Shown here: positions 1 to 64,000 of the stretch, one piece after another
Numbering within the stretch: position 1 is the stretch's first letter
Layout of the letters: each line of letters begins with the position of its first letter
Assembly: GCA_001890965.1 (NCBI GenBank)
Contig: MLAY01000008.1
Span: 424,341-488,340 of the forward strand
Length of the DNA: 64,000 nucleotides
Reading direction: 5' to 3'
From: a marine bacterium AO1-C
Lineage (GTDB): Bacteria; Bacteroidota; Bacteroidia; Cytophagales; Microscillaceae
Translations under genes and position numbers: made by a program
The notes under the pieces: generated by a model
What the model was told of the DNA's origin: nothing
The model's database searches: none
Seen by the model: the letters and a program-made list of their open reading frames with translations, nothing else

Positions 1-1433
1 CGATTGAGAGTGGTTTACCTACCTTGTTGATTTATATTTTTGAACCGATTGTGCAAGAAAGTGCCGATTGGGACATTCGTCATTGGCAGTTTGTGTATCA
101 GTCTATAGAAGATTTGAATTTTGAGCTGGTCGACTACCAATCAAAGCTCCATTTTTTTCACTCCGAAACCCAGTCAGTATTCGAGCATATACTTTCTCAG
201 CACAAGATTCATCAGGTTTTTTCTTATCAGGAAACTGGTATTCAAGTAACCTATGATCGCGACAAGCAAATGAAGGCTTTCTTTGCTCAAAAAGGCATTG
301 AATGGGTGGAGTTTCAGAACAATGGGGTACTACGGGGCAAACAAAATCGTAAGGGGTGGAACAGAGCCTGGAATCAATTTATGCACCAGCCACTGGATAC
401 CCCCGAGCTGGATCAACTCCAAAACGTGGCATTTGAGGTAACAGATTTTGCTTTTTTGTTTGATTATGTCACCGGCCAAAAGGTGCACTTATATCCCAAA
501 AGCTACCAACCTGCGGGTATGCGCAGTGCCCAAAAATATCTCCGAACTTTTACCCAAAAACGGGTCAGTGAATACATTCAAAACTTATCGAAACCCGAAA
601 CCAGTCGCAAAAGCTGTAGTCGCTTATCGCCTTATTTGGCCTGGGGCAACTTAAGCGTGCGCCAGGTATACCAACATTGTCAAAATCAGTTGGCCAAATC
701 TTCTAAAAATAAGCGAAATATTGAGGCATTTTTAAGTCGCTTGCATTGGCATTGTCATTTTATCCAAAAGTTTGAAATGGAAGAACGGATGGAGTTTGAA
801 TCGGTAAATGATGGTTACCAACATCTGAAGCAACCTCGCAACAATGCGCATGTAGAAGCCTGGAAGAACGGACAAACGGGTTACCCTATAATAGATGCTT
901 GTATGCGTTGCCTCAAAGAAACGGGTTATCTCAATTTTCGGATGCGAGCCATGGTGGTATCGTTTCTCACCCATAATTTATGGCAACCCTGGCAAACCGG
1001 GGCTTATTATTTGGCCCAACAATTTTTGGATTACGAACCAGGCATTCATTTTCCACAATTTCAGATGCAGGCAGGGGTTACTGGGGTAAACACCATTCGA
1101 GTGTACAATCCCGTAAAGCAATCGCGTGAGCACGATCCTGATGCGGTGTTTATCAAAAAATGGGTGCCTGAACTCAAGACCATTCCAGCGGGTATTATCC
1201 ACGATCCCCGACAGATTACTGCTATTGAACAAACCTTCTATAACTGCTACATTGGCAAAGACTACCCTACCCCGATTGTAGACATTGAGAAAACCGCCAA
1301 ACAAGCCCAAGACCAATTGTATGCTATTAAGAAAACCGAAGTGGTACAGCGTGAAAATGAGCGTATTTTGGCCAAGCATGTGGTTAAGCGTAAAAAGACT
1401 ACCAAGGAAGGGGTGCAGGAAGTTGGGGGATAG
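1..1433 (+). CDS. Cryptochrome/photolyase-family protein, 5'-partial. The reading frame is open from window position 3 upstream of the annotated start. The C-terminal FAD-binding domain carries the TGYPIIDA...MRAMVVSFL motif.
   Basis: ORF 24..1433 with no in-frame stop back to the window edge; photolyase FAD-binding signature. Confidence 0.8.
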
Positions 1434-1737
1434 TTTTAGGTGTTATTTTGCGTATTTAATCACAAGAGCAACTGCTCAGCTCGAGCTTTGTATATCTAGT
1501 CATACCTCTTCTCCTGTACTGACAGCACATTTATATAAAACACTGATTATTAACTATTTGAAATAATATTAGATGTACGTATTTTGTCACCCTGAGGTCT
1601 GCTTGAAGAGCAACTACCAGATACCTCGGCAAGCTCGGTATGACAAACGCTTGCGTCATCTATATTAATGTATTTAAATATCAGAATCTGGAATGACAAC
1701 CCTTAACTTTTGATTATTTATATCAGAACATAAAGAA

Positions 1738-1771
1738 GAAACCTGACTACAAGACTGCAATCAGGTTTTTT
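1738..1771. terminator. Bidirectional Rho-independent terminator between convergent genes
   Basis: aacctgactacaagactgcaatcaggtt stem followed by TTTTTT. Confidence 0.6.
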
Positions 1772-1791
1772 CACTATTAAACGAGCCAAAC

Positions 1792-4311
1792 TTATTTCAC
1801 TTCAAATTTGTAAGTTCCCAATATCACTTTACCCTTCTGGGTCATGCCTTCTACTTCTATTCTATAATTAGCCGATTCGTCGGAGGTAAAAAAGGCTACC
1901 TGGGCTTTACCGTCTTTGTCTAAGGTCACGTTGGGTTTCCAGTACAAAATGCGACGATAATCCAGTTGATCTTTGGAGATTTTTTCAACATCATACTTGG
2001 GCACATAAAACTCTCTCGCTTTCGAATACCCAGGGTGAAACATATTGACTACTGTACCATTAATATTGCTTTCTTCCACAATGCCTGCCCGATCTTTGGT
2101 GTACACTGCCAAAACTCCATTAAAGCCCCTGAAACCATAGATGGCAGCCCGTGAAGTAGATAGTACATCTACATAGGCAATATCTTCTACTCGTATTAAC
2201 GACAAAAATCTATTACTTATGGGGGTATCATCTAACAAAAGCATTGGACAACCTCCACGAATAGACACGCTCTGATAAGGAAATGTTCCCCGTACCCTTA
2301 GTTGAGCTACTCTACCTTGGAGCACATCGAAAATTGAGAGTGCTGAATTTATTATGCCAACATCAAGTTTTGTAAAGTCCACCGTATTGGTCGAATTCAT
2401 ATGTATTTTAGAGAGAATTCTGGCGGGGCGACTACTGGTTACTTTCACCTCTTTCAACAACATTACTTCTGGCTCTAAACCATGTACCGCATTGATACGA
2501 TTGATTTTGTGGGTACGATCCAGCAATGCATCTTTGTTGATAATGGTAGGTGATGCATTCGCAAAATAATTGTTAGGCACAGCACTTGGAAATACATTTA
2601 TGTCTTCCAACTTCACAAAAATGTTGGTCTTCTTCTCCTTGATCTTATTTTTTCTCTTTTTCTTAACCAAGCGTACTCCTGTAAATACCAAATTGGTGGT
2701 ATCTTCTATAGGTACATCTTTCAATACAAACAGTCCATTCTTATCGGTGTTTGCTTCTCCTGCCAGTTGTATGTTTTGCTGTGATGTAAACTGTACTTTC
2801 CCTGAAATAACCTTGTCTTCGACATATAGTTTGTACAAACGACCTTTGATCGTAAACCCACCCTCTCGCTCGTATTTCAGTGGACGTAGCGCTAATTGCG
2901 GCATATCGTTCCACTTAAACCTTCTCCAGCCTTGGGTCATCATTAGCAAATCCATTACCTCATGACGGTTTTTATTTTCTTTATTAAAATAATATTCTGG
3001 ATGCTCGATGTGCCCTTTCAAGTCAGACTTGAGCCACATATAATTCTGAATATTCATTTTCTTAGCCTGAGAGGTCTCCAAATCTGTTCGTACAATTGCC
3101 AAAGAAGCCTGACCTTGCACTGGATTTCCCGCAGCATCTTTTAACTCAAGGTCAAAAACTGCCTTTTTCCGATGAGCGAACTTGGTGTCTTTTGAGGTAA
3201 TTGCTACTTTTTGCAAATCTTTTGGGTTTTCTACAAATACCAGTCTTTCGCACTGAGGAACTTTGTTGGCATCGAACAAGGTAAGGTGTATAATACCTGA
3301 AGGAAGGTTCTTTTTGGGAATGCGCCACACAAAACCGGGAGCTGCTTGCTTGTAGGTATGCTTTCCAATCACCTTTCCTCGCACATGCGCTACCACACTG
3401 CTTTGCTCTATAGAATAACCATTACTCACCTGACTCATCACCTGAATGTACTCATCGGTGGAGGTTACTTGCATTTTATGTCCTATGTTTTTACCCTCAG
3501 GCAACGTAAAACCATATTTTTTACCTTGGTAGGTAATCACTGCAGTGTAGGATTGTTGAGGCTTGGGAATGAACATAAACTTACCCATTCCAAACTTTAC
3601 ACTGGAAAAACGAGTCAACTCTTTGCCCTGATTATCTACTATTTTGCCTTGTACTTCTACTCCTTTTCCAGTATGGTCTATGGCCTTGAATGCTACCTGA
3701 TTGGCTAAGTTATCAAGCATTTGTCCTCCTTCGGGGAAAAACTGCATATCGAGATTGAACTTTGTCTTGGGTGATTTTACAACAGTGGTTGATTTCTTAT
3801 TTTTGGTGTCTTCTGTTAAACCTTTAGCTGCTTGATAAGTCTGTGCATCTTTAATAGTTAATACTTTAATTTTCTTGGTAAAAAAGTATTCAAGATCAAA
3901 GTTTTGCATATAACGGGTATAGGCTCTTATCACATATTCGCCCTTGGGCTGATCAAAGGGGATTTTGAAATTACCAGCACCTACACCATTAGCAACTTTC
4001 ACATAACGCTTTAGCACAATTTCTTTCTGCTGATTAATTAGCTCTACATAAGCAATAGTTTGGGAAGCAATGAGTGCATGCGAAGTCGCATTGACCAAAT
4101 ATGCATTGAACCAAACCTGGTCGCCTGCTACATAGCTTGAGCGATCGGTGTGTAAATAAAGCTTCTCTTGGGTTTGTTTTTGATGAAGCTGGTTCAACTG
4201 TTTTGCGGGGTCATTTAATACATTCTCTTGAGCCATTATTGCTGCCGAACACAGGACTAGCAATAACGCTATTGAACATTTAGTAATACTGGGCCGAATG
4301 GGTTCTCTCAT
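1792..4311 (-). CDS. Large secreted protein with a C-terminal TonB-dependent-receptor plug domain and no obvious beta-barrel; it is MG2/carboxypeptidase-regulatory-like followed by a plug
   Basis: Signal peptide; C-terminal block IRGGCPMLLLDDTPISN...IYGFRGFNGVLAVYTK is plug-like. Confidence 0.55.
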   Translation of the reverse strand: MREPIRPSITKCSIALLLVLCSAAIMAQENVLNDPAKQLNQLHQKQTQEKLYLHTDRSSYVAGDQVWFNAYLVNATSHALIASQTIAYVELINQQKEIVLKRYVKVANGVGAGNFKIPFDQPKGEYVIRAYTRYMQNFDLEYFFTKKIKVLTIKDAQTYQAAKGLTEDTKNKKSTTVVKSPKTKFNLDMQFFPEGGQMLDNLANQVAFKAIDHTGKGVEVQGKIVDNQGKELTRFSSVKFGMGKFMFIPKPQQSYTAVITYQGKKYGFTLPEGKNIGHKMQVTSTDEYIQVMSQVSNGYSIEQSSVVAHVRGKVIGKHTYKQAAPGFVWRIPKKNLPSGIIHLTLFDANKVPQCERLVFVENPKDLQKVAITSKDTKFAHRKKAVFDLELKDAAGNPVQGQASLAIVRTDLETSQAKKMNIQNYMWLKSDLKGHIEHPEYYFNKENKNRHEVMDLLMMTQGWRRFKWNDMPQLALRPLKYEREGGFTIKGRLYKLYVEDKVISGKVQFTSQQNIQLAGEANTDKNGLFVLKDVPIEDTTNLVFTGVRLVKKKRKNKIKEKKTNIFVKLEDINVFPSAVPNNYFANASPTIINKDALLDRTHKINRINAVHGLEPEVMLLKEVKVTSSRPARILSKIHMNSTNTVDFTKLDVGIINSALSIFDVLQGRVAQLRVRGTFPYQSVSIRGGCPMLLLDDTPISNRFLSLIRVEDIAYVDVLSTSRAAIYGFRGFNGVLAVYTKDRAGIVEESNINGTVVNMFHPGYSKAREFYVPKYDVEKISKDQLDYRRILYWKPNVTLDKDGKAQVAFFTSDESANYRIEVEGMTQKGKVILGTYKFEVK

Positions 4312-4992
4312 AAAATTTATATTTGGGTAAAATCAAGAAGTTTAGTAAATGGGATGTGTATACTTATAGGATTGTATAATTGAAATATCGCCCCTATAAA
4401 GATTGTTTAAAATTACAATTGACAGGCAACCTGATCATATTCCAGTATAACAGTGAGGCTAAATATAAGTGGTTAATGATGTGTTTCATGTGGGTAGTTG
4501 TTTTAGAATTTAGATGAATTTATTTTTATGATCTTATAGTGAAGATAGGTTATCAAATTCATCGCCCCTATATCAAAAATTGGTTTTATAGATTCGAGGG
4601 GATTTTGTAGAGGAAGTATGACTTATTTTTATATCAAAAGTATTTTTATTTGATTTTGCAGGTAAAGTGAAAATATGCTTCTCAACACAATCATTTCTTG
4701 AGCACTTGTTCTCTACTAGCCCAGAACCTTGTTTGAATTTTTATTTCACAATTAACTCAAAACACCAAATTAAACCTTCCAAAAATCCTTATTTAGGTCG
4801 TCTATGTTTTGTCTATGCGCGAAAATTGTCTCTCCCACAAGTGACCTATAATTTTGCTCTTAATAAAAAATCAGTTTTAAGTAAATAAATGAGTGAATTC
4901 AACATTACGTGCTCCTTCGGTGGTAGGAAGGGGCACTAAAATGTTGTAAAACTTCTTAAATACTGAAAGCACATCAATAGCATTTTAGGTAT

Positions 4993-5748
4993 ATGAAATC
5001 ACTGATTAGATCGTCTCTGTATGTCCTTCTTTTTTTGAGTATTATGGTATTCTCTTCCTGCAATCAGGAAAGTGCTGACCCAACTCCTACCTCAAACCAA
5101 ACAATTGGTAGAATATTACCCATAGGAGCCTCGAGGGTGCAAGGCAAGCGCCCTGATCATGAAAGCTACCGATACGACTTGTGGAAAATGCTGGTAAATG
5201 CTGAGAAGAATTTTGATTTTATAGGCTCTCAAATAGATGAAAGTACTTATCTAACTTTTCAAGGAAAGGAGTTTGACAAAGAACATCAAGGTCGGGGCGG
5301 ATTTACCTCAGTGCAAATTCTTGAATTGTTGAGAAACACTATAGACCAGATAGTGGCCGAGTTGGGTGTTCCTGATGTAGTTTTATTGGGAACCCCTGGC
5401 GGAAACGATGGATTGCAAGGTTTACCCTTTGAAAACGCGGTACAAAACACCCACGCCATCATTGATTTGCTCCAGGCAACGAATCCTAATGTAACCATCA
5501 TTATAGAACAAGCGGCTCCCCCTCGCTCCACTTTGAGCAAGGAGTTGATCGCAGATAATGAGCGTATGAACGAAGAAGTCATAAACATTGCAGCAGCTCA
5601 AACCACCAGTACCTCCAAAGTGATCACAGTAGATATGTACACAGGTTTTAGCGATGCCCTTTTAGCCGATGGGGTACACTATAATGCTGCTGGTGCCAGG
5701 TTTATCGCAGAACGATATTTTGAGACACTCAATAACCTTACAGATTAA
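4993..5748 (+). CDS. SGNH/GDSL-family hydrolase lipoprotein
   Basis: Lipobox ...FSSC; DGVHYN block; 251 aa. Confidence 0.7.
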   Translation: MKSLIRSSLYVLLFLSIMVFSSCNQESADPTPTSNQTIGRILPIGASRVQGKRPDHESYRYDLWKMLVNAEKNFDFIGSQIDESTYLTFQGKEFDKEHQGRGGFTSVQILELLRNTIDQIVAELGVPDVVLLGTPGGNDGLQGLPFENAVQNTHAIIDLLQATNPNVTIIIEQAAPPRSTLSKELIADNERMNEEVINIAAAQTTSTSKVITVDMYTGFSDALLADGVHYNAAGARFIAERYFETLNNLTD

Positions 5749-5846
5749 ACTGGTTGATGTCACAAATTGACCAGAAAACAACTACTGATATTGTATCCAA
5801 CATCTAGCAAAATCTATATTTTTTATTACCCAAATTAGTATTACAC

Positions 5847-6686
5847 ATGAGAATTCTTACAAAGTTTACCCAGGTAGCTTTAGTAGCTACTCTATGTTGC
5901 ACCTTTGCCTGTACGCAAACTGAACAACGTCCTCAGGATGAGATTCCACCTGAAGTTTTAGCCAAAATAAAAACCATGGGCTTTTCTACCGAAGGAGTGC
6001 TCAAAGCAGACGATGGCTATATTGTGGAACGTGATATTTTTATCCCAGTAGAGCGTTTAGGCGAACAATATGAAAACCCCTTAGTGCTTCGAGCAGGTCA
6101 GGAAGAGCAATATCGCACTACCAATGTAGTCAATACCAATGGTGGACGAGTGGTTACGATCTACTTGGACACTCGTTTCAACAGCAATTACCAAACTGCT
6201 TTGCAAGGGGCCATTGGAGCTTACAATAACCTTAATCTGGACCTCAGTTTTCAGCAAACCAATAATGAATCTGGTGCCGATATTCGCATCACTCGTTTGA
6301 ATCGTTTTCTGGAGCTTTTTGGAGTACTAGGTTCAGCTGGATTCCCTACTGCCTCTGGCGATCCATTCAATAGGATCCAACTAAGTGGTGTAATGGAATC
6401 GTCGTTTGGCTACTCTATAGGGGCTATTGCTACTGTAATTGGCCACGAAATAGGCCATTGTATTGGTTTTCGTCATACCGATTATTTCGATCGTTCTATC
6501 AGTTGTGGTGGGGCTACCGATCCTGAACCAGCAGCACCAGAGGGCGCTATTCTTATTCCAGGTACTCCTTCAGGGGCAAATTTGGCCGATGCATCCTGGA
6601 TGCTTGCTTGCTCAGATGGCAGCACCCGTCGTTTCAATGCAGATGATATTACAGCACTTAATTGGATGTATAAAGACAACTTTTAA
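5847..6686 (+). CDS. Dual-action HEIGH zinc metallopeptidase (M57 family) lipoprotein
   Basis: VIGHEIGHCIGFRHTD motif; lipoprotein signal. Confidence 0.75.
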   Translation: MRILTKFTQVALVATLCCTFACTQTEQRPQDEIPPEVLAKIKTMGFSTEGVLKADDGYIVERDIFIPVERLGEQYENPLVLRAGQEEQYRTTNVVNTNGGRVVTIYLDTRFNSNYQTALQGAIGAYNNLNLDLSFQQTNNESGADIRITRLNRFLELFGVLGSAGFPTASGDPFNRIQLSGVMESSFGYSIGAIATVIGHEIGHCIGFRHTDYFDRSISCGGATDPEPAAPEGAILIPGTPSGANLADASWMLACSDGSTRRFNADDITALNWMYKDNF

Positions 6687-6766
6687 ATTCCTCCCAGTTG
6701 ATATACTTACTTTTAATAAGCGAACAAAAGCCTTCACAATTTTGTGGGGGCTTTTATGTTTTGCCA

Positions 6767-7621
6767 CTATACCATTTTGACAATAAATTCTGCCAGTTTT
6801 TGTTTACCCTCGATGCCTATCTTTTTCTTGATACGGTAATGATGGGTAATGACACTCGAGGCTGAAATATTAAATATGTGGGCAATCTCATTATTGGAAA
6901 GACCAATCTTTAGGTAAGCACAATGACGCATATCGGTTTGGCTCAAAGATGGACATTTTTTCAATAATAGATTGAAAAAATTGGGATGTACATTCTCAAA
7001 ATGCACCTTAAATATTTCCCATTCATTTTCCATATTCAGGCTCCCTTCAATTTCTTTTTCTATGGCCCTCATTTCGGTTTTCAAATTAGCTGGTAGCTTA
7101 TAGGCAATCTTATGCACCTTATCCTGAATATTCCCCAGCAATTGTTTCTTTTGGATAATCTCGATGGTTTTACTACTCAACTCCCGATTTTTTTGATCTT
7201 CTATAATCTGACGTTGCTCTTTGACCATACGCAATGTCCGATACATTTTGAGGGTAGATTCTACCCGCGCATATAGCTCAATGTAGTTCAAAGGTTTTGG
7301 TATAAAATCGTCTGCACCTACATTAAAAGCCTTTTTTAGGTTTTCAGGTGTGGTATTTATTCCAGTAATAATGATTACTGGCAGGTGTTTGGTCTTTGGG
7401 TTGATCTTCATCGTCTGAATAAGATCGATCCCGTTCATTACTGGCATTTCCCAATCTGTGATTACAAGTTCTGGTAGTTTTTGCTCCAGAATCTTAAGGG
7501 CAATGGCTCCATTAGCCGCCGATTGTACCCGATATCCTTTAGGGCTTCTCCCTAAATGATAGTTCAATGTTTTCAATCCCTCTTTGTCATCATCTACAAT
7601 AAGTATGGTATTTTTTTCCAT
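6767..7621 (-). CDS. Response regulator with a receiver domain and a LuxR-type HTH
   Basis: N-terminal receiver (ILIVDDD...ITDWEMP); C-terminal LuxR HTH. Confidence 0.8.
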   Translation of the reverse strand: MEKNTILIVDDDKEGLKTLNYHLGRSPKGYRVQSAANGAIALKILEQKLPELVITDWEMPVMNGIDLIQTMKINPKTKHLPVIIITGINTTPENLKKAFNVGADDFIPKPLNYIELYARVESTLKMYRTLRMVKEQRQIIEDQKNRELSSKTIEIIQKKQLLGNIQDKVHKIAYKLPANLKTEMRAIEKEIEGSLNMENEWEIFKVHFENVHPNFFNLLLKKCPSLSQTDMRHCAYLKIGLSNNEIAHIFNISASSVITHHYRIKKKIGIEGKQKLAEFIVKMV

Positions 7622-7765
7622 TTACAGGTAGATATTTAATTATGGTAATATTTGTCTTGCGCTTTATTTTTAAGATTAAAAAGCCGTATGGACTAGCAAT
7701 CAGTAAATCCAATAAAAGTCATTTATTTTACCATTTTTTTCTCTAAAAAACCAACTTCATCCAGC

Positions 7766-10417
7766 TTAAACTACCTCCATCAATTCCTGGTATCTTGTTT
7801 CGTTGTAGGCATACAGGGAGTCCTCTACTTCTATTTTCCAGCGCTGCATGGTTTCACTTGAGTTGCTTTCGATGGTGTTCAAAACATCCAGAATATCAGA
7901 GGTTTCATAAAAAGGATGTTGTTTGAGTTGTGATATCAAAGCAATGAGTAGTTGCCTGTCTTGAGTATTAAAATCAAACTCCTTGGTTTCGGCATATTGC
8001 AACTCAAGCGAAGTAGGCGCAACACTTGCCAACTGTTTACTCAGAGGAATGGTAAACCAAAAGGTAGCACCTTGACCCAGTGTAGACTCTACCCCTATTT
8101 GTCCTCGATGCATTTCTACCGCCAGTTTGCAGAAGGTAAGTCCCAGGCCAGTAGAACCTTTGAAGCTTTTGCTGGCAGGGGCGGCTTGTTGAAACCTATC
8201 AAATATTTTATCCAAATTCTCCGTGGCAATTCCAGTTCCGTTGTCAGTCACAGATATTTTGCAATACTGATCGGTGGTGATGGCTGCTTGGAGCAAAATT
8301 TCCCCACTTTGGGGTGCATACTTGGTCGCATTGGTAAGCAGGTTTACCAACACTCTGGTGATAAGGTCGGTGTCTACAGCTAGTTCTACCTCAGAGGAAG
8401 CCTGCATATGCACTTGTAGTTTTTTATCTTGAATGGGGAAACGCACCTGATAACAAGCTTCTTGTAACAATTGGGCTACTTGTATCACTCCCTTTTTCAA
8501 AGTCATTTGGGCCTCTTCCATTTTTTGCACATCCAAAATGTTCATTACCAGTGTTTGCATACGTCTACCCGCCTGATTGATAGACACATAAGCAGACTCT
8601 AGTCTGGCATCGGAAAGTCCAATAATGGAGTTCAGGGGATTTTTAAGGTCGTGCACAATCATTCCTAGCATTTGCTGTTTGAACCGATCTAAGTTTTGCA
8701 GCTGTCGGTTTACCTTACCCAATATTCGGTTGTTTTGTCGTTGTCTTAAATAGAATAACAATAGTACAAAAACCAACACTATCGCAAACAACACCCCTTG
8801 TCTTTGTTGTCTCAGTTCTTGCTGTTGAATCCTTTTTTCAGCCTCAAGCTTTTCCAGCTTTCGGCGGCTTTGGGCTTCCTGAATCTTTTGCTCATTGGTT
8901 TTTCGCTCCAGTTCCAGCGTAGCCAGAGTTTTATCTCGGGCTAAGTTGGCTTCTCTTAGTTTTCCTTGGCTAATTTCCAGTGCTTGTTGCTGGCGTATCT
9001 TATCTAATATGGCTTTTTGAAAAATCGCATCATCCAGTTCTTTTTTTCTTTTCAACAAGGAGAGTTCTTGTCGCTGAATCTTAATCAGGTTATTTTTAAT
9101 CAACAGGTTTTTCTGCTGAGCAGCTTGCTTATCTTTTAGCTCCTGCAACTGACGCTGTTCGGCCAACAAAGTTTTAATTCTACGCTCTTGCTGATCCATC
9201 AATACCTGATTGTAAGATACTTGCTGGGCTGCTTTCTGTTGATCTACTTGCTGCTGGCGCAACAACTCCTGGTATTTTTTCTTATACTCTTCTGCTCTTT
9301 TATTATCTCTTTCTTGGGCATAAATACGTCTCAATAAATCGTAACTGGTGAGCAACACACTCCAAGCCCGTTTTGGCTCTGCAATGACGATGGCTTGCCT
9401 TACTTCTTTTTTGGCTTGAAAATTATTTCCACTGATATAATAATTGGAGCCAGCAAAGTTGTGAACCTCTGCCCGCTTGATGCTGCTTTTGGATACTACC
9501 TGAGCCGCCTGTCGGAAACTTTTGGTAGCTCGATTAAATGATTGCTGATTGATATGCGCCACTCCTGTATTGACCCATAAAGTCGCCTGAGCCGCTTTTG
9601 ATATTTGTAAGTTTTTTTTCTTGACCAACTCCGACGAAAGCCTAAAATAATTCATAGCCGTCACCAAATCTCCACTACGTTTGTACAAAAAGCCCAAGGC
9701 ATTATACACGCCCGCTACCTGATGCCAGTCTTTTGCTTGTTGGTATAGCTTGAGTAAGGTGAGGTTGTATCGAATCGCCAAGTCATAAGATTTACCCGCA
9801 GACGATACGGCTGTCAATTGCTCCAGAGTTTTAATTATTTCGGGCTGGTTTCGCTCTTTCCGATGCATTCCCAGCAACCTTTCATAAAACTGTCGGGATT
9901 GCTCATAATCCTTCAACATGTAATTACAAAAAGCAATGCCCTCAATATTCGTGATCGCATCTGCATACTTGTTTTTTTGTCTTAACTGGTATGAATTGCG
10001 GAAGTATTGTAAAGCTTTTTTATACAATTGGTACTTTTTCAAAAATGCCCCCAAGGCATCGTATAACTTCACCACCTGAAAGTCCATATTATACAACTGA
10101 CTCAGGTTTTCTACTTGTAAATAATGGGTGAAGGCCTCCGCAGTTTTATCAGTTTCAGTATACAGTTTGCCTAATAATAGTAGTGTTTCTACTTTGTTTT
10201 GCACCAGCAAGTGTTGATCGCTCAACTTCAGTGCTTGTTTGCCATAATTAACAGCTTGTGCATATTGTTTTTGGGTGATGGCGCCTTCCAATTGTGCATT
10301 GAGTTGTAGTACTTTTAGGGAATCGGTCTGTTTATCGTCTTGAGCAAAAAGGGGATTTATCAAAAAACAACCCAACAAAATTGCTTTGAGAAAGGCGTAT
10401 ATAAAGTATTTCTTCAT
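7766..10417 (-). CDS. Sensor histidine kinase with periplasmic TPR repeats and a long coiled coil
   Basis: Signal peptide, TPR repeats, one TM, HisKA (MIVHDLKNPLN) and HATPase_c (DNGTGI...GLGLTF). Confidence 0.85.
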   Translation of the reverse strand: MKKYFIYAFLKAILLGCFLINPLFAQDDKQTDSLKVLQLNAQLEGAITQKQYAQAVNYGKQALKLSDQHLLVQNKVETLLLLGKLYTETDKTAEAFTHYLQVENLSQLYNMDFQVVKLYDALGAFLKKYQLYKKALQYFRNSYQLRQKNKYADAITNIEGIAFCNYMLKDYEQSRQFYERLLGMHRKERNQPEIIKTLEQLTAVSSAGKSYDLAIRYNLTLLKLYQQAKDWHQVAGVYNALGFLYKRSGDLVTAMNYFRLSSELVKKKNLQISKAAQATLWVNTGVAHINQQSFNRATKSFRQAAQVVSKSSIKRAEVHNFAGSNYYISGNNFQAKKEVRQAIVIAEPKRAWSVLLTSYDLLRRIYAQERDNKRAEEYKKKYQELLRQQQVDQQKAAQQVSYNQVLMDQQERRIKTLLAEQRQLQELKDKQAAQQKNLLIKNNLIKIQRQELSLLKRKKELDDAIFQKAILDKIRQQQALEISQGKLREANLARDKTLATLELERKTNEQKIQEAQSRRKLEKLEAEKRIQQQELRQQRQGVLFAIVLVFVLLLFYLRQRQNNRILGKVNRQLQNLDRFKQQMLGMIVHDLKNPLNSIIGLSDARLESAYVSINQAGRRMQTLVMNILDVQKMEEAQMTLKKGVIQVAQLLQEACYQVRFPIQDKKLQVHMQASSEVELAVDTDLITRVLVNLLTNATKYAPQSGEILLQAAITTDQYCKISVTDNGTGIATENLDKIFDRFQQAAPASKSFKGSTGLGLTFCKLAVEMHRGQIGVESTLGQGATFWFTIPLSKQLASVAPTSLELQYAETKEFDFNTQDRQLLIALISQLKQHPFYETSDILDVLNTIESNSSETMQRWKIEVEDSLYAYNETRYQELMEVV

Positions 10418-10432
10418 TATACATTCTATTAC

Positions 10433-12451
10433 TTAGAGAGCCACTTGTAGCCCTACCAGATAAAACGCAGGCACTTGATCGGCAAATACAAACTCAGGGC
10501 TTATACTGTTCAAGGCATTTCTTACATTCAGGAAAATACTATTTTCTTTCCACACTTTATAAGATAGCTTGAAGTTTAGCAGTGTTTTGGCGGGAATAGT
10601 AAGCGCTTGATATTGAGTATCGATGGTGTAGTTTTCGTAAAAATAAAGTTGAGTGTTTAGATTTAACCTTCCAAGCAAACCTTCATAGTTAAGTTGTAAC
10701 CCACCATAAAACTGGGGTGTACTGCCAAACCCATCCTGACTCAAGTCATTAAGCATTTGCCCTGACCTTTGCAATGTAACAAAACCTCTCACCTCTAGCT
10801 TACTCCAGCGCACACTTACCTCTGAAGACAAGCCTGCTTGCGCAAAATTGAACACATTTCTTGCAGACGTAGTGCTATCAGTAAATGCAGTATATCGGTA
10901 AGCACCCTGGTTAAGAAATAACGACAACGAGGCATTGATTCTGGATTGTATCTTAGTACTCCAGCCCAGTTCTATTGTACTTGCATTATTGGGTGCAGCG
11001 TCGGGTACAATCGTGTGTTGGACGTTTTGCCGAAACCGCCGAAATAACGCAGGGGCCTCATTGTATACATAACTTCCCCTGATTAAGTGCGAAGATATTT
11101 TGTAGGTACTACTTAGTTGATAAGACAGAAAAGGCCGTTCTGACTGAGCAAAGACATCACCTCTTGCTGAGGCCATCACCCGTAATTGAGGTATTGGATT
11201 TAAGTTAGCTTTTAAAAAAACATAGTAGTTGGTAAAACTTTCGCTGGGTGTAGGTACTTGATTTGATATGTGGTTGCTTTGTAATAAACCTATTCCTGGT
11301 TGAAAATCGACCTTTCTAAAACGAAACTTATAATCAGCCATTGCCTGCAAATGATTGAGCGAAAACTGGTTTCCTGCATACCCTTGGGCATAATCCCGCT
11401 CGCCAACCTGGTACGATGCTGTCACATGTAGCTTATCGACAAATAGATTTACGTTGGCAGTCAAGGTATTGGTAGTCCGTTGTGCCAATGCCAAAGTATC
11501 ATCGGTTTGAATGGTTTGAGCAAAGGTTTGTTGGTAAGATACCCTGGTATGTACCACTACTTTGTTACTAAACGCATAAGAAGTAAAAGCATTTACCCCA
11601 AAACGTTCCTGTGCTTTTTTGGTGTTAAGATTGGTCTCAAAAGCATTGTATTTAAAAGTCAGCAACGAGTCACTGGGTAGCAAACGATTTTCTAATAGTA
11701 AATAATAGTCGTCCTGAAAGCGTTTCAAAAAATAATAATGCCCCGAAAGCCTAAAACGAAACTTATCGCCAATACCTCCACTCACCGAGCCTTGATGAAG
11801 GTAAGACACATCCTGCCCTCCCCCATTCTGAATATTAAATGCGGTAGCACCTGTTTGGCTTTGTAAAGCAAATTTTAGGTTTTGTGCTTGCGCTTGTTTG
11901 GTAAAAATATGAACAACTCCACCAATGGCTGCATTGCCATAAAATATCCCTGAAGGTGTTTTAATCACTTCAATACGTTCTATATCGTGAATAGTGACGG
12001 GGAGAGTTTCCCATATAATGCCTGCAAACAAATAATCGTATTGGGGCACATGATCAATCACTACCAATAACTGCGTATTTTTGGTATCGTGTAGTAAACC
12101 ACTAGTAGTGGTATTGTTTTGCCGCAAAAACACCTCATAGTTTCCGTTGGTTTTTTGGGTAACCCATACCCCTGGTACCAAGCGCAATGCTTCTGGAATA
12201 TTCAATGCCCCACTTTGTTCAATCATTTGTTGATTGATCACCGTAGCAGATACTGGAGCAGACAGGTAGTCTTCCAAGCTTTTAGAAGCTGAATAAATCT
12301 GGGGGCGTTTGGCTTTCTTAGGCTGGAGGCTGAGCACGTCTTCTTTTACCGTAAATTGCAAAAACGCCTCACTGCTGTCTGGGGGTGTTTGTGCCACCGA
12401 TTGGCAAATAATGCCTATGCAAACAAAGAAAATGATGATGTATTTTGTCAT
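10433..12451 (-). CDS. TonB-dependent outer-membrane receptor
   Basis: Signal peptide, plug and barrel blocks; 672 aa. Confidence 0.8.
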   Translation of the reverse strand: MTKYIIIFFVCIGIICQSVAQTPPDSSEAFLQFTVKEDVLSLQPKKAKRPQIYSASKSLEDYLSAPVSATVINQQMIEQSGALNIPEALRLVPGVWVTQKTNGNYEVFLRQNNTTTSGLLHDTKNTQLLVVIDHVPQYDYLFAGIIWETLPVTIHDIERIEVIKTPSGIFYGNAAIGGVVHIFTKQAQAQNLKFALQSQTGATAFNIQNGGGQDVSYLHQGSVSGGIGDKFRFRLSGHYYFLKRFQDDYYLLLENRLLPSDSLLTFKYNAFETNLNTKKAQERFGVNAFTSYAFSNKVVVHTRVSYQQTFAQTIQTDDTLALAQRTTNTLTANVNLFVDKLHVTASYQVGERDYAQGYAGNQFSLNHLQAMADYKFRFRKVDFQPGIGLLQSNHISNQVPTPSESFTNYYVFLKANLNPIPQLRVMASARGDVFAQSERPFLSYQLSSTYKISSHLIRGSYVYNEAPALFRRFRQNVQHTIVPDAAPNNASTIELGWSTKIQSRINASLSLFLNQGAYRYTAFTDSTTSARNVFNFAQAGLSSEVSVRWSKLEVRGFVTLQRSGQMLNDLSQDGFGSTPQFYGGLQLNYEGLLGRLNLNTQLYFYENYTIDTQYQALTIPAKTLLNFKLSYKVWKENSIFLNVRNALNSISPEFVFADQVPAFYLVGLQVAL

Positions 12452-12471
12452 TAATATGTGCCCTTCAAATA

Positions 12472-14706
12472 CTAAAAACCACAGCCTGTAAATGTATATT
12501 CTGCTTTAAATATTCCACTCTGTTGAGTGGCTACATCTTTACTATTGAAACTGAAAAGAAACACCACCAGAGGTATAGTAGAAGCAGGTATTTCTTCGCT
12601 TACAATATTGTGAATGGGCATAAAACCCCGCCCTGCTGTTGGGTCACCAGTACCTATATTCGTTCGCCATAAATCACGATTGGTACCTATGAAAAAGCAA
12701 ATATCGGGATCAAAAATAGCCAATGGACTCAGTTTATCATCAAACTCATACCGCCTGAACAAAGTATTGTTTTTATCGGTCACATCCAGCATATTACCAT
12801 TATAGGTATAAGTAAATTTTTCGGTAAGCGTAGCTCGGGTAGCATCTGGATGAATACTCCAGGTGGCTCGTTGCTTTTGGGCATTGTATTCAAAATACCA
12901 ATATTCTCTGGTGGTACCATTGGTATTGACAAGGGTAATAGATTCTAATACGCCATTGGTGTATAAATAATTGCAAGTATATACCAATACACTGCTTTGA
13001 TAAACGCCTACACTCTTAATCGCATTGTTGGCCTCATAGTTTACTCTAAACTCTAAGTCTCGCCCAGCGGTAACCATTGTTGCCAAACGGTTTTGGGCAT
13101 CATAGGTATAGCGCTGGCTGTTTCGGCTATCATTCGTATTATCAATCAATTTGATTTCTTCCAGCCTACAAGTAGCACTAATACAGGCATTTACAGTAAT
13201 AGTATTAGAATTAGCCGATTCCTTGGTCAGTCTCTTGGCACGTAAACGGTAATAATAGGTGGTTTTAAAATCAAGTCCTGTCACATCTCTGGAAGTACCT
13301 GCAACCTCTAGTGCCTGGTACCCTTGCACAAAATTAGTGAAATTGGCATCGGTGGCTACATCGAGTAAATACAAGCTAATATTAGCTTGGGCCTGCCAAT
13401 TGGCAGTAAACGAAAACGCTTTTTGATTAGTAGCCGCATCGGCGGTAGGAGTAGCCAACAAGTTGGTTGTTAGTTGTACCACATTCGAAAAATCAGAAGT
13501 AGCGTTGAGGCCTTGAGCTCTCACCCGATAATAATAAGTAGTACTGGCTTCTACTGGTTGCACTTGAGCAGTATTGCCCACTACTACCACTCCATTATAT
13601 CCTGTAAGTACTCTTGTAAATTGAGCATCTAATGCCACATCCAACAAATAGGCAGAGGCATTGGGCACATCCCCCCAATTGGCCTGAAAACTCCCACTTT
13701 GTACCAAGGTAGCCGCATTGGCCACAGGAGGAGCAAGATTGGCGGTAGTAACCGTAATCACGTTGGAATTATTAGAAGTAGATTCTGCATTTACAGCTCT
13801 TATTCGGTAAAAATAGGCAGCATTCGCATCCAGATTGGGTACTACCAAACTATTGGTGTTTATGGAGAGATCATCATAACCCGCAAGCTTGTTGGTAAAC
13901 AAAGCATCGGTAGCCACATCTACCCGATACGAAAGTGCTTCGGGCATTGCCTGCCAATTGGCTACAAAGCTCGTAAGTTGTATGTTGGTAGCTGCCAGAG
14001 CCACTGGCTGAGGTAAGGTGCTGGTGGACACCATTTCCACATTAGAATATTCAGAAAACGAGTTGGATTGTTTTATCTTAATTCTATAAAAGTATTGTTT
14101 GTTTACTGTTACATTACTTACCAAAAAGGAAGTATCACTGGGAGGAATCTCAACATTGCTCAGGTTATCTACCAAATTGCTAAATCGTTCGTCAAATGCT
14201 ACATCGAGATAGTAAAATGAGACAATGGGCATTTTTTTCCAATGTATTCTAAAGCCAGTAGCACTCACCTCAGTTGCTGGAAATACAATTGGCATCTCTA
14301 GCGCCTTGGTAGTTACTTCTATTACATTAGAGTTTTTGGAAATCTGATTGGAGATTTTGGCGCGTACCCGATAAAAATAAACCGTATTGGCTTCTAAACC
14401 GTTGACTACTAACTCAGTAGCTTCGACTTGCCTATTTTGATAGTTGGCTACAATTTGGGTAAACTCTTGGTCAAGCGCTACATCTACCTCATAGTTAGAA
14501 GCTCCTCTTACTTCACTCCATTGAGCACTAAAGCCTACGGCAGTCACCTGATTAGCAGTCTGCGCTTTGGGTAAAGGTAATATGAACTCTTTTTCAAACG
14601 ATTTGCAACCTGTAACCCAATAGATAAGAATAATAATAAATGTTTCTTTTCTGATAATGTTTGTCATTATGCCTAATTGATTCATCACAAGTTCATTTTT
14701 AGACAT
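12472..14706 (-). CDS. Cell-surface lipoprotein with about 6 tandem fibronectin type-III-like repeats and a C-terminal beta-rich domain
   Basis: About 95-aa repeats: SFxAxWxxxxxAxxYxLDVAxDxxF....YYRVRA. Confidence 0.7.
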   Translation of the reverse strand: MSKNELVMNQLGIMTNIIRKETFIIILIYWVTGCKSFEKEFILPLPKAQTANQVTAVGFSAQWSEVRGASNYEVDVALDQEFTQIVANYQNRQVEATELVVNGLEANTVYFYRVRAKISNQISKNSNVIEVTTKALEMPIVFPATEVSATGFRIHWKKMPIVSFYYLDVAFDERFSNLVDNLSNVEIPPSDTSFLVSNVTVNKQYFYRIKIKQSNSFSEYSNVEMVSTSTLPQPVALAATNIQLTSFVANWQAMPEALSYRVDVATDALFTNKLAGYDDLSINTNSLVVPNLDANAAYFYRIRAVNAESTSNNSNVITVTTANLAPPVANAATLVQSGSFQANWGDVPNASAYLLDVALDAQFTRVLTGYNGVVVVGNTAQVQPVEASTTYYYRVRAQGLNATSDFSNVVQLTTNLLATPTADAATNQKAFSFTANWQAQANISLYLLDVATDANFTNFVQGYQALEVAGTSRDVTGLDFKTTYYYRLRAKRLTKESANSNTITVNACISATCRLEEIKLIDNTNDSRNSQRYTYDAQNRLATMVTAGRDLEFRVNYEANNAIKSVGVYQSSVLVYTCNYLYTNGVLESITLVNTNGTTREYWYFEYNAQKQRATWSIHPDATRATLTEKFTYTYNGNMLDVTDKNNTLFRRYEFDDKLSPLAIFDPDICFFIGTNRDLWRTNIGTGDPTAGRGFMPIHNIVSEEIPASTIPLVVFLFSFNSKDVATQQSGIFKAEYTFTGCGF

Positions 14707-14840
14707 TATTTAAGCTTAAAATGGCAGGAACAATATGGTTGGTCGATGATAAAAATAATTGATCAATATAGCGGGGCTAGTTTAAATCAAACCACGCCCA
14801 CTCAATTTACTATTTTATATGATAGAAAGGATATTTGTAA

Positions 14841-14863
14841 ACATAGACAAAACATAGACAGGG
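14841..14863 (-). promoter_or_regulatory. Direct-repeat motif TGTCTATGTTTTGTCTATG about 135 bp upstream of the FN3-repeat gene
   Basis: The plus strand reads acatagacaaaacatagacaggg. Confidence 0.45.
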
Positions 14864-15067
14864 CAAATTTATAACGAATCTATATTTTACAACATAAATC
14901 ATTCGTGTATTCAAAATGTTTCCAATGCTTACACTTTTTTAAAGCTCATAAACAAAACAATCTACTAAAGGCAAAGAATTTCAATTAGATTTCGGATAAG
15001 TTGTACAGGATACATATAAAAAACCACCCCAAAAGCCTGGGATGGTTTGCATCTTTATGGTTAATAA

Positions 15068-15105
15068 ACTAAAAACTCGCCTCGACAACAAAAGTCGAGA
15101 CGAGT
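15068..15105 (-). terminator. Rho-independent terminator of esterase paralog 1
   Basis: actcgcctcgac...gtcgagacgagt hairpin with a T-run on the minus strand. Confidence 0.6.
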
Positions 15106-15180
15106 TCAATAATTACCACTTCTCCTAAGTATGATAATCAAGGGTTAAGTATGCGAAGGTGGAAGTAATCGTGATGGATT

Positions 15181-16227
15181 TTATTGATTCATTTTCCTCA
15201 AAATAAATTGTAAAATACTCTCTCCATTAGAGTTGTCCATATTCATCTGAGGGATAACTGCTACGCAGGCCAGACCTGCTTCATTGGCTTTTTCATAAAT
15301 AGCATTGGCATGTAATGGGTGGTGTAATACCGCGCCCTTATGTTCAGGAAACCTATAAGGTGAAGATGATTTGGTGACATAAATCTCAGGATCATTGCTA
15401 TCCATCATGCTTAACATATCTACGGCTTGACGATATGAATCTATTTCGGGAGAATCTAGCTCTTCCATAGAAGACAAGCCGTAAAACTTTAACAAAGTCC
15501 CTTCTCCAACCAGGCTTATAATTGTATCCTGGCTCATTCCTTCGCTTTCATATGTTGAAAAAACAGTGGTATGCCAATTTACCACATCATAAGTAGACTG
15601 GGTATTGGTGGCTATGATGCCTTTCACTTTTGTTGACTCCTTCAGAAACTCATATTGCCCATTTTCATTGGCAAAATCGTCCTGCAACCCAATCCAAAGG
15701 CTGGTTCCTGCTCCTGCCGAACCTCCCATCAGGATAATTTTTTCCTTATCGATATTAAAATCATTGGCATAATATCGAATCACCTGTAGAGCCCTTCTGG
15801 AATCATTCAGGCACTTACGTACCCCTATAGTTTCATTTTCTTCCAATAGACGATAGTTAATCGAGGCAAAGGCTATTTTATTAGCCAGCAGCGAATTGAT
15901 CAATGCTTCCTCTTTTGTGTAAGCTTTTGTTTTATCTCCACTGGTAAAACCTCCCCCATGAATATAGATTACTAATGGAGTAGGCTGGCTAGAAACAGGT
16001 GCCAGAAAGTCAAACTTATGTCTTTCGTCAAAACCATAGGGTATGTCTTCATAAAATGCGGCTTCAGCCGAGGTGTTAACTGGCAAGCTCGCTGTAGGTA
16101 TGAGTTCTAAAGAACCTTGGATAGGAAGATTGTAAGGATCTAATCTGTCAAGCAGGTGTTCATTGTTGGTACATGCAGCAAAAAACGAAATCACGAATAG
16201 TATACATAATGCCTTTTTCATATTCAA
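15181..16227 (-). CDS. Alpha/beta-hydrolase (HSL-family, HGGG motif) esterase/lipase lipoprotein, paralog 1
   Basis: IYIHGGGFTSGDK oxyanion motif; MGGSAGAG nucleophile elbow. Confidence 0.75.
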   Translation of the reverse strand: MNMKKALCILFVISFFAACTNNEHLLDRLDPYNLPIQGSLELIPTASLPVNTSAEAAFYEDIPYGFDERHKFDFLAPVSSQPTPLVIYIHGGGFTSGDKTKAYTKEEALINSLLANKIAFASINYRLLEENETIGVRKCLNDSRRALQVIRYYANDFNIDKEKIILMGGSAGAGTSLWIGLQDDFANENGQYEFLKESTKVKGIIATNTQSTYDVVNWHTTVFSTYESEGMSQDTIISLVGEGTLLKFYGLSSMEELDSPEIDSYRQAVDMLSMMDSNDPEIYVTKSSSPYRFPEHKGAVLHHPLHANAIYEKANEAGLACVAVIPQMNMDNSNGESILQFILRKMNQ

Positions 16228-16365
16228 ATAGTGATTAAAACTGAAACGTATAAATTGTATAATTTAAAGCGAATAAGTGCTCAAAACCTTTTTAAAACAC
16301 AGGTTCATTGCACATTTAACACATATACAATTTACGATTCTTGTTAGGCATCAGAAAGTTTTCCA

Positions 16366-16397
16366 CATAGACAAAATATGTACAATTCAAATTTCTC
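16366..16397 (-). promoter_or_regulatory. Conserved upstream element (catagacaaaatatgtacaa..caaatttctc) about 140 bp upstream of esterase paralog 1
   Basis: Near-identical copy at 18971..19002. Confidence 0.45.
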
Positions 16398-16550
16398 TTT
16401 GAATATTTTAAAGGCCTGCAGTGATCAATATTGATCGGGTATTAGAACTCATCTCGACTTCATATTCTAAAAAGCAAAAACTCGCCCTGACAGTAAAAAG
16501 TCAAAACGAGTTCATTAAACATAAAATGGTACTATGCTATACTCAAGGTA

Positions 16551-17576
16551 TTAGTTACCTATTTTCCTTAAAACAAAATTGGTAATGCTTTCTCCGTTAG
16601 AATTATCGATGTTCATTTGTGGGATAATAGCCACACAAGCCACTCCTGTTGCGCTGGCTTTATCCATCAACACTTTGGCATGTAACGGATGGTGTAATAC
16701 TGCACTTTTATCGGCTGGAAATCGGTAAGGAGCACCTGGTCTTGATACGTAGATTTCAGGATCATCGCCAGACATCAGGCTTAGCATATCTGCATCCATT
16801 CTTTTTTGTACCACTGTAGGCGAAGTGAGTTCGCTTAAAGAAGACATTCCATAAAATTGCAACACTGTTCCCTCCTCTACCAAGCTCACCACAGTGTCTT
16901 GATCCATACCTTGTGATGCGTATTCTGAAAATACGGTAGTATGCCAATCTGCCACGTCATAAGTAGACTGGGTATTCACCGCAATAATTCCTTGTACTCT
17001 TGTAGATTCTTTCAATATATCATCGGTAGCATTCGCATCGGCCAATTCATTGTTCAAACCAATCCACAAACTGGTTCCCGCTCCAGCAGAACTACCCATT
17101 AATACCACTTTATTTTTATCAATATTAAAAGAGCTGGCATAATACCTTATAAACTGAAGCGCTGTTTTAGAGTCATTCAAAGGCTTAAGTACTCCTTCGG
17201 TTTCGCTTGCCCCCTGTAATAAGCGATAATTTATCGTAGCGAAAGCAATGTTGTTAGACAAAAACGAATTGATTAAAGCTTCTTCATTATATATATCTTC
17301 TTTGTTGCCTGCAGTAAAGCCACCTCCGTGAATATAAATTACTAATGGAGTTGCCTGTGAAGACTCTGGGGCAAAAAAATCAAACACGTTTCTATTGTCT
17401 GAACCATAAGATACGTCCTTGTAAAAATTTACTTGTGCCGTAGTAGTAATGGGCGATTGAGACGCTGTAAGTGCTAGAGTAGGCACCTCGTTTTGAGGAG
17501 TAGGATCATCTCCTTCATTGTTATTACAGGAGGCAAAAAATAAAATAATAGCAAGTAAGTATACAGCGTTTTTCAT
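16551..17576 (-). CDS. Alpha/beta-hydrolase (HSL-family) esterase/lipase lipoprotein, paralog 2
   Basis: Same motifs; likely start at MKNAVYLL (17576). Confidence 0.75.
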   Translation of the reverse strand: MKNAVYLLAIILFFASCNNNEGDDPTPQNEVPTLALTASQSPITTTAQVNFYKDVSYGSDNRNVFDFFAPESSQATPLVIYIHGGGFTAGNKEDIYNEEALINSFLSNNIAFATINYRLLQGASETEGVLKPLNDSKTALQFIRYYASSFNIDKNKVVLMGSSAGAGTSLWIGLNNELADANATDDILKESTRVQGIIAVNTQSTYDVADWHTTVFSEYASQGMDQDTVVSLVEEGTVLQFYGMSSLSELTSPTVVQKRMDADMLSLMSGDDPEIYVSRPGAPYRFPADKSAVLHHPLHAKVLMDKASATGVACVAIIPQMNIDNSNGESITNFVLRKIGN

Positions 17577-17820
17577 AACCTGATGATTGTAAAAATTGAA
17601 AATAATTCCCCTCAACATTCGTAGTATTTTGGTAAAAAACTCTTATCTATATGAAGTCGAGATGACTCCTATTTTTAAAAACATATTTTGAATACAATAG
17701 TTTATGTATAGCAATACACGATGACCAGAAAAGCTATGTTAAAACAACATACAAGCAAAAATGTAGATATTTATAAAGGGGGCTTGTTGCGTTCCTGAAT
17801 AAGTGCAACAATTACCATTT

Positions 17821-18840
17821 TTAATTGCCTATCTTTCTTACAATAAAGGCCTCAATACTTTCTCCGTTAGAATTATCGATGTTCATCTGTGGAATTACCG
17901 CTACACAAGTAATCCCTCTTTCGCTGGCTTTATCCATCAATGCTTTGGCATGCAATGGGTGGTGCAATACCGATCCATAACTTGGAGGGAATAAATACGG
18001 CCCGCGATTGTTTACATAAATCTCAGGATCATCACTCGTCATTACATTGAACATATCTACTCTTTGTCGGTATTGGTCTGTTTCGGGGGTATTGATCTGT
18101 TCCACAGAAGACAAGCCATAAAATGTCAAAAACGTTGATTCTCCTGCCATATCCATAATAAATTCATCACTCATGCCTTGGCCTTGGTATTCCGAAAACA
18201 CCGCAGTATCCCAGGATAGCACATCATAAGTAGATTGCGTATTGGTAGCAATAATCGCCTGTACTCTGGTTGACTCTCTCTGAATCTCATCGGTCGCATT
18301 AGGATCAGCCAAATCATTATTTAACCCAATCCAAAGACTGGTTCCTGCTCCAGCAGAACCACCCATTAAGGCTACTTTGTTTTTATCAATATTGAAAGCA
18401 CTGGCATAATATCTTATGAACTGAAGCGCAGTTTTAGAGTCGTTCAAAGATTTTATTACTCCTTCAGTTTCGTTTTCTCCAAGCAAGCGATAATTAACCG
18501 TAGCAAAGGCAATTCCTTTATCCAATAAGGAGTTGATAAATGCCTGATCATTGTATATGGCTCTTTTGTCGCCACCAGTAAAACCACCTCCGTGGATGTA
18601 GATTAATAAAGGGGTGGGCTGGTCTGATGTAGGCGCAAAGAAGTCAAACGCATTCTTTTCGTCTGCACCATAAGATACATCCTGGTAAAATTTAACTGCT
18701 GTAGTGGTATTAAAGGGAGTATTGGATGTAGTGAGCGCTAATGTTGGCGCTTCTGACTGGGGTGTGGGTTCATCGGTTGTTTCTTGACTACAAGAAGCAA
18801 AAAATAAAATTACTGCTAGTAAATATACAGCCTTTTTCAT
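17821..18840 (-). CDS. Alpha/beta-hydrolase (HSL-family) esterase/lipase lipoprotein, paralog 3
   Basis: Same motifs; closely related to paralog 2 (N-terminal MKKAVYLLAVILFFASC). Confidence 0.75.
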   Translation of the reverse strand: MKKAVYLLAVILFFASCSQETTDEPTPQSEAPTLALTTSNTPFNTTTAVKFYQDVSYGADEKNAFDFFAPTSDQPTPLLIYIHGGGFTGGDKRAIYNDQAFINSLLDKGIAFATVNYRLLGENETEGVIKSLNDSKTALQFIRYYASAFNIDKNKVALMGGSAGAGTSLWIGLNNDLADPNATDEIQRESTRVQAIIATNTQSTYDVLSWDTAVFSEYQGQGMSDEFIMDMAGESTFLTFYGLSSVEQINTPETDQYRQRVDMFNVMTSDDPEIYVNNRGPYLFPPSYGSVLHHPLHAKALMDKASERGITCVAVIPQMNIDNSNGESIEAFIVRKIGN

Positions 18841-18970
18841 AACCTAGTGATTGTTAAAATTTGAAAATGATTCCCCCGATATTTGTAATGTTTTATTGAA
18901 AAATATTCGGGAATTCTTTAATTGAATTAATAATTTGTACGATGCTGCTCAGCGGTTGGAGAAAACAAAA

Positions 18971-19002
18971 CATAGACAAAATATGTACAAGCCAAATTTC
19001 TC
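18971..19002 (-). promoter_or_regulatory. Conserved upstream element about 130 bp upstream of esterase paralog 3
   Basis: catagacaaaatatgtacaagccaaatttctc. Confidence 0.45.
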
Positions 19003-19039
19003 CTGAAAGGGGTAAAAGTGAAGCAACCCATCATTGAAT

Positions 19040-19435
19040 TTAAGGTTTACTCATTAGCCATTTGTGGGCTTGTTCAATATCGTCGAAGTGCCTCACCTGA
19101 AAAGTTTCAACGAGTGGTTTTTGAATATTCTTAGTATAAAAACGAACAAACACATCTTTCGATACTACTAAGGCTATTCGTCTTAAGCCTGCCTTAAATG
19201 CCTTAGGTACCATTTCTTCTTTCAGCCATTTTTGATCTTCTACACTTACGACTCCCTCATTCCTCATGTCAGATAACCACTTATTGGCTCCATATTTCAA
19301 AATTATTTCATAAGCAGCATTGATCGCCTGACGATAATGGCTACTCTGCTGGTGTGTGCGCCATATTACCTCTACCAAATTCACTTGAGGGTTATAATTA
19401 ACTGCCGCAAACTCTTCGTTCAAATAGTGTATCAT
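19040..19435 (-). CDS. Hypothetical protein (131 aa)
   Basis: ORF only. Confidence 0.4.
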   Translation of the reverse strand: MIHYLNEEFAAVNYNPQVNLVEVIWRTHQQSSHYRQAINAAYEIILKYGANKWLSDMRNEGVVSVEDQKWLKEEMVPKAFKAGLRRIALVVSKDVFVRFYTKNIQKPLVETFQVRHFDDIEQAHKWLMSKP

Positions 19436-19585
19436 TGTAAAAAATATTAGTTTTTCCTGATAAAATGATGGTGGGTAAAGGACCTTAAGAACACCTTACT
19501 TGTGAAGGATTTTTAATGCTAAGCTTATCTCAAGTTACGGTCATATAACGGTTAAGGCACGGTAAATTACTGCAAAAAACAGCCT

Positions 19586-19607
19586 GTCTATGTTTTGTCT
19601 ATGTGGC
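19586..19607 (+). promoter_or_regulatory. Direct-repeat motif TGTCTATGTTTTGTCTATG
   Basis: Exact copy of the 4797/14841 motif. Confidence 0.4.
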
Positions 19608-19634
19608 GTAATGTCGGGTAAGAAAGGGGCTATT

Positions 19635-19676
19635 CATAAAAAAACCATTGCCTAACAACCTGTTAAACAATGGTTT
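19635..19676 (-). terminator. Minus-strand Rho-independent terminator at the distal end of the tRNA array
   Basis: aaaccattg...caatggttt stem followed by T7 on the minus strand. Confidence 0.6.
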
Positions 19677-19689
19677 ACATCGTAATCAA

Positions 19690-19839
19690 AAAAGGGGTAA
19701 CCAACGATCAGTGAATTAGTACTTTACCATTAAGCTACGAGGCCTTATGATTGGCTTGATCGTAAGGAGGCCCCGGTGGGAATCGAACCCACATCTCATC
19801 ATTAAAAGTGACGCGAAGTAACACTCATCTACGACACCC
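19690..19839 (-). ncRNA. Permuted/split tRNA-like unit a (Lys-like, anticodon TTT). Order on the minus strand: 26-nt leader, anticodon arm, T-arm, acceptor 3' strand CGGGGCC, 24-nt loop, acceptor 5' strand GGCCTCG, TA, D-arm, trailer
   Basis: Perfect 7-bp acceptor complementarity across the loop; canonical T-loop TTCGATT. Confidence 0.5.
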
Positions 19840-19842
19840 TTT

Positions 19843-19918
19843 TGGTTCGCCCGGTAGGATTCGAACCTACGGCCCTCTGATTAAGAGTCAGATGCTCTAC
19901 CAACTAAGCTACGAGCGA
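19843..19918 (-). tRNA. tRNA-Lys(CTT)
   Basis: Cloverleaf, anticodon loop CTCTTAA, CCA encoded. Confidence 0.85.
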
Positions 19919-19924
19919 ATTTCT

Positions 19925-20107
19925 ACAAGCAATATATCTGTAGAAAGGTTTATAAAAACAAGAGGTAACAAGCGGTAAGTGTACATAAAAACATTCTATC
20001 CAATTAAACTACAGGGGCATTATAATATATATTAGTGCCCCTGGCGGGATTCGAACCCGCACCTCATGATTTGGAGTCACGCGAAGTAACACTCACCTAC
20101 GACACTC
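19925..20107 (-). ncRNA. Permuted/split tRNA-like unit b (Trp-like, anticodon CCA). Acceptor 3' strand CAGGGGC, loop ACTAATATATATTATAAT, acceptor 5' strand GCCCCTG, D-arm. An 11-bp leader:trailer helix forms between GGTGAGTGTTAC and GTACACTTACC
   Basis: Sequence pairing read directly. Confidence 0.5.
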
Positions 20108-20109
20108 TT

Positions 20110-20185
20110 TGGTTCGTCCGGTGGGACTCGAACCCACAACCTTCCGGTTAAAAGCCGGGAACTCTACCAATTAAGCTACGAACGA
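20110..20185 (-). tRNA. tRNA-Lys(TTT)
   Basis: Anticodon loop CTTTTAA; CCA encoded. Confidence 0.85.
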
Positions 20186-20188
20186 ATG

Positions 20189-20263
20189 TGGCGGGAATGG
20201 CAGGAATCGAACCTGCGTCCGCTGTTTAACAGACAGCCGCTAGAACCACTCAGCTACACTCCC
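20189..20263 (-). tRNA. tRNA-Asn(GTT)
   Basis: Anticodon loop CTGTTAA; CCA encoded. Confidence 0.85.
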
Positions 20264-20300
20264 AAATTGTAGACCTGACCAATGCCAGGTCTATTATTTG

Positions 20301-20373
20301 CGCGGATGGAAGGAATCGAACCCTCACCTCTGGTGTTGGAGACCAGCATTCTAAAACATTGAACTACACCCGC
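20301..20373 (-). tRNA. tRNA-Trp(CCA)
   Basis: Anticodon loop CTCCAAC. Confidence 0.8.
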
Positions 20374-20521
20374 AGTACAAAAGAGGTTACAAGCAATAAG
20401 TGAACGTTTGCTGCTCTACCTACTGAGCTACTCTCGTGAGTAATTAAGTTTGCACGAGAGGTGGGACTCGAACCCACGACCCACCGATTAACTGTCGAAG
20501 TAACACTCATTTACGACACTC
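20374..20521 (-). ncRNA. Permuted/split tRNA-like unit c. Acceptor 3' strand CTCTCGT, loop, acceptor 5' strand ACGAGAG, D-arm GCTCAGTAGGTAGAGC. The anticodon arm is degenerate.
   Basis: Acceptor pairs across the loop; T-arm GTGGGTTCGAGTCCCAC. Confidence 0.45.
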
Positions 20522-20524
20522 TTT

Positions 20525-20600
20525 TGGTTCGCCTGATGGGACTCGAACCCACGACCCTCTGATTAAAAGTCAGATACTCTACCAACTAAGCTACAAGCGA
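20525..20600 (-). tRNA. tRNA-Lys(TTT)
   Basis: Cloverleaf; CCA encoded. Confidence 0.85.
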
Positions 20601-20605
20601 ATTTG

Positions 20606-20684
20606 CACGGATGGAAGGAATCGAACCTTCTTCATTATTTTTGGGCTTTTGGAGACCATAGCTCTACCATTGAGCTACATCCGT
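20606..20684 (-). tRNA. tRNA-Trp(CCA)-like variant; the 3' side of the anticodon stem is replaced or extended, so it is possibly a pseudogene
   Basis: Acceptor, D-arm and T-arm intact; anticodon stem unpaired. Confidence 0.5.
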
Positions 20685-20737
20685 GTATAGTTATTTTCTC
20701 AAACCTGTCAGAATTCTAAACCCGACAGGGTTAAAAG

Positions 20738-20811
20738 TTCGTCCGGTGGGACTCGAACCCACGACCTTCTGATTAAAAGTCAGATGCTCTACGCAACTAA
20801 GCTACGAACGA
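20738..20811 (-). tRNA. tRNA-Lys(TTT)
   Basis: Cloverleaf; no CCA. Confidence 0.8.
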
Positions 20812-20814
20812 ATG

Positions 20815-20889
20815 TGGCGGGAATGGCAGGAATCGAACCTGCGTCCGCTGTTTAACAGACAGCCGCTAAAACCACTCAGCTACACTCCC
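20815..20889 (-). tRNA. tRNA-Asn(GTT)
   Basis: Cloverleaf. Confidence 0.85.
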
Positions 20890-20926
20890 AAATTGTAGAC
20901 CTGACCAATATCAAGTCCATCATTCG

Positions 20927-20997
20927 CACGGATGGAAGGAATCGAACCCTCGTCGTTGGTTTTGGAGACCATAGCTCTACCATTGAGCTACATCCGT
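20927..20997 (-). tRNA. tRNA-Trp(CCA)
   Basis: Anticodon loop CTCCAAA. Confidence 0.8.
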
Positions 20998-21050
20998 GTA
21001 TAGTTATTTTATCAGACCTGTCAGAATTTTAAACCCGACAGGGTTAAAAG

Positions 21051-21124
21051 TTCGTCCGGTGGGATTCGAACCCACGACCTTCTGATTAAAAGTCAGATGC
21101 TCTACGCAACTAAGCTACGAACGA
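21051..21124 (-). tRNA. tRNA-Lys(TTT)
   Basis: Cloverleaf. Confidence 0.8.
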
Positions 21125-21127
21125 ATG

Positions 21128-21202
21128 TGGCGGGAATGGCAGGGATCGAACCTGCGTCCGCTGTTTAACAGACAGCCGCTAAAACCACTCAGCTACACTC
21201 CC
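21128..21202 (-). tRNA. tRNA-Asn(GTT)
   Basis: Cloverleaf. Confidence 0.85.
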
Positions 21203-21239
21203 AAATTGTAGACCTGACCAATGCCAGGTCTATTATTTG

Positions 21240-21312
21240 CGCGGATGGAAGGAATCGAACCCTCACCTCTGGTGTTGGAGACCAGCATTCTAAAACATTG
21301 AACTACACCCGC
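21240..21312 (-). tRNA. tRNA-Trp(CCA)
   Basis: Cloverleaf. Confidence 0.8.
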
Positions 21313-21460
21313 AGTACAAAAGAGGTTACAAGCAATAAGTGAACGTTTGCTGCTCTACCTACTGAGCTACTCTCGTGAGTAATTAAGTTTGCACGAGAGG
21401 TGGGACTCGAACCCACGACCCACCGATTAACTGTCGAAGTAACACTCATTTACGACACTC
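21313..21460 (-). ncRNA. Permuted/split tRNA-like unit c' (duplicate of unit c)
   Basis: Near-identical to 20374..20521. Confidence 0.45.
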
Positions 21461-21463
21461 TTT

Positions 21464-21539
21464 TGGTTCGCCTGGTGGGACTCGAACCCACGACCCTCTG
21501 ATTAAAAGTCAGATACTCTACCAACTAAGCTACAAGCGA
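21464..21539 (-). tRNA. tRNA-Lys(TTT)
   Basis: Cloverleaf. Confidence 0.85.
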
Positions 21540-21544
21540 ATTTG

Positions 21545-21624
21545 CACGGATGGAAGGAATCGAACCTTCTTCACTATTTTTTTGGGTTTTGGAGACCATA
21601 GCTCTACCATTGAGCTACATCCGT
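21545..21624 (-). tRNA. tRNA-Trp(CCA)-like variant (duplicate of 20606..20684)
   Basis: Anticodon stem disrupted. Confidence 0.5.
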
Positions 21625-21637
21625 GTGTAATTATTTG

Positions 21638-21709
21638 CGGGAATGGTAGGGTTCGAACCTACGTGTGTCCGCTTAACAGGCGGGTGCTAAACCACTCAGC
21701 TACACTCCC
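21638..21709 (-). tRNA. tRNA-Asn(GTT) variant with a divergent anticodon stem and T-arm
   Basis: Anticodon loop CTGTTAA. Confidence 0.7.
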
Positions 21710-21753
21710 AAGTTTTATTATTTTTTATTTGGTTCACTTATTTGTGGATGGCA

Positions 21754-21787
21754 TAAAAAAACCTCTTTGCGAATAACAAAGAGGTTT
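21754..21787 (-). terminator. Minus-strand terminator separating the upstream tRNA set from the duplicated Lys-Asn-Trp blocks
   Basis: aacctctttg...caaagaggtt stem followed by T7 on the minus strand. Confidence 0.6.
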
Positions 21788-21963
21788 AGCAGTATTCATA
21801 GAATATAAGAATAATACAACAAACTTCTTTATCACTCCAGGCAGTTACCCCACCACTTTTTATAATTCTTGTATTTATTATTATTCCAGTTCATTGCTAT
21901 AAATATTTTATATTAAAGTTAAAACTTACATTGTACTTTTTAAAAGATATAATAACCCTGTAG

Positions 21964-22036
21964 TTGCGTCAGAAGGAGTCGAACCCTCACCTTCTGGGTC
22001 GAAACCAGAAATTCTAATCCATTAAACTATGACGCA
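21964..22036 (-). tRNA. tRNA-Arg(TCG)
   Basis: Anticodon loop TTTCGAC. Confidence 0.8.
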
Positions 22037-22050
22037 ATATGTAATTCCAG

Positions 22051-22123
22051 TTGCGCTGGAAGGAGTCGAACCCTCATCCTCCGGGTAGAAACCGGACATT
22101 CTAATCCATTGAACTACAGCGCA
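22051..22123 (-). tRNA. tRNA-Arg(TCT)
   Basis: Anticodon loop TTTCTAC. Confidence 0.8.
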
Positions 22124-22137
22124 ATATGTAACTCTAG

Positions 22138-22210
22138 TTGCGCTGGAAGGAATCGAACCTTCATCTCATGCTTCGTAGACAAGTGTTCTAATCCGTTGAA
22201 CTACAGCGCA
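22138..22210 (-). tRNA. tRNA-Arg(ACG)
   Basis: Anticodon loop CTACGAA. Confidence 0.75.
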
Positions 22211-22215
22211 AGGTG

Positions 22216-22289
22216 GCACTCCGTTGGGAATCGAACCCAATTGCCCTGTTTCACAGACAGGGGCGTCAACCATTTTCGCCTCAGAGTGC
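22216..22289 (-). tRNA. tRNA-His(GTG) with G-1
   Basis: Anticodon loop CTGTGAA; an extra 5' G pairs with C73. Confidence 0.8.
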
Positions 22290-22298
22290 ATATATATG

Positions 22299-22372
22299 TC
22301 GGATAGGCAGGATTCGAACCTACGTGCTCTGGCATCCCGGGCCAGCGAAGACGACCACTCTTCCACTATCCG
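22299..22372 (-). tRNA. tRNA-Pro(GGG) with an unusual C33
   Basis: Acceptor CGGATAG; anticodon loop CCGGGAT. Confidence 0.65.
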
Positions 22373-22401
22373 ATATTCAAAGTATGTTGTTCATACTTTT
22401 G

Positions 22402-22475
22402 TCGGATAGGCAGGGTTCGAACCTGCGTTCTCTGGAGTCCAAGACCAGCGAGGATGACCACTCCTCCACTATCCG
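22402..22475 (-). tRNA. tRNA-Pro(TGG)
   Basis: Anticodon loop CTTGGAC. Confidence 0.8.
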
Positions 22476-22505
22476 ATTATAAATCTCTAATTATCAGTGT
22501 TTTAG

Positions 22506-22579
22506 TCGGATAGGCAAGATTCGAACTTGCGTACTCTAGTACCCAAAACTAGCGAGATAAACCACTCCTCTACTATCCG
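22506..22579 (-). tRNA. tRNA-Pro(TGG)-like (G37; 3-bp D-stem)
   Basis: Anticodon loop TTTGGGT. Confidence 0.6.
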
Positions 22580-22585
22580 ATGATT

Positions 22586-22662
22586 TGGTGTACCCTGAAG
22601 GATTTGAACCTTCAATCCCCTGGGTATGAGCCAGGTGCTTTCACCATTTAAGCTAAGGGTAC
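22586..22662 (-). tRNA. tRNA-Met(CAT), elongator type (possibly Ile2)
   Basis: Anticodon loop CTCATAC; G1-C72; CCA encoded. Confidence 0.8.
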
Positions 22663-22680
22663 TGCTGTGACCATTGGCTA

Positions 22681-22718
22681 CAAAAAAAGCCTTACTTCAA
22701 TTGAGGCAAGGCTTTTTG
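22681..22718. terminator. Bidirectional Rho-independent terminator
   Basis: aaagcctt...aaggcttt stem flanked by an A-run and a T-run. Confidence 0.6.
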
Positions 22719-22888
22719 GAGATGGGTAATCTCTACGGTTTACTGCAGTCATAGCAGTAGCCTTGCCGTTTTGGGTTTCTTTATCCGTATCGGATGCCAA
22801 CGGTGTTTTCTATTAATGGTGTTATATCTTGTCGGGACAATCATTGTTATCTTGTTTTCTATATTATTTTGCTTCAAATTTCTTTTAG

Positions 22889-22961
22889 AGCACCCACAAG
22901 GAATCGAACCTTGATCCACTGATTACAAGTCAGTTATTCTAAGCCGTTGAACTACAGGTGC
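22889..22961 (-). tRNA. tRNA-Thr(TGT)
   Basis: Anticodon loop CTTGTAA. Confidence 0.8.
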
Positions 22962-22985
22962 TTATATTATTCATCATTTGCTTGG

Positions 22986-23058
22986 AGCACCTACAAGGAA
23001 TCGAACCTTGATCCATTGATTACTAAACAATAATTTTAAACCGTTAAACTATAGGTGC
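22986..23058 (-). tRNA. tRNA-Thr-like with an atypical anticodon loop (TTAGTAA gives AGT, or a 9-nt loop); possibly a pseudogene
   Basis: Paralog of 22889..22961. Confidence 0.5.
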
Positions 23059-23066
23059 TATTACTC

Positions 23067-23143
23067 TGGTATGCTCTGGGGGACTCGAACCCCCGATTAC
23101 TTGTGTATCAGACAAGTGCCTTGACCAACTTGGCTAAGAGCAT
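23067..23143 (-). tRNA. tRNA-Ile(GAT)
   Basis: Anticodon loop CTGATAC; CCA encoded. Confidence 0.85.
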
Positions 23144-23198
23144 ATTGAATGTTAATCTTTCTTTGATCTCTTATTTATCCTTTTGCTGCTTGATGTCA

Positions 23199-23239
23199 CA
23201 AAAAAAAGCCTTGCAGTTTCTCAGCGAATCTGCAAGGCT
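23199..23239 (-). terminator. Minus-strand Rho-independent terminator upstream of the tRNA array
   Basis: agccttgcag...ctgcaaggct 10-bp stem followed by T8 on the minus strand. Confidence 0.6.
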
Positions 23240-23754
23240 CTCGGTGTATATTTGGTTGTTTGTTTTCTCTTCTGTGTCTTTAAACCGTCATTGTTGCTTT
23301 CTTTTTAGGTTCTTAGACTTTCCGTTGCAAACATATTCACCTCATTGGCCTTGCAGAATCCGGGGCGTCTCGTAATCCGCTTGTGATTCCACGGCTTATT
23401 TATTATTGGGGTGATATGTTTTTGTTTTAGTAACATAATGATACAAAGGTAATAACGTGATTTTTACTATGCAAGTTTTAAGCGTAATTTTTTTATTTTT
23501 TATTTCATTTTCAACTTTAAAAGTAAAACAAATATTCAAAAACTTACTTAACTATTGATACGACAAAGTAAAAGAAAGGTTTTCAAAATCACAAATATTT
23601 TTCTAAAAACAATTAATTAACAAGGATAATACCAATATTAAATAAATACAATTACTAACATATACATAAGTTTGTGGTCTAAAATTCAATACGTTAGTTC
23701 CAAAAAATTTACTTACTTTGGTTTTGTATTCTACCATCAACAAAATCTACAAAA

Positions 23755-24255
23755 ATGAAATTCCGTCTCTCTTATGTGTTTATGGTTTGCATTTTGGCTG
23801 CTATTGTAAGCTGCAAAAAACCCAATAAAACCACTGATAAACCAGTCGTTATTAAATCGCTTTGGCAAGTAGATGCTAAAAAAAGCTATGCTTCAGAAGA
23901 GAAAGTTGTAATCAAATTCAAAAATATCAGTCCACAAGCTCTTACTATTTATGATCCTTTGATGGTAGAAGTAGAACAAAAACTGGCCAATGAAGGCTCT
24001 AAAACACAATGGAAAAAAGTACGTTGGTTGTATTGCCCCTGTGGTGCTTCTTGCCCTCCCCCACCTCGTACTATGGACATTGACCAAGATCAAACTAAGA
24101 CCTTTGTGTGGAATAAAATAGAAAAGTGGTGTGATGCCCAAGGCAAAACCGCTCAACAAAAGGCAACTCAAGGAACCTATCGCTTAAAACTCACTTATAA
24201 AAACCCAAAAACTTCAGAAAGGGAAATCCATTACCAAGAATTCAACATTGAATAA
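23755..24255 (+). CDS. Cys-rich lipoprotein, function unknown
   Basis: Lipobox VSC; 166 aa. Confidence 0.5.
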   Translation: MKFRLSYVFMVCILAAIVSCKKPNKTTDKPVVIKSLWQVDAKKSYASEEKVVIKFKNISPQALTIYDPLMVEVEQKLANEGSKTQWKKVRWLYCPCGASCPPPPRTMDIDQDQTKTFVWNKIEKWCDAQGKTAQQKATQGTYRLKLTYKNPKTSEREIHYQEFNIE

Positions 24256-24258
24256 ACG

Positions 24259-25863
24259 CTATTTTGATCCTCTTCTGGTTTGCTGGAAATTTCTAAGCTG
24301 TTGCTGAATCTTAGCAATATCTCGTTTGAATTTAGATTTACGAATCTGTTCATAGATTTTGCGGAATCCCGAGGAACCCAATTGACGCAAACTCTCCACA
24401 ATCGTACTTTTAACAGGGTGAGGATACTCATCGTACTTACGAATGGTTTTAAAAGCCGGGAAATTGGCATTTTGCTCCAGTTCTTTTTCCAAATAAGTAT
24501 CGGTAAGCCCTAATTGCTGACGAATGGACTTAAACTGAGGTGCTACAAACATATAGTCGGTGTGGGTAAACCAAGAATTGAGTTCGTGTCGATAAAAATC
24601 ACCCTGAAGGTGAGAACTACCAGCTAAATCTACCACGTCATTATCAGCAATATTATGCGTTACTTGAGGGCGATTTTTTTGTCGAGCAAATTGCGCAGCT
24701 GAATCTCTGTCAATTCCAGGAGCTTGAAAGGTAACTACCCGATTGGCCACTCCAGGAAAATAAGCTGCAGCATACTGGGCTAAAGCACCACCTAAGCTAT
24801 GTCCGGTAAAATCAGCTTTTCCTCCAGCATCCTTGATTATTTGCAAAATCAAATTGGCATTCTTGTATAATTGATCAAAGCCTACACCCACAGGGTTCAA
24901 ATCAGTGGTAATATCTTCTATATGAGTGGGTTGTGTTCCTCGAAAGGCAATCACTGGATTTTTGGATAATCCTCGTAATGGTTGAATACGCACTGCATCG
25001 AAGTCTTGCTTGCCGTGATATACACGAGCGGTACGCAGATCATACCCCATTCTCCGTAAAATCTTATTAGCCTGTTGCCACGGCTTGCTGGGGCTGTTTG
25101 TTTGGCCTTGATTGATAAAATCTTCGTCTTTATAAGCCAGAAAGTGCGCCAGGTATTCAAAGGATACATTTTCTACCCCCAACTCTTCAGCATAGCTATG
25201 TACATCTTGCTGAAATTCGTAAAAAATAGGTGCTTGTCCTTTTTTACTGGCCTTACATACAATTTTGTGGGTGCCAGGAAAACCTGCCTTAAAGCTTCCC
25301 GTAGCCGAAGAAGTGCCTTTGGCCATCGTAGAGCTTTTTTTATCATAAGCCCCTGTGGTATTGAAGTCATTGACTGCATACCATTGGTAGCTATCATATT
25401 TTTGCCCCAGTTGGTACGAAACTCTATCACCTGGATATACTGCTTTGCCTGTATGGCTACTCTTAATGCCACTTCTTTTTACTGTAAAGTTGGTGGCTGA
25501 TTCTTTGGGAAGGTAAGCCCCAAAACCCGCAGATTTTAGCTGATAAGCAGCAAACTGCCAGTCTTCATCACTCCAAAAGCTCTTCATTTCGTCCCGCAAT
25601 CGTGGGATGAACTTTTCTTTGTAGGTAGCTTCATACTGAGCAATGACCATTTTTAACTGCTGATGTGGCAAGTTTAATACCCGATGAACGGTTTGTTCGT
25701 CGGTGCCCAGTCCTGAAAAAGCTTCGTGAATTTGTCCTACCAGATCTCCAGTTGATTCTTCGGTAGAGTTGGGTATAAATCGATTGGTGAGTTGTTGGCT
25801 GGTAGACTGTTGGTCTTGCACCATTGTCTCCTCCGACTTCAAAAGTTGCGTTTTCCCAGGCAT
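24259..25863 (-). CDS. Class-3 lipase-family alpha/beta hydrolase with an N-terminal annexin-like GLGTDE motif; no signal peptide
   Basis: FTGHSLGGALAQYAAAY nucleophile elbow. Confidence 0.65.
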   Translation of the reverse strand: MPGKTQLLKSEETMVQDQQSTSQQLTNRFIPNSTEESTGDLVGQIHEAFSGLGTDEQTVHRVLNLPHQQLKMVIAQYEATYKEKFIPRLRDEMKSFWSDEDWQFAAYQLKSAGFGAYLPKESATNFTVKRSGIKSSHTGKAVYPGDRVSYQLGQKYDSYQWYAVNDFNTTGAYDKKSSTMAKGTSSATGSFKAGFPGTHKIVCKASKKGQAPIFYEFQQDVHSYAEELGVENVSFEYLAHFLAYKDEDFINQGQTNSPSKPWQQANKILRRMGYDLRTARVYHGKQDFDAVRIQPLRGLSKNPVIAFRGTQPTHIEDITTDLNPVGVGFDQLYKNANLILQIIKDAGGKADFTGHSLGGALAQYAAAYFPGVANRVVTFQAPGIDRDSAAQFARQKNRPQVTHNIADNDVVDLAGSSHLQGDFYRHELNSWFTHTDYMFVAPQFKSIRQQLGLTDTYLEKELEQNANFPAFKTIRKYDEYPHPVKSTIVESLRQLGSSGFRKIYEQIRKSKFKRDIAKIQQQLRNFQQTRRGSK

Positions 25864-26486
25864 AGTGAATGACTTTGCGAGTTCTTATGTTCTTGGTTAG
25901 TGATTTTTTTGGTATTTCCTCTCAATACTTATTAGTTGAGGTGTGCATTTTATCAACCTCTATCTGAAAAGACCTGAATAAAGTATTTTTTTGGCTACAC
26001 AACTATAGCAAAAGTAATGCTAAAGCCAAACAATTTACTGGCTTTTAACACGAATTAGGATATTAACTCGTAGCACTCTTTTCATTTGCAAAATATAATT
26101 TCTATAAACAAGTGTTAGTTAGGATTATTTAGTATTTGAGTACTAATTGAAGATTATATATTACTTTTTATTTATAAAATTCAATATAGAGGTATTTTTC
26201 AGCAATAAAGAGGAACTCTTACCGATAAAAGACAATTACTTTTGCCATAAGTGATATTTGTAATATACAAGGATAAATTTATCCAATACTCATCTCAGGC
26301 ATACTCAGGCACTTCTTAAAAATCATTTGGGTCCCACGTATTATCGCAACAATAACCGCTTTCTAGCCTGATTGGCAGAGCCTTTAATTGTTGTCCATGG
26401 ATATCTATGCGCTATTATTTCTAGTACCAAATACAATCAATAAAGAAGTCAGTGATGGCTTCTGATACTTAACCCTAACATTTCCA

Positions 26487-29400
26487 ATGAAACGAATCAT
26501 TATTACTCTAATTTTTATTTTGGGGTTGTTGCCTATAATGCCCCAAACGTATGCGCAAGTAGACTTTAGAGAGGAAACTATTTACTTCCTCTTAACTACC
26601 CGTTTTTTTGACGGAGACCCAAGCAATAATGTCCCCAATGAATGGAGTTCATATAATCCTGATCCAAACATCAACCCTACGATTACTGACCCTAATGATG
26701 TAACCTGGCGAGGAGATTTCAAGGGATTGATTCAAAAGCTAGACTATATCAAAGATTTGGGCTTTACGGCTATTTGGATCACGCCCATTGTACAGAACCG
26801 CAGTCCTTTGGATTATCACGGATATCACGCTTATGATTTTACCAAAGTAGATCCTCGTTTAGAGTCACCTGGGGCCACTTTTCAGGATTTGATTAATGCG
26901 GTGCACGCCCGCGGGATGAAAATCGTACTGGATATTGTAACCAATCACGCAGGGCGTTTTGGTATAAAAAACGTTGCCGAAATAAAGTACAATACCGACC
27001 CTACCAAGCCTTGGGGGCAAGACAAAAATGGTAACCCTTTGCAACCTAACCCCAACTGGACTTATGATGGAATTACGCCTAATCCAGATGATGGAAAAAT
27101 TTGGAGTAGAGCGAATCTTCCAACAATGCCCCCTCCTTACAATCAAAACCTGGCGGCTTTTCAGTGGCCTTCTAAGGAATCCTATGTAGACACCAGCGAT
27201 CCTAATTGGTATCATCATTCAGGAAATGGGTTTGCTCAAGGATTCGACGACACAGAAAACCTACATAATAGAGCTTTGGCAGGTGATACGCCCGACTTAA
27301 ATACAGGTAGTCAAGCGGTACGCGATTATTTGATTGCGGCTTATACCAAATTTATCAATATGGGGGTAGATGCATTTCGTTGGGACACTATGAAGCATAT
27401 GAGCAAAGAAGATGTGCTTTATTTCAAAGATGCGTTCCATAGTGTTAATCCTAATTTATTCATTTTTGGAGAGGTAGCTCAGTTGAGACACGAACTTCAT
27501 AATCTGGAAGAAATCAATCCCCATTACTATACTTGGCGAGGTGCTGTAGGACAATCGGCCAACTCAGACATTGCCGTATTGGACTTCTTTGCTGAGGCCA
27601 CTTTTCACGGAGTATTTGAGGAAGGGCGTAACTTCTCAGAAGTAACGGCAGCAGCTCGCTACGATCACTTATACAGCGATCCTTCTACGCTATTGACTTG
27701 GTTAGACAACCACGACTTTGGCCCTAATAATGATTGGAACCGACGTTATGGAGGTACTGAGGAAAATCTGGCAGCTTGTATGAATTTTATGTTTACGTGG
27801 CGAGGTATCCCAGTAGTATATTATGGTACCGAAATTCAATTCATGAAAGGGGCTTATGCCGACATTCACAATGCGGCTGGTATAGAGCAATCTATTGACC
27901 TCACTGGACGGGCTTATTACGGTGATCAATTCGCCAATGCACCCAATCATATCATTTATCAACATATTAAAAAACTCAATGCCATTCGCCGAGCTGTACC
28001 CGCTTTGCAAAAAGGATCATATCGCTGGGATGGTAACGGTGGCGGTAGAGCTATAGGTTATGTGCGCAAGCACGGCGATAGCGAAGTAGCAGTGGGGTTA
28101 GCCAAAGATGGTGGGGCTAGTTTTACTTTTTCGGGGCTCACCAATGGTATTTACCGTGACGCTGTAACTGGAGCCGAGATATCGGTAACCAATGGCTCAT
28201 TAAGTTTTTCGGTTACTTCTGGTTCGGCGGGTATTTATGTACTCAATGGCCCTGGAATGATTGGAGGCAATGGTGTGGGTTATTTTCAACCAGGCAATGG
28301 TAGCAGTGCACCTATAGTAAGTGCCAGCCCAGCTTCTGGAGTGTATTCTTCACCTATACAGGTAACACTTTCTGCTTCTTCGAGCAATAACCCAGTTACT
28401 ATTTATTATACAACCGATGGCAGCAACCCTACAACCAATAGTGCTCAATATACAGGCGCAATTAACGTGGCTTCTACCAGTACAATTAAAGCTCTGGCCG
28501 TTGATAATCAAGGGGGTCAATCCCAGGTTTTATCTCAAAGTTACGTAATTGGTGACGCTGGATTTTCGGTATATCTCAAAAAAGATCCAAGCTGGAATCA
28601 AGCCCGTATTCATCATTGGGGGGCACAACCTGCGGGCATATTGAGCGATAGCAACTGGCCAGGAGTAATTATGACCGATGTAGGCAATGGATGGTATCGC
28701 TTTGATTTCAACGGAGTTATCAGTAGCAACCTATTGTTTCACGACAATGCGGGCAACAAAACAATAGATATGTCCCGAAATAAAGATGGATGGTACCAGG
28801 ACGGGCAATGGTTCGATCAAGACCCCAGAGTTTCGGTCAATCTTCCGCCAAGCTTGACAGTGACTCCAGGAGGAGGTAATTTTTCGGTAGGACAATCCAT
28901 ACAAGTTACTTTGGCCAGTTCCGATGACAATGATCCCTCCCCTGTCATTTATTACACATTAGATGGTAGTACTCCAAGCACTAGTTCTACGTCATACAGC
29001 GGCTCAATCAACCTTACTCAAACTACTACTCTAAAAGCAATCGCGGTAGATAACCAAGGCTTGGCTTCTTCGGTAGCTACTCATACTTATACCTTTACTA
29101 CTGCCCCCAGTGGATTAACGGTTCATTTTAAACCCAATGGCTATAACAATCCTACGATTTATTATTGGGCAGTAACGCCTAGTGGACAAACTACTACCTG
29201 GCCAGGGGTGTCTATGACAGATGAAGGTGATGGATGGTATGGTTTTACGTTGGCAGGCGCCAATTGCGCCAATATAATTTTTAGTAATAACGGTGGCAGT
29301 CAAACCCCAGACTTATCCAGATGCAGTGAAGGATGGTATGTAGACGGCGTATGGTATGACCAAAAACCAACGCCTGCTGCTGGTCTTACGATTCATTTTA

Positions 29401-29933
29401 AAAAGCCTTCTAACTGGAACACCGCCAATATGCATTATTGGAATGTAACTCCAGCTACTGTTCCTGGTACCAACTGGCCAGGGGTAAGCATGCAAAACGA
29501 TGGCAATGGCTGGTACAGTTATACTATTCCGCAGGCTTCTTGTGCCAATATTGTGTTTAACGACAATGGTGGTAATCAAACAGGAGATTTGTCGCGTTGC
29601 GGAGAAGGATGGTACGACAATGGCTGGTCTAGCACGGCTCGTCGTACAAAACAAGTATTGGCACCTACAAATACCACATTGCAAACCAGAATCAGTCCTA
29701 ACCCTTCCAGTGAATACGCAATGGTGAGTTTCACCCTCAAAGAAGGCCAAAATGTACGCCTCAAAGTGTATGATCAGTTAGGAAACGAGGTTTTGAGCAA
29801 TCATGTACAACAGCTTCATAAAGGAAACCATTCAGTAGTTATCAATACCAGTCAATTGGCTAATGGAGTATACATTATACAGCTCAATACTTCCAGTAAA
29901 ACGGTTCGCAAACGATTGGTAATTCAGAAGTAA
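26487..29933 (+). CDS. GH13 alpha-amylase with three starch-binding-like repeats, Ig/FN3-like domains and a C-terminal T9SS sorting domain
   Basis: GH13 conserved blocks (GFTAIWITP, VDAFRWDTMKH, FGE, WLDNHD); T9SS C-terminal domain ...GVYIIQL...VRKRLVIQK. Confidence 0.85.
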   Translation: MKRIIITLIFILGLLPIMPQTYAQVDFREETIYFLLTTRFFDGDPSNNVPNEWSSYNPDPNINPTITDPNDVTWRGDFKGLIQKLDYIKDLGFTAIWITPIVQNRSPLDYHGYHAYDFTKVDPRLESPGATFQDLINAVHARGMKIVLDIVTNHAGRFGIKNVAEIKYNTDPTKPWGQDKNGNPLQPNPNWTYDGITPNPDDGKIWSRANLPTMPPPYNQNLAAFQWPSKESYVDTSDPNWYHHSGNGFAQGFDDTENLHNRALAGDTPDLNTGSQAVRDYLIAAYTKFINMGVDAFRWDTMKHMSKEDVLYFKDAFHSVNPNLFIFGEVAQLRHELHNLEEINPHYYTWRGAVGQSANSDIAVLDFFAEATFHGVFEEGRNFSEVTAAARYDHLYSDPSTLLTWLDNHDFGPNNDWNRRYGGTEENLAACMNFMFTWRGIPVVYYGTEIQFMKGAYADIHNAAGIEQSIDLTGRAYYGDQFANAPNHIIYQHIKKLNAIRRAVPALQKGSYRWDGNGGGRAIGYVRKHGDSEVAVGLAKDGGASFTFSGLTNGIYRDAVTGAEISVTNGSLSFSVTSGSAGIYVLNGPGMIGGNGVGYFQPGNGSSAPIVSASPASGVYSSPIQVTLSASSSNNPVTIYYTTDGSNPTTNSAQYTGAINVASTSTIKALAVDNQGGQSQVLSQSYVIGDAGFSVYLKKDPSWNQARIHHWGAQPAGILSDSNWPGVIMTDVGNGWYRFDFNGVISSNLLFHDNAGNKTIDMSRNKDGWYQDGQWFDQDPRVSVNLPPSLTVTPGGGNFSVGQSIQVTLASSDDNDPSPVIYYTLDGSTPSTSSTSYSGSINLTQTTTLKAIAVDNQGLASSVATHTYTFTTAPSGLTVHFKPNGYNNPTIYYWAVTPSGQTTTWPGVSMTDEGDGWYGFTLAGANCANIIFSNNGGSQTPDLSRCSEGWYVDGVWYDQKPTPAAGLTIHFKKPSNWNTANMHYWNVTPATVPGTNWPGVSMQNDGNGWYSYTIPQASCANIVFNDNGGNQTGDLSRCGEGWYDNGWSSTARRTKQVLAPTNTTLQTRISPNPSSEYAMVSFTLKEGQNVRLKVYDQLGNEVLSNHVQQLHKGNHSVVINTSQLANGVYIIQLNTSSKTVRKRLVIQK

Positions 29934-29977
29934 ATAATCAATCTTTTAATTCAATAATTAAATCAAATCCAAACTAT

Positions 29978-30012
29978 AAAAGCTGCTTGAGTTTTCTTGG
30001 GCAGCTTTTTTT
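29978..30012 (+). terminator. Rho-independent terminator of the amylase gene
   Basis: aagctgc...gcagctt stem followed by T7. Confidence 0.65.
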
Positions 30013-30297
30013 AATTGAAAAACTACTGATAGATTGTCTAATATACCCCTGTTTAAATGGTATAATTAAATGAAGTGACTACACATTTTGGTGACAAATG
30101 GGAAACTTATAAATAACGGTAAACTTCCTGGCATAATTACTTGTTTCTTTACCACTTGGTACGTTGCTAAAAGTCAAGATAACTTCTTATATTTGCGGTT
30201 TGCTAATATCAAGTTGGCAAATTACTTATTTGAATATTTTTTGAACAAAAAGTCGTTAAAAAGTATTCATACAACACAGGTAAATACGACACACAAC

Positions 30298-33108
30298 ATG
30301 CAGGTAGATATAGATCAGTTAGACCCACGACATCACATCATTATTAAAGGCGCTCGGGTAAATAATTTGAAAGGACTGGATGTAGCCATTCCTCGCAATC
30401 AACTGGTAGTAATTACTGGTTTGTCTGGTTCGGGTAAGTCTTCTCTGGCCTTCGATACCCTTTTTGCCGAAGGGCAACGCATGTATGTAGAAAGCCTGAG
30501 TTCTTATGCCCGACAGTTTTTGGGGCGTATGGAAAAACCAGCCGTAGAATACATCAAAGGTGTATCGCCTGCCATTGCCGTAGAGCAAAAAAGTAACACT
30601 AAAAACCCACGAGCTACAGTAGGTACCTCCACTGAAATTTATGACTATTTAAAGCTATTATTTGCCCGCATTGGGGTTACTTATTCTCCCAAATCTGGCG
30701 AAATGGTGAAGAAAGATAGTGTAACTGATGTAGTCAACTTTATCCAATCACACGATGAAGGGCAAAAGCTCCTCATTATGGCTCCAGTGCAAATGAATGA
30801 TGATCGTACACTGGAAGAAGAATTGAAACTTATCTTTCAAAAAGGCTTTACTCGTTTGTTGGTAGATGAGGAAACACTCTTTATTGAAGAACTCCTTCCT
30901 GATGTAGCGGCTATTAAAGCCCTTGTGGGGCAGGAAATCTATATTTTGGTGGATCGAAATGTAGTAAAAAAAGACGATGAAGATAACCAGTTTCGTATTG
31001 CCGACTCAGTACAAACTGCTTTCTATGAAGGCCATGGTACTTGTGTAATCAATATTCTCAAAAAAGAAGTAAGACAGTTTTCAGATCGCTTTGAACTTGA
31101 TGGAATTCGCTTTGAAGAACCCAGCGTCCAGTTTTTTAGCTTCAACAACCCTTATGGCGCTTGTAAACGATGCGGTGGTTTTGGTACCGTATTAGACATA
31201 GACGAAGATTTAGTCATTCCCAATAAAAACCTTTCGGTGTATGACAACGCCATTGTGCCTTGGTCTACCGAAAAAATGCGTCAAGAGTGGTTTCAACCGT
31301 TGATTAACAGTAGTTATAAGTTTGACTTTCCGATTCATCGCCCTTACCGCGAATTGAGCGAAGAAGATAAACGCTTACTTTGGGAAGGTAATGATCACTT
31401 TTTAGGGCTTAATGCATTTTTTGAACACATTGCCAGCCAAAGTCATAAAATTCAATATCGGGTAATGTTGTCTCGTTATCGCGGGAAAGTTACCTGTCCT
31501 GATTGTAGAGGTACTCGTTTGCGCAAAGATGCAGGATATGTAAAAATTGCAGGGTATAACATTTCTGACTTAGTACTTCTATCTCTGGAAGATTTGCGAA
31601 ATCTTTTTCAAAACCTGGAGCTTACCCCCAATGAACAAACCATTGCCCGTAGGGTGTTGGTAGAGATCAATAACCGTATCAAATACCTGAATGAAGTAGG
31701 ACTTGGTTATCTTACCCTGAATCGTTTAACCTCTACCCTATCGGGTGGCGAATACCAGCGGATTAAGTTGGCTACGGCTTTAGGAAGTGCACTGGTAGGC
31801 TCTATGTATATTTTAGATGAACCTAGTATTGGGCTACATCCTCGCGATACTCACCGATTGATTGGGGTACTCAAAGATTTAAAGGCACTGGGCAACACCG
31901 TAATTGTGGTAGAGCATGAAGAAGATATCATGCGAGAAGCCGACCAAATCATTGATATTGGTCCTAATGCAGGTACTGGAGGAGGCGAATTGGTTTTTCA
32001 GGGCACATTGGAAGCACATATTAAAAATGGGCAAAGTTCACATACCTTAAATTACCTGAATGGTACCGATGTCATTGCTATTCCCAAAATACGCCGCCCA
32101 GCGAGTAGCTTCCTTACCTTGACGGGTGCCGAAGAACACAACCTGAAAAACATAGACGTTCGTTTTCCTTTGGGAGTAATGACGGTAGTAACTGGAGTAA
32201 GTGGCTCAGGTAAATCTACGCTGATCAAAGATATTTTGTATCCAGTACTGGCTAAAATCTATGGAGATTATAACAGTGCCAAAGGTAAATACCAAAGCCT
32301 GGAGGGCGATATCAATGCATTGGTAGGAGTAGAATTTATAGATCAAAACCCAATTGGTAAATCATCTCGTTCTAACCCAGTGACTTATACCAAATCGTAT
32401 GATGCCATCCGTAACTTATTTTCTAGCACACCTCTAGCTAAAAAACGAGGTTATAAGCCTGCTCACTTCTCGTTCAATGTGGACAAAGGTCGCTGTGAAG
32501 TATGCGAAGGAGAAGGAAAAGTAAAGATCGAAATGCAGTTTATGGCAGATGTATACCTTACCTGCGAAAGCTGTAATGGAAAGCGATTTAAGAAAGAAAT
32601 ACTGGAAGTAAAATACAATGATAAGGACATTGCTGAAGTACTGGATTTAACGATTGACGAAAGTCTTGAGTTTTTTAAAGAGCAACCTAAAATTATTCAG
32701 GCCTTGACTCCTCTGCAAGAAGTGGGTCTGGGATATGTAGGGTTAGGACAGTCGTCTAATACTTTGAGTGGTGGAGAAGCTCAACGGTTAAAACTGGCTT
32801 CCTTTCTTGATAAACGCAATTCTCGCAAAGGCAGTACTTTGTTTATTTTTGATGAGCCTACTACTGGGCTACACTTTCACGATATCAAAAAATTACTCAA
32901 AGCTTTGAATGCTTTGGTAGAGCAAGGTCATTCAGTAATAGTGATTGAGCATAACCTTGAGGTTGTCAAAAGTGCAGATTGGATCATTGACCTGGGGCCT
33001 GATGGTGGAGACAAAGGTGGGCAAATTTGTTTTGAAGGGATTCCAGAAGATTTGATTAAGCTGGAGGATAATCACACTGCGCGGTTTTTGAAGGAGAAGT
33101 TTAAGTAA
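30298..33108 (+). CDS. uvrA: Excinuclease ABC subunit A
   Basis: Two ABC ATPase modules with zinc fingers; 937 aa from MQVDIDQLDP. Confidence 0.9.
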   Translation: MQVDIDQLDPRHHIIIKGARVNNLKGLDVAIPRNQLVVITGLSGSGKSSLAFDTLFAEGQRMYVESLSSYARQFLGRMEKPAVEYIKGVSPAIAVEQKSNTKNPRATVGTSTEIYDYLKLLFARIGVTYSPKSGEMVKKDSVTDVVNFIQSHDEGQKLLIMAPVQMNDDRTLEEELKLIFQKGFTRLLVDEETLFIEELLPDVAAIKALVGQEIYILVDRNVVKKDDEDNQFRIADSVQTAFYEGHGTCVINILKKEVRQFSDRFELDGIRFEEPSVQFFSFNNPYGACKRCGGFGTVLDIDEDLVIPNKNLSVYDNAIVPWSTEKMRQEWFQPLINSSYKFDFPIHRPYRELSEEDKRLLWEGNDHFLGLNAFFEHIASQSHKIQYRVMLSRYRGKVTCPDCRGTRLRKDAGYVKIAGYNISDLVLLSLEDLRNLFQNLELTPNEQTIARRVLVEINNRIKYLNEVGLGYLTLNRLTSTLSGGEYQRIKLATALGSALVGSMYILDEPSIGLHPRDTHRLIGVLKDLKALGNTVIVVEHEEDIMREADQIIDIGPNAGTGGGELVFQGTLEAHIKNGQSSHTLNYLNGTDVIAIPKIRRPASSFLTLTGAEEHNLKNIDVRFPLGVMTVVTGVSGSGKSTLIKDILYPVLAKIYGDYNSAKGKYQSLEGDINALVGVEFIDQNPIGKSSRSNPVTYTKSYDAIRNLFSSTPLAKKRGYKPAHFSFNVDKGRCEVCEGEGKVKIEMQFMADVYLTCESCNGKRFKKEILEVKYNDKDIAEVLDLTIDESLEFFKEQPKIIQALTPLQEVGLGYVGLGQSSNTLSGGEAQRLKLASFLDKRNSRKGSTLFIFDEPTTGLHFHDIKKLLKALNALVEQGHSVIVIEHNLEVVKSADWIIDLGPDGGDKGGQICFEGIPEDLIKLEDNHTARFLKEKFK

Positions 33109-33167
33109 GTAAAAGGGTAGATAAAAAATGGTGTAAAACAAAGTCAACCTTAAGCGATAAACACCGA

Positions 33168-34227
33168 AAATAATTAACGCGAATTATTGCTTTTAATATT
33201 TTAAAAGTACAACATTTGCCTGGTCTAGGTCTTTCATATCAAAATCAGCAATCTTTGGGAGGTGATCCAAGAAGTTATAAGCAATGATTCCCGCCCAAAG
33301 ATTGACCATACAATTGATCGGAGAGCGATGTCTGGTATGCTCAATTTGACATTGGTTTACCATTTGTCCAAAGACCGTTTCAATTAATGTTCTTTTCTTT
33401 AAATAGTATCGTTCTTTCTGGGTCAAAACAGGCTTTTTCATGTTCTTACGAATTTTAGTAATCAGTTTACAACCTTGTTCTTGAAGCGCTTTTTTGAGTT
33501 TAGAAATGTAACCTTTATCTCCATAAACAGTGCCTTCAAAGCCTTTGAGCATACTTTTTAACAGTTCTGCATTATTATCAGCTACATTACCCGAAGTCAC
33601 TCGGATTTTCAATATTTCACCTTGTTGATTGCAAAGTAAGTGTAACTTTAGGCCGTAGAAAAATCCCTTGCTGGTTACACCTTTCTGGGCAATATGTAGA
33701 AAGACCTGATGGAGTTTCTCTCGTTTGATATGGCAAACTTCGAGCGGCTTACTATCAATGTAGTTCGCTTCAGTAGGCTTACCGATACAGAAGTGGTGAA
33801 GAAATGCATAGAGTTCTAATTGAATGTGTTTCATTTGGGCTACAAAGCGTTCATATGTATAAGTGTCTGGGAAGTAACTACTTAGATGTTCTTTTACAAT
33901 CTGTTTATAATACCACGAAAAGCAACGAATACCTGATAGATGAAAGAAAATAACGATGGTCATCATTTCTGATTTACTCATTTTCCCACGCCAAGCCTTG
34001 GTGCCAATTAACTTTTGCTCTAAGAAAGGGGTAAATTCTTTCATGAAATCATCGGTTAGTACGAAGATTTCGGCTAATTTTGATGTATTCAGGATAATCA
34101 TTGTCTAAGGTGTTTTATTAGAATTCTGCAAAATCAAATTAAAACACTTAAAGTAGATTATCCTGTTTTTTGTGATAAATAATTTATAATCAAGAAATTA
34201 ACCCGTTAACTCGCGTTAATTAAGCCG
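33168..34227 (-). mobile_element. IS982-family insertion sequence with imperfect terminal inverted repeats
   Basis: Inverted repeats TAATTAACGCGAATTA (33171-33187) and TAACTCGCGTTAATTA (34208-34224). Confidence 0.7.
33193..34101 (-). CDS. IS982-family DDE transposase
   Basis: 302 aa; YGDKGYIS motif. Confidence 0.8.
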   Translation of the reverse strand: MIILNTSKLAEIFVLTDDFMKEFTPFLEQKLIGTKAWRGKMSKSEMMTIVIFFHLSGIRCFSWYYKQIVKEHLSSYFPDTYTYERFVAQMKHIQLELYAFLHHFCIGKPTEANYIDSKPLEVCHIKREKLHQVFLHIAQKGVTSKGFFYGLKLHLLCNQQGEILKIRVTSGNVADNNAELLKSMLKGFEGTVYGDKGYISKLKKALQEQGCKLITKIRKNMKKPVLTQKERYYLKKRTLIETVFGQMVNQCQIEHTRHRSPINCMVNLWAGIIAYNFLDHLPKIADFDMKDLDQANVVLLKY

Positions 34228-34539
34228 TTACTTTTTACTCCAGGTTAAAAAGTAACCAAAAACCCCGCGGCTGTAGTCAGTGTAGCCTAAACTTGCCACA
34301 CTATGCCTCAACTGATTAAACTCGCCTCTGGCTCAAACAGTAATCAGTTGCCCAAGGTACGACTCCGTTTCTCAAGTTCTTAACGGCCACTGACTAAGGC
34401 CGAAAGAAAGTTCTGGTTATTAAAGATGGTTCAACTTTATTTTTTAAGAGGCTGTCTCATAATTCTTTTAAGCTAAATAAAACGATTTTTTCTTAAAGAA
34501 AATTTGGCGAGGTTTTACTTATGAGACAACCTCTTTTTA

Positions 34540-35211
34540 TCATAGTTTATCCGATTTTATAGCTGCCATGGCAATGCCTATAATCATCAATACCACAACA
34601 ATAAAAGCAATTCCAGTTTTGTAGTCCAGATCGTCGGGTTGTGACAAAACCACAAATAAACTGATAAAGGAAGCAATGAACCAACGTCCTTTAGTTTTGG
34701 GGATCAAACCCTGAAGATAATATAATAGATGCCATATGCTTGTACTTTCAGTTTCTACTACCTCTGTTTCCTCTCGATATGTTTTTGTTGTTGTTGCTTC
34801 GGCTTCAAGCCAAATAGGCCTGGGAGGAGGCATATCAAAATATTGTTGGTATACTTTGGTCAATTGGCTATATACGGCCGCTTCTTCTTCATAATTGCTT
34901 TCACTACCTGAAGTAAGACTATGGTGGATAGGTTTTCCAAAAATGCCTCGGCAAAACTCCCTCCAATATGAGTGTGTGTACATGAGGTGTAATTGCCATA
35001 CTTTTCTAATAGGCGCAGGAGCACAAAGGGGCACTCCAGCTACCGACCATAAAAACATAAATTTTTTATATTCTGTAATTGCTTTCAAGGTATATCCTTT
35101 ATCCCAGTTATTTTCTTGCATTAAACGGGCGTAAAAAGGAAACAGCGTATCTACAATATGAAGAGGGTATTGTTTCAATTTGCCCCAGAGTTGTTTTTCT
35201 TGTAGGTTCAT
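34540..35211 (-). CDS. GRDP-like (DUF1399-type) domain protein with a C-terminal TM segment, paralog 1
   Basis: WQLHLMYTHSYW motif; start at MNLQEKQLW. Confidence 0.5.
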   Translation of the reverse strand: MNLQEKQLWGKLKQYPLHIVDTLFPFYARLMQENNWDKGYTLKAITEYKKFMFLWSVAGVPLCAPAPIRKVWQLHLMYTHSYWREFCRGIFGKPIHHSLTSGSESNYEEEAAVYSQLTKVYQQYFDMPPPRPIWLEAEATTTKTYREETEVVETESTSIWHLLYYLQGLIPKTKGRWFIASFISLFVVLSQPDDLDYKTGIAFIVVVLMIIGIAMAAIKSDKL

Positions 35212-35236
35212 AATAGAAATTAGTTTGATCAAAAAT

Positions 35237-36046
35237 TTAGCTTAAGGCACGCGTGTTTACCCTCCACAGCCGCCGCATCCTCCACAACCCGAACAACTCG
35301 AGCAACCAGAGTCGCCACCAGCCCCCCCCTCCTGAACAGGAAATACAACTACCACAACCTGAAGAACCCCCTCCACTATTATTTCCATTGCTTCCTCCAT
35401 TGTTATTAGTCACTGCTGATATTGTCAAAAAAACGATCAAACCAACGAAGCACAACAAGAATACAAAGCCACCAAAACTCCCTTTACCAGCTGTATCATT
35501 AGACATAAACAGTATAGCCAACAAAGCCAGTAGAGGAGCCAAATGCCAGCGTTTACGTACAAATTTTGGTTTGGCTATCACCCAATTACGGTGCATGTTC
35601 ACTCGTTTGTAGTGGATTTCTTTAAACAAATCTTGAGTATTGACCCAAATGTGTGCAGGTTGGTCAACTCCAAAGTATTTCCGATAGCTTTCTGCAGTTT
35701 GGTCATACATTTTTACATGTTTCTGTCGCTCTGATCTCCCTCCTTTGGTAGGGTTGTGATGTACAGGAATACCCAAAATACCATAGCAGAATTCATCCCA
35801 GTAAGACTTGGTATAAATCAAATGCAAATGCCACACTTGGTCTACTGGATCGGAAGGAGAAATCGGGTGGCCAGCCACGGCTACCAAAAACATAAATTTC
35901 TTGTATTCTTCTATTACTTCCAGGGTATATTCTTTTGTCCAGCCATTTTCACGCATCAGACGAGCCGAGAAGGGAAAAGACGCATCTACTGTGTCGATAG
36001 AATAATGCTGAATTTTCTCCCAGAGTTGCTTTTCTTGTAGATTCAT
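35237..36046 (-). CDS. GRDP-like domain protein, paralog 2, with a Gly/Ser/Cys-rich tail after the TM segment
   Basis: Paralogous N-terminal domain; GGGSSGCGSCISCSGGGG tail. Confidence 0.5.
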   Translation of the reverse strand: MNLQEKQLWEKIQHYSIDTVDASFPFSARLMRENGWTKEYTLEVIEEYKKFMFLVAVAGHPISPSDPVDQVWHLHLIYTKSYWDEFCYGILGIPVHHNPTKGGRSERQKHVKMYDQTAESYRKYFGVDQPAHIWVNTQDLFKEIHYKRVNMHRNWVIAKPKFVRKRWHLAPLLALLAILFMSNDTAGKGSFGGFVFLLCFVGLIVFLTISAVTNNNGGSNGNNSGGGSSGCGSCISCSGGGGWWRLWLLELFGLWRMRRLWRVNTRALS

Positions 36047-36350
36047 AGATAGGAGTAGTTAGTTTGACCAATAATCTTATTTATACACCTTAAACAGGTA
36101 TTTATAGCTTAGGATGAGCTTTCGCAAAATATAATATTGTATTTAATGAAATATACGTACAATATATGGCTTAAGGTTGCGTTTCATAAAGCCTTGAAAG
36201 TAAAACTTCCGCTCTTCGTTTTATCTCTGTAAACCTTTAAAACTAAAGAAATACTGCTATTCCTGCGGATTATTATTGATATTTGTAGTCACATTCAAAC
36301 TTTTACCTCTATCAAAAGATTGTACTTGAGGAATAAACAGTCATTATATT

Positions 36351-36629
36351 ATGAGTAAACTCGGAAACTTCTTTAAAGTAGGGGATGTTTTTGGATATTT
36401 TTTCCGCAAACATGATCCCGACCGTCCCAATAATTTTAACCTACGTATGATGCACGGAATCAACCGTATTTCTATGTTGATGTTCTTGTTTTGTACGATG
36501 GTAATCTGTTACCGAATGATTCCTGGTTTCTTTAAGTGGGTGGTGATCTTTTTACTTTCTATGTTTTTTATGGTCATTTTCCGCACTTTTTTCCCAAGGA
36601 AACATAACAGACACCAACGGGAACAATAG
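36351..36629 (+). CDS. Small integral membrane protein
   Basis: Two hydrophobic segments. Confidence 0.4.
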   Translation: MSKLGNFFKVGDVFGYFFRKHDPDRPNNFNLRMMHGINRISMLMFLFCTMVICYRMIPGFFKWVVIFLLSMFFMVIFRTFFPRKHNRHQREQ

Positions 36630-36706
36630 TTTGTTTAACTATTTATCATATGCTCTCAACCACGAAGGCTATTGCACCATATCAGAAGATAATTTTTTAG
36701 ACACAA

Positions 36707-37615
36707 ATGAAATACACTAAGTTTCTATTCATTGCTTTTATTTGGGTGATTGGGTCGGCGCTTTCTATTCAGGCACAAGACAGTACTACCGCAAAATCTA
36801 TTTTTTGGGAAGTAACTGGACCTGGTGTGAAGAAAACGACTTATTTGTTTGGCACCCATCACCTATATGATTATGGTTTTATAAAAACCAACAAAATTAT
36901 TCTTAAAAAGCTGAAAAAAGCTGATATAGTAGTAGGTGAGATCGTTATAGAACCTTCGGCTATGATGAAGGTAGCCATGGCGAGCATTATGCCCAACAAA
37001 ACGCTCAAACAACTAATGAGTGAAAAAGATTATCAGGCCACTGATGCTTGCTTGAAAAAATATACTGGAATGGGCATATTCCTATACAACAAGTTTAAGC
37101 CCATAGCCATTTATCAAATGCTCATGCTACAGAAATATGCCAAGGTGTTGGGTATGGATCTGAAAAAAACTGGTAACAGTGCGATGGACGAATACTTCCA
37201 AAAGGCAGCACGTAACCTTGACAAAAAACTGGTGGCGCTGGAAACTGTAGATGATCAATTAAAGGTATTGTACGATGGCAAGCCGCTTGATAAGCAAGTA
37301 GATTTATTGCTGGAGATGGTATATGACAAAGACAGCTTAGCAACCAAAGAGATTGTAAAGCTGAACAAAATGTACCAGCAACAAGACTTGAATGGTTTGC
37401 ACCAATTGATGAAAAAAACCGCTAGTGAGCAAGAGTTAGAACTATTACTGGTAAACCGTAATAAAAAGTGGATTCCCAAAATAGAGGAGTTGCTAAAGTC
37501 GGGAAAGAGTTCTTTTATCGCGGTAGGTGCTGGTCATTTGCCAGGTGAGTTTGGCGTATTGCACTTACTCAAACAAAAAGGCTATAAGGTAAAGCCGTTA
37601 AAAATTCAGCTTTAG
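36707..37615 (+). CDS. TraB/GumN-family protein (secreted)
   Basis: FGTHHL and AVGAGHL motifs. Confidence 0.65.
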   Translation: MKYTKFLFIAFIWVIGSALSIQAQDSTTAKSIFWEVTGPGVKKTTYLFGTHHLYDYGFIKTNKIILKKLKKADIVVGEIVIEPSAMMKVAMASIMPNKTLKQLMSEKDYQATDACLKKYTGMGIFLYNKFKPIAIYQMLMLQKYAKVLGMDLKKTGNSAMDEYFQKAARNLDKKLVALETVDDQLKVLYDGKPLDKQVDLLLEMVYDKDSLATKEIVKLNKMYQQQDLNGLHQLMKKTASEQELELLLVNRNKKWIPKIEELLKSGKSSFIAVGAGHLPGEFGVLHLLKQKGYKVKPLKIQL

Positions 37616-37663
37616 TTGCCATTACTATTCTAATTTATCCATCAAAACAAATATCACACAACG

Positions 37664-38188
37664 TTGATCACTATTATCTCTTGCACCAATCGTACTCAGT
37701 CATTGTCACGAATTGTTGCCGAATATTATCAAAGCCTATTGGCGGCCCATAATACCAAAGCTCAAATTATAGATTTACAGGGTTTGCCTAAAGATTTTGT
37801 TTTTTCTGCCCTTTATGGCAATGCTGGTAAAAACGAAAGTTTCAATGTATACAGTGATCAGGTAGCTCAAGGAGAAAAGTTTGTTTTTGTAGTACCCGAA
37901 TACAATGGGTCATTTCCAGGGGTGCTCAAGGCTTTTATTGATGGCTTGGAATACCCAAGTAAACTCGCCGATAAAAAGGTAGCATTGGTAGGCCTCTCGT
38001 CGGGTATGCAAGGAAGTGCTCTAGCTTTGAGCCACTTGACCGATATCTTGAGTTATTTGGGAGCCAATTTGTTAGGAATGCGGGTAAAGTTACCCAAGGT
38101 TGAAGAAAACCTTAAGAATGGAAAAGTTACCAATGAGCTGTACAATCAATTGCTTCAGGAGCAAATACAAAAATTGATTACGTTTTAG
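37664..38188 (+). CDS. NAD(P)H-dependent FMN reductase family
   Basis: ISCTNR...VVPEYNGSFPGVLK. Confidence 0.7.
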   Translation: MITIISCTNRTQSLSRIVAEYYQSLLAAHNTKAQIIDLQGLPKDFVFSALYGNAGKNESFNVYSDQVAQGEKFVFVVPEYNGSFPGVLKAFIDGLEYPSKLADKKVALVGLSSGMQGSALALSHLTDILSYLGANLLGMRVKLPKVEENLKNGKVTNELYNQLLQEQIQKLITF

Positions 38189-38283
38189 CAACTCATTGCC
38201 TCAATTATAGAATGGCTAAATTGTTCAATGGTTATGCAATATATCAACTAACCATATAGCAATTTAGCCATAAATATCCCTCC

Positions 38284-40368
38284 TTATACTGTAGCCAAGG
38301 CCTCTAATGAGATAGGCTCAAATTGATTTTGCTTGTTTTTGGGCAAAAATACAAAAGCCTTTTCGTTGTTAATCGCCACTTGTTCATCGGTATATACTAC
38401 CTTAAGAGCATCAGGGGCAGGCTCTACCGAAAAAGTCTCAAAAATATCCAACAACGACGGAATGGCATCGAGATACTCTACTACCGCAGGCATTTTCTCT
38501 GCCAATACTTTTTCGTTTACCTTGGCCGACTGCACATTTCCCCACAAGTTATTGTCCATTAATACCAATTGTCGAGTCACCAAGTCTACATAACAAACAT
38601 ATTTGGTAAGTGCCTTACCCGTTACTGGAAAGGCAAAATTTACTCTTGATGGTTCAATCAATTGCCCTTTTTCAGGTTGCTCTCCCCACATCATGAGTCC
38701 TCTTACGTCTTGGATATCGTCAAACTGAATATGACTGTAAGACAATATATTCCAAACCGCATAACGTACTCCCGATTGCAATAGCTTATCCAAGTACAAG
38801 TCAATCAGCTGTCCAGCTTTACCTTCTTTGTTATAAGAGTTTACTGGGTCTCCCGAAAATACGGCGGCATCACCCATTTCGTGGGTATTGTTCCAGCAAC
38901 AAGTACCATAAGGTTGCCAGTTATGATCAAAGAAATTCCAACCATTATCCATCCAACAAATGCCTCTTGTTTCTTCCCAATAAGTAGCAGTACGGATAAA
39001 TTGAATATTCTGAGGAATCTGAAATACAGTTCCCTTAGGATAACGCGATACTGCATCTTTGTTGTTGGTTGGCAGCTTTATATGGGCAATATCGGCAGTA
39101 TAATAAAAAGTATTGCCGAATTTTTCAGTTACTCTTTGTTGTACAATTTGGTCAATTGCACGAATAATGACTTGAAGGTCTTCTTCTTTTAACTTTGCAT
39201 CACTTAACGCTACTTGTGCCTTAAGCCAGCTTCCTTTGGGAGTAAAGATGCGGTAATCCCGTTCATTATAAGTACGTAAAAAACGCTTTAGCTTTAATAA
39301 CTTAATGGTTTCCATCTTTGACAACACTGGCAAGAAGTACGATAAAGCTGGTTCTCCAAAGACTGTTAGCACGTGTACCACTCTTCGGGCAAACTCCCCA
39401 GGACGTTGGGCCAGTAGTGGTAACAAAGCTGGATCTTTTTTGGCCAAGTAAGCTTCTACCTTTGAATTAAAAGTAGGCAGTTTATCTCCTGCACGAAGTG
39501 CTTGGGCTACCTGATAAATTTTAGGATATTTTTTGACATACTCCCCCACATGTAGTTGATGAAACAAACGTATCCATTTGTTTTTATGTCGCATTACCCC
39601 TTCTGACAAATCGCTCACTCCCTGTAATACTGACAATATATATTTCCGCTGACTACGCTTCAGTTTAAACCTGGTATTGGTATCCAGAGAAATATCTCCT
39701 CCCGAAAGCCCAGTAGCCAACCGTAGTACATCGGTAGTGGTAGAAAGCTGGATTAATTGATTGGCTTGCATATAAGCAATGGCTGCAAAAACTAAGTTTT
39801 CCTTAAATAGAATTTCAATAGATGCTGTATATCCTTGTGTTACAAACCAAGTCACTTCTTCCTTTTCTTGCTCTATCCACGCTGCTGGCTTGCTCAACAA
39901 GCTGGCAAACACATTTTTGAGCGCATCAGGACGTGCCAGATGCAATACTTTAAAGTCTACTTTCTCGAACATTGGGTCACGAGGAGCAGGTGCTTGCTGC
40001 AAATAGACAGGGTTGATTCCCCAATAAATTAAGATTTGTTTGGTCCAATATTCAGCTTCTGACATTTGCAATACCTCTTTGGGAAAGTTTTGGTATACAA
40101 TGTATTTGCCTATATTTTTATCGGCTCCTTTTATTTTTTTAAGACTCTTCTCTAAAGATTTCCACCAAGCATTTAGCTCACTTTCAGAAGTTTGGGCTAA
40201 TCTTTTAATAGCTTCCAACACATCTTGTGAAGGTACATAGCCATAGTATAACAAATTGGCAGTAATAGTACCTAAGATTTGTTCTGTATTAGCATTAGGC
40301 AATGCTTGTGGGTTTGCGTTGGGTACTTCAACCAAAAAATGATGTAAGAGAATATCGTTTGTGTTCAT
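38284..40368 (-). CDS. Large hypothetical protein (about 695 aa)
   Basis: ORF; likely start at MNTNDILLHH. Confidence 0.45.
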   Translation of the reverse strand: MNTNDILLHHFLVEVPNANPQALPNANTEQILGTITANLLYYGYVPSQDVLEAIKRLAQTSESELNAWWKSLEKSLKKIKGADKNIGKYIVYQNFPKEVLQMSEAEYWTKQILIYWGINPVYLQQAPAPRDPMFEKVDFKVLHLARPDALKNVFASLLSKPAAWIEQEKEEVTWFVTQGYTASIEILFKENLVFAAIAYMQANQLIQLSTTTDVLRLATGLSGGDISLDTNTRFKLKRSQRKYILSVLQGVSDLSEGVMRHKNKWIRLFHQLHVGEYVKKYPKIYQVAQALRAGDKLPTFNSKVEAYLAKKDPALLPLLAQRPGEFARRVVHVLTVFGEPALSYFLPVLSKMETIKLLKLKRFLRTYNERDYRIFTPKGSWLKAQVALSDAKLKEEDLQVIIRAIDQIVQQRVTEKFGNTFYYTADIAHIKLPTNNKDAVSRYPKGTVFQIPQNIQFIRTATYWEETRGICWMDNGWNFFDHNWQPYGTCCWNNTHEMGDAAVFSGDPVNSYNKEGKAGQLIDLYLDKLLQSGVRYAVWNILSYSHIQFDDIQDVRGLMMWGEQPEKGQLIEPSRVNFAFPVTGKALTKYVCYVDLVTRQLVLMDNNLWGNVQSAKVNEKVLAEKMPAVVEYLDAIPSLLDIFETFSVEPAPDALKVVYTDEQVAINNEKAFVFLPKNKQNQFEPISLEALATV

Positions 40369-40876
40369 AGTGTATTGTTGATTTGTAAAAAGGAGAAAAA
40401 TACCTCTGAATAAAACTAGAAGGAAGAGGTATAATAGCCTTCGTTGACACAAACTTAGATGGGCAATACGCAATGTTTTTGCGTAGCAAATTATTTTCTA
40501 AAAAGAGGAAAGTGACAACCCTGAAAATCAATTTTAAAAATTGCAAGAAGGAAGACCTGCCATAGCCTCTATGTCTCGACTTTTAATAATGAATTACAAA
40601 TAGCTTATTTTTGCCCGCTATCAAAGCAACTATTCTCAAAAACATCTTAAAAGTCAAGATGACTTCAATTATAAAAATTGAGTAGTCAATAATCATATAA
40701 TCCATTCTTATTTGAATCTAAAATTTATAAATTGCTTATTAAACATTATCACGAATCATTTTTATCGGTAAAAATCCCTGAACTAAATAAACCTTCACAA
40801 ATGATTGGTTAAATCCTGGAAATTTAGTCGTGATAATTGCTATGAAATCGAACTTATAATAAAATAATAGAGGTTA

Positions 40877-43087
40877 ATGAAAGGGCATCCCTTTGTGTAT
40901 GTATGTCATTTGCTAGTTTGGCTGTTGGGCTTGCCTCATATAAGCTTGTCCCAGCAAACCGATAGTACTTTATTAGCCCAACTCAAAACAGCCACTCAAG
41001 ACAGCACCCGTATCAGAATTTATAACCAGCTTGCGCTCAATAATCAATACAGCAATATCAACCTGGTGAAACAATATTCGTTTGCAGCACTTGAACTCAT
41101 TGATACCAACAGAGTCTCTATGCAGTTGGGTAATACTTACCTTAATTTGTTACTGTATTATCAAACCTCTGGCGATTATACCAAGGCCGCTATATATAGC
41201 GATAAGGCGTTGGATATTTATAAAAAAACCAATGATAGTCTGGGTATTTGCCGTATCTATAATTCTCTAGGAACCATCGCTGAAGAACGAGGAGAATATG
41301 TACAAGCAATTGATGATCATTTTAAATCCTTAGCCATTGCCCAAAAGCTAAAGCTATCGTCACGCATTTCTTCCAATCTAAATAATATTGCAAGTGTGTA
41401 TATGTCTATAGGGCAGCTTGATAAGGCAGTAGAGTATTTTAAGCGTTCGCTGGATATCGAAATCAAAGAGAAAGATGTGAAGGGTATCTCCATAGCTCAA
41501 GTAAACATTGCCGAAATCTATCTACTCAAAAAGAACTACAATAAGGCACTACAATATGCTACTCAAAGTCTGGAAAATGCCCGTAAAGCCAAGGTAGTAT
41601 TAGTAGAAGCAGTGGCCTTAAAGTTTATGGCTATGGTGCAGGCAGTAAAAAAAGATACTGCCAATGCATTGGCTAATTTTGCCAAGAGTGATCAAACATT
41701 TATTAGAAATGATTTCCCTCTGGAACATGTGCGCTTAAAGGTTGAGATCAGCAAGTATTATTTATCGCTCAATGACTTGGCAAAAAGTGAACAGTATGCA
41801 AATGCAGCTTTGGACGAGGTGCAAACCATTAACACCAAAAAGGAGCTGAAAAATGTGTACAAATTGCTTAGTGATTTGTATGAAGCCAAAGGGCAAATCA
41901 CAAAAGCATTTGAATATCATAAAACCTACTCCAATTATAAGGATAGCCTTTCACAAGAAAATGCTCGTAATCAGCTCATTCAAAAAGAACTGAAAAGAAA
42001 GTATGACCAACAACAATCACAACAGATTACAGCGATTACCAAGGAAATCAATCAACGTGATTATTATTTATACGCGATTAGCATAGGGCTACTTTTGGTA
42101 TCAGTATTTACATTTTTCTTGTATAGAAGTACCCAAAAACAAAAAAAACTGAATCTTGAGCTTAAGACTCAAAAAGGGGTTTTTAAGGCTGTAAATCAGC
42201 ATTTGCAAGAAAAACAAGCCGAGATTGAAACTAATAATCAGGAACTAAAATTTTTGAATCACCGCCTCAAATCAGGAGAATCGGTGATTACCAAAGCTTA
42301 TGATCAGTTACAAAATCGCAACAAACAACTCAAAAACAATATAAGAGCAGCACTCACTATTCAACAAGCTATTTTGCCTACTCCTCAGCTTCTCAAGGAA
42401 CTACTTCCTGAACACTTTATCATTTATCTCCCCAAAGACATTGTATCAGGGGATTTTTATTGGGCTAGTGAAGTCGAGGGTAAAAAAGTGGTCATCTTTG
42501 CAGACTGTACCGGCCACGGTGTACAGGGAGCTTTTATGAGTCTGATAGGGCATAATTTATTGGATAAGATTATCTTACAACAAAAAAATACTGACCCAGC
42601 CAGCATTCTTACCCAATTGAACGAACAAGTTTCGGTAGCCTTGCACCAGCAAGAGGTACGCTCCATTGAGGGGATGGATATTGGGGTTGTAATTATGGAA
42701 CCAGCAATAGATGGGCAGGTTCATTTGACATATGCTGGTGCTAAACGACCTTTGTATTATATTTCGGTTGACAACCCCAAAGAAATATGTATGGTTAAAG
42801 GGGTACGCAAATCTATTGGTGGGTTGCAGCAACGCAATAAAGCTTTTAAAAATAACCAAATCACGTTGCCTACAGGTAGCCTGTGGTATGGTGGTACTGA
42901 CGGGTTAACTGACCAGCACGACTTTAATCGTACCAAGTTAGGGTCACTTCGTCTTCAGGAAATCTTACTGGAAATATATCAACTCCCCATCGAGGAACAA
43001 GAAACTTCGTTGTTTGCCATTATTCAATCACATATGATTAATACCGAGCAACGAGATGATATGCTCTGGATGGGAGTGAAGGTTTAA
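40877..43087 (+). CDS. TPR-repeat membrane protein with a C-terminal PP2C/SpoIIE serine phosphatase domain
   Basis: TPR repeats, TM, coiled coil, DFYWASE...FADCTGHG. Confidence 0.75.
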   Translation: MKGHPFVYVCHLLVWLLGLPHISLSQQTDSTLLAQLKTATQDSTRIRIYNQLALNNQYSNINLVKQYSFAALELIDTNRVSMQLGNTYLNLLLYYQTSGDYTKAAIYSDKALDIYKKTNDSLGICRIYNSLGTIAEERGEYVQAIDDHFKSLAIAQKLKLSSRISSNLNNIASVYMSIGQLDKAVEYFKRSLDIEIKEKDVKGISIAQVNIAEIYLLKKNYNKALQYATQSLENARKAKVVLVEAVALKFMAMVQAVKKDTANALANFAKSDQTFIRNDFPLEHVRLKVEISKYYLSLNDLAKSEQYANAALDEVQTINTKKELKNVYKLLSDLYEAKGQITKAFEYHKTYSNYKDSLSQENARNQLIQKELKRKYDQQQSQQITAITKEINQRDYYLYAISIGLLLVSVFTFFLYRSTQKQKKLNLELKTQKGVFKAVNQHLQEKQAEIETNNQELKFLNHRLKSGESVITKAYDQLQNRNKQLKNNIRAALTIQQAILPTPQLLKELLPEHFIIYLPKDIVSGDFYWASEVEGKKVVIFADCTGHGVQGAFMSLIGHNLLDKIILQQKNTDPASILTQLNEQVSVALHQQEVRSIEGMDIGVVIMEPAIDGQVHLTYAGAKRPLYYISVDNPKEICMVKGVRKSIGGLQQRNKAFKNNQITLPTGSLWYGGTDGLTDQHDFNRTKLGSLRLQEILLEIYQLPIEEQETSLFAIIQSHMINTEQRDDMLWMGVKV

Positions 43088-44124
43088 AGGTTCTTTAACT
43101 GCTCAACCAAGAGTACTTGCATATTTAGATACACAATATCTCCCATACTTTTACATTCCATAAATCTTTTTTCCTGATGGTATTCGGCCAGTTCACCTTT
43201 GAGTCGAGCTATTTTTTCTGGCTTCGAGAGCGAATCTTGTCGCATACTAATCATCAAATCATCCATCCGTTGGTGGGCCTGACGAGCTCTACGGGCCATC
43301 AAAGTGCGTTCTTCTAAAGCATATTGGGCCAGGGTATCAGGATTGATGAGTTGTTGGACTAACTCTACCACGGCATTGTTTTCTTTGAAAAACTGCGCCA
43401 AATACATGCGGTGTCGTCCTTCATAGGACTGTTGGTCAAAATCGATGGCTCGTACCCGGTATTGTTCATCTTCAAAATCAGGGGTAATATCAATTACGTA
43501 GTTGTAAGAACGCATATCTCCCAACAGCTTTACAAAGCATCGTTGGTTAAATTTTATAAATTCTTTGGCAATACGTACTTTGTTTACATCCTTACGAGTC
43601 AGGTAAGTATCAATGAATACATCTCCTGGAATACCCGCAATATGCTCTTCAATGAGGGTTTCTTCGTGCACGACATAGTTGATTCGGTTGGGAGACAGTA
43701 TATGCTCTAGCTCCAGCCCATATACCCTTGAAGCATCGGCTTTTTTTACATAAAAATAATCATAGTTATCATTAAACTGATTGACCACTCTTATTCTGAA
43801 AGGTTTAGAATTGGCAAAGCGGCAATAGTCGATGCGATCTATGTATAAATGGCGGGAAAAGTTCTGGTCTCCATCCATTTTAATAATGGCATAAATGTAT
43901 TTAAGGGCATCGTGTAGTTCGTCTATGATATGTTGAGGATAGAGCACAGTTTCCCAAAGGGTATCCTGGCCATATCGATCCTCTAGTGGGAAGGCATCGG
44001 TATAACGCAGTAAATCGTCATAATTGAGCGAAAAGGTGGTATGTCGGCTATACGCTTGCAAATAACCTCTGAGTTTTTCACTAATGGGATAGTAGGGCTT
44101 TTTTTTGGAGATAATAAGGCTCAT
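43084..44124 (-). CDS. Hypothetical protein (346 aa)
   Basis: ORF only. Confidence 0.4.
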   Translation of the reverse strand: MSLIISKKKPYYPISEKLRGYLQAYSRHTTFSLNYDDLLRYTDAFPLEDRYGQDTLWETVLYPQHIIDELHDALKYIYAIIKMDGDQNFSRHLYIDRIDYCRFANSKPFRIRVVNQFNDNYDYFYVKKADASRVYGLELEHILSPNRINYVVHEETLIEEHIAGIPGDVFIDTYLTRKDVNKVRIAKEFIKFNQRCFVKLLGDMRSYNYVIDITPDFEDEQYRVRAIDFDQQSYEGRHRMYLAQFFKENNAVVELVQQLINPDTLAQYALEERTLMARRARQAHQRMDDLMISMRQDSLSKPEKIARLKGELAEYHQEKRFMECKSMGDIVYLNMQVLLVEQLKNL

Positions 44125-44366
44125 GTTGATGATTGATGTTTAATGATTTGAAGAACCCGAGGTGTATTCTGTTGACTTGAGAATTTAAGAGTATGTTTAA
44201 AAATTATAATCTAGGCTAAAAATAGCCCTCAACCACACAAAAAACTCATCATTTTTATCTCTGAAGACAAAATTTAAACATACTCTAATATAATAAAAAA
44301 AGAGAAGCAGTCGCTTCTCTTTCGTTGATCTTTTTTATTCGTTTTTTCTTTATTTGAATCGCTTGA

Positions 44367-45464
44367 TTATAAGTTACCTCTTACTTCTTGTTCGCGCTCA
44401 ATGGCTTCAAACAATGCTTTGAAGTTTCCTTTACCAAACGATTTGGCTCCTTTACGCTGAATGATTTCATAAAACAAAGTAGGACGATCTTCTACTGGCT
44501 TGGTAAAAATTTGTAACAAGTAGCCTTCATCGTCACGGTCAACCAGGATGTTCAACTTACGCAAATCATCCATGTCTTCGTCTACCTTTCCTACACGTTC
44601 TTCTAAATCATCGTAATAGACCTCGGGTACATACAAGAAATCTACTCCACGGTTGCGTAACTCTCCCACAGTGTGTAGAATGTCATCGGTAGCAATGGCA
44701 ATGTGCTGTACACCTGCTCCGTGATAAAACTCTATATACTCCTCAATTTGTGACTTTTTACGCCCATCTGCAGGCTCGTTGATAGGGAATTTGATGTAGC
44801 CATTTCCATTAGAAACCACTTTAGACATTAAGGCAGTATATTCTGTAGAAATGTCTTTGTCGTCAAAGGTGATCAATAATTTGAAGCCCATTACGTCTTC
44901 ATAAAATTTCACCCATTTATTCATATCACCCAATTCTACGTTTCCTACACAATGATCTACATGCTTAAGCCCTACTGGTACTGATTTGATCCCTTCACGG
45001 GCTTCGTAGCCTGGCATAAATGGTCCATTGTAGTTGGTACGTTCTACAAATTTATGAATGGTTTCTCCATAAGTATGAATAGCCGCAACTTTTACTTCAC
45101 CGTGCTCATCGGTCAAGGTTTGAGGTTCCATTGCAACTTTTGCCCCTCTTTTGGTGGTTTCTTCAAATGCTTTGTAAGCATCTTCTACTTGGATAGCCAA
45201 TACTTTTACACCATCACCGTGCTGTTTTACGTGTTCGCTCACCTCTGATTCGGGGTGCATGGCAGTTGTCAATACCAAGCGCACTTTTCCTTGTTGCAAT
45301 ACATAAGAAGCTCGATCGCGTACGCCAGTTTCAGGACCAGCATAACCTACCAACTGATAACCAAAAGCGCTTTGATAATAGTAAGCAGACTGCTTGGCAT
45401 TCCCTACATAAAATTCAAGGTGATCGGTACCAACAATTGGCAAAAAATCATTTGCTTGTTCCAT
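44367..45464 (-). CDS. hppD: 4-hydroxyphenylpyruvate dioxygenase
   Basis: Two VOC modules; conserved blocks. Confidence 0.85.
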   Translation of the reverse strand: MEQANDFLPIVGTDHLEFYVGNAKQSAYYYQSAFGYQLVGYAGPETGVRDRASYVLQQGKVRLVLTTAMHPESEVSEHVKQHGDGVKVLAIQVEDAYKAFEETTKRGAKVAMEPQTLTDEHGEVKVAAIHTYGETIHKFVERTNYNGPFMPGYEAREGIKSVPVGLKHVDHCVGNVELGDMNKWVKFYEDVMGFKLLITFDDKDISTEYTALMSKVVSNGNGYIKFPINEPADGRKKSQIEEYIEFYHGAGVQHIAIATDDILHTVGELRNRGVDFLYVPEVYYDDLEERVGKVDEDMDDLRKLNILVDRDDEGYLLQIFTKPVEDRPTLFYEIIQRKGAKSFGKGNFKALFEAIEREQEVRGNL

Positions 45465-45871
45465 GTGCTATAGTATTTTTAAATCCATATTATATCTGAT
45501 AAGTGAAGCAAAAATAAGGTTTTTGTCTTATTTTCAGCATTATCGGATGCTTCAATTGTAAAAATTATATATAAAAGTATTTTTCGATCGTCAATATTGT
45601 ATTATACGAACAATATATTGTCTAAAACCTATTCCACTTTGAATACAAACCAAATATTCATCTGATTTCAGACTCATTATTCAGCACACAAGCCTCATTT
45701 TAAAATTTTATTTGGGTGCTATTTTTCGATATTTTGTAAACCTTTCCCTTGAGTTGTTGCATTAGATTTAAAATTTCTATTTTTGCCATCGTACAGATTC
45801 AGCAACGTTTTGGGTAGCAAAAATCGCTGCCTCATATACTTCAAATATTTTACTTTTAACTTTTTGTAGCA

Positions 45872-46294
45872 ATGGATAACGTAGAATTAAACCAGGCCTT
45901 GATTACCTTGGTAGAAAAAAAAATGGAATTGGGAAGATTGAGTTATTCGGACGCATCTTATGATGAGGTAGAGGAAGAATTGCACGATTTGGAAGATGCT
46001 TTTGTAGATAAATATGGTGGATATCTGGAATCAGTCTTTGAGGGAGTACACGATAAGCATTGTCCAGATAGTGATGTATTGTTGCCTACTGCTTATCTGG
46101 CCAACAAGTATCTAAAAACTGGTCAAAAAGAAGATGGTTCTTTCGAATATGATGTGGCTAGCTACCAGGAAGGGGTAGTGGTAGATTCGGATGATTATGA
46201 TATTGCCCGCTTGGTGCTTATTCCTAACCCAATCCGTATTGTGTTGTTTGCCAAAGATGGTAAACACCGAGAAAATGTATGGGAAGGAAAGTAA
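45872..46294 (+). CDS. Hypothetical acidic protein
   Basis: ORF only. Confidence 0.4.
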   Translation: MDNVELNQALITLVEKKMELGRLSYSDASYDEVEEELHDLEDAFVDKYGGYLESVFEGVHDKHCPDSDVLLPTAYLANKYLKTGQKEDGSFEYDVASYQEGVVVDSDDYDIARLVLIPNPIRIVLFAKDGKHRENVWEGK

Positions 46295-46409
46295 TCGTTT
46301 GATTGAATCTCGAACAACGAATACTGAACTTTAAGTTTCTTGCGATTTATAAAGCGTGGAAACGAAACCTATTATAAGAACAGAGCAATGTTTTAGCTAG
46401 ATTAAAACG

Positions 46410-47105
46410 TTGCTCTTCTTTTTTATGAGTAAAACATCAGAAGTAGAACATATTGTAGCTTATATGGCTCGTCGAGAAGTCAAAAAACCAAGCTTAAGCC
46501 TTACTCAGCAGTACTTGGAAGGCCTTGAAGTAGTTTTTGAAGGTACAGAGCCAAAAATTCAGCGAATAGCTTTAGATCAGGAATCTAATCGTTTTGAAGT
46601 ATATTTTCCTATAAAAAATGAGCGTTTTTTCTTGGTTATCTGTGTAAATACAGCTCCTCTCGTTCAAATAGGATGGACATATATCCAACCTGGCAATAGT
46701 GTTTATTTTGCCGCAAGCTCAGATGATTTAACTTTTGAAGAACTTCAAAGAATTACAACTCTAAGAGCTACCGATGGAGGAACAAAAGGTCAATTAAGAA
46801 AAAACTCCCCTGATGATAAATTCAGGTACAAGTTTAGCCACTTTACATTTGAACCAATTCCAGAAAGAGCCTATGATATGGAAGAAAAGCTTCTGCAATT
46901 ACTGGATAAGTTAGAAACAGATACTCAAGGAGTACAAAAATTAGCTAAAATAGCCGATGCTGGAATCAATGTTTGCCAATATGATTATGCAGGATTTGGA
47001 AGCATAAATGGTGTTTCACTTGATAAAAGTACAATCCAAAGGTTAGCTCATTTAGGATTAGACATCGATTTTGATCTTTACGCCAGTGGAGATTCCATCA
47101 AATAA
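46410..47105 (+). CDS. Hypothetical protein
   Basis: ORF only. Confidence 0.4.
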   Translation: MLFFFMSKTSEVEHIVAYMARREVKKPSLSLTQQYLEGLEVVFEGTEPKIQRIALDQESNRFEVYFPIKNERFFLVICVNTAPLVQIGWTYIQPGNSVYFAASSDDLTFEELQRITTLRATDGGTKGQLRKNSPDDKFRYKFSHFTFEPIPERAYDMEEKLLQLLDKLETDTQGVQKLAKIADAGINVCQYDYAGFGSINGVSLDKSTIQRLAHLGLDIDFDLYASGDSIK

Positions 47106-47164
47106 AGCACGTAATCTCACCGAATTTCTACTAATTTTGCACAAACTATCAAACAAACTTTTAT

Positions 47165-47701
47165 ATGGCATTAAAGAAAAAAACACCGGCTGACTCGTTG
47201 ACTACGATGACCGAACTGGTATTGCCCAACGATACCAATACCTTGAATAATTTAATGGGTGGTCGCTTGATGTATTTGATGGATATTTGTGGTGGTATTG
47301 CCGCTCAGAGACATTCTAATCGAGTAGTAGTAACGGCTTCGGTAGATAATATTTCTTTTAAAGAACCTATTGCGTTAGGCGATGTAGTCACGATCAAAGG
47401 TTTTGTTTCTCGGGCGTTCAACTCTTCTATGGAAGTATATTTGGAAGTAACTGCAGGTAATGTCCCTCAAGGTACACTACGCAAAACCAATCGTGCCTTC
47501 TTTACTTTTGTAGCAGTAGATCAGGCAGGTAATACGATCAATGTTCCTGAACTAGTACCTCAAACCGACAAGGAAAAAGAATTGTATGCAGGTGCTTTGC
47601 GTCGTCGCCAACTACGATTGATACTAGCAGGCAAGATGAAACCCGAAGATGCTACTGAACTTAAATCATTGTTTGAAAATCCTCCTACAATGAATCCTTG
47701 A
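47165..47701 (+). CDS. Acyl-CoA thioesterase (hotdog fold, YciA-like)
   Basis: NLMGGRLMYLMD...SVDNISF. Confidence 0.75.
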   Translation: MALKKKTPADSLTTMTELVLPNDTNTLNNLMGGRLMYLMDICGGIAAQRHSNRVVVTASVDNISFKEPIALGDVVTIKGFVSRAFNSSMEVYLEVTAGNVPQGTLRKTNRAFFTFVAVDQAGNTINVPELVPQTDKEKELYAGALRRRQLRLILAGKMKPEDATELKSLFENPPTMNP

Positions 47702-47716
47702 TGCTAGGTTTATCCT

Positions 47717-48235
47717 CTAGTATTTGGGTAATTTTTTCTTAAGAGTTTCACTATAATAAGCAGCTATGCTCCCTATTACCAACATCCCTACGACAATGAG
47801 CTTGGCCCATATTTGATTGAATAAAGTAATGGGCAAGGTGATCCAACTCATGAGAACCAACTCTGTAAAGAGGTAAAAACCAAGTGCTACTAAAAAAATC
47901 AGATGTGGCTTGAACCTGGAAGCAATCAGCCCCAAAGCAATATAAGGTACTCCCAACAAGGTTCCACTAAGCTTAGTCTCTATCGAGAGATTGAGCCTTA
48001 GAAAAATAAAGATGTACAACATGCCTATAAAGTATAACAAGCCTACTGCCCACTTGATGTATGACTGGGTTTCAGACACACGCTTCTGAATGGCCTCGGT
48101 CTTATCCAAGAAAAGTTGTTGCTCTTCCTTGCTGCCTTTTATTGGAAAACCACAATTGGTGCACTTGTTATCTAACACCAATGTTGTTTCATGACAATGA
48201 GGGCATTTTTCAGTAGGTAAAGCGTCTTGAGACAT
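47717..48235 (-). CDS. Membrane protein with an N-terminal zinc ribbon
   Basis: CPHC...CTNC; 3-4 TM segments. Confidence 0.45.
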   Translation of the reverse strand: MSQDALPTEKCPHCHETTLVLDNKCTNCGFPIKGSKEEQQLFLDKTEAIQKRVSETQSYIKWAVGLLYFIGMLYIFIFLRLNLSIETKLSGTLLGVPYIALGLIASRFKPHLIFLVALGFYLFTELVLMSWITLPITLFNQIWAKLIVVGMLVIGSIAAYYSETLKKKLPKY

Positions 48236-48290
48236 ATTATTTGCAAAGTTGAGAAAACACTATTGTAATTACATGCATTGATTGTACAAG

Positions 48291-48644
48291 TTATTCTTTA
48301 ATTTTAGAAGAAAGGTCTTTAATAATGTCCAAATACATCTTTCGCTCTTCTGCAGAAACTTTAATCACTTCTATCAATTCTGATAATTCGTTATTATCTT
48401 TTTTATTGGCTCTAAGGTATACTTCCTGATCTTCATTTACTACGTTTTCTGCATTTTCATCTAAGAAATACATAATAGGTAGTTTCAAAAATTCCGCAAT
48501 TTTCATCAAATACTTTACCTCACAGCTATTTTTGTTGTAAATACGATATAAACTTGCTACACTAATGCCTGCATGATCTGCTACTTCCGCTGCATCAGCT
48601 CCCCGATTTTTGATAGCACTTTTAATTTTTTCACCTAATAACAT
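48291..48644 (-). CDS. XRE-family HTH transcriptional regulator
   Basis: HTH GISVASLYRIYN. Confidence 0.6.
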   Translation of the reverse strand: MLLGEKIKSAIKNRGADAAEVADHAGISVASLYRIYNKNSCEVKYLMKIAEFLKLPIMYFLDENAENVVNEDQEVYLRANKKDNNELSELIEVIKVSAEERKMYLDIIKDLSSKIKE

Positions 48645-49286
48645 AAGAAAATAATTATTAAATTTGCATATTTGAAAAATAAACAATACCTTTGAATCAA
48701 TATTTGAGACTAGTTATAGGAATTGATATGAAATTACTAAAATTTTAGAGTAAAATCAAATAGATCATATTCTAAAAACGCTACTTTGATAAAATAGATT
48801 TTATAATATTTGAAATTTTTCGCCCAAAACAACGGCTTTTTTGTATCACTAGTAGCAAAAATTTGAATAATCACTTTCTAATAAGTCAATATGCAAGTAA
48901 AAGCATTAAACTATGTAGCATCTCAAAGAATTCATTTGCAAACTATATAACCATTGAATAAACCATTACAAAACAACATGTGATTACAAAAGGTGTTTGC
49001 TAACACATGACCCATAGAGGTGGTAGCGTTTGTTGCCATCTCTTTTTTTATATTCCAAAAATCAAATGCTCATAAGGCTTTCAATGTAAGGAGCTGTCTC
49101 AGCTTCTAAATATTAACACTTCGATCATTTCTTAACAAAAAAATAAAACAGCCTAAAGCCCGCTTATATGGCTGATTATAAGCCTCTAATATATTCCCCT
49201 CTGATTCCTTGTTAAATGTTAACCATGCTACCTTTTGGTAAATTACTATTTTTGGTCATTGTCTAGTCGTTTCTAAATATTGCTTT

Positions 49287-50642
49287 ATGAAAATTTCGAA
49301 AAATATTTGGTTTGTATTTGCCTGTTTTATGATGGTGAGTCAGATACAAGCACAAAGCAACTTGTTGCAATCAGGCCCAATGGTGGGATATTCTACCATG
49401 AAAGAGGTACTATTATGGGTGCAAACCAAGAAAGCAGCCAAGGTGCATTTTAAATATTGGGATATAAAAACACCTACCCAAAAACTTACCACTGAATCGG
49501 TCACTACTGAAAAAAAGATGGGTTTTGTGGCCAAAATTGTAGCAGAGGTAAATCAAGGTAAAAAATACAATTATGAATTATACATCAATGATCAATTGGT
49601 GAAACGTCCTTACCCACTGCAGTTTCAAAGTCAAACTTTATGGCAATACCGCACCGACCCTCCCCCATTCAAGTTTGTGTTTGGTAGCTGTGCTTTTATC
49701 AACGAAAAAGAAGTAGACCGTCCAGGCCGTCCTTACGGTGGAGAATATTTTATCTTCAAAACCATTGCTGATCAAAAGCCTGACTTTATGGTTTGGGGTG
49801 GCGATAATACTTATTTGAGAGAAGTAGACTGGAATTCACGTACTGGTATTATACATCGTTATACCCATACTCGTTCTTTGCCTGAGCTGCAAGCTCTTTG
49901 GGGAAGCGTGCATCATTACGCTACCTGGGATGACCACGATTTTGGCCCAGATAATTCTGATGCTTCGTTTTGGAACAAGGAATTAACCACGGAGATGTTT
50001 AAGTTATTTTGGGGAAATCCCAATTATGGCGTTGCAGGGGGTATCAGTGGTACATTTGCCTGGAATGACACACAGTTTTTCCTAATGGATGATCGCTACT
50101 TCCGTTCTTCGAGTGACGATAAACTCAAGACTCCTCAACTATTGGGAGATCGTCAAATTGAATGGTTGATTGAAGCATTGAAATATAGTCGAGCTAATTT
50201 CAAATTTGTAGTTGTGGGAAGCCAGGTTTTGAACAATCATGACTTTAGCAAATCTCGCTGGGCCGAAAACTATTCTACATATCCTGCCGAACAAAAAAAG
50301 CTTCTCAAAGCCATTAAGGATGCCAACATCCGTGGGGTTATATTTTTAACTGGTGACCGCCACCATACTGAATTGAGTAAATTAACCGAAGGAACCAATT
50401 ACCCTTTGTATGATGTAACCATTTCTCCTTTTACAGCTGGGTCAGCAGGTGAAAGAGGTAGAAAGGAAAAGAATACGATTCGAGTAGCTAATACTTATGT
50501 AGGGGTTCGCAACTTTGCCTTGATGGAGGTAACAGGTCCTCGTAGAGACAGGGTACTTACCATTAAAGTCATGGATAACAAAGGTAAAGAATTGTGGCAA
50601 CACAAGATCAAGGCCCGTGATTTACACCCTAAGCGCAAATAA
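49287..50642 (+). CDS. PhoD-like alkaline phosphatase/metallophosphoesterase (secreted)
   Basis: GDNTY, WDDHDFG and GDRHH motifs. Confidence 0.75.
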   Translation: MKISKNIWFVFACFMMVSQIQAQSNLLQSGPMVGYSTMKEVLLWVQTKKAAKVHFKYWDIKTPTQKLTTESVTTEKKMGFVAKIVAEVNQGKKYNYELYINDQLVKRPYPLQFQSQTLWQYRTDPPPFKFVFGSCAFINEKEVDRPGRPYGGEYFIFKTIADQKPDFMVWGGDNTYLREVDWNSRTGIIHRYTHTRSLPELQALWGSVHHYATWDDHDFGPDNSDASFWNKELTTEMFKLFWGNPNYGVAGGISGTFAWNDTQFFLMDDRYFRSSSDDKLKTPQLLGDRQIEWLIEALKYSRANFKFVVVGSQVLNNHDFSKSRWAENYSTYPAEQKKLLKAIKDANIRGVIFLTGDRHHTELSKLTEGTNYPLYDVTISPFTAGSAGERGRKEKNTIRVANTYVGVRNFALMEVTGPRRDRVLTIKVMDNKGKELWQHKIKARDLHPKRK

Positions 50643-50660
50643 CAGAATTTATTTAGTAGA

Positions 50661-50698
50661 AAAGAGTAGTAATCAATTGGATTGTTACTCTTTTTTAT
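50661..50698 (+). terminator. Rho-independent terminator
   Basis: aagagtagtaa...ttactctt stem followed by a T-run. Confidence 0.6.
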
Positions 50699-50744
50699 TT
50701 CTCTCCCTCCCTACGTTTGATATCCTTGAATTTTCCTGCTTACT

Positions 50745-50906
50745 TTGCATTATTAAGGTGAAACAATTCATTTCTTAATAGGGAATCAGGTGCAAACCCT
50801 GAACAGTCCCCGCTGCTGTAACTCTCACTTTTGATTTGGTACAATGAGCCACTGTTTAACGAAACGGGAAGGCGTACCAAATGAGAGAAGTCAGAAGACC
50901 TGCCTT
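50745..50906 (+). ncRNA. Cobalamin (adenosylcobalamin) riboswitch
   Basis: GGTGAAA...GGGAATCAGGTGCAAACCCTGAACAGTCCCCGCTGCTGTAA...GCCACTG...GGGAAGGC...AGTCAGAAGACCTGCC. Confidence 0.85.
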
Positions 50907-50954
50907 AATGCTCATTTTAATCACAGTACTTTCGGGAGAAAAGTCTTTAACATC

Positions 50955-52166
50955 ATGCAAAAAAACATTCTAACAAAGCTACACTACCTCATATTGGTAG
51001 GATGCCTGATAGGATCATTGAGTAGTTGCAATAGCTCAAATGATCAAAGTCAAAAAGGAAATGTCACCTCTGATTCCACTCAGAACACTTCCAAAAACTA
51101 TTTCAAAGATCAAGTTAAGGTAAAGTATGCTCGTAACTTCCAGGTTGAATACCACGGCAATTACAAAGTGGTAAAGCTTCTTAAGCCTTTTGAAGATGCT
51201 GATGATGGTATGCAATATGCCTTGGTACAGCGAGGCACTCCTGCGCCAAAGGGTTTTAAGGAAAGTGAGATCATTGAGATACCTATTCGTAAAATCATTA
51301 CTTTATCACACACCCATGTGGCTTTTATCCAGCAGTTGGGGCAAATCAATTCGGTACAAGGGGTTTCTGTTCCTCAGTACCTCACCAACGCTACTTTAAT
51401 TGACAAACACAAAAAGAAGCAATTGGTAGTAGCTGGAAGTGGCATGGAACTCAATACCGAAACCATTTTGGCGGCACAGCCTGATATGGTCATGGCCAGT
51501 GGAATGGCTTCCAACTCTTATAAGAAATACCAAACGCTAATTAGCGCAGGGGTTCCATTAATAATTAATTCCGAATGGCTTGAAAGGACACCACTAGGAC
51601 GTGCTGAATGGCTTAAATTCGTGGCTTTATTTTACAATTTAGAAAAAGAAGCCAATGCCACATTTAATAAGATTGAGACTGCTTATCAGAAACTCGTATC
51701 ATTAACCGCAAAAGTCACTAAAAAACCCAAAGTAGTGGTGGGACTTCCCTTTAAAGGTACCTGGTATATGCCCAGAGGTGGAAGTTTTGTAGGACAATAC
51801 CTAAAAGATGCTGGGGCTGATTATTATTGGAAAAACGAACAAGGGGTTGGTTCTATGCCACTAGATTTTGAAGCAGTGTATGGTAAAGCCCTCAAGGCCG
51901 ATTTTTGGATGGTCAACAGCTCAGTAAAAACCCTGCAAGGCATTAAGGATCGGGATACACGATTTGGAGACTTTGAAGCTTTTAAAACACAAAAGGTTTA
52001 TAATAATAACAAAAAAACTACCAGCCAAGGTGTGAATATATTCTTTAATAATAGCGTAGTTCATCCTGATTGGGTATTGGCCGATATGGTCAAGATTTTA
52101 CACCCTGATCTACTACCCGAACATGAACTGGTGTATTATCAAAAACTACCCCTCTCGCAAAACTAA
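50955..52166 (+). CDS. ABC transporter periplasmic substrate-binding lipoprotein, BtuF/iron-siderophore class
   Basis: Lipobox LSSC; PBP type-III blocks; sits downstream of the B12 riboswitch. Confidence 0.75.
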   Translation: MQKNILTKLHYLILVGCLIGSLSSCNSSNDQSQKGNVTSDSTQNTSKNYFKDQVKVKYARNFQVEYHGNYKVVKLLKPFEDADDGMQYALVQRGTPAPKGFKESEIIEIPIRKIITLSHTHVAFIQQLGQINSVQGVSVPQYLTNATLIDKHKKKQLVVAGSGMELNTETILAAQPDMVMASGMASNSYKKYQTLISAGVPLIINSEWLERTPLGRAEWLKFVALFYNLEKEANATFNKIETAYQKLVSLTAKVTKKPKVVVGLPFKGTWYMPRGGSFVGQYLKDAGADYYWKNEQGVGSMPLDFEAVYGKALKADFWMVNSSVKTLQGIKDRDTRFGDFEAFKTQKVYNNNKKTTSQGVNIFFNNSVVHPDWVLADMVKILHPDLLPEHELVYYQKLPLSQN

Positions 52167-52204
52167 TCCCCCTTATTCACACAAAACTCAAAGAAAATAA
52201 AGAC

Positions 52205-52357
52205 ATGAAAAAACCATTGGTAGAAAATGTAGATTACTACATTGAGAATGGCTTATATGTATTTACTGAAAAATATCACAAGGAAAGAGGTCATTGTTGC
52301 AAAAGTGGCTGCAGACATTGTCCTTATGGCTTCAAAAAGAACAAAAGAAAAATATAA
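52205..52357 (+). CDS. Small (50 aa) Cys-rich protein (C-C-x4-C-x2-C) in the B12 operon
   Basis: Read manually; below the 60-aa ORF cutoff. Confidence 0.4.
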   Translation: MKKPLVENVDYYIENGLYVFTEKYHKERGHCCKSGCRHCPYGFKKNKRKI

Positions 52358-52367
52358 AATTTAGCAT

Positions 52368-52880
52368 ATGGCTGCTACTATTTACTACATTACTGGTGGG
52401 CAACGTTCAGGCAAAAGTAGTTATGCTCAAAACCTGGCCCTTGAACTTACCAATACTCCCATATACTTAGCCACCTCTCGCGTGTGGGATGCCGATCATA
52501 GGAAACGTATAGAACGCCACCAGGCTGATCGAGATAAACGATGGACAAATATTGAAGAAGAAAAACTGGTAAGTCAGCTCGATTTACACCAAAAGGTGGT
52601 AGTGATGGACTGTGTAACATTGTGGCTCACCAATTTTTTTAGTGACAACAAATACGATGTAAATCAATCACTTACAGAGGCTAAAGCCGAATTTGATCGC
52701 TTAATTGAGCAAGATTTTACGCTGATTATTATTAGTAATGAAATTGGGATGGGCTTACATGCCGAGACCGAAGCTGGCCGTAAGTTCACTGACTTGCAAG
52801 GCTGGATGAATCAATACATTGGCCAAAAAGCCCAACATGCTACTCTGATGGTATCCGGAATACCCGTGAAAATCAAATAA
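52368..52880 (+). CDS. cobU: Adenosylcobinamide kinase/adenosylcobinamide-phosphate guanylyltransferase
   Basis: P-loop GGQRSGKS; 170 aa. Confidence 0.85.
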   Translation: MAATIYYITGGQRSGKSSYAQNLALELTNTPIYLATSRVWDADHRKRIERHQADRDKRWTNIEEEKLVSQLDLHQKVVVMDCVTLWLTNFFSDNKYDVNQSLTEAKAEFDRLIEQDFTLIIISNEIGMGLHAETEAGRKFTDLQGWMNQYIGQKAQHATLMVSGIPVKIK

Positions 52881-52976
52881 TTCTATATTTTTCAAAAAAA
52901 ATTTACCTGGCAGGGAATAAAACAAACATAAGCTTTGTCTAATAGTTTTGTATTGAAACTCCAAACACAAAATATT

Positions 52977-53423
52977 ATGAACCGTAATCTCCTGAAATTA
53001 ACCTTACTGCTCTTGTTGGGGGTATTCTTTGCCAACGATTTGTTGGCCCAGGAAGAACCTAATCGCCGCCGTCGTCGCAGAGGTAATATGACTCCTGAAC
53101 AACGCGAAGCCCGTTTGGATAAAATGATGGCTCGTATGAAAGATTCGCTTAACTTAGACGATACTCAGGTAACTAAGTTGAAAGAGTTGAATCGCAAAAT
53201 GTGGAAAAAAATGAGCGCAGCACGCAAAGAGTATGCTGATGATCGTCAGATGATGCGCGAAGAAATAACAGATATTCGTATCAAATATCAGAAAGGTGTA
53301 AAGAAAACCTTGAATAAAACGCAGTGGAAAAAGTTTAAAAAAATGGAAGAAGCTCGTCGCCGTAGAAGAATGGAGCGCAGAAGGCAACGTGGGAATCGCG
53401 GTGGTAATGGCGGAGGAGAATAA
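52977..53423 (+). CDS. Periplasmic LTXXQ-motif (Spy/CpxP-like) protein with a basic Arg-rich C-terminus
   Basis: Signal peptide; LDDTQVTKLKEL. Confidence 0.5.
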   Translation: MNRNLLKLTLLLLLGVFFANDLLAQEEPNRRRRRRGNMTPEQREARLDKMMARMKDSLNLDDTQVTKLKELNRKMWKKMSAARKEYADDRQMMREEITDIRIKYQKGVKKTLNKTQWKKFKKMEEARRRRRMERRRQRGNRGGNGGGE

Positions 53424-53460
53424 TTCAACTCAAATTATATCATAATCACTAACTGATGGA

Positions 53461-53485
53461 AAGGGGAGCTTAGGCTCCTTTTTTT
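53461..53485. terminator. Rho-independent terminator between convergent genes
   Basis: ggggagcttaggctcc followed by T7. Confidence 0.6.
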
Positions 53486-53491
53486 ATGCCC

Positions 53492-54364
53492 CTATTTATG
53501 GCTTATATTACGGTAAATCGCAAGTTGTGTGCTTGATATATGATACAAGCGGGTCGGGGTTACAAAAAGAAAAGCTGGTAAACTATCTACCTTAGCCGCC
53601 TTGCCATCGATTTTTATAACATCTTCTTGTTTAGAGACATCATATAAGCCCAGTTTTTTAATTTTTTGCGCCTGGATGATATACATAAATTTACCTACTA
53701 CGGTAAACCATTGGATGTTTTTATAAACAAGTTTTTTCTTAAAGTTACCCAAATTATCAAACACCCAAATACCTGAATTTTTATCTACTAAGTACAATAG
53801 ATTTTGGTATTCTTTCAAATAAATCACTTCATGTTGCTGACCACCCAACATCAAATCCAAGGCTACTTTTGTAATCACTTTATTCAATTGAGGATTATAT
53901 TTTTTGATGCTCAGATCGTTTTCATCAAACATCCATAAGTTGTTATCACTGGCCAAAGTAGCCAATCGTACAAAGCCTATGCCTTCTAAATCAAATTTTT
54001 GACGACTGGTTTGATCCAAAAAACGATTCAGCATTACATATTCTTGAAAGTCTCTATAAAACACAAACAAACGCATCGTTTGTGAAGTCGCCAAAGCAGT
54101 AACTGTACCTATCTTATCTGGCGAAAAAACCAGCAAACGTTTGCCTAATGAATCATATTGTATGATGTTTCCATCATTATCTGCTATGTAAATATGTTTT
54201 TTTTGATCTATAGCTGCTGAAGTTACCGACTTGATAGGAATGCTTTTTTCAAGGGTATAATTCGCCTGTGACCAGGTAAAGGAAGGGAGCAATAAAATCA
54301 ACAAGCAAGTACCTATTCGTCTTAGAAGATAAGGATTACTTATTTGCTTGCCTGATAAACGCAT
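53492..54364 (-). CDS. Hypothetical secreted protein
   Basis: Signal peptide. Confidence 0.4.
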   Translation of the reverse strand: MRLSGKQISNPYLLRRIGTCLLILLLPSFTWSQANYTLEKSIPIKSVTSAAIDQKKHIYIADNDGNIIQYDSLGKRLLVFSPDKIGTVTALATSQTMRLFVFYRDFQEYVMLNRFLDQTSRQKFDLEGIGFVRLATLASDNNLWMFDENDLSIKKYNPQLNKVITKVALDLMLGGQQHEVIYLKEYQNLLYLVDKNSGIWVFDNLGNFKKKLVYKNIQWFTVVGKFMYIIQAQKIKKLGLYDVSKQEDVIKIDGKAAKVDSLPAFLFVTPTRLYHISSTQLAIYRNISHK

Positions 54365-54368
54365 AAGG

Positions 54369-55184
54369 TTAGTTTTTTAGTTGCTCTAAGTATATAGCAG
54401 GTACTTCTTTTTCAAATGCTTGCAAGGTTAGAGAATTACCATCAAAACAAGCATAGGTTTGATAATGAAGCCATTCCCCCAGATTGACGTAACGACTCTC
54501 AGCTCCTACCTCTAAATCCAACGGTAAATGACGGTGGCCAAAAATATAATAGTCGTGGTGAGTATTGGCTTCCATTTCACGAGAATATTGCCACAACCAC
54601 TCATCATTTCCTAAAAACTGGTCGTCTTTTTTCATATTCTTAGCCCTGCTTTTTCGCGACCATAAATTGGCAAAACCTATTCCTAGATTTGGGTGTACTC
54701 TGGCAAACATCCATTGAGCAACTTTATTGGTAAATACCTTTTTAATCATTTTGTACGTGTGATCCCCTGGCCCAAGTCCATCGCCATGACCTACATACAT
54801 CTTTTTTTGGTTGATTGTCCATACTTGCGGATGATGGTAAACTTCTACTCCAAGCTCTTGAGTAAAATAATCAAACATCCACAAATCATGATTACCAGTA
54901 AAGAAGATAACAGGAATGCCTTTATCAGTAAATTCGGCCACGATTCCTTGTAAACGAATAAACCCCTTGGGAATAGCTCTTTTATACTCAAACCAAAAGT
55001 CAAATATATCGCCTACTAAAAACACTGCCTGAGCCTCTGCTTCTATTGAACGAAACCATCTGACAATTAATTCTTCACGTATTCGACTTTTTTCGTACGA
55101 GGGAGTTCCTAAGTGAAAATCAGAAGCAAAAAATATTTTTTTTCCCAGATCTAACTGAAAATCACGAGGTAGGGTTGTCATCAA
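54369..55184 (-). CDS. lpxH: UDP-2,3-diacylglucosamine hydrolase-like metallophosphoesterase
   Basis: DFHLG...GDIFDFW...GNHD. Confidence 0.7.
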   Translation of the reverse strand: MMTTLPRDFQLDLGKKIFFASDFHLGTPSYEKSRIREELIVRWFRSIEAEAQAVFLVGDIFDFWFEYKRAIPKGFIRLQGIVAEFTDKGIPVIFFTGNHDLWMFDYFTQELGVEVYHHPQVWTINQKKMYVGHGDGLGPGDHTYKMIKKVFTNKVAQWMFARVHPNLGIGFANLWSRKSRAKNMKKDDQFLGNDEWLWQYSREMEANTHHDYYIFGHRHLPLDLEVGAESRYVNLGEWLHYQTYACFDGNSLTLQAFEKEVPAIYLEQLKN

Positions 55185-55809
55185 TAAAAAATAAGATTAT
55201 TTCTTTTGGGCCGTGTGCACCCAATACCAATGTTTTTTCAATGTCTGCGGTGCGACTAGGTCCAGTAATAAGGCTTATCATTGAAGGAAATACTTCCTGA
55301 TCATACTTATTTCGTACAAGAGACAATCCTTCTTGCACATTATATACCAATTGGGAAGCAAAAGCCACTACAATGTGTACTGGGGGGTAAATTGAAAGGC
55401 GACGCCCTCCAGTTTGTCGCGACGAAATAAGCACACTACCAGTTCTGGAAATCAAGGCTTCACATTTAGTAATGCCTATATCTGCCCGGAGAAAATCAGT
55501 ATCATCGTACAGAAACTTTAGCCCACTTTTTTCTATTAATTTTTGCAGGTATCTATCCCATATATAGATGTTTTCCTCATCTCTTCGGCCTAGCAACTGC
55601 TTCAACTCATTTACAAACACTTCAGGGCTTTCACAGTAATAAAAGTCTCCATTATTTTTTTTGAAGTTTTCAGCAAAAATAACATCTGGATACTCTTCCT
55701 CTGATTTAGCATAAACCCCCACCGAAAAATCCGGTTTAGGCATCGGATTTTCGGTAGGGGTTTCTAGTGCTTGTTTAATACGACTTAAAATATTTTCTCG
55801 AGCACTCAA
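55162..55809 (-). CDS. LUD-domain (LutC/YkgG-like) protein
   Basis: 215 aa; overlaps the lpxH start by 23 nt. Confidence 0.6.
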   Translation of the reverse strand: MSARENILSRIKQALETPTENPMPKPDFSVGVYAKSEEEYPDVIFAENFKKNNGDFYYCESPEVFVNELKQLLGRRDEENIYIWDRYLQKLIEKSGLKFLYDDTDFLRADIGITKCEALISRTGSVLISSRQTGGRRLSIYPPVHIVVAFASQLVYNVQEGLSLVRNKYDQEVFPSMISLITGPSRTADIEKTLVLGAHGPKEIILFFIDDNPTS

Positions 55810-55821
55810 GTTTATTTCTAG

Positions 55822-57912
55822 TTAGTTATTTTCAGTATCAGAACTGCTGCCGTTTTCGTCTGCATCTTTGTCCTGAATAGCTGAGTTTACAATTTTTTCT
55901 TCTTCTTTATCATCTGTGTCATGCTTACCATTCACATGCTTAGTAAAGGCTTGGTAAGAGGTATCATTATCAAATGGTCGCTTGCCAATCAAACGCTCTA
56001 AATCGTTTTGGAAAATAATTTCTTTTGATAATAACTCCTGTGCTATAATCTCTAATTCCTCACGTTTGTCTGTCAATAAGGTTTTAGTGCGATCGTAACA
56101 CTCTGCAATCAAGTTTCTTACTTCTTCATCAATGGTATTAGCAGTTGCGTCAGAATATGGCTTCGTGAAAGAATAATCAGAAGATGATTTAGAATCATAG
56201 AAAGATACATTTCCGATCTTATCATTCATTCCGTACATCGTTACGATACCGTAAGCCATTTTGGTAATTCTTTCTAAATCACTTAAAGCACCTGTAGAAA
56301 CTCTACCAAAAACGATATCCTCTGCGGCTCTTCCACCTAATGTCATACACATTTCATCCATCAACTGCTCCTTAGTATGAAGGAACTGCTCACGAGGTAA
56401 ATATTGGGCATAACCCAATGCAGCAATACCACGAGGTACTATACTTACTTTTACCAAAGGATCTGCATGCTCTAAGAACCATCCAGATACCGCATGACCT
56501 GCTTCGTGATAAGCCACGATTTTTTTCTCGCTTGGAGAAATCAATTTATTTTTCTTCTCAAGACCTCCAATCACCCTATCAATCGCATCTTGGAAATCTT
56601 GCATATCTACCGACTTCTTATCTTTACGAGCGGCAATCAAAGCACTCTCATTACATACATTGGCGATTTCGGCACCTGCAAAACCAGGAGTTTGAGCAGC
56701 TAATTTTTTAGAGTCTACATCATTAGCCAATTTTAAAGGCTTCAAGTGAACTTTAAATATTGCTTCTCTACCAATGATGTCTGGTTTATCAATTGAAACC
56801 TGACGGTCAAAACGTCCTGGACGCATCAAAGCAGAGTCTAATACATCAGGGCGGTTGGTAGCTGCCAGAATAATTACCCCAGAGTCAGTAGAGAATCCAT
56901 CCATTTCTACTAACAAAGAGTTCAATGTATTTTCACGCTCGTCGTTTGAACCAGGCATCTGGCCTCTACCACGCGAACGACCAATTGCATCAATCTCGTC
57001 AATAAATACAATACAAGGCGCTTTTTCCTTAGCTTGTTTGAATAAATCACGTACCCGTGCTGCTCCTACCCCTACAAACATCTCTACAAAGTCGGAACCA
57101 GATAAACTAAAGAAAGGAACACCAGCTTCACCAGCTACTGCTTTGGCTAATAAGGTTTTACCAGTACCGGGAGGGCCTACTAGTAAAGCTCCTTTGGGGA
57201 TTTTACCACCAAGGCTCGTATATTTTGAAGGGTGCTTCAAAAACTCTACAATTTCTTTTACTTCTTCTTTAGCTTCATCTAAACCAGCTACGTCACTGAA
57301 AGTGATCTTCACTCGATTCTCAGCGTCAAATAAAGCAGCTCTTGACTTACCAATGTTAAAGATTTGTCCACCAGGACCTCCTCCTCCTGTCATTCGGCGC
57401 ATTAAGAACCACAGACCAAATAACATCAGGAACAAAATACCCCAATTGAAAATTAAACCAGTAAAATCCGATTCTTGCTCTGGAACATAACCAATTCTTT
57501 CGCTTTCGGTGATTTTTTTATTCTTAATCATTTCGTCCTGAACTGCATCAAAGCGTTCTACGAAATCCTTAGGGTCTAAAATGCTAAATTTGAAGTGAGG
57601 GCCACGATTAGAACCAAGAGGCATTCTTTGATCTTTTAATAAGTTGCTATACTTTTTTAAAGAATCTTTTTTAATCGTTACCTCTACCGTTTCTTTATTA
57701 ATCACTACCACTTTTGCCACATTACCGTCTCTCAGTATGTTATCAAACTGTAGTTGGGTAATTTTCACAGCGGAGCTACTCTTGCTGAAATAAGCAATTC
57801 CTGCAATCAAAATAATGAGTACCGTAATTAACCAAAACTGGTAGCCTGATCGCTGCGGTGCCTTATTATTGGGAGCTATCTTTTTCTTTTTTTGATTGTT
57901 ATTCTTACTCAT
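55822..57912 (-). CDS. ftsH: ATP-dependent zinc metalloprotease FtsH
   Basis: Walker [14 protein letters not shown] motif. Confidence 0.9.
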
Positions 57913-57949
57913 CTTTGTCTATATCCTCATTAATTGGATAATATCTAAC

Positions 57950-58351
57950 TTAATAATTATAAATATTGTTTGGATCGTCATCAGGGTTAATTTCTGTAAC
58001 CACAGCATCACCCCATAAATCTTCTAGTGCATAGAAATCACGTCGATCCTTACGAAAGACGTGTGCCACAACATTGACGTAGTCCATCAAAATCCATTCC
58101 TTGTTATCTTTACCTTCTTTATGCCAAGGATTTTCCTGGGTGTGTTTATAAACCATTTCTTCTATGGAATCACTGATTGCATCTACCTGATTTACAGTGT
58201 TTCCTGAGCATATAACAAAGTAATCTGCGATTGATTGTTTAATCTCTTTCAAATCAAGTACCACCACATCAAGCGCCTTCTTTTCCAACATCCCTTCTAC
58301 AACAATTTTGCTCAATTCCTTAGAACTGAGCTGTACTTTAGTTATTTTCAT
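57950..58351 (-). CDS. rsfS: Ribosome silencing factor
   Basis: Iojap-family blocks. Confidence 0.8.
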   Translation of the reverse strand: MKITKVQLSSKELSKIVVEGMLEKKALDVVVLDLKEIKQSIADYFVICSGNTVNQVDAISDSIEEMVYKHTQENPWHKEGKDNKEWILMDYVNVVAHVFRKDRRDFYALEDLWGDAVVTEINPDDDPNNIYNY

Positions 58352-58390
58352 GCTTTATAGTTAATTTTGCCATAAAATTACAAAAAATAT

Positions 58391-59149
58391 TTGCATAACC
58401 TTATACTAGATACATTAATCATAGGCAAACCTGTCATACATCTGCCAACTTGTCATTCTACCAATACTTACGCTCGCAATTTGGCAGCTAAAGAGAAAGT
58501 TATTGAGGGGACAGTAATTATTGCAACAGAACAAACTGCGGGGCGTGGGCAAATGGGGAATAGTTGGGAATCTGAGCCTTATCAAAATTTTACCTTATCG
58601 GTTATATTACGTCCAATTTTTTTAAAAGTTAGCGATCAATTTCATATAAATATAGCCATTTCACTAGGTATATACAATTTTTTGCATGAATATTTAGGAG
58701 ACCAACTCAAAATAAAATGGCCTAATGATATCCTCTATGAAAACTACAAATTAGGGGGTATTCTTATAGAAAACGTCCTTAAAGGAAGTGGTATTGATTA
58801 TACTATAATCGGCATGGGCTTAAACATCAATCAACAACATTTTAAGACAGCTCCTCGTGCTTCTTCTCTAAAATTATTAACAGGTATTCACTACAATCTG
58901 GAAGAGCTGCTCCCTAAACTACTAAAAAGCCTGGAAGAAACTTATCTGAGACTTCGCCAAAATCAAACGGAAGTTTTAAAAAATGAGTATATCCAACGTT
59001 TATTTAGATGGCAAGAGAAATATACCTTCAAAACTGACGTTTTATTTGAAGGTAAAATTGTAGGCTTGGATCAGTTTGGGCGTTTGGAAATAGAAAGCAA
59101 AGACGGAACACAAGCATACAATTTCAAAGAAATAGAGTTTATTTATTAA
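58391..59149 (+). CDS. birA: Biotin--[acetyl-CoA-carboxylase] ligase
   Basis: GRGQMGNSWES. Confidence 0.8.
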   Translation: MHNLILDTLIIGKPVIHLPTCHSTNTYARNLAAKEKVIEGTVIIATEQTAGRGQMGNSWESEPYQNFTLSVILRPIFLKVSDQFHINIAISLGIYNFLHEYLGDQLKIKWPNDILYENYKLGGILIENVLKGSGIDYTIIGMGLNINQQHFKTAPRASSLKLLTGIHYNLEELLPKLLKSLEETYLRLRQNQTEVLKNEYIQRLFRWQEKYTFKTDVLFEGKIVGLDQFGRLEIESKDGTQAYNFKEIEFIY

Positions 59150-59313
59150 CTCAATCTCATTTCATTGTTAAATTGTTTTATGTTTGTCATAAGATCATAA
59201 ATAATAGAGTTATTCATGAAAGCTGGGTGCTCCAACACTCAGTTTAACCTTTAAAATAAGCATATTTAGAAAATGCGTAACATCAGTTAGATAATCAAAA
59301 ATAATCAATTCTT

Positions 59314-60381
59314 ATGTTAAAAAGGTGTACAATATTAGTCCTGGTATTTCTTGCAATGGGTGAACTAAAAGCGCAAGATGCCCAATTCTCACAATACTAT
59401 GCCGCCCCTCTTTACATTAACCCAGCATTCGCAGGTTCAGACCATACACCACGCTTAGTGCTCAACTATCGTCGTCAATGGAGTGGTTTAGATGCGTCCT
59501 TTACCACTTATTCAGGTTCGTTTGACCATTACTTCGAGAACTTCAATAGTAGTATAGGCCTTATTTATACTCACGACCAAGTAAGTAACGGAGGAGCCAC
59601 TACTCAAGATATTGGTTTACAGTATGCTTATGAAATGGATTTAGGAGAATGGTGGCTGTTTGGCATTGAAATGCCTCGTATGCTTCGGATGGGTCTACAA
59701 GGATCTTATATATTAAGGAGTAACATTTCTGGTCTTGCCTTTGGCGATCAGTTTGATAACAATAATGGTTTGGTAAATGGGGCAAGTATTGACCCAGCTG
59801 CACAAGTAAATGGCGTAAATTATGCCAATGTAGCTGCGGGTGCACTATTATATGATGAGTATTTATGGGTAGGATTTTCGGCACATAACCTTACCAGACC
59901 CAATCAAAGCTTTTTACCTGACGTAAATGGAGAGTCACGTCTTCCCATCCGTTACACGCTTCAGGCTGGTGTAAAAATACCTTTAGGTGAACCAGCAGAT
60001 TGGCGTGATAAATACCGTCCTGGATATAAAGAAATGAGTATCAGTCCTACCTTTCTTTACAAACACCAGGGAGGGTTTGATCAACTCGATGTTGGCTTGT
60101 ATTGGACTTACGCACCGTTTACTGTGGGGGCATTTTATCGTGGATTACCCATCAAGAAAGTGGATCAATTGATTTCAAATAATGAAGCTCTGATTGCTAT
60201 GGCAGGGGTTCGCTTGAAAAACTTTTCCTTAGGATATAGCTATGATTTTACCGTTTCAAAGTTGACCAATGGAGCTACTTCTGGTGTGCATGAAATCTCT
60301 CTCAGAATAAACTTTGTAAATCAGGAAAAATGGGGGGTAAAACAAAAGAAAAGCGGAGGGCTACCCTGTCCAAGTTTATAG
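59314..60381 (+). CDS. PorP/SprF-family type IX secretion system membrane protein
   Basis: N-terminal QFSQYYAAPLYINPAFAG. Confidence 0.8.
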   Translation: MLKRCTILVLVFLAMGELKAQDAQFSQYYAAPLYINPAFAGSDHTPRLVLNYRRQWSGLDASFTTYSGSFDHYFENFNSSIGLIYTHDQVSNGGATTQDIGLQYAYEMDLGEWWLFGIEMPRMLRMGLQGSYILRSNISGLAFGDQFDNNNGLVNGASIDPAAQVNGVNYANVAAGALLYDEYLWVGFSAHNLTRPNQSFLPDVNGESRLPIRYTLQAGVKIPLGEPADWRDKYRPGYKEMSISPTFLYKHQGGFDQLDVGLYWTYAPFTVGAFYRGLPIKKVDQLISNNEALIAMAGVRLKNFSLGYSYDFTVSKLTNGATSGVHEISLRINFVNQEKWGVKQKKSGGLPCPSL

Positions 60382-60406
60382 AAAAATTTTATCTTATATG
60401 ACTATA

Positions 60407-60448
60407 AGAAATGCCTGACTTAAATGATTATAAGTCAGGCATTTTTTA
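60407..60448. terminator. Bidirectional terminator
   Basis: aatgcctgactta...taagtcaggcatt stem followed by T6. Confidence 0.65.
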
Positions 60449-60462
60449 CTTAAGATTTATGT

Positions 60463-61197
60463 TTAATCCTCATCTGTATCATCTTCGCCTGTGGCGTCAT
60501 TGTCTAAATCTTCATCTGTGATATCATCATCAACATCCCCTCCTGCCTTACGCTTTTCATCTCTTTTCTTTCTCCAAGCCTTGTATTTAGCCTTTTGATT
60601 GGCATTAAAAATTGCTTTCAATCCCTTACGACGAGCCTTGCGAATTGCCATACGCTGAGTTTTTGCAGCTTCCTTAGTGATTTGCTTTGATCTTCGGCCA
60701 GCACGTACTTTGTTCAACTTTCGTTCAGCTGTTAAATGCACCTGTCTCACTTTAGGTCTTTGTGCCGCAGTTAAATTCAAGGGCTTTACCAAACGTCGCG
60801 TTTTGATACGTGCTCTTTTTTTAGGAGACATTCGTCTGATTCTCCATCTACGATACTTATACTTTTGTTGTGTGTCCAAAACCGCCCGAATGCCTTGATG
60901 GCGCGTTTTGTTAATCGCTAAACGTTTGCTTTTTACCTCTTCTTTTGTCAGTTTTCCTACTGATCGGTCAGCACGAATACTTGCCAATTGATTTTCTGCA
61001 GTCAAATGCACTGCTTTAATTTTGGTTGCCTGATCTTCACTCAAGGTCAAAGGCTTCATCAAACGCTTGGTTTTAATTTCCGCACGTTGTTCAGGGTTCT
61101 TATTTTTTAACTTTCCTTTACCACGTCCTTGCGCCAAAACATCTCCCGCAATTATGGTAAGCAACATTAGCAGTGTAATAAAAGACTTTTTAGTCAT
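60463..61197 (-). CDS. Periplasmic LTXXQ-like protein with a duplicated module and an acidic Asp/Glu-rich C-terminal tail
   Basis: Signal peptide; two repeats KTKRLxKPLxLtxxQxxK; tail DVDDDITDEDLDNDATGEDDTDED. Confidence 0.5.
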   Translation of the reverse strand: MTKKSFITLLMLLTIIAGDVLAQGRGKGKLKNKNPEQRAEIKTKRLMKPLTLSEDQATKIKAVHLTAENQLASIRADRSVGKLTKEEVKSKRLAINKTRHQGIRAVLDTQQKYKYRRWRIRRMSPKKRARIKTRRLVKPLNLTAAQRPKVRQVHLTAERKLNKVRAGRRSKQITKEAAKTQRMAIRKARRKGLKAIFNANQKAKYKAWRKKRDEKRKAGGDVDDDITDEDLDNDATGEDDTDED

Positions 61198-61296
61198 GAT
61201 ATTTAATTTTAAGTGATTAATAATTAATATATTCAAGGTAGACAAATCTCCTTGGATAAGGTTTAACCCGTAGATAAAAAAAATAATATGATTCAA

Positions 61297-61340
61297 CAAA
61301 AAGGCCGTCTTGTTGTAATAAGACGGCCTTTTTATTTTAT
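61297..61340 (-). terminator. Rho-independent terminator
   Basis: aaaggccgtctt...aagacggccttt. Confidence 0.65.
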
Positions 61341-61360
61341 AATTAATACAAATTTATTGA

Positions 61361-61837
61361 TTATTTTCCATCGTCGTCGTCATCATCATCGTCGTCATCG
61401 GTATCTGTATTATCCTTGTCTTTGTTTTTGCCCTTTCCACGACGCCCTTTACCTTTTCTTCTCTTTTTTCTTCTTTTCTTCCACTTTCTATACTTCGCTT
61501 TTTGATCATCGTTCAAATTAGATTTTAAACCTTGACGACGCGTTTTGTTAATTTCCTTACGTTTAGCTTTAGCTTCCTCTTTAGTAATTTTGCCAGCCTT
61601 TTTATCAGCTTTTACTGTAGCCAATGCATTTTCGGCTGTTAAATGAACTTCTTTGATTTTTGTAGTTTGGTCAGCCGTTAATTGGAGCGGCTTTACCATA
61701 CGCTTCGTCTTGATTTCTGCTCTTTCCTCAGGCGATTTGTTTTTCATTCGCCCTTTTCGGCCACGTTGAGCCATTGCTTCTCCTGCAAAAAAAGCAATTA
61801 GCAAAACCAGAATAATTGAAGTTTTCTTGTTCATCAT
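61361..61837 (-). CDS. Periplasmic LTXXQ-like protein with a Lys/Arg-rich segment followed by a poly-Asp tail
   Basis: Signal peptide; LTADQTTKIKEV; ...KKRRKKRRKGKGRRGKGKNKDKDNTDTDDDDDDDDDDGK. Confidence 0.5.
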   Translation of the reverse strand: MMNKKTSIILVLLIAFFAGEAMAQRGRKGRMKNKSPEERAEIKTKRMVKPLQLTADQTTKIKEVHLTAENALATVKADKKAGKITKEEAKAKRKEINKTRRQGLKSNLNDDQKAKYRKWKKRRKKRRKGKGRRGKGKNKDKDNTDTDDDDDDDDDDGK

Positions 61838-62422
61838 TTTTTTGAAAGTTTAGGTAAAAAATTTAACCAAATTGTGTTACGTTAATTTACAAAAAATATT
61901 GATTGAAACTGTATATTCAAACTTTATCAACTCATCTACTTGTAGGTTTGAAATTGTAAAATTTAGCTATTTACAAGTGATTGATTGTGTGAATCAGTTC
62001 AATTTGGCAAACGGCAATTATCTCTAAACAGTCACAATTATTCGATGAACATACTCGTAAAAGCGACAAAGCAAGTGGAATTACAGAAAACTTGCGGTTT
62101 TTGATCTGTACAAAAAAGCTTCGAAGCGAAAAGCCTTTAAAATTGTATTTATCTAACAAAACTTAGAACTAAGTAAATGTTAAAAAACAGAAAATAAATG
62201 ATTAGGGATGTAATTGAAGGGAAATTTTTGAGATGAGATAAACAAGTGATACGGTTTTGCAAAACCAAGATAAGATAATTAAAAAAAACCGCTTAAACAA
62301 TCTATTAACCACGAAAAAAACAGAATTTTAGTATGCGGAAATACCATTTTTTGAATTACTATTCTATCTTTGCGCCTTCAATGCTGTTTATATAGTAATA
62401 CCGAAAAATAAAAATATTTTCA

Positions 62423-64000
62423 ATGAAACCCGAATACATAATCTTTGCCATCCCCGCACTTGGACTCGTGGCGTTGTTATTCACATTTATTAGGTCTGCT
62501 TGGGTATCAAAGCAAGACATTGGTTCCGACAAGATGAAACGCATCGCTCAAAACATTGCTACCGGAGCCATGGCTTTCCTTAAAGCCGAATACAGAGTTC
62601 TTGGATTTTTTGTAATTGGCGTCGCCATTATTTTAGGAGTAACTGCCCCTGCCGATAGCTCTCCATTAATTGCCCTTTCATTTGTAATAGGAGCGGTTTG
62701 CTCAGCAATGGCTGGCTTTATTGGTATGCGTGTAGCTACTAAAGCAAACGTTCGTACAACCAACGCAGCTCGTACAGGTTTGAGCCACGCTTTAAAGATT
62801 GCCTTTACTGGTGGTTCTGTAATGGGATTAGGAGTAGTTGGTTTAGCCTTATTAGGTTTAGGCGCATTATTTTCTATTTACTTCTTTATTTGGGACGTAG
62901 GTGCTGCCGCTGACAAAAGCAATGTATTACGTGTTGTATTGAATGTATTAACTGGTTTTTCTTTTGGTGCTTCTTCTATAGCATTGTTTGCTCGGGTAGC
63001 TGGTGGTATTTATACCAAAGCTGCTGACGTAGGAGCTGATTTGGTAGGTAAAGTAGAAGCAGGTATTCCTGAAGATCACCCTTTGAACCCTGCTACTATT
63101 GCAGATAACGTAGGAGATAACGTGGGAGACGTTGCTGGTATGGGAGCTGACTTATTTGAATCTTATATTGGTTCTATCATTGGTACGATGGTACTTGGGG
63201 TTGCATTTATAAGCCCTACTGGTTTTGCCGATAACTTTGGCGGCCTATCAGCAGTATTATTGCCATTAATGTTGGCTGGTTTGGGTATCGTAACTTCTAT
63301 CATTGGTACTTTTATGGTACAAGTAAAAGAAGGTGGTAACCCACAACGTGCATTAAACATCGGTGAATTTGGTTCTACTGGAATCTTGATCGTCCTTTCT
63401 TTCTTTTTGATTACCAATGTTCTTCCTGAATCCTGGAGTGTAGGCGTAGGTGCTAGTAAATTTGAATATACTGCATTAAATGTATTTTTTGCTACCATTA
63501 TTGGGGCAGTTGCTGGTTTATTGATTGGTTTAATTACTGAATATTATACAGGTACTGGTACTCGTCCAGTAAAATCTATTGTACAACAGTCTTCTACTGG
63601 ATCAGCTACTAATATTATTGCTGGTTTGGGTGTAGGAATGTACTCTACGGCTATTCCAATCCTTATTATTGCTGCTGCAGTAATTGGTGCTTATCAATTG
63701 GCTAACCTTTACGGTATTGCAATTGCAGCCGTAGGTATGTTGGCAAACACTGGTATCCAGTTGGCAGTAGATGCTTATGGCCCTATCTCAGATAATGCTG
63801 GTGGTATTGCCGAAATGAGTGAATTGCCTAAGGAAGTTCGTCAAAGAACTGATAAATTAGACGCGGTTGGGAACACGACTGCAGCTATCGGAAAAGGTTT
63901 TGCGATTGGTTCTGCGGCTTTAACTGCATTGGCTTTATTTAGTGCATTTAAAGTAACTGCTGGTATTGGCATTATTGATGTATCTCGCCCTGATGTAATG
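62423..64000 (+). CDS. hppA: Membrane-bound proton-translocating pyrophosphatase, 3'-partial
   Basis: Many TM segments; [19 protein letters not shown] and DNVGDNVGD motifs; runs off the window. Confidence 0.85.

Follow-up and report, generated by a model that had tools for sequence, protein, structure and literature searches.

Results

The stretch of AO1-C DNA analysed here (the window, 64,000 nucleotides) carries a dense cluster of tRNA genes. ARAGORN called 27 minus-strand genes in 19766-23143, of which 26 lie within 19843-23143 and are upheld by ARAGORN and Rfam together as tRNA-type genes (24 canonical and two degenerate tRNA-Trp genes). The gathering score of the Rfam tRNA family (RF00005) was reached by 25 of these 26; tRNA-His (22288-22215) was matched solely in a more permissive Rfam run, at 45 bits. 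An earlier note on this DNA had described the array, and it is real. The array serves just nine amino acids (Ile, Thr, Met or Ile2, Pro, His, Arg, Asn, Trp and Lys).

All sets are on the minus strand. Set 1 (22888-23143) comprises Ile(GAU) at 23143-23067, Thr(AGU) at 23058-22983 and Thr(UGU) at 22961-22888. The eight genes of set 2 (21963-22662) are a CAU gene (Met or Ile2; 22662-22586), two Pro(UGG) genes (22579-22505 and 22475-22401), Pro(GGG) (22372-22298), the His gene, Arg(ACG) (22210-22137), Arg(UCU) (22123-22050) and Arg(UCG) (22036-21963). This non-duplicated upstream group of Ile, two Thr, Met(CAU), three Pro, His and three Arg genes is as previously described. Set 3 (19843-21709) is amplified and holds 15 tRNA-type genes including the two degenerate Trp genes (Trp*). 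Transcribed in order, with Y RNA-like units in brackets, it reads Asn, Trp*, Lys, (Y4), Trp, Asn, Lys, Trp, Asn, Lys, Trp*, Lys, (Y3), Trp, Asn, Lys, (Y2), Lys(CUU).

A Lys-Asn-Trp block had been counted four times. Three strict triplets are present (20110-20373, 20737-20997 and 21050-21312; mutual identity 87-94%), which read Trp-Asn-Lys in the direction of transcription, but the fourth copy (21464-21709) is rearranged to Lys-Trp*-Asn. The longer block does occur twice (20110-20700 and 21051-21640), with 568 of 594 positions identical (95.6%) and not about 93%. Likewise, spacers of 2-40 nt describe part of the array only, as five inter-gene gaps of 150-250 nt are occupied by other elements. 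Both Trp* genes (21624-21544 and 20684-20605) have a weakened anticodon stem with an A-rich insertion of 12-13 nt, and one was miscalled Leu-CAA by ARAGORN. U1-A72 is present in all Lys and Arg genes of the array; this pair, Thr(AGU) and the degenerate Trp copies are features that we take to be atypical for tRNAs. The view of the locus as a dense tRNA array that arose through tandem duplication and is partitioned by terminators is supported.

Putative promoter, terminators and leader ORFs

The Bacteroidota promoter consensus is TTG...TAnnTTTG. A putative promoter of this type lies at 23444-23474 on the minus strand (TTG at 23474-23472, 20 nt, TACCTTTG at 23451-23444), only 7 nt ahead of the start codon of the first leader ORF, and its motif and spacing are kept in four further lineages. 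Four minus-strand terminators follow. T1 (23200-23239; AGCCTTGCAG, a 13-nt loop, CTGCAAGGCT and T8) precedes the first tRNA gene, T2 (22682-22715; 5' arm AGCCTTGCC) and T3 (21754-21787; AAACCTCTTTG / CAAAGAGGTTT and a T-run) are internal, and T4 (19635-19676, the lower coordinate being approximate) is the final intrinsic terminator, with a hairpin and T-run at the equivalent position in lineages L124 and L126. A minus-strand consensus terminator scan returned T3 and T4 only; T1 and T2 emerged from folding. Three internal terminators splitting the array into sub-operons had been proposed. Terminators do divide the array, but two are internal, one lies before the tRNA genes and one is terminal. 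Nor do T1-T3 simply end sub-operons: upstream of each is a conserved small ORF, and an antiterminator copy overlaps or adjoins that ORF.

These minus-strand ORFs (43, 31 and 20 codons) each stand ahead of a terminator, and an exact or 9/10 copy of the terminator 3' arm is found inside each ORF or one base past it. Residues are called in-set below when they are among the nine amino acids that the array serves. In leader L1 (23305-23436; MLLKQKHITPIINKPWNHKRITRRPGFCKANEVNMFATESLRT), 21 of the 22 residues at positions 4-25 are in-set; its region 1 is GGAATC (23390-23385) and its antiterminator strand CTGCAAGGC (23356-23348), and both frame and length (43-44 codons) are kept in L130, L133, L134 and L142. 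L2 (22749-22844; MIVPTRYNTINRKHRWHPIRIKKPKTARLLL) has 24 of 30 residues in-set and is conserved in L126, L130 and L133. Its region 1 is CCGTTGG (22803-22797), and its antiterminator strand GGCAAGGCT (22767-22759) is the exact complement of the T2 5' arm. L3 (21832-21894; MNWNNNKYKNYKKWWGNCLE) consists of Asn, Lys and Trp at 13 of 19 residues, with no set 1 or set 2 amino acids; it was found in two lineages in all (the homologue in L126 is MNWNKNKYKNNKKWWNNYLQ), and no anti-antiterminator is predicted. The third attenuator (21754-21830, minus strand) begins with the antiterminator strand AAAGAAGTTT (21830-21821), one base past the UGA stop codon of L3, and ends with T3. The codon sets are thus nested, L1 and L2 spanning all three tRNA sets and L3 only Asn, Lys and Trp, though Ile and Thr codons also occur in L2, where strict nesting would not need them.

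The composition of the leaders is extreme. Among 44,074 stop-free 22-residue windows in a six-frame control, which offsets in part the natural bias of A-rich spacers toward Lys, Asn and Ile codons, four reach 21/22 in-set: one in L1, two in L2 and one elsewhere. Among 291 short ORFs, L3 has the highest Asn/Lys/Trp fraction (0.68, against 0.42 for the runner-up); the in-set fraction of random short ORFs averages 0.45. Frame, length and composition are kept in up to five lineages (L126, L130, L133, L134 and L142) through 13-23% nucleotide divergence, and replacements at in-set positions between lineages stayed in-set in 21 cases and left it in three. When the window is compared with L126, the conserved stretch of attenuator 2 runs from ATG to T-tract, that of attenuator 3 extends also about 30 nt upstream of the ATG, and of attenuator 1 L126 holds the terminator end only, conserved up to the T-tract.

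In four lineages, every position of the terminator and antiterminator helices of attenuator 1 is paired (100%), and one change in L133 alters all three strands together. The antiterminator covariation comes from this one event among four sequences, and a shuffling control was not significant (107/500). Attenuator 3 shows one compensatory change in L126 (A-U to G-C). Region 1:2 pairing appears in the minimum-energy folds of L1 and L2. Terminators always win in full-length minimum-energy folds, except for L3 with a stalled ribosome, and a switch would therefore have to be kinetic.

Judged by these features, the elements called internal terminators look like leader-peptide attenuators. As in trpL, hisL, thrL and the pheM leader of pheST, a short ORF rich in control codons is combined with alternative pairings (1:2, 2:3 and 3:4), and the regulated genes lie behind an intrinsic terminator that carries a T-run. 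In contrast to those systems, the targets in AO1-C would be tRNA genes and Y RNAs instead of biosynthetic enzymes or synthetases, the control codons represent as many as nine amino acids instead of one to three, and three attenuators with nested codon sets stand in series. A full-text literature search turned up no tRNA array described as being under leader-peptide control.

Y RNA-like units

The earlier note had read two units of set 3 as permuted tRNA-Lys genes. Judging from sequence and predicted structure, these units and two further copies are four YrlA-like Y RNA genes, all on the minus strand. In Y3 (20381-20523; 99.2 bits with the covariance model R1 introduced below), the terminal helix contains a bulged U and an internal loop; the other elements are a short hairpin whose loop is CAGUUAA, the T and D arms, and an acceptor-like stem of 8 bp that is closed. 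Y4 (21320-21462; 99.2 bits, E 3e-23) shares this architecture and starts 2 nt past the encoded CCA of a tRNA-Lys. Y2 (19960-20109; 64.7 bits) and Y1 (19692-19841; 68.4 bits) were absent from the earlier calls. Both have a complete anticodon-type arm, of 5 bp with the Trp-like loop CUCCAAA in Y2 and with the Lys-like loop CUUUUAA in Y1; Y3 and Y4 are without a proper anticodon stem. The 5' part of Y1 (19766-19838) is what ARAGORN miscalled as a 27th tRNA, tRNA-Lys, and homologues of Y2 were found in L124, L125 and L126.

In support of this assignment, the leader and trailer of the Y units recur 200-350 nt downstream of TROVE+vWA_Ro60 (Ro60/Rsr) genes, on the same strand, in three Sphingobacteriaceae genomes (Desertivirga xinjiangensis, Mucilaginibacter aquatilis and M. 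agri). Identical 25-nt leaders and covarying helices are common to the Y units and these rsr-adjacent RNAs of another Bacteroidota class, and it is this shared sequence and structure that overturns the permuted-tRNA reading. From an alignment of 18 units, RNAalifold predicted a T arm, a D stem and a closed acceptor stem besides the terminal helices; 21 of 33 pairs had compensatory changes. Model R1, built from six rsr-adjacent units alone, matched all four Y units of the window at full length with 65-99 bits, against partial matches of at most 24.5 bits at tandem-tRNA junctions. A strict pairing search of the 64 kb gave the four Y sites and no others, and found no equally good site on either strand of about 1 Mb of unrelated viral DNA.

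In the YrlA class (Salmonella, Mycobacterium smegmatis; RF02553), too, the two ends of the RNA pair with each other; the resulting helix has a bulge and an internal loop and leads into a T arm, a D arm and an acceptor-like stem that is closed. Homologues adjoin rsr, and the 7-8 bp acceptor-like stem of the Y units resembles that of the M. smegmatis YrlA cleaved by RNase P (PMC4201824). The AO1-C copies differ in that they match Rfam YrlA at full length yet below threshold (42.6 against a gathering score of 69), carry the helix motif GYCGUA where the class has GNCGAA, have in Y1 and Y2 a full anticodon-type arm with its Lys-like or Trp-like loop, and sit flanked by tRNAs in an array instead of within 4 kb of rsr; no TROVE/Rsr gene was found within the 64-kb window. 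Covariance searches can mistake tandem tRNAs for YrlA, and earlier YrlA searches threw out matches overlapping such tandems (PMC4201824). A minimal Y-like RNA was also seen beside tRNAs on a phage contig.

Genomic setting

Several related lineages show synteny at the locus, with stable flanking genes, and it is conserved in five or more. In Microscilla marina and in one related metagenomic lineage the neighbouring genes are kept without the array, which in comparison with the M. marina locus sits at a synteny breakpoint. The array was therefore gained or lost within the family, and these close relatives must encode such tRNAs elsewhere. No phage, integrase or plasmid genes lie within about 10 kb, and BLAST against phage and plasmid collections gave single-tRNA similarity only. 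With the locus also syntenic, the association with phages or mobile elements suggested earlier finds no support.

Discussion

We consider it reasonably probable, on the strength of sequence features, covariation, conservation and codon statistics, that this chromosomal, lineage-specific locus of the Cytophagales strain AO1-C is an inducible operon of reserve tRNAs that opens when ribosomes stall at the codons cognate to them and that co-expresses Y RNAs. Expression would start from the single Bacteroidota-type promoter, giving an almost leaderless transcript, and the serial attenuators L1/T1, L2/T2 and L3/T3 would set how far RNA polymerase travels. During smooth leader translation the ribosome would cover or disrupt the antiterminator strand, and the terminator would form. 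The natural trigger would be scarcity of charged tRNA: a ribosome stalled in the control zone would allow the antiterminator strand to pair with the terminator 5' arm, with readthrough to the next tRNA block. Since the leaders are nested, a shortage of set 3 tRNAs could open all three gates, and a shortage confined to set 1 or set 2 would halt before set 3. A likely stalling switch made almost wholly of the array's own amino acids suggests that tRNA supply could be topped up on demand.

The amplified third block would also yield the four YrlA-class Y RNAs, with their Ro60/Rsr-binding-type helix and tRNA-like domain. Because their genes lie directly between tRNA genes, 3'-end processing of the upstream tRNA and RNase P cleavage of the downstream one would free each of them. 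Upon depletion or damage of Lys, Asn and Trp tRNAs, they may bind Rsr and work alongside it and an exonuclease, or serve as tRNA decoys.

The attenuators could be real and nevertheless report antibiotics or ribosome damage instead of a particular charged-tRNA shortage, in the manner of ermC-type leaders or of the stress induction of the Anabaena trn operon. Translation inhibitors induce the Anabaena L-array (PMC8421152), the codon mix of L1 and L2 is broad, and with no anti-antiterminator in L3 any slowing of translation or failed initiation would favor readthrough. However, a general sensor needs no restriction to the nine amino acids of the array, leaves unexplained why L3 avoids those of sets 1 and 2, and would not predict substitutions that keep set membership but not peptide sequence; we regard it as unlikely. 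We think it similarly doubtful that the array holds the only or main genes for these tRNAs, with the attenuators providing everyday supply feedback. A conserved chromosomal locus free of mobility genes fits such a role, but the relatives with an empty locus encode these tRNAs elsewhere, and the array's own tRNAs look atypical.

An ordinary supernumerary array with plain promoters and terminators, in which A-rich spacers gave rise to the small ORFs by chance and the Y-like units are functionless, decaying tandem tRNA pairs, is quite improbable. Long Bacteroidota tRNA arrays are known, often with pseudogenes (PMC8421152); both Trp* copies are degenerate, tandem tRNAs can pass for YrlA in covariance searches (PMC4201824), and nearly half the residues of random short ORFs are in-set anyway. 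Against this stand the outlying composition of the leaders in the six-frame control, its survival through sequence divergence, the terminator-arm copy at every leader, and Y units that share leaders and covarying helices with rsr-adjacent RNAs and far outscore true tRNA junctions.

Lys tRNA is a classic target of anticodon nucleases. Carriage by a phage or mobile element as cargo against tRNA-cleaving defence, as proposed for mycobacterial and phage arrays (PMC12803027), would suit the synteny breakpoint and the Y-like RNA on a phage contig. Given the stable flanks, the missing integrase, phage and conjugation genes nearby, and phage and plasmid records that match single tRNAs at most, we hold this to be very improbable. 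Finally, we give almost no credence to truly permuted genes whose transcripts would circularise and be cut again to give working tRNAs, the case known from the red alga Cyanidioschyzon merolae. A 3' half, made up of the anticodon arm, the T arm and the 3' strand of the acceptor, does precede its matching 5' half (acceptor 5' strand, D arm), but the helix formed by the flanks (8 bp + 8 bp) has a bulged U and an internal loop and is no bulge-helix-bulge, Y3 and Y4 lack a proper anticodon stem, homologues adjoin rsr, and the required splicing endonuclease is not known from bacteria.

The reserve operon that we favor has partial parallels. In the Salmonella rsr-yrlBA-rtcBA RNA repair operon, Y RNAs are likewise co-expressed in a response tied to tRNA damage (PMC7790460), but that operon encodes Rsr, RtcB and RtcA and is induced by RtcR sensing tRNA fragments, whereas the AO1-C unit is without protein genes and its proposed signal is ribosome stalling. 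The array of Anabaena PCC 7120 also packs more than 20 tRNA genes densely onto a single strand. Some of its copies are degenerate, some relatives have it and others do not, and it plausibly stays silent as long as translation is unimpaired (PMC4758250; PMC8421152). Its own control acts at the promoter, through direct repeats and the TrcR repressor (PMC8421152; PMC10272220), where AO1-C appears to use three serial leader-peptide attenuators. The Anabaena array covers most amino acids and that of AO1-C nine, with one heavily amplified block and interleaved candidate Y RNA genes.

Gene content of the array

ARAGORN called 27 tRNA-type genes in 19766-23143, 26 of them inside the span of 19843-23143 for which an earlier note had claimed a minus-strand array of 26 genes. 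The Rfam tRNA model upheld these calls, as 25 of the 26 reached the gathering score and the tRNA-His scored 45 bits in a permissive run. With 26 tRNA-type genes in 3.3 kb (∼7.9 per kb), the array is an L-array by the size and density criterion of Tran et al. 2016 (at least 20 tRNA genes, at least 2 per kb; PMC4758250). Long arrays of this kind have been described before, in Bacteroidota among others (PMC4758250; PMC8421152).

Only nine amino acids are served. In order of transcription on the minus strand, set 1 consists of Ile(GAU), Thr(AGU) and Thr(UGU), and set 2 of CAU (Met or Ile2), two Pro(UGG), Pro(GGG), His, Arg(ACG), Arg(UCU) and Arg(UCG), while the amplified set 3 consists of Asn(GUU), Trp(CCA), Lys(UUU) and a single Lys(CUU). 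The long block duplication described earlier (20110-20700 versus 21051-21640) holds, with an identity of 95.6%. The Lys-Asn-Trp block, said to occur four times, is present as a strict triplet three times, and the spacers, said to be 2-40 nt throughout, include several inter-tRNA gaps of 150-250 nt that are occupied by other elements. Two degenerate Trp copies have an anticodon stem of 3 bp and an A-rich insertion of 12-13 nt.

The first pair is U1-A72 in every Lys and Arg tRNA of the array (19843-22210), and one Thr tRNA (22983-23058) has the anticodon AGU (A34); both features recur in the related arrays, and both are uncommon among bacterial tRNAs. Inter-tRNA spacers contain short conserved hairpins with no T-runs, such as CCTGTC...GACAGG and AGACCTG...CAGGTCT (21010-21045, 20697-20732, 21205-21235, 20892-20919, 20266-20293 and 19925-19955, minus strand), which may be processing sites. 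In a related array, L130, positions 1-330 (minus strand) hold tandem Arg(UCG)-like repeats with an insertion of ∼20 nt in the D region, uncalled by ARAGORN, pointing to rapid duplication and decay in these arrays. At another compared locus (L124, ∼4590-4700, minus strand) the D loop of an Asn-like tRNA gene is split by an insertion of ∼25 nt.

Predicted leader ORFs and attenuators

Three gaps free of tRNA genes, each 5' of a tRNA block, contain a small ORF with an ATG start and, after it, a hairpin with a T-run. On the minus strand, L1 (MLLKQKHITPIINKPWNHKRITRRPGFCKANEVNMFATESLRT, 23436-23305, 43 codons) precedes T1 (23239-23200), L2 (MIVPTRYNTINRKHRWHPIRIKKPKTARLLL, 22844-22749, 31 codons) precedes T2 (22715-22682), and L3 (MNWNNNKYKNYKKWWGNCLE, 21894-21832, 20 codons) precedes T3 (21787-21754). 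T1, T2 and T3 are G+C-rich hairpins with 7-8 T, and are predicted intrinsic terminators between leader ORF and tRNA genes. The earlier note regarded them as internal terminators that end sub-operons, a view that does not accommodate the small ORF and the antiterminator copy preceding each of them. Each leader ORF overlaps or abuts a copy of the terminator 3' arm that is able to pair with the 5' arm instead. These putative antiterminator strands (all minus) are CUGCAAGGC for T1 (23356-23348, 9/9 bp), GGCAAGGCU for T2 (22767-22759, 9/9 bp) and AAAGAAGUUU for T3 (21830-21821, one base past the stop codon, 9/10 bp).

We scored leader composition against a set chosen beforehand, namely all nine amino acids that the array serves {I,T,M,P,H,R,N,W,K}. 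Residues in this set make up 21/22 of L1 residues 4-25 and 24/30 of L2, against a background of 0.38 for long and 0.45 for short ORFs. A score of 21/22 was reached by four of 44,074 stop-free 22-residue windows in six frames, one being in L1, two in L2 and one elsewhere. L3 has Asn, Lys or Trp at 13 of 19 residues and none from sets 1 or 2; its Asn/Lys/Trp fraction of 0.68 is the highest among 291 short ORFs (runner-up 0.42). Composition, together with the conservation described below, supports an enrichment of the predicted leader ORFs in control codons tied to the array tRNAs. A narrower version, in which L1 and L2 would each be specific for their own downstream block, was rejected, since both match the whole nine-amino-acid set, and it is this failure that leads to a nested model.

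In the minimum-energy folds of L1 and L2, a segment within the control-codon zone pairs with the antiterminator strand (the classical 1:2 pairing), and the in-set enrichment ends at the start of region 2. Terminators dominate the equilibrium folds, so that any switch must be kinetic. A putative promoter of the Bacteroidota type lies 5' of L1 as a conserved TTG-N20-TACCTTTG-N7-ATG. Some 70 nt upstream of it is an intergenic element of ∼50 nt (GAAAACCTTTCTTTTACTTTGTCGTATCAATAGTTAAGTAAGTTTTTGA, 23537-23584, minus strand), kept partly or wholly at the related loci L129/L130, L133, L134 and L142, where the adjoining spacer is not kept; it could be a second promoter or operator.

Conservation in related lineages

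AO1-C is placed in the order Cytophagales. Through homologues of the flanking genes we found related arrays at L126 (with L142), L130 (with L129, L131 and L132), L133 and L134. L1 occurs in five lineages, L2 in four and L3 in two, at constant lengths (43-44, 31 and 20 codons, respectively). Among replacements at in-set positions, 21 stayed within the set and 3 left it. A further 9 replacements, at other positions, entered the set. In the L126 lineage, all 22 of L1 residues 4-25 are in-set. A viral scan with the L2 leader DNA gave no match, and a scan of metagenome DNA returned one incomplete contig only.

When the window is compared with L126, similarity in attenuator 2 runs from the ATG to the T-tract, and in attenuator 3 conservation extends ∼30 nt upstream of the ATG. 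For attenuator 1, L126 retains the terminator end only, conserved as far as the T-tract. In attenuator 1 of L133 all three strands (antiterminator, 5' arm and 3' arm) have changed together, from C/G/C to U/A/U, and the alternative helices are 100% paired in four lineages. This should be interpreted with some caution, as it is a single covarying event among four sequences and was not significant in a shuffling control. Compensatory changes also occur in T3 and in a hairpin overlapping the L2 stop codon.

Y RNA-like units

The units that the earlier note described as two permuted c-Lys tRNA genes are better explained as YrlA-like Y RNA genes, by covariation and by homology to rsr-linked RNAs, and there are four of them, all on the minus strand: Y4 (21462-21320), Y3 (20523-20381), Y2 (20109-19960) and Y1 (19841-19692). 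Each begins 1-2 nt past the encoded CCA of a tRNA-Lys and contains a T arm and the 3' strand of an acceptor stem, and 12-25 nt further on the 5' strand that matches it, with a D arm. The leader GTGTCGTARRTGAGTGTTACTTCG and trailer CACTKAYYGYTKGTWACCYCTT are common to all four. On the 3' side, Y1 leads to the final terminator and Y2 to a spacer of 41 nt, and the next tRNA gene begins within ∼10 nt of Y3 and of Y4.

In a circularly permuted tRNA gene, leader and trailer would form a bulge-helix-bulge for endonuclease cutting and ligation. The flanks here form no such motif; they pair as helices of 8+8 bp, interrupted by a single bulged U and an internal loop of 4/7 nt. Tandem tRNA-tRNA junctions are a known false positive in YrlA searches (PMC4201824). 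We built a covariance model, R1, from six rsr-adjacent units only. R1 matched the four window units over the full model with 99.2, 99.2, 68.4 and 64.7 bits, whereas true tRNA-tRNA junctions gave at most 24.5 bits in partial matches; by this test the window Y units are homologous to the rsr-adjacent RNAs. A strict pairing search of the 64 kb recovered these four sites alone, and no site of equal quality in ∼1 Mb of unrelated DNA (both strands). A viral 14-mer scan gave chance matches only, which the pairing search showed to be noise.

The Rfam YrlA model (RF02553) scored the Y units at 27.6-42.6 bits, spanning the full model in three of the four, and the best of them (42.6) is below the gathering score of 69 bits. 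The rsr-adjacent Bacteroidota units, at 34-39 bits, also fall under this score, from which we infer that RF02553 does not cover this clade.

RNAalifold on 18 units predicted two terminal helices. P1a has 6 bp and 2 bp on either side of an invariant bulged U, and P1b, of 8 bp, is separated from it by an internal loop with CGUA opposite 7 nt. The predicted inner part comprises a T arm, then a closed acceptor-like stem of 8 bp, then a D stem. Of 33 pairs, 21 show compensatory changes. The Y units are accordingly predicted to have the tRNA-like module of the YrlA class (T arm, closed acceptor-like stem, D arm). In the YrlA class the Ro60-binding module is a helix of the 5' and 3' ends with a bulge, an internal loop and a GNCGAA-type motif. 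Here the end-helix motif GYCGUA agrees with the published GNCGAA at 5/6 positions, and the helix with its bulged U and internal loop is strongly supported. Our first choice of terminal helix, GAG(U)GUUAC/GUAACCUC, was partly ruled out by covariation among units; the accepted arrangement is P1a AAGAG-U-GU / AC-CUCUU, the internal loop, and P1b RRUGAGUG / CACUKAYY. By analogy with YrlA of M. smegmatis (PMC4201824), RNase P may cleave at the 7-8 bp acceptor-like stem.

In Y1 and Y2 there is also a full anticodon-type arm of 5 bp, including one covarying pair, whose loop reads CUUUUAA in Y1 and CUCCAAA in Y2; anticodon-type loops in relatives read UUU, CCA, GUU or UCG. The Y3 loop CAGUUAA was considered as an Asn mimic and abandoned: relatives have UUU or GUU, and rsr-linked units have the loop on a 2-bp stem, so we make no specific claim for it.

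Linkage to Ro60/Rsr

Scanning a genome collection with the leader and T loop turned up four loci. Three of them, in Desertivirga xinjiangensis, Mucilaginibacter aquatilis and M. agri, have the leader motif 200-350 nt downstream of a TROVE gene on the same strand; this gene encodes a 526-540 aa protein with TROVE and Ro60-vWA domains, the Rsr/Ro60 orthologue. The fourth locus, on a Microscillaceae MAG contig, has the same layout of tRNA-Lys and Y unit as the window. The class criterion for YrlA is that it is encoded within ∼4 kb of a Ro60/Rsr (TROVE) gene; no TROVE domain occurs among the 39 largest ORFs of the window, and the Y units have no such neighbour there. In a search for Rsr homologues the best 120 matches were all from Sphingobacteriaceae, with no AO1-C entry among them.

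Four to six tandem Y-like units lie 3' of rsr in each of the three Sphingobacteriaceae genomes (L121 4040-4530, L122 3740-2980, L123 5060-5960). Their GYCGUA leader is constant and their inner domains vary, some being tRNA-like modules and others simple hairpins. A phage contig (IMGVR_UViG_3300025913_000045; L128 751-817, minus strand) encodes a minimal Y-like RNA that lacks a tRNA-like domain and has just the internal loop between two terminal helices; it lies ∼150 nt upstream of a phage tRNA cluster (Leu, Leu, Ser).

A candidate feedback circuit

We tentatively propose, with slightly less than even confidence, a tRNA-supply feedback circuit in which the operon gauges its own decoding capacity through three nested leaders, and the Y RNAs mimic tRNAs and handle or decoy whatever depletes them. 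The nested leader composition would fit one operon that is gated at successive points: codons for all three tRNA sets occur in L1 and in L2, and L3 has those of set 3 only. Passage of T3 would need stalling at Asn, Lys or Trp codons, which are also present in L1 and L2, whereas stalling at Arg, Pro or His codons would open T1 and T2, not T3. Nested composition and serial gates together suggest a reserve tRNA operon, transcribed block by block when its own codons are poorly decoded, with transcription proceeding only as far as the tRNA block in shortage. Anticodon nucleases, synthetase inhibitors and starvation are candidate triggers.

Expression of the amplified Lys/Asn/Trp block, the last of the three, would also yield the Y RNAs. 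As mimics of whole tRNAs, Lys-like and Trp-like anticodon arms included, they might deal with tRNA-depleting agents such as anticodon nucleases, or act as decoys for them. In Salmonella, Y RNAs are tied to the response to tRNA damage (PMC7790460), so that handling of damaged tRNAs, or service as decoys, is a plausible candidate role.

Little is known of how supernumerary bacterial tRNA arrays are regulated. The sole well-studied case, in Anabaena, is induced by stress through promoter repeats and the promoter-bound repressor TrcR (PMC8421152; PMC10272220). With a leader-peptide gate, a cell would sense tRNA shortage directly, codon by codon, and reply with exactly those tRNAs, a simple design that would widen classical attenuation both to Bacteroidota and to a kind of target gene new to it. 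YrlA Y RNAs beside rsr are already known (PMC4201824). A full-text literature search, of incomplete coverage, returned no report of leader-peptide attenuators controlling tRNA genes or of Y RNAs embedded in tRNA arrays, and nothing relevant under the strain name AO1-C; tRNA genes go unmentioned in a genome-wide survey of attenuators. If true, the circuit would be the first leader-peptide attenuation of tRNA genes and the first functional tie between Y RNAs and a reserve tRNA set.

The purpose of the tRNA-like domain in bacterial Y RNAs is a standing question. Y RNAs within a tRNA operon, putatively released by tRNA enzymes and bearing anticodon-type arms, would offer a system for testing whether Y RNAs act on particular tRNAs or substitute for them. 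Similar Y RNAs may be hidden in other arrays, given that genes of this kind are mislabelled by tRNA finders and by Rfam thresholds and that matches among tandem tRNAs were purposely dropped from published screens.

Genomic setting

The association with phages or mobile elements suggested earlier finds no support: the neighbourhood of the array has no genes of phage, integrase or conjugation type, and BLAST against phage and plasmid collections gave single-tRNA similarity only, to a generic tRNA-Lys. The window is ordinary Bacteroidota chromosomal DNA encoding FtsH, biotin protein ligase, a UvrA paralogue and type IX secretion proteins. The array is present in at least five related lineages and missing at the syntenic locus of Microscilla marina and of L138. 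In M. marina and a related metagenomic lineage the right-hand neighbours are kept and a methyltransferase gene stands in the array's place, so that the array lies at a synteny breakpoint and is specific to the AO1-C clade.

The right-hand neighbour (23755-25863) is a toxin-plus-partner-like gene pair, in which one gene encodes a protein of 166-190 aa that lacks a Pfam match and the other, convergent with it, an Ntox3 and lipase-like protein of 530-535 aa; the pair is a stable neighbour of the array, conserved in L129, L133, L134, L136 and L141. Two insertions set the window apart from M. marina amid genes that are otherwise syntenic, namely a gene for a T9SS-secreted amylase and a DDE transposase (26487-29933 and 33193-34101). 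Downstream of the array (15181-18840, minus strand) are three tandem BD-FAE-type esterase paralogues, at least the first two of which are present in L126. On the plus strand, at 50739-50921, a cobalamin riboswitch (108 bits) precedes genes for a periplasmic binding protein and CobU.
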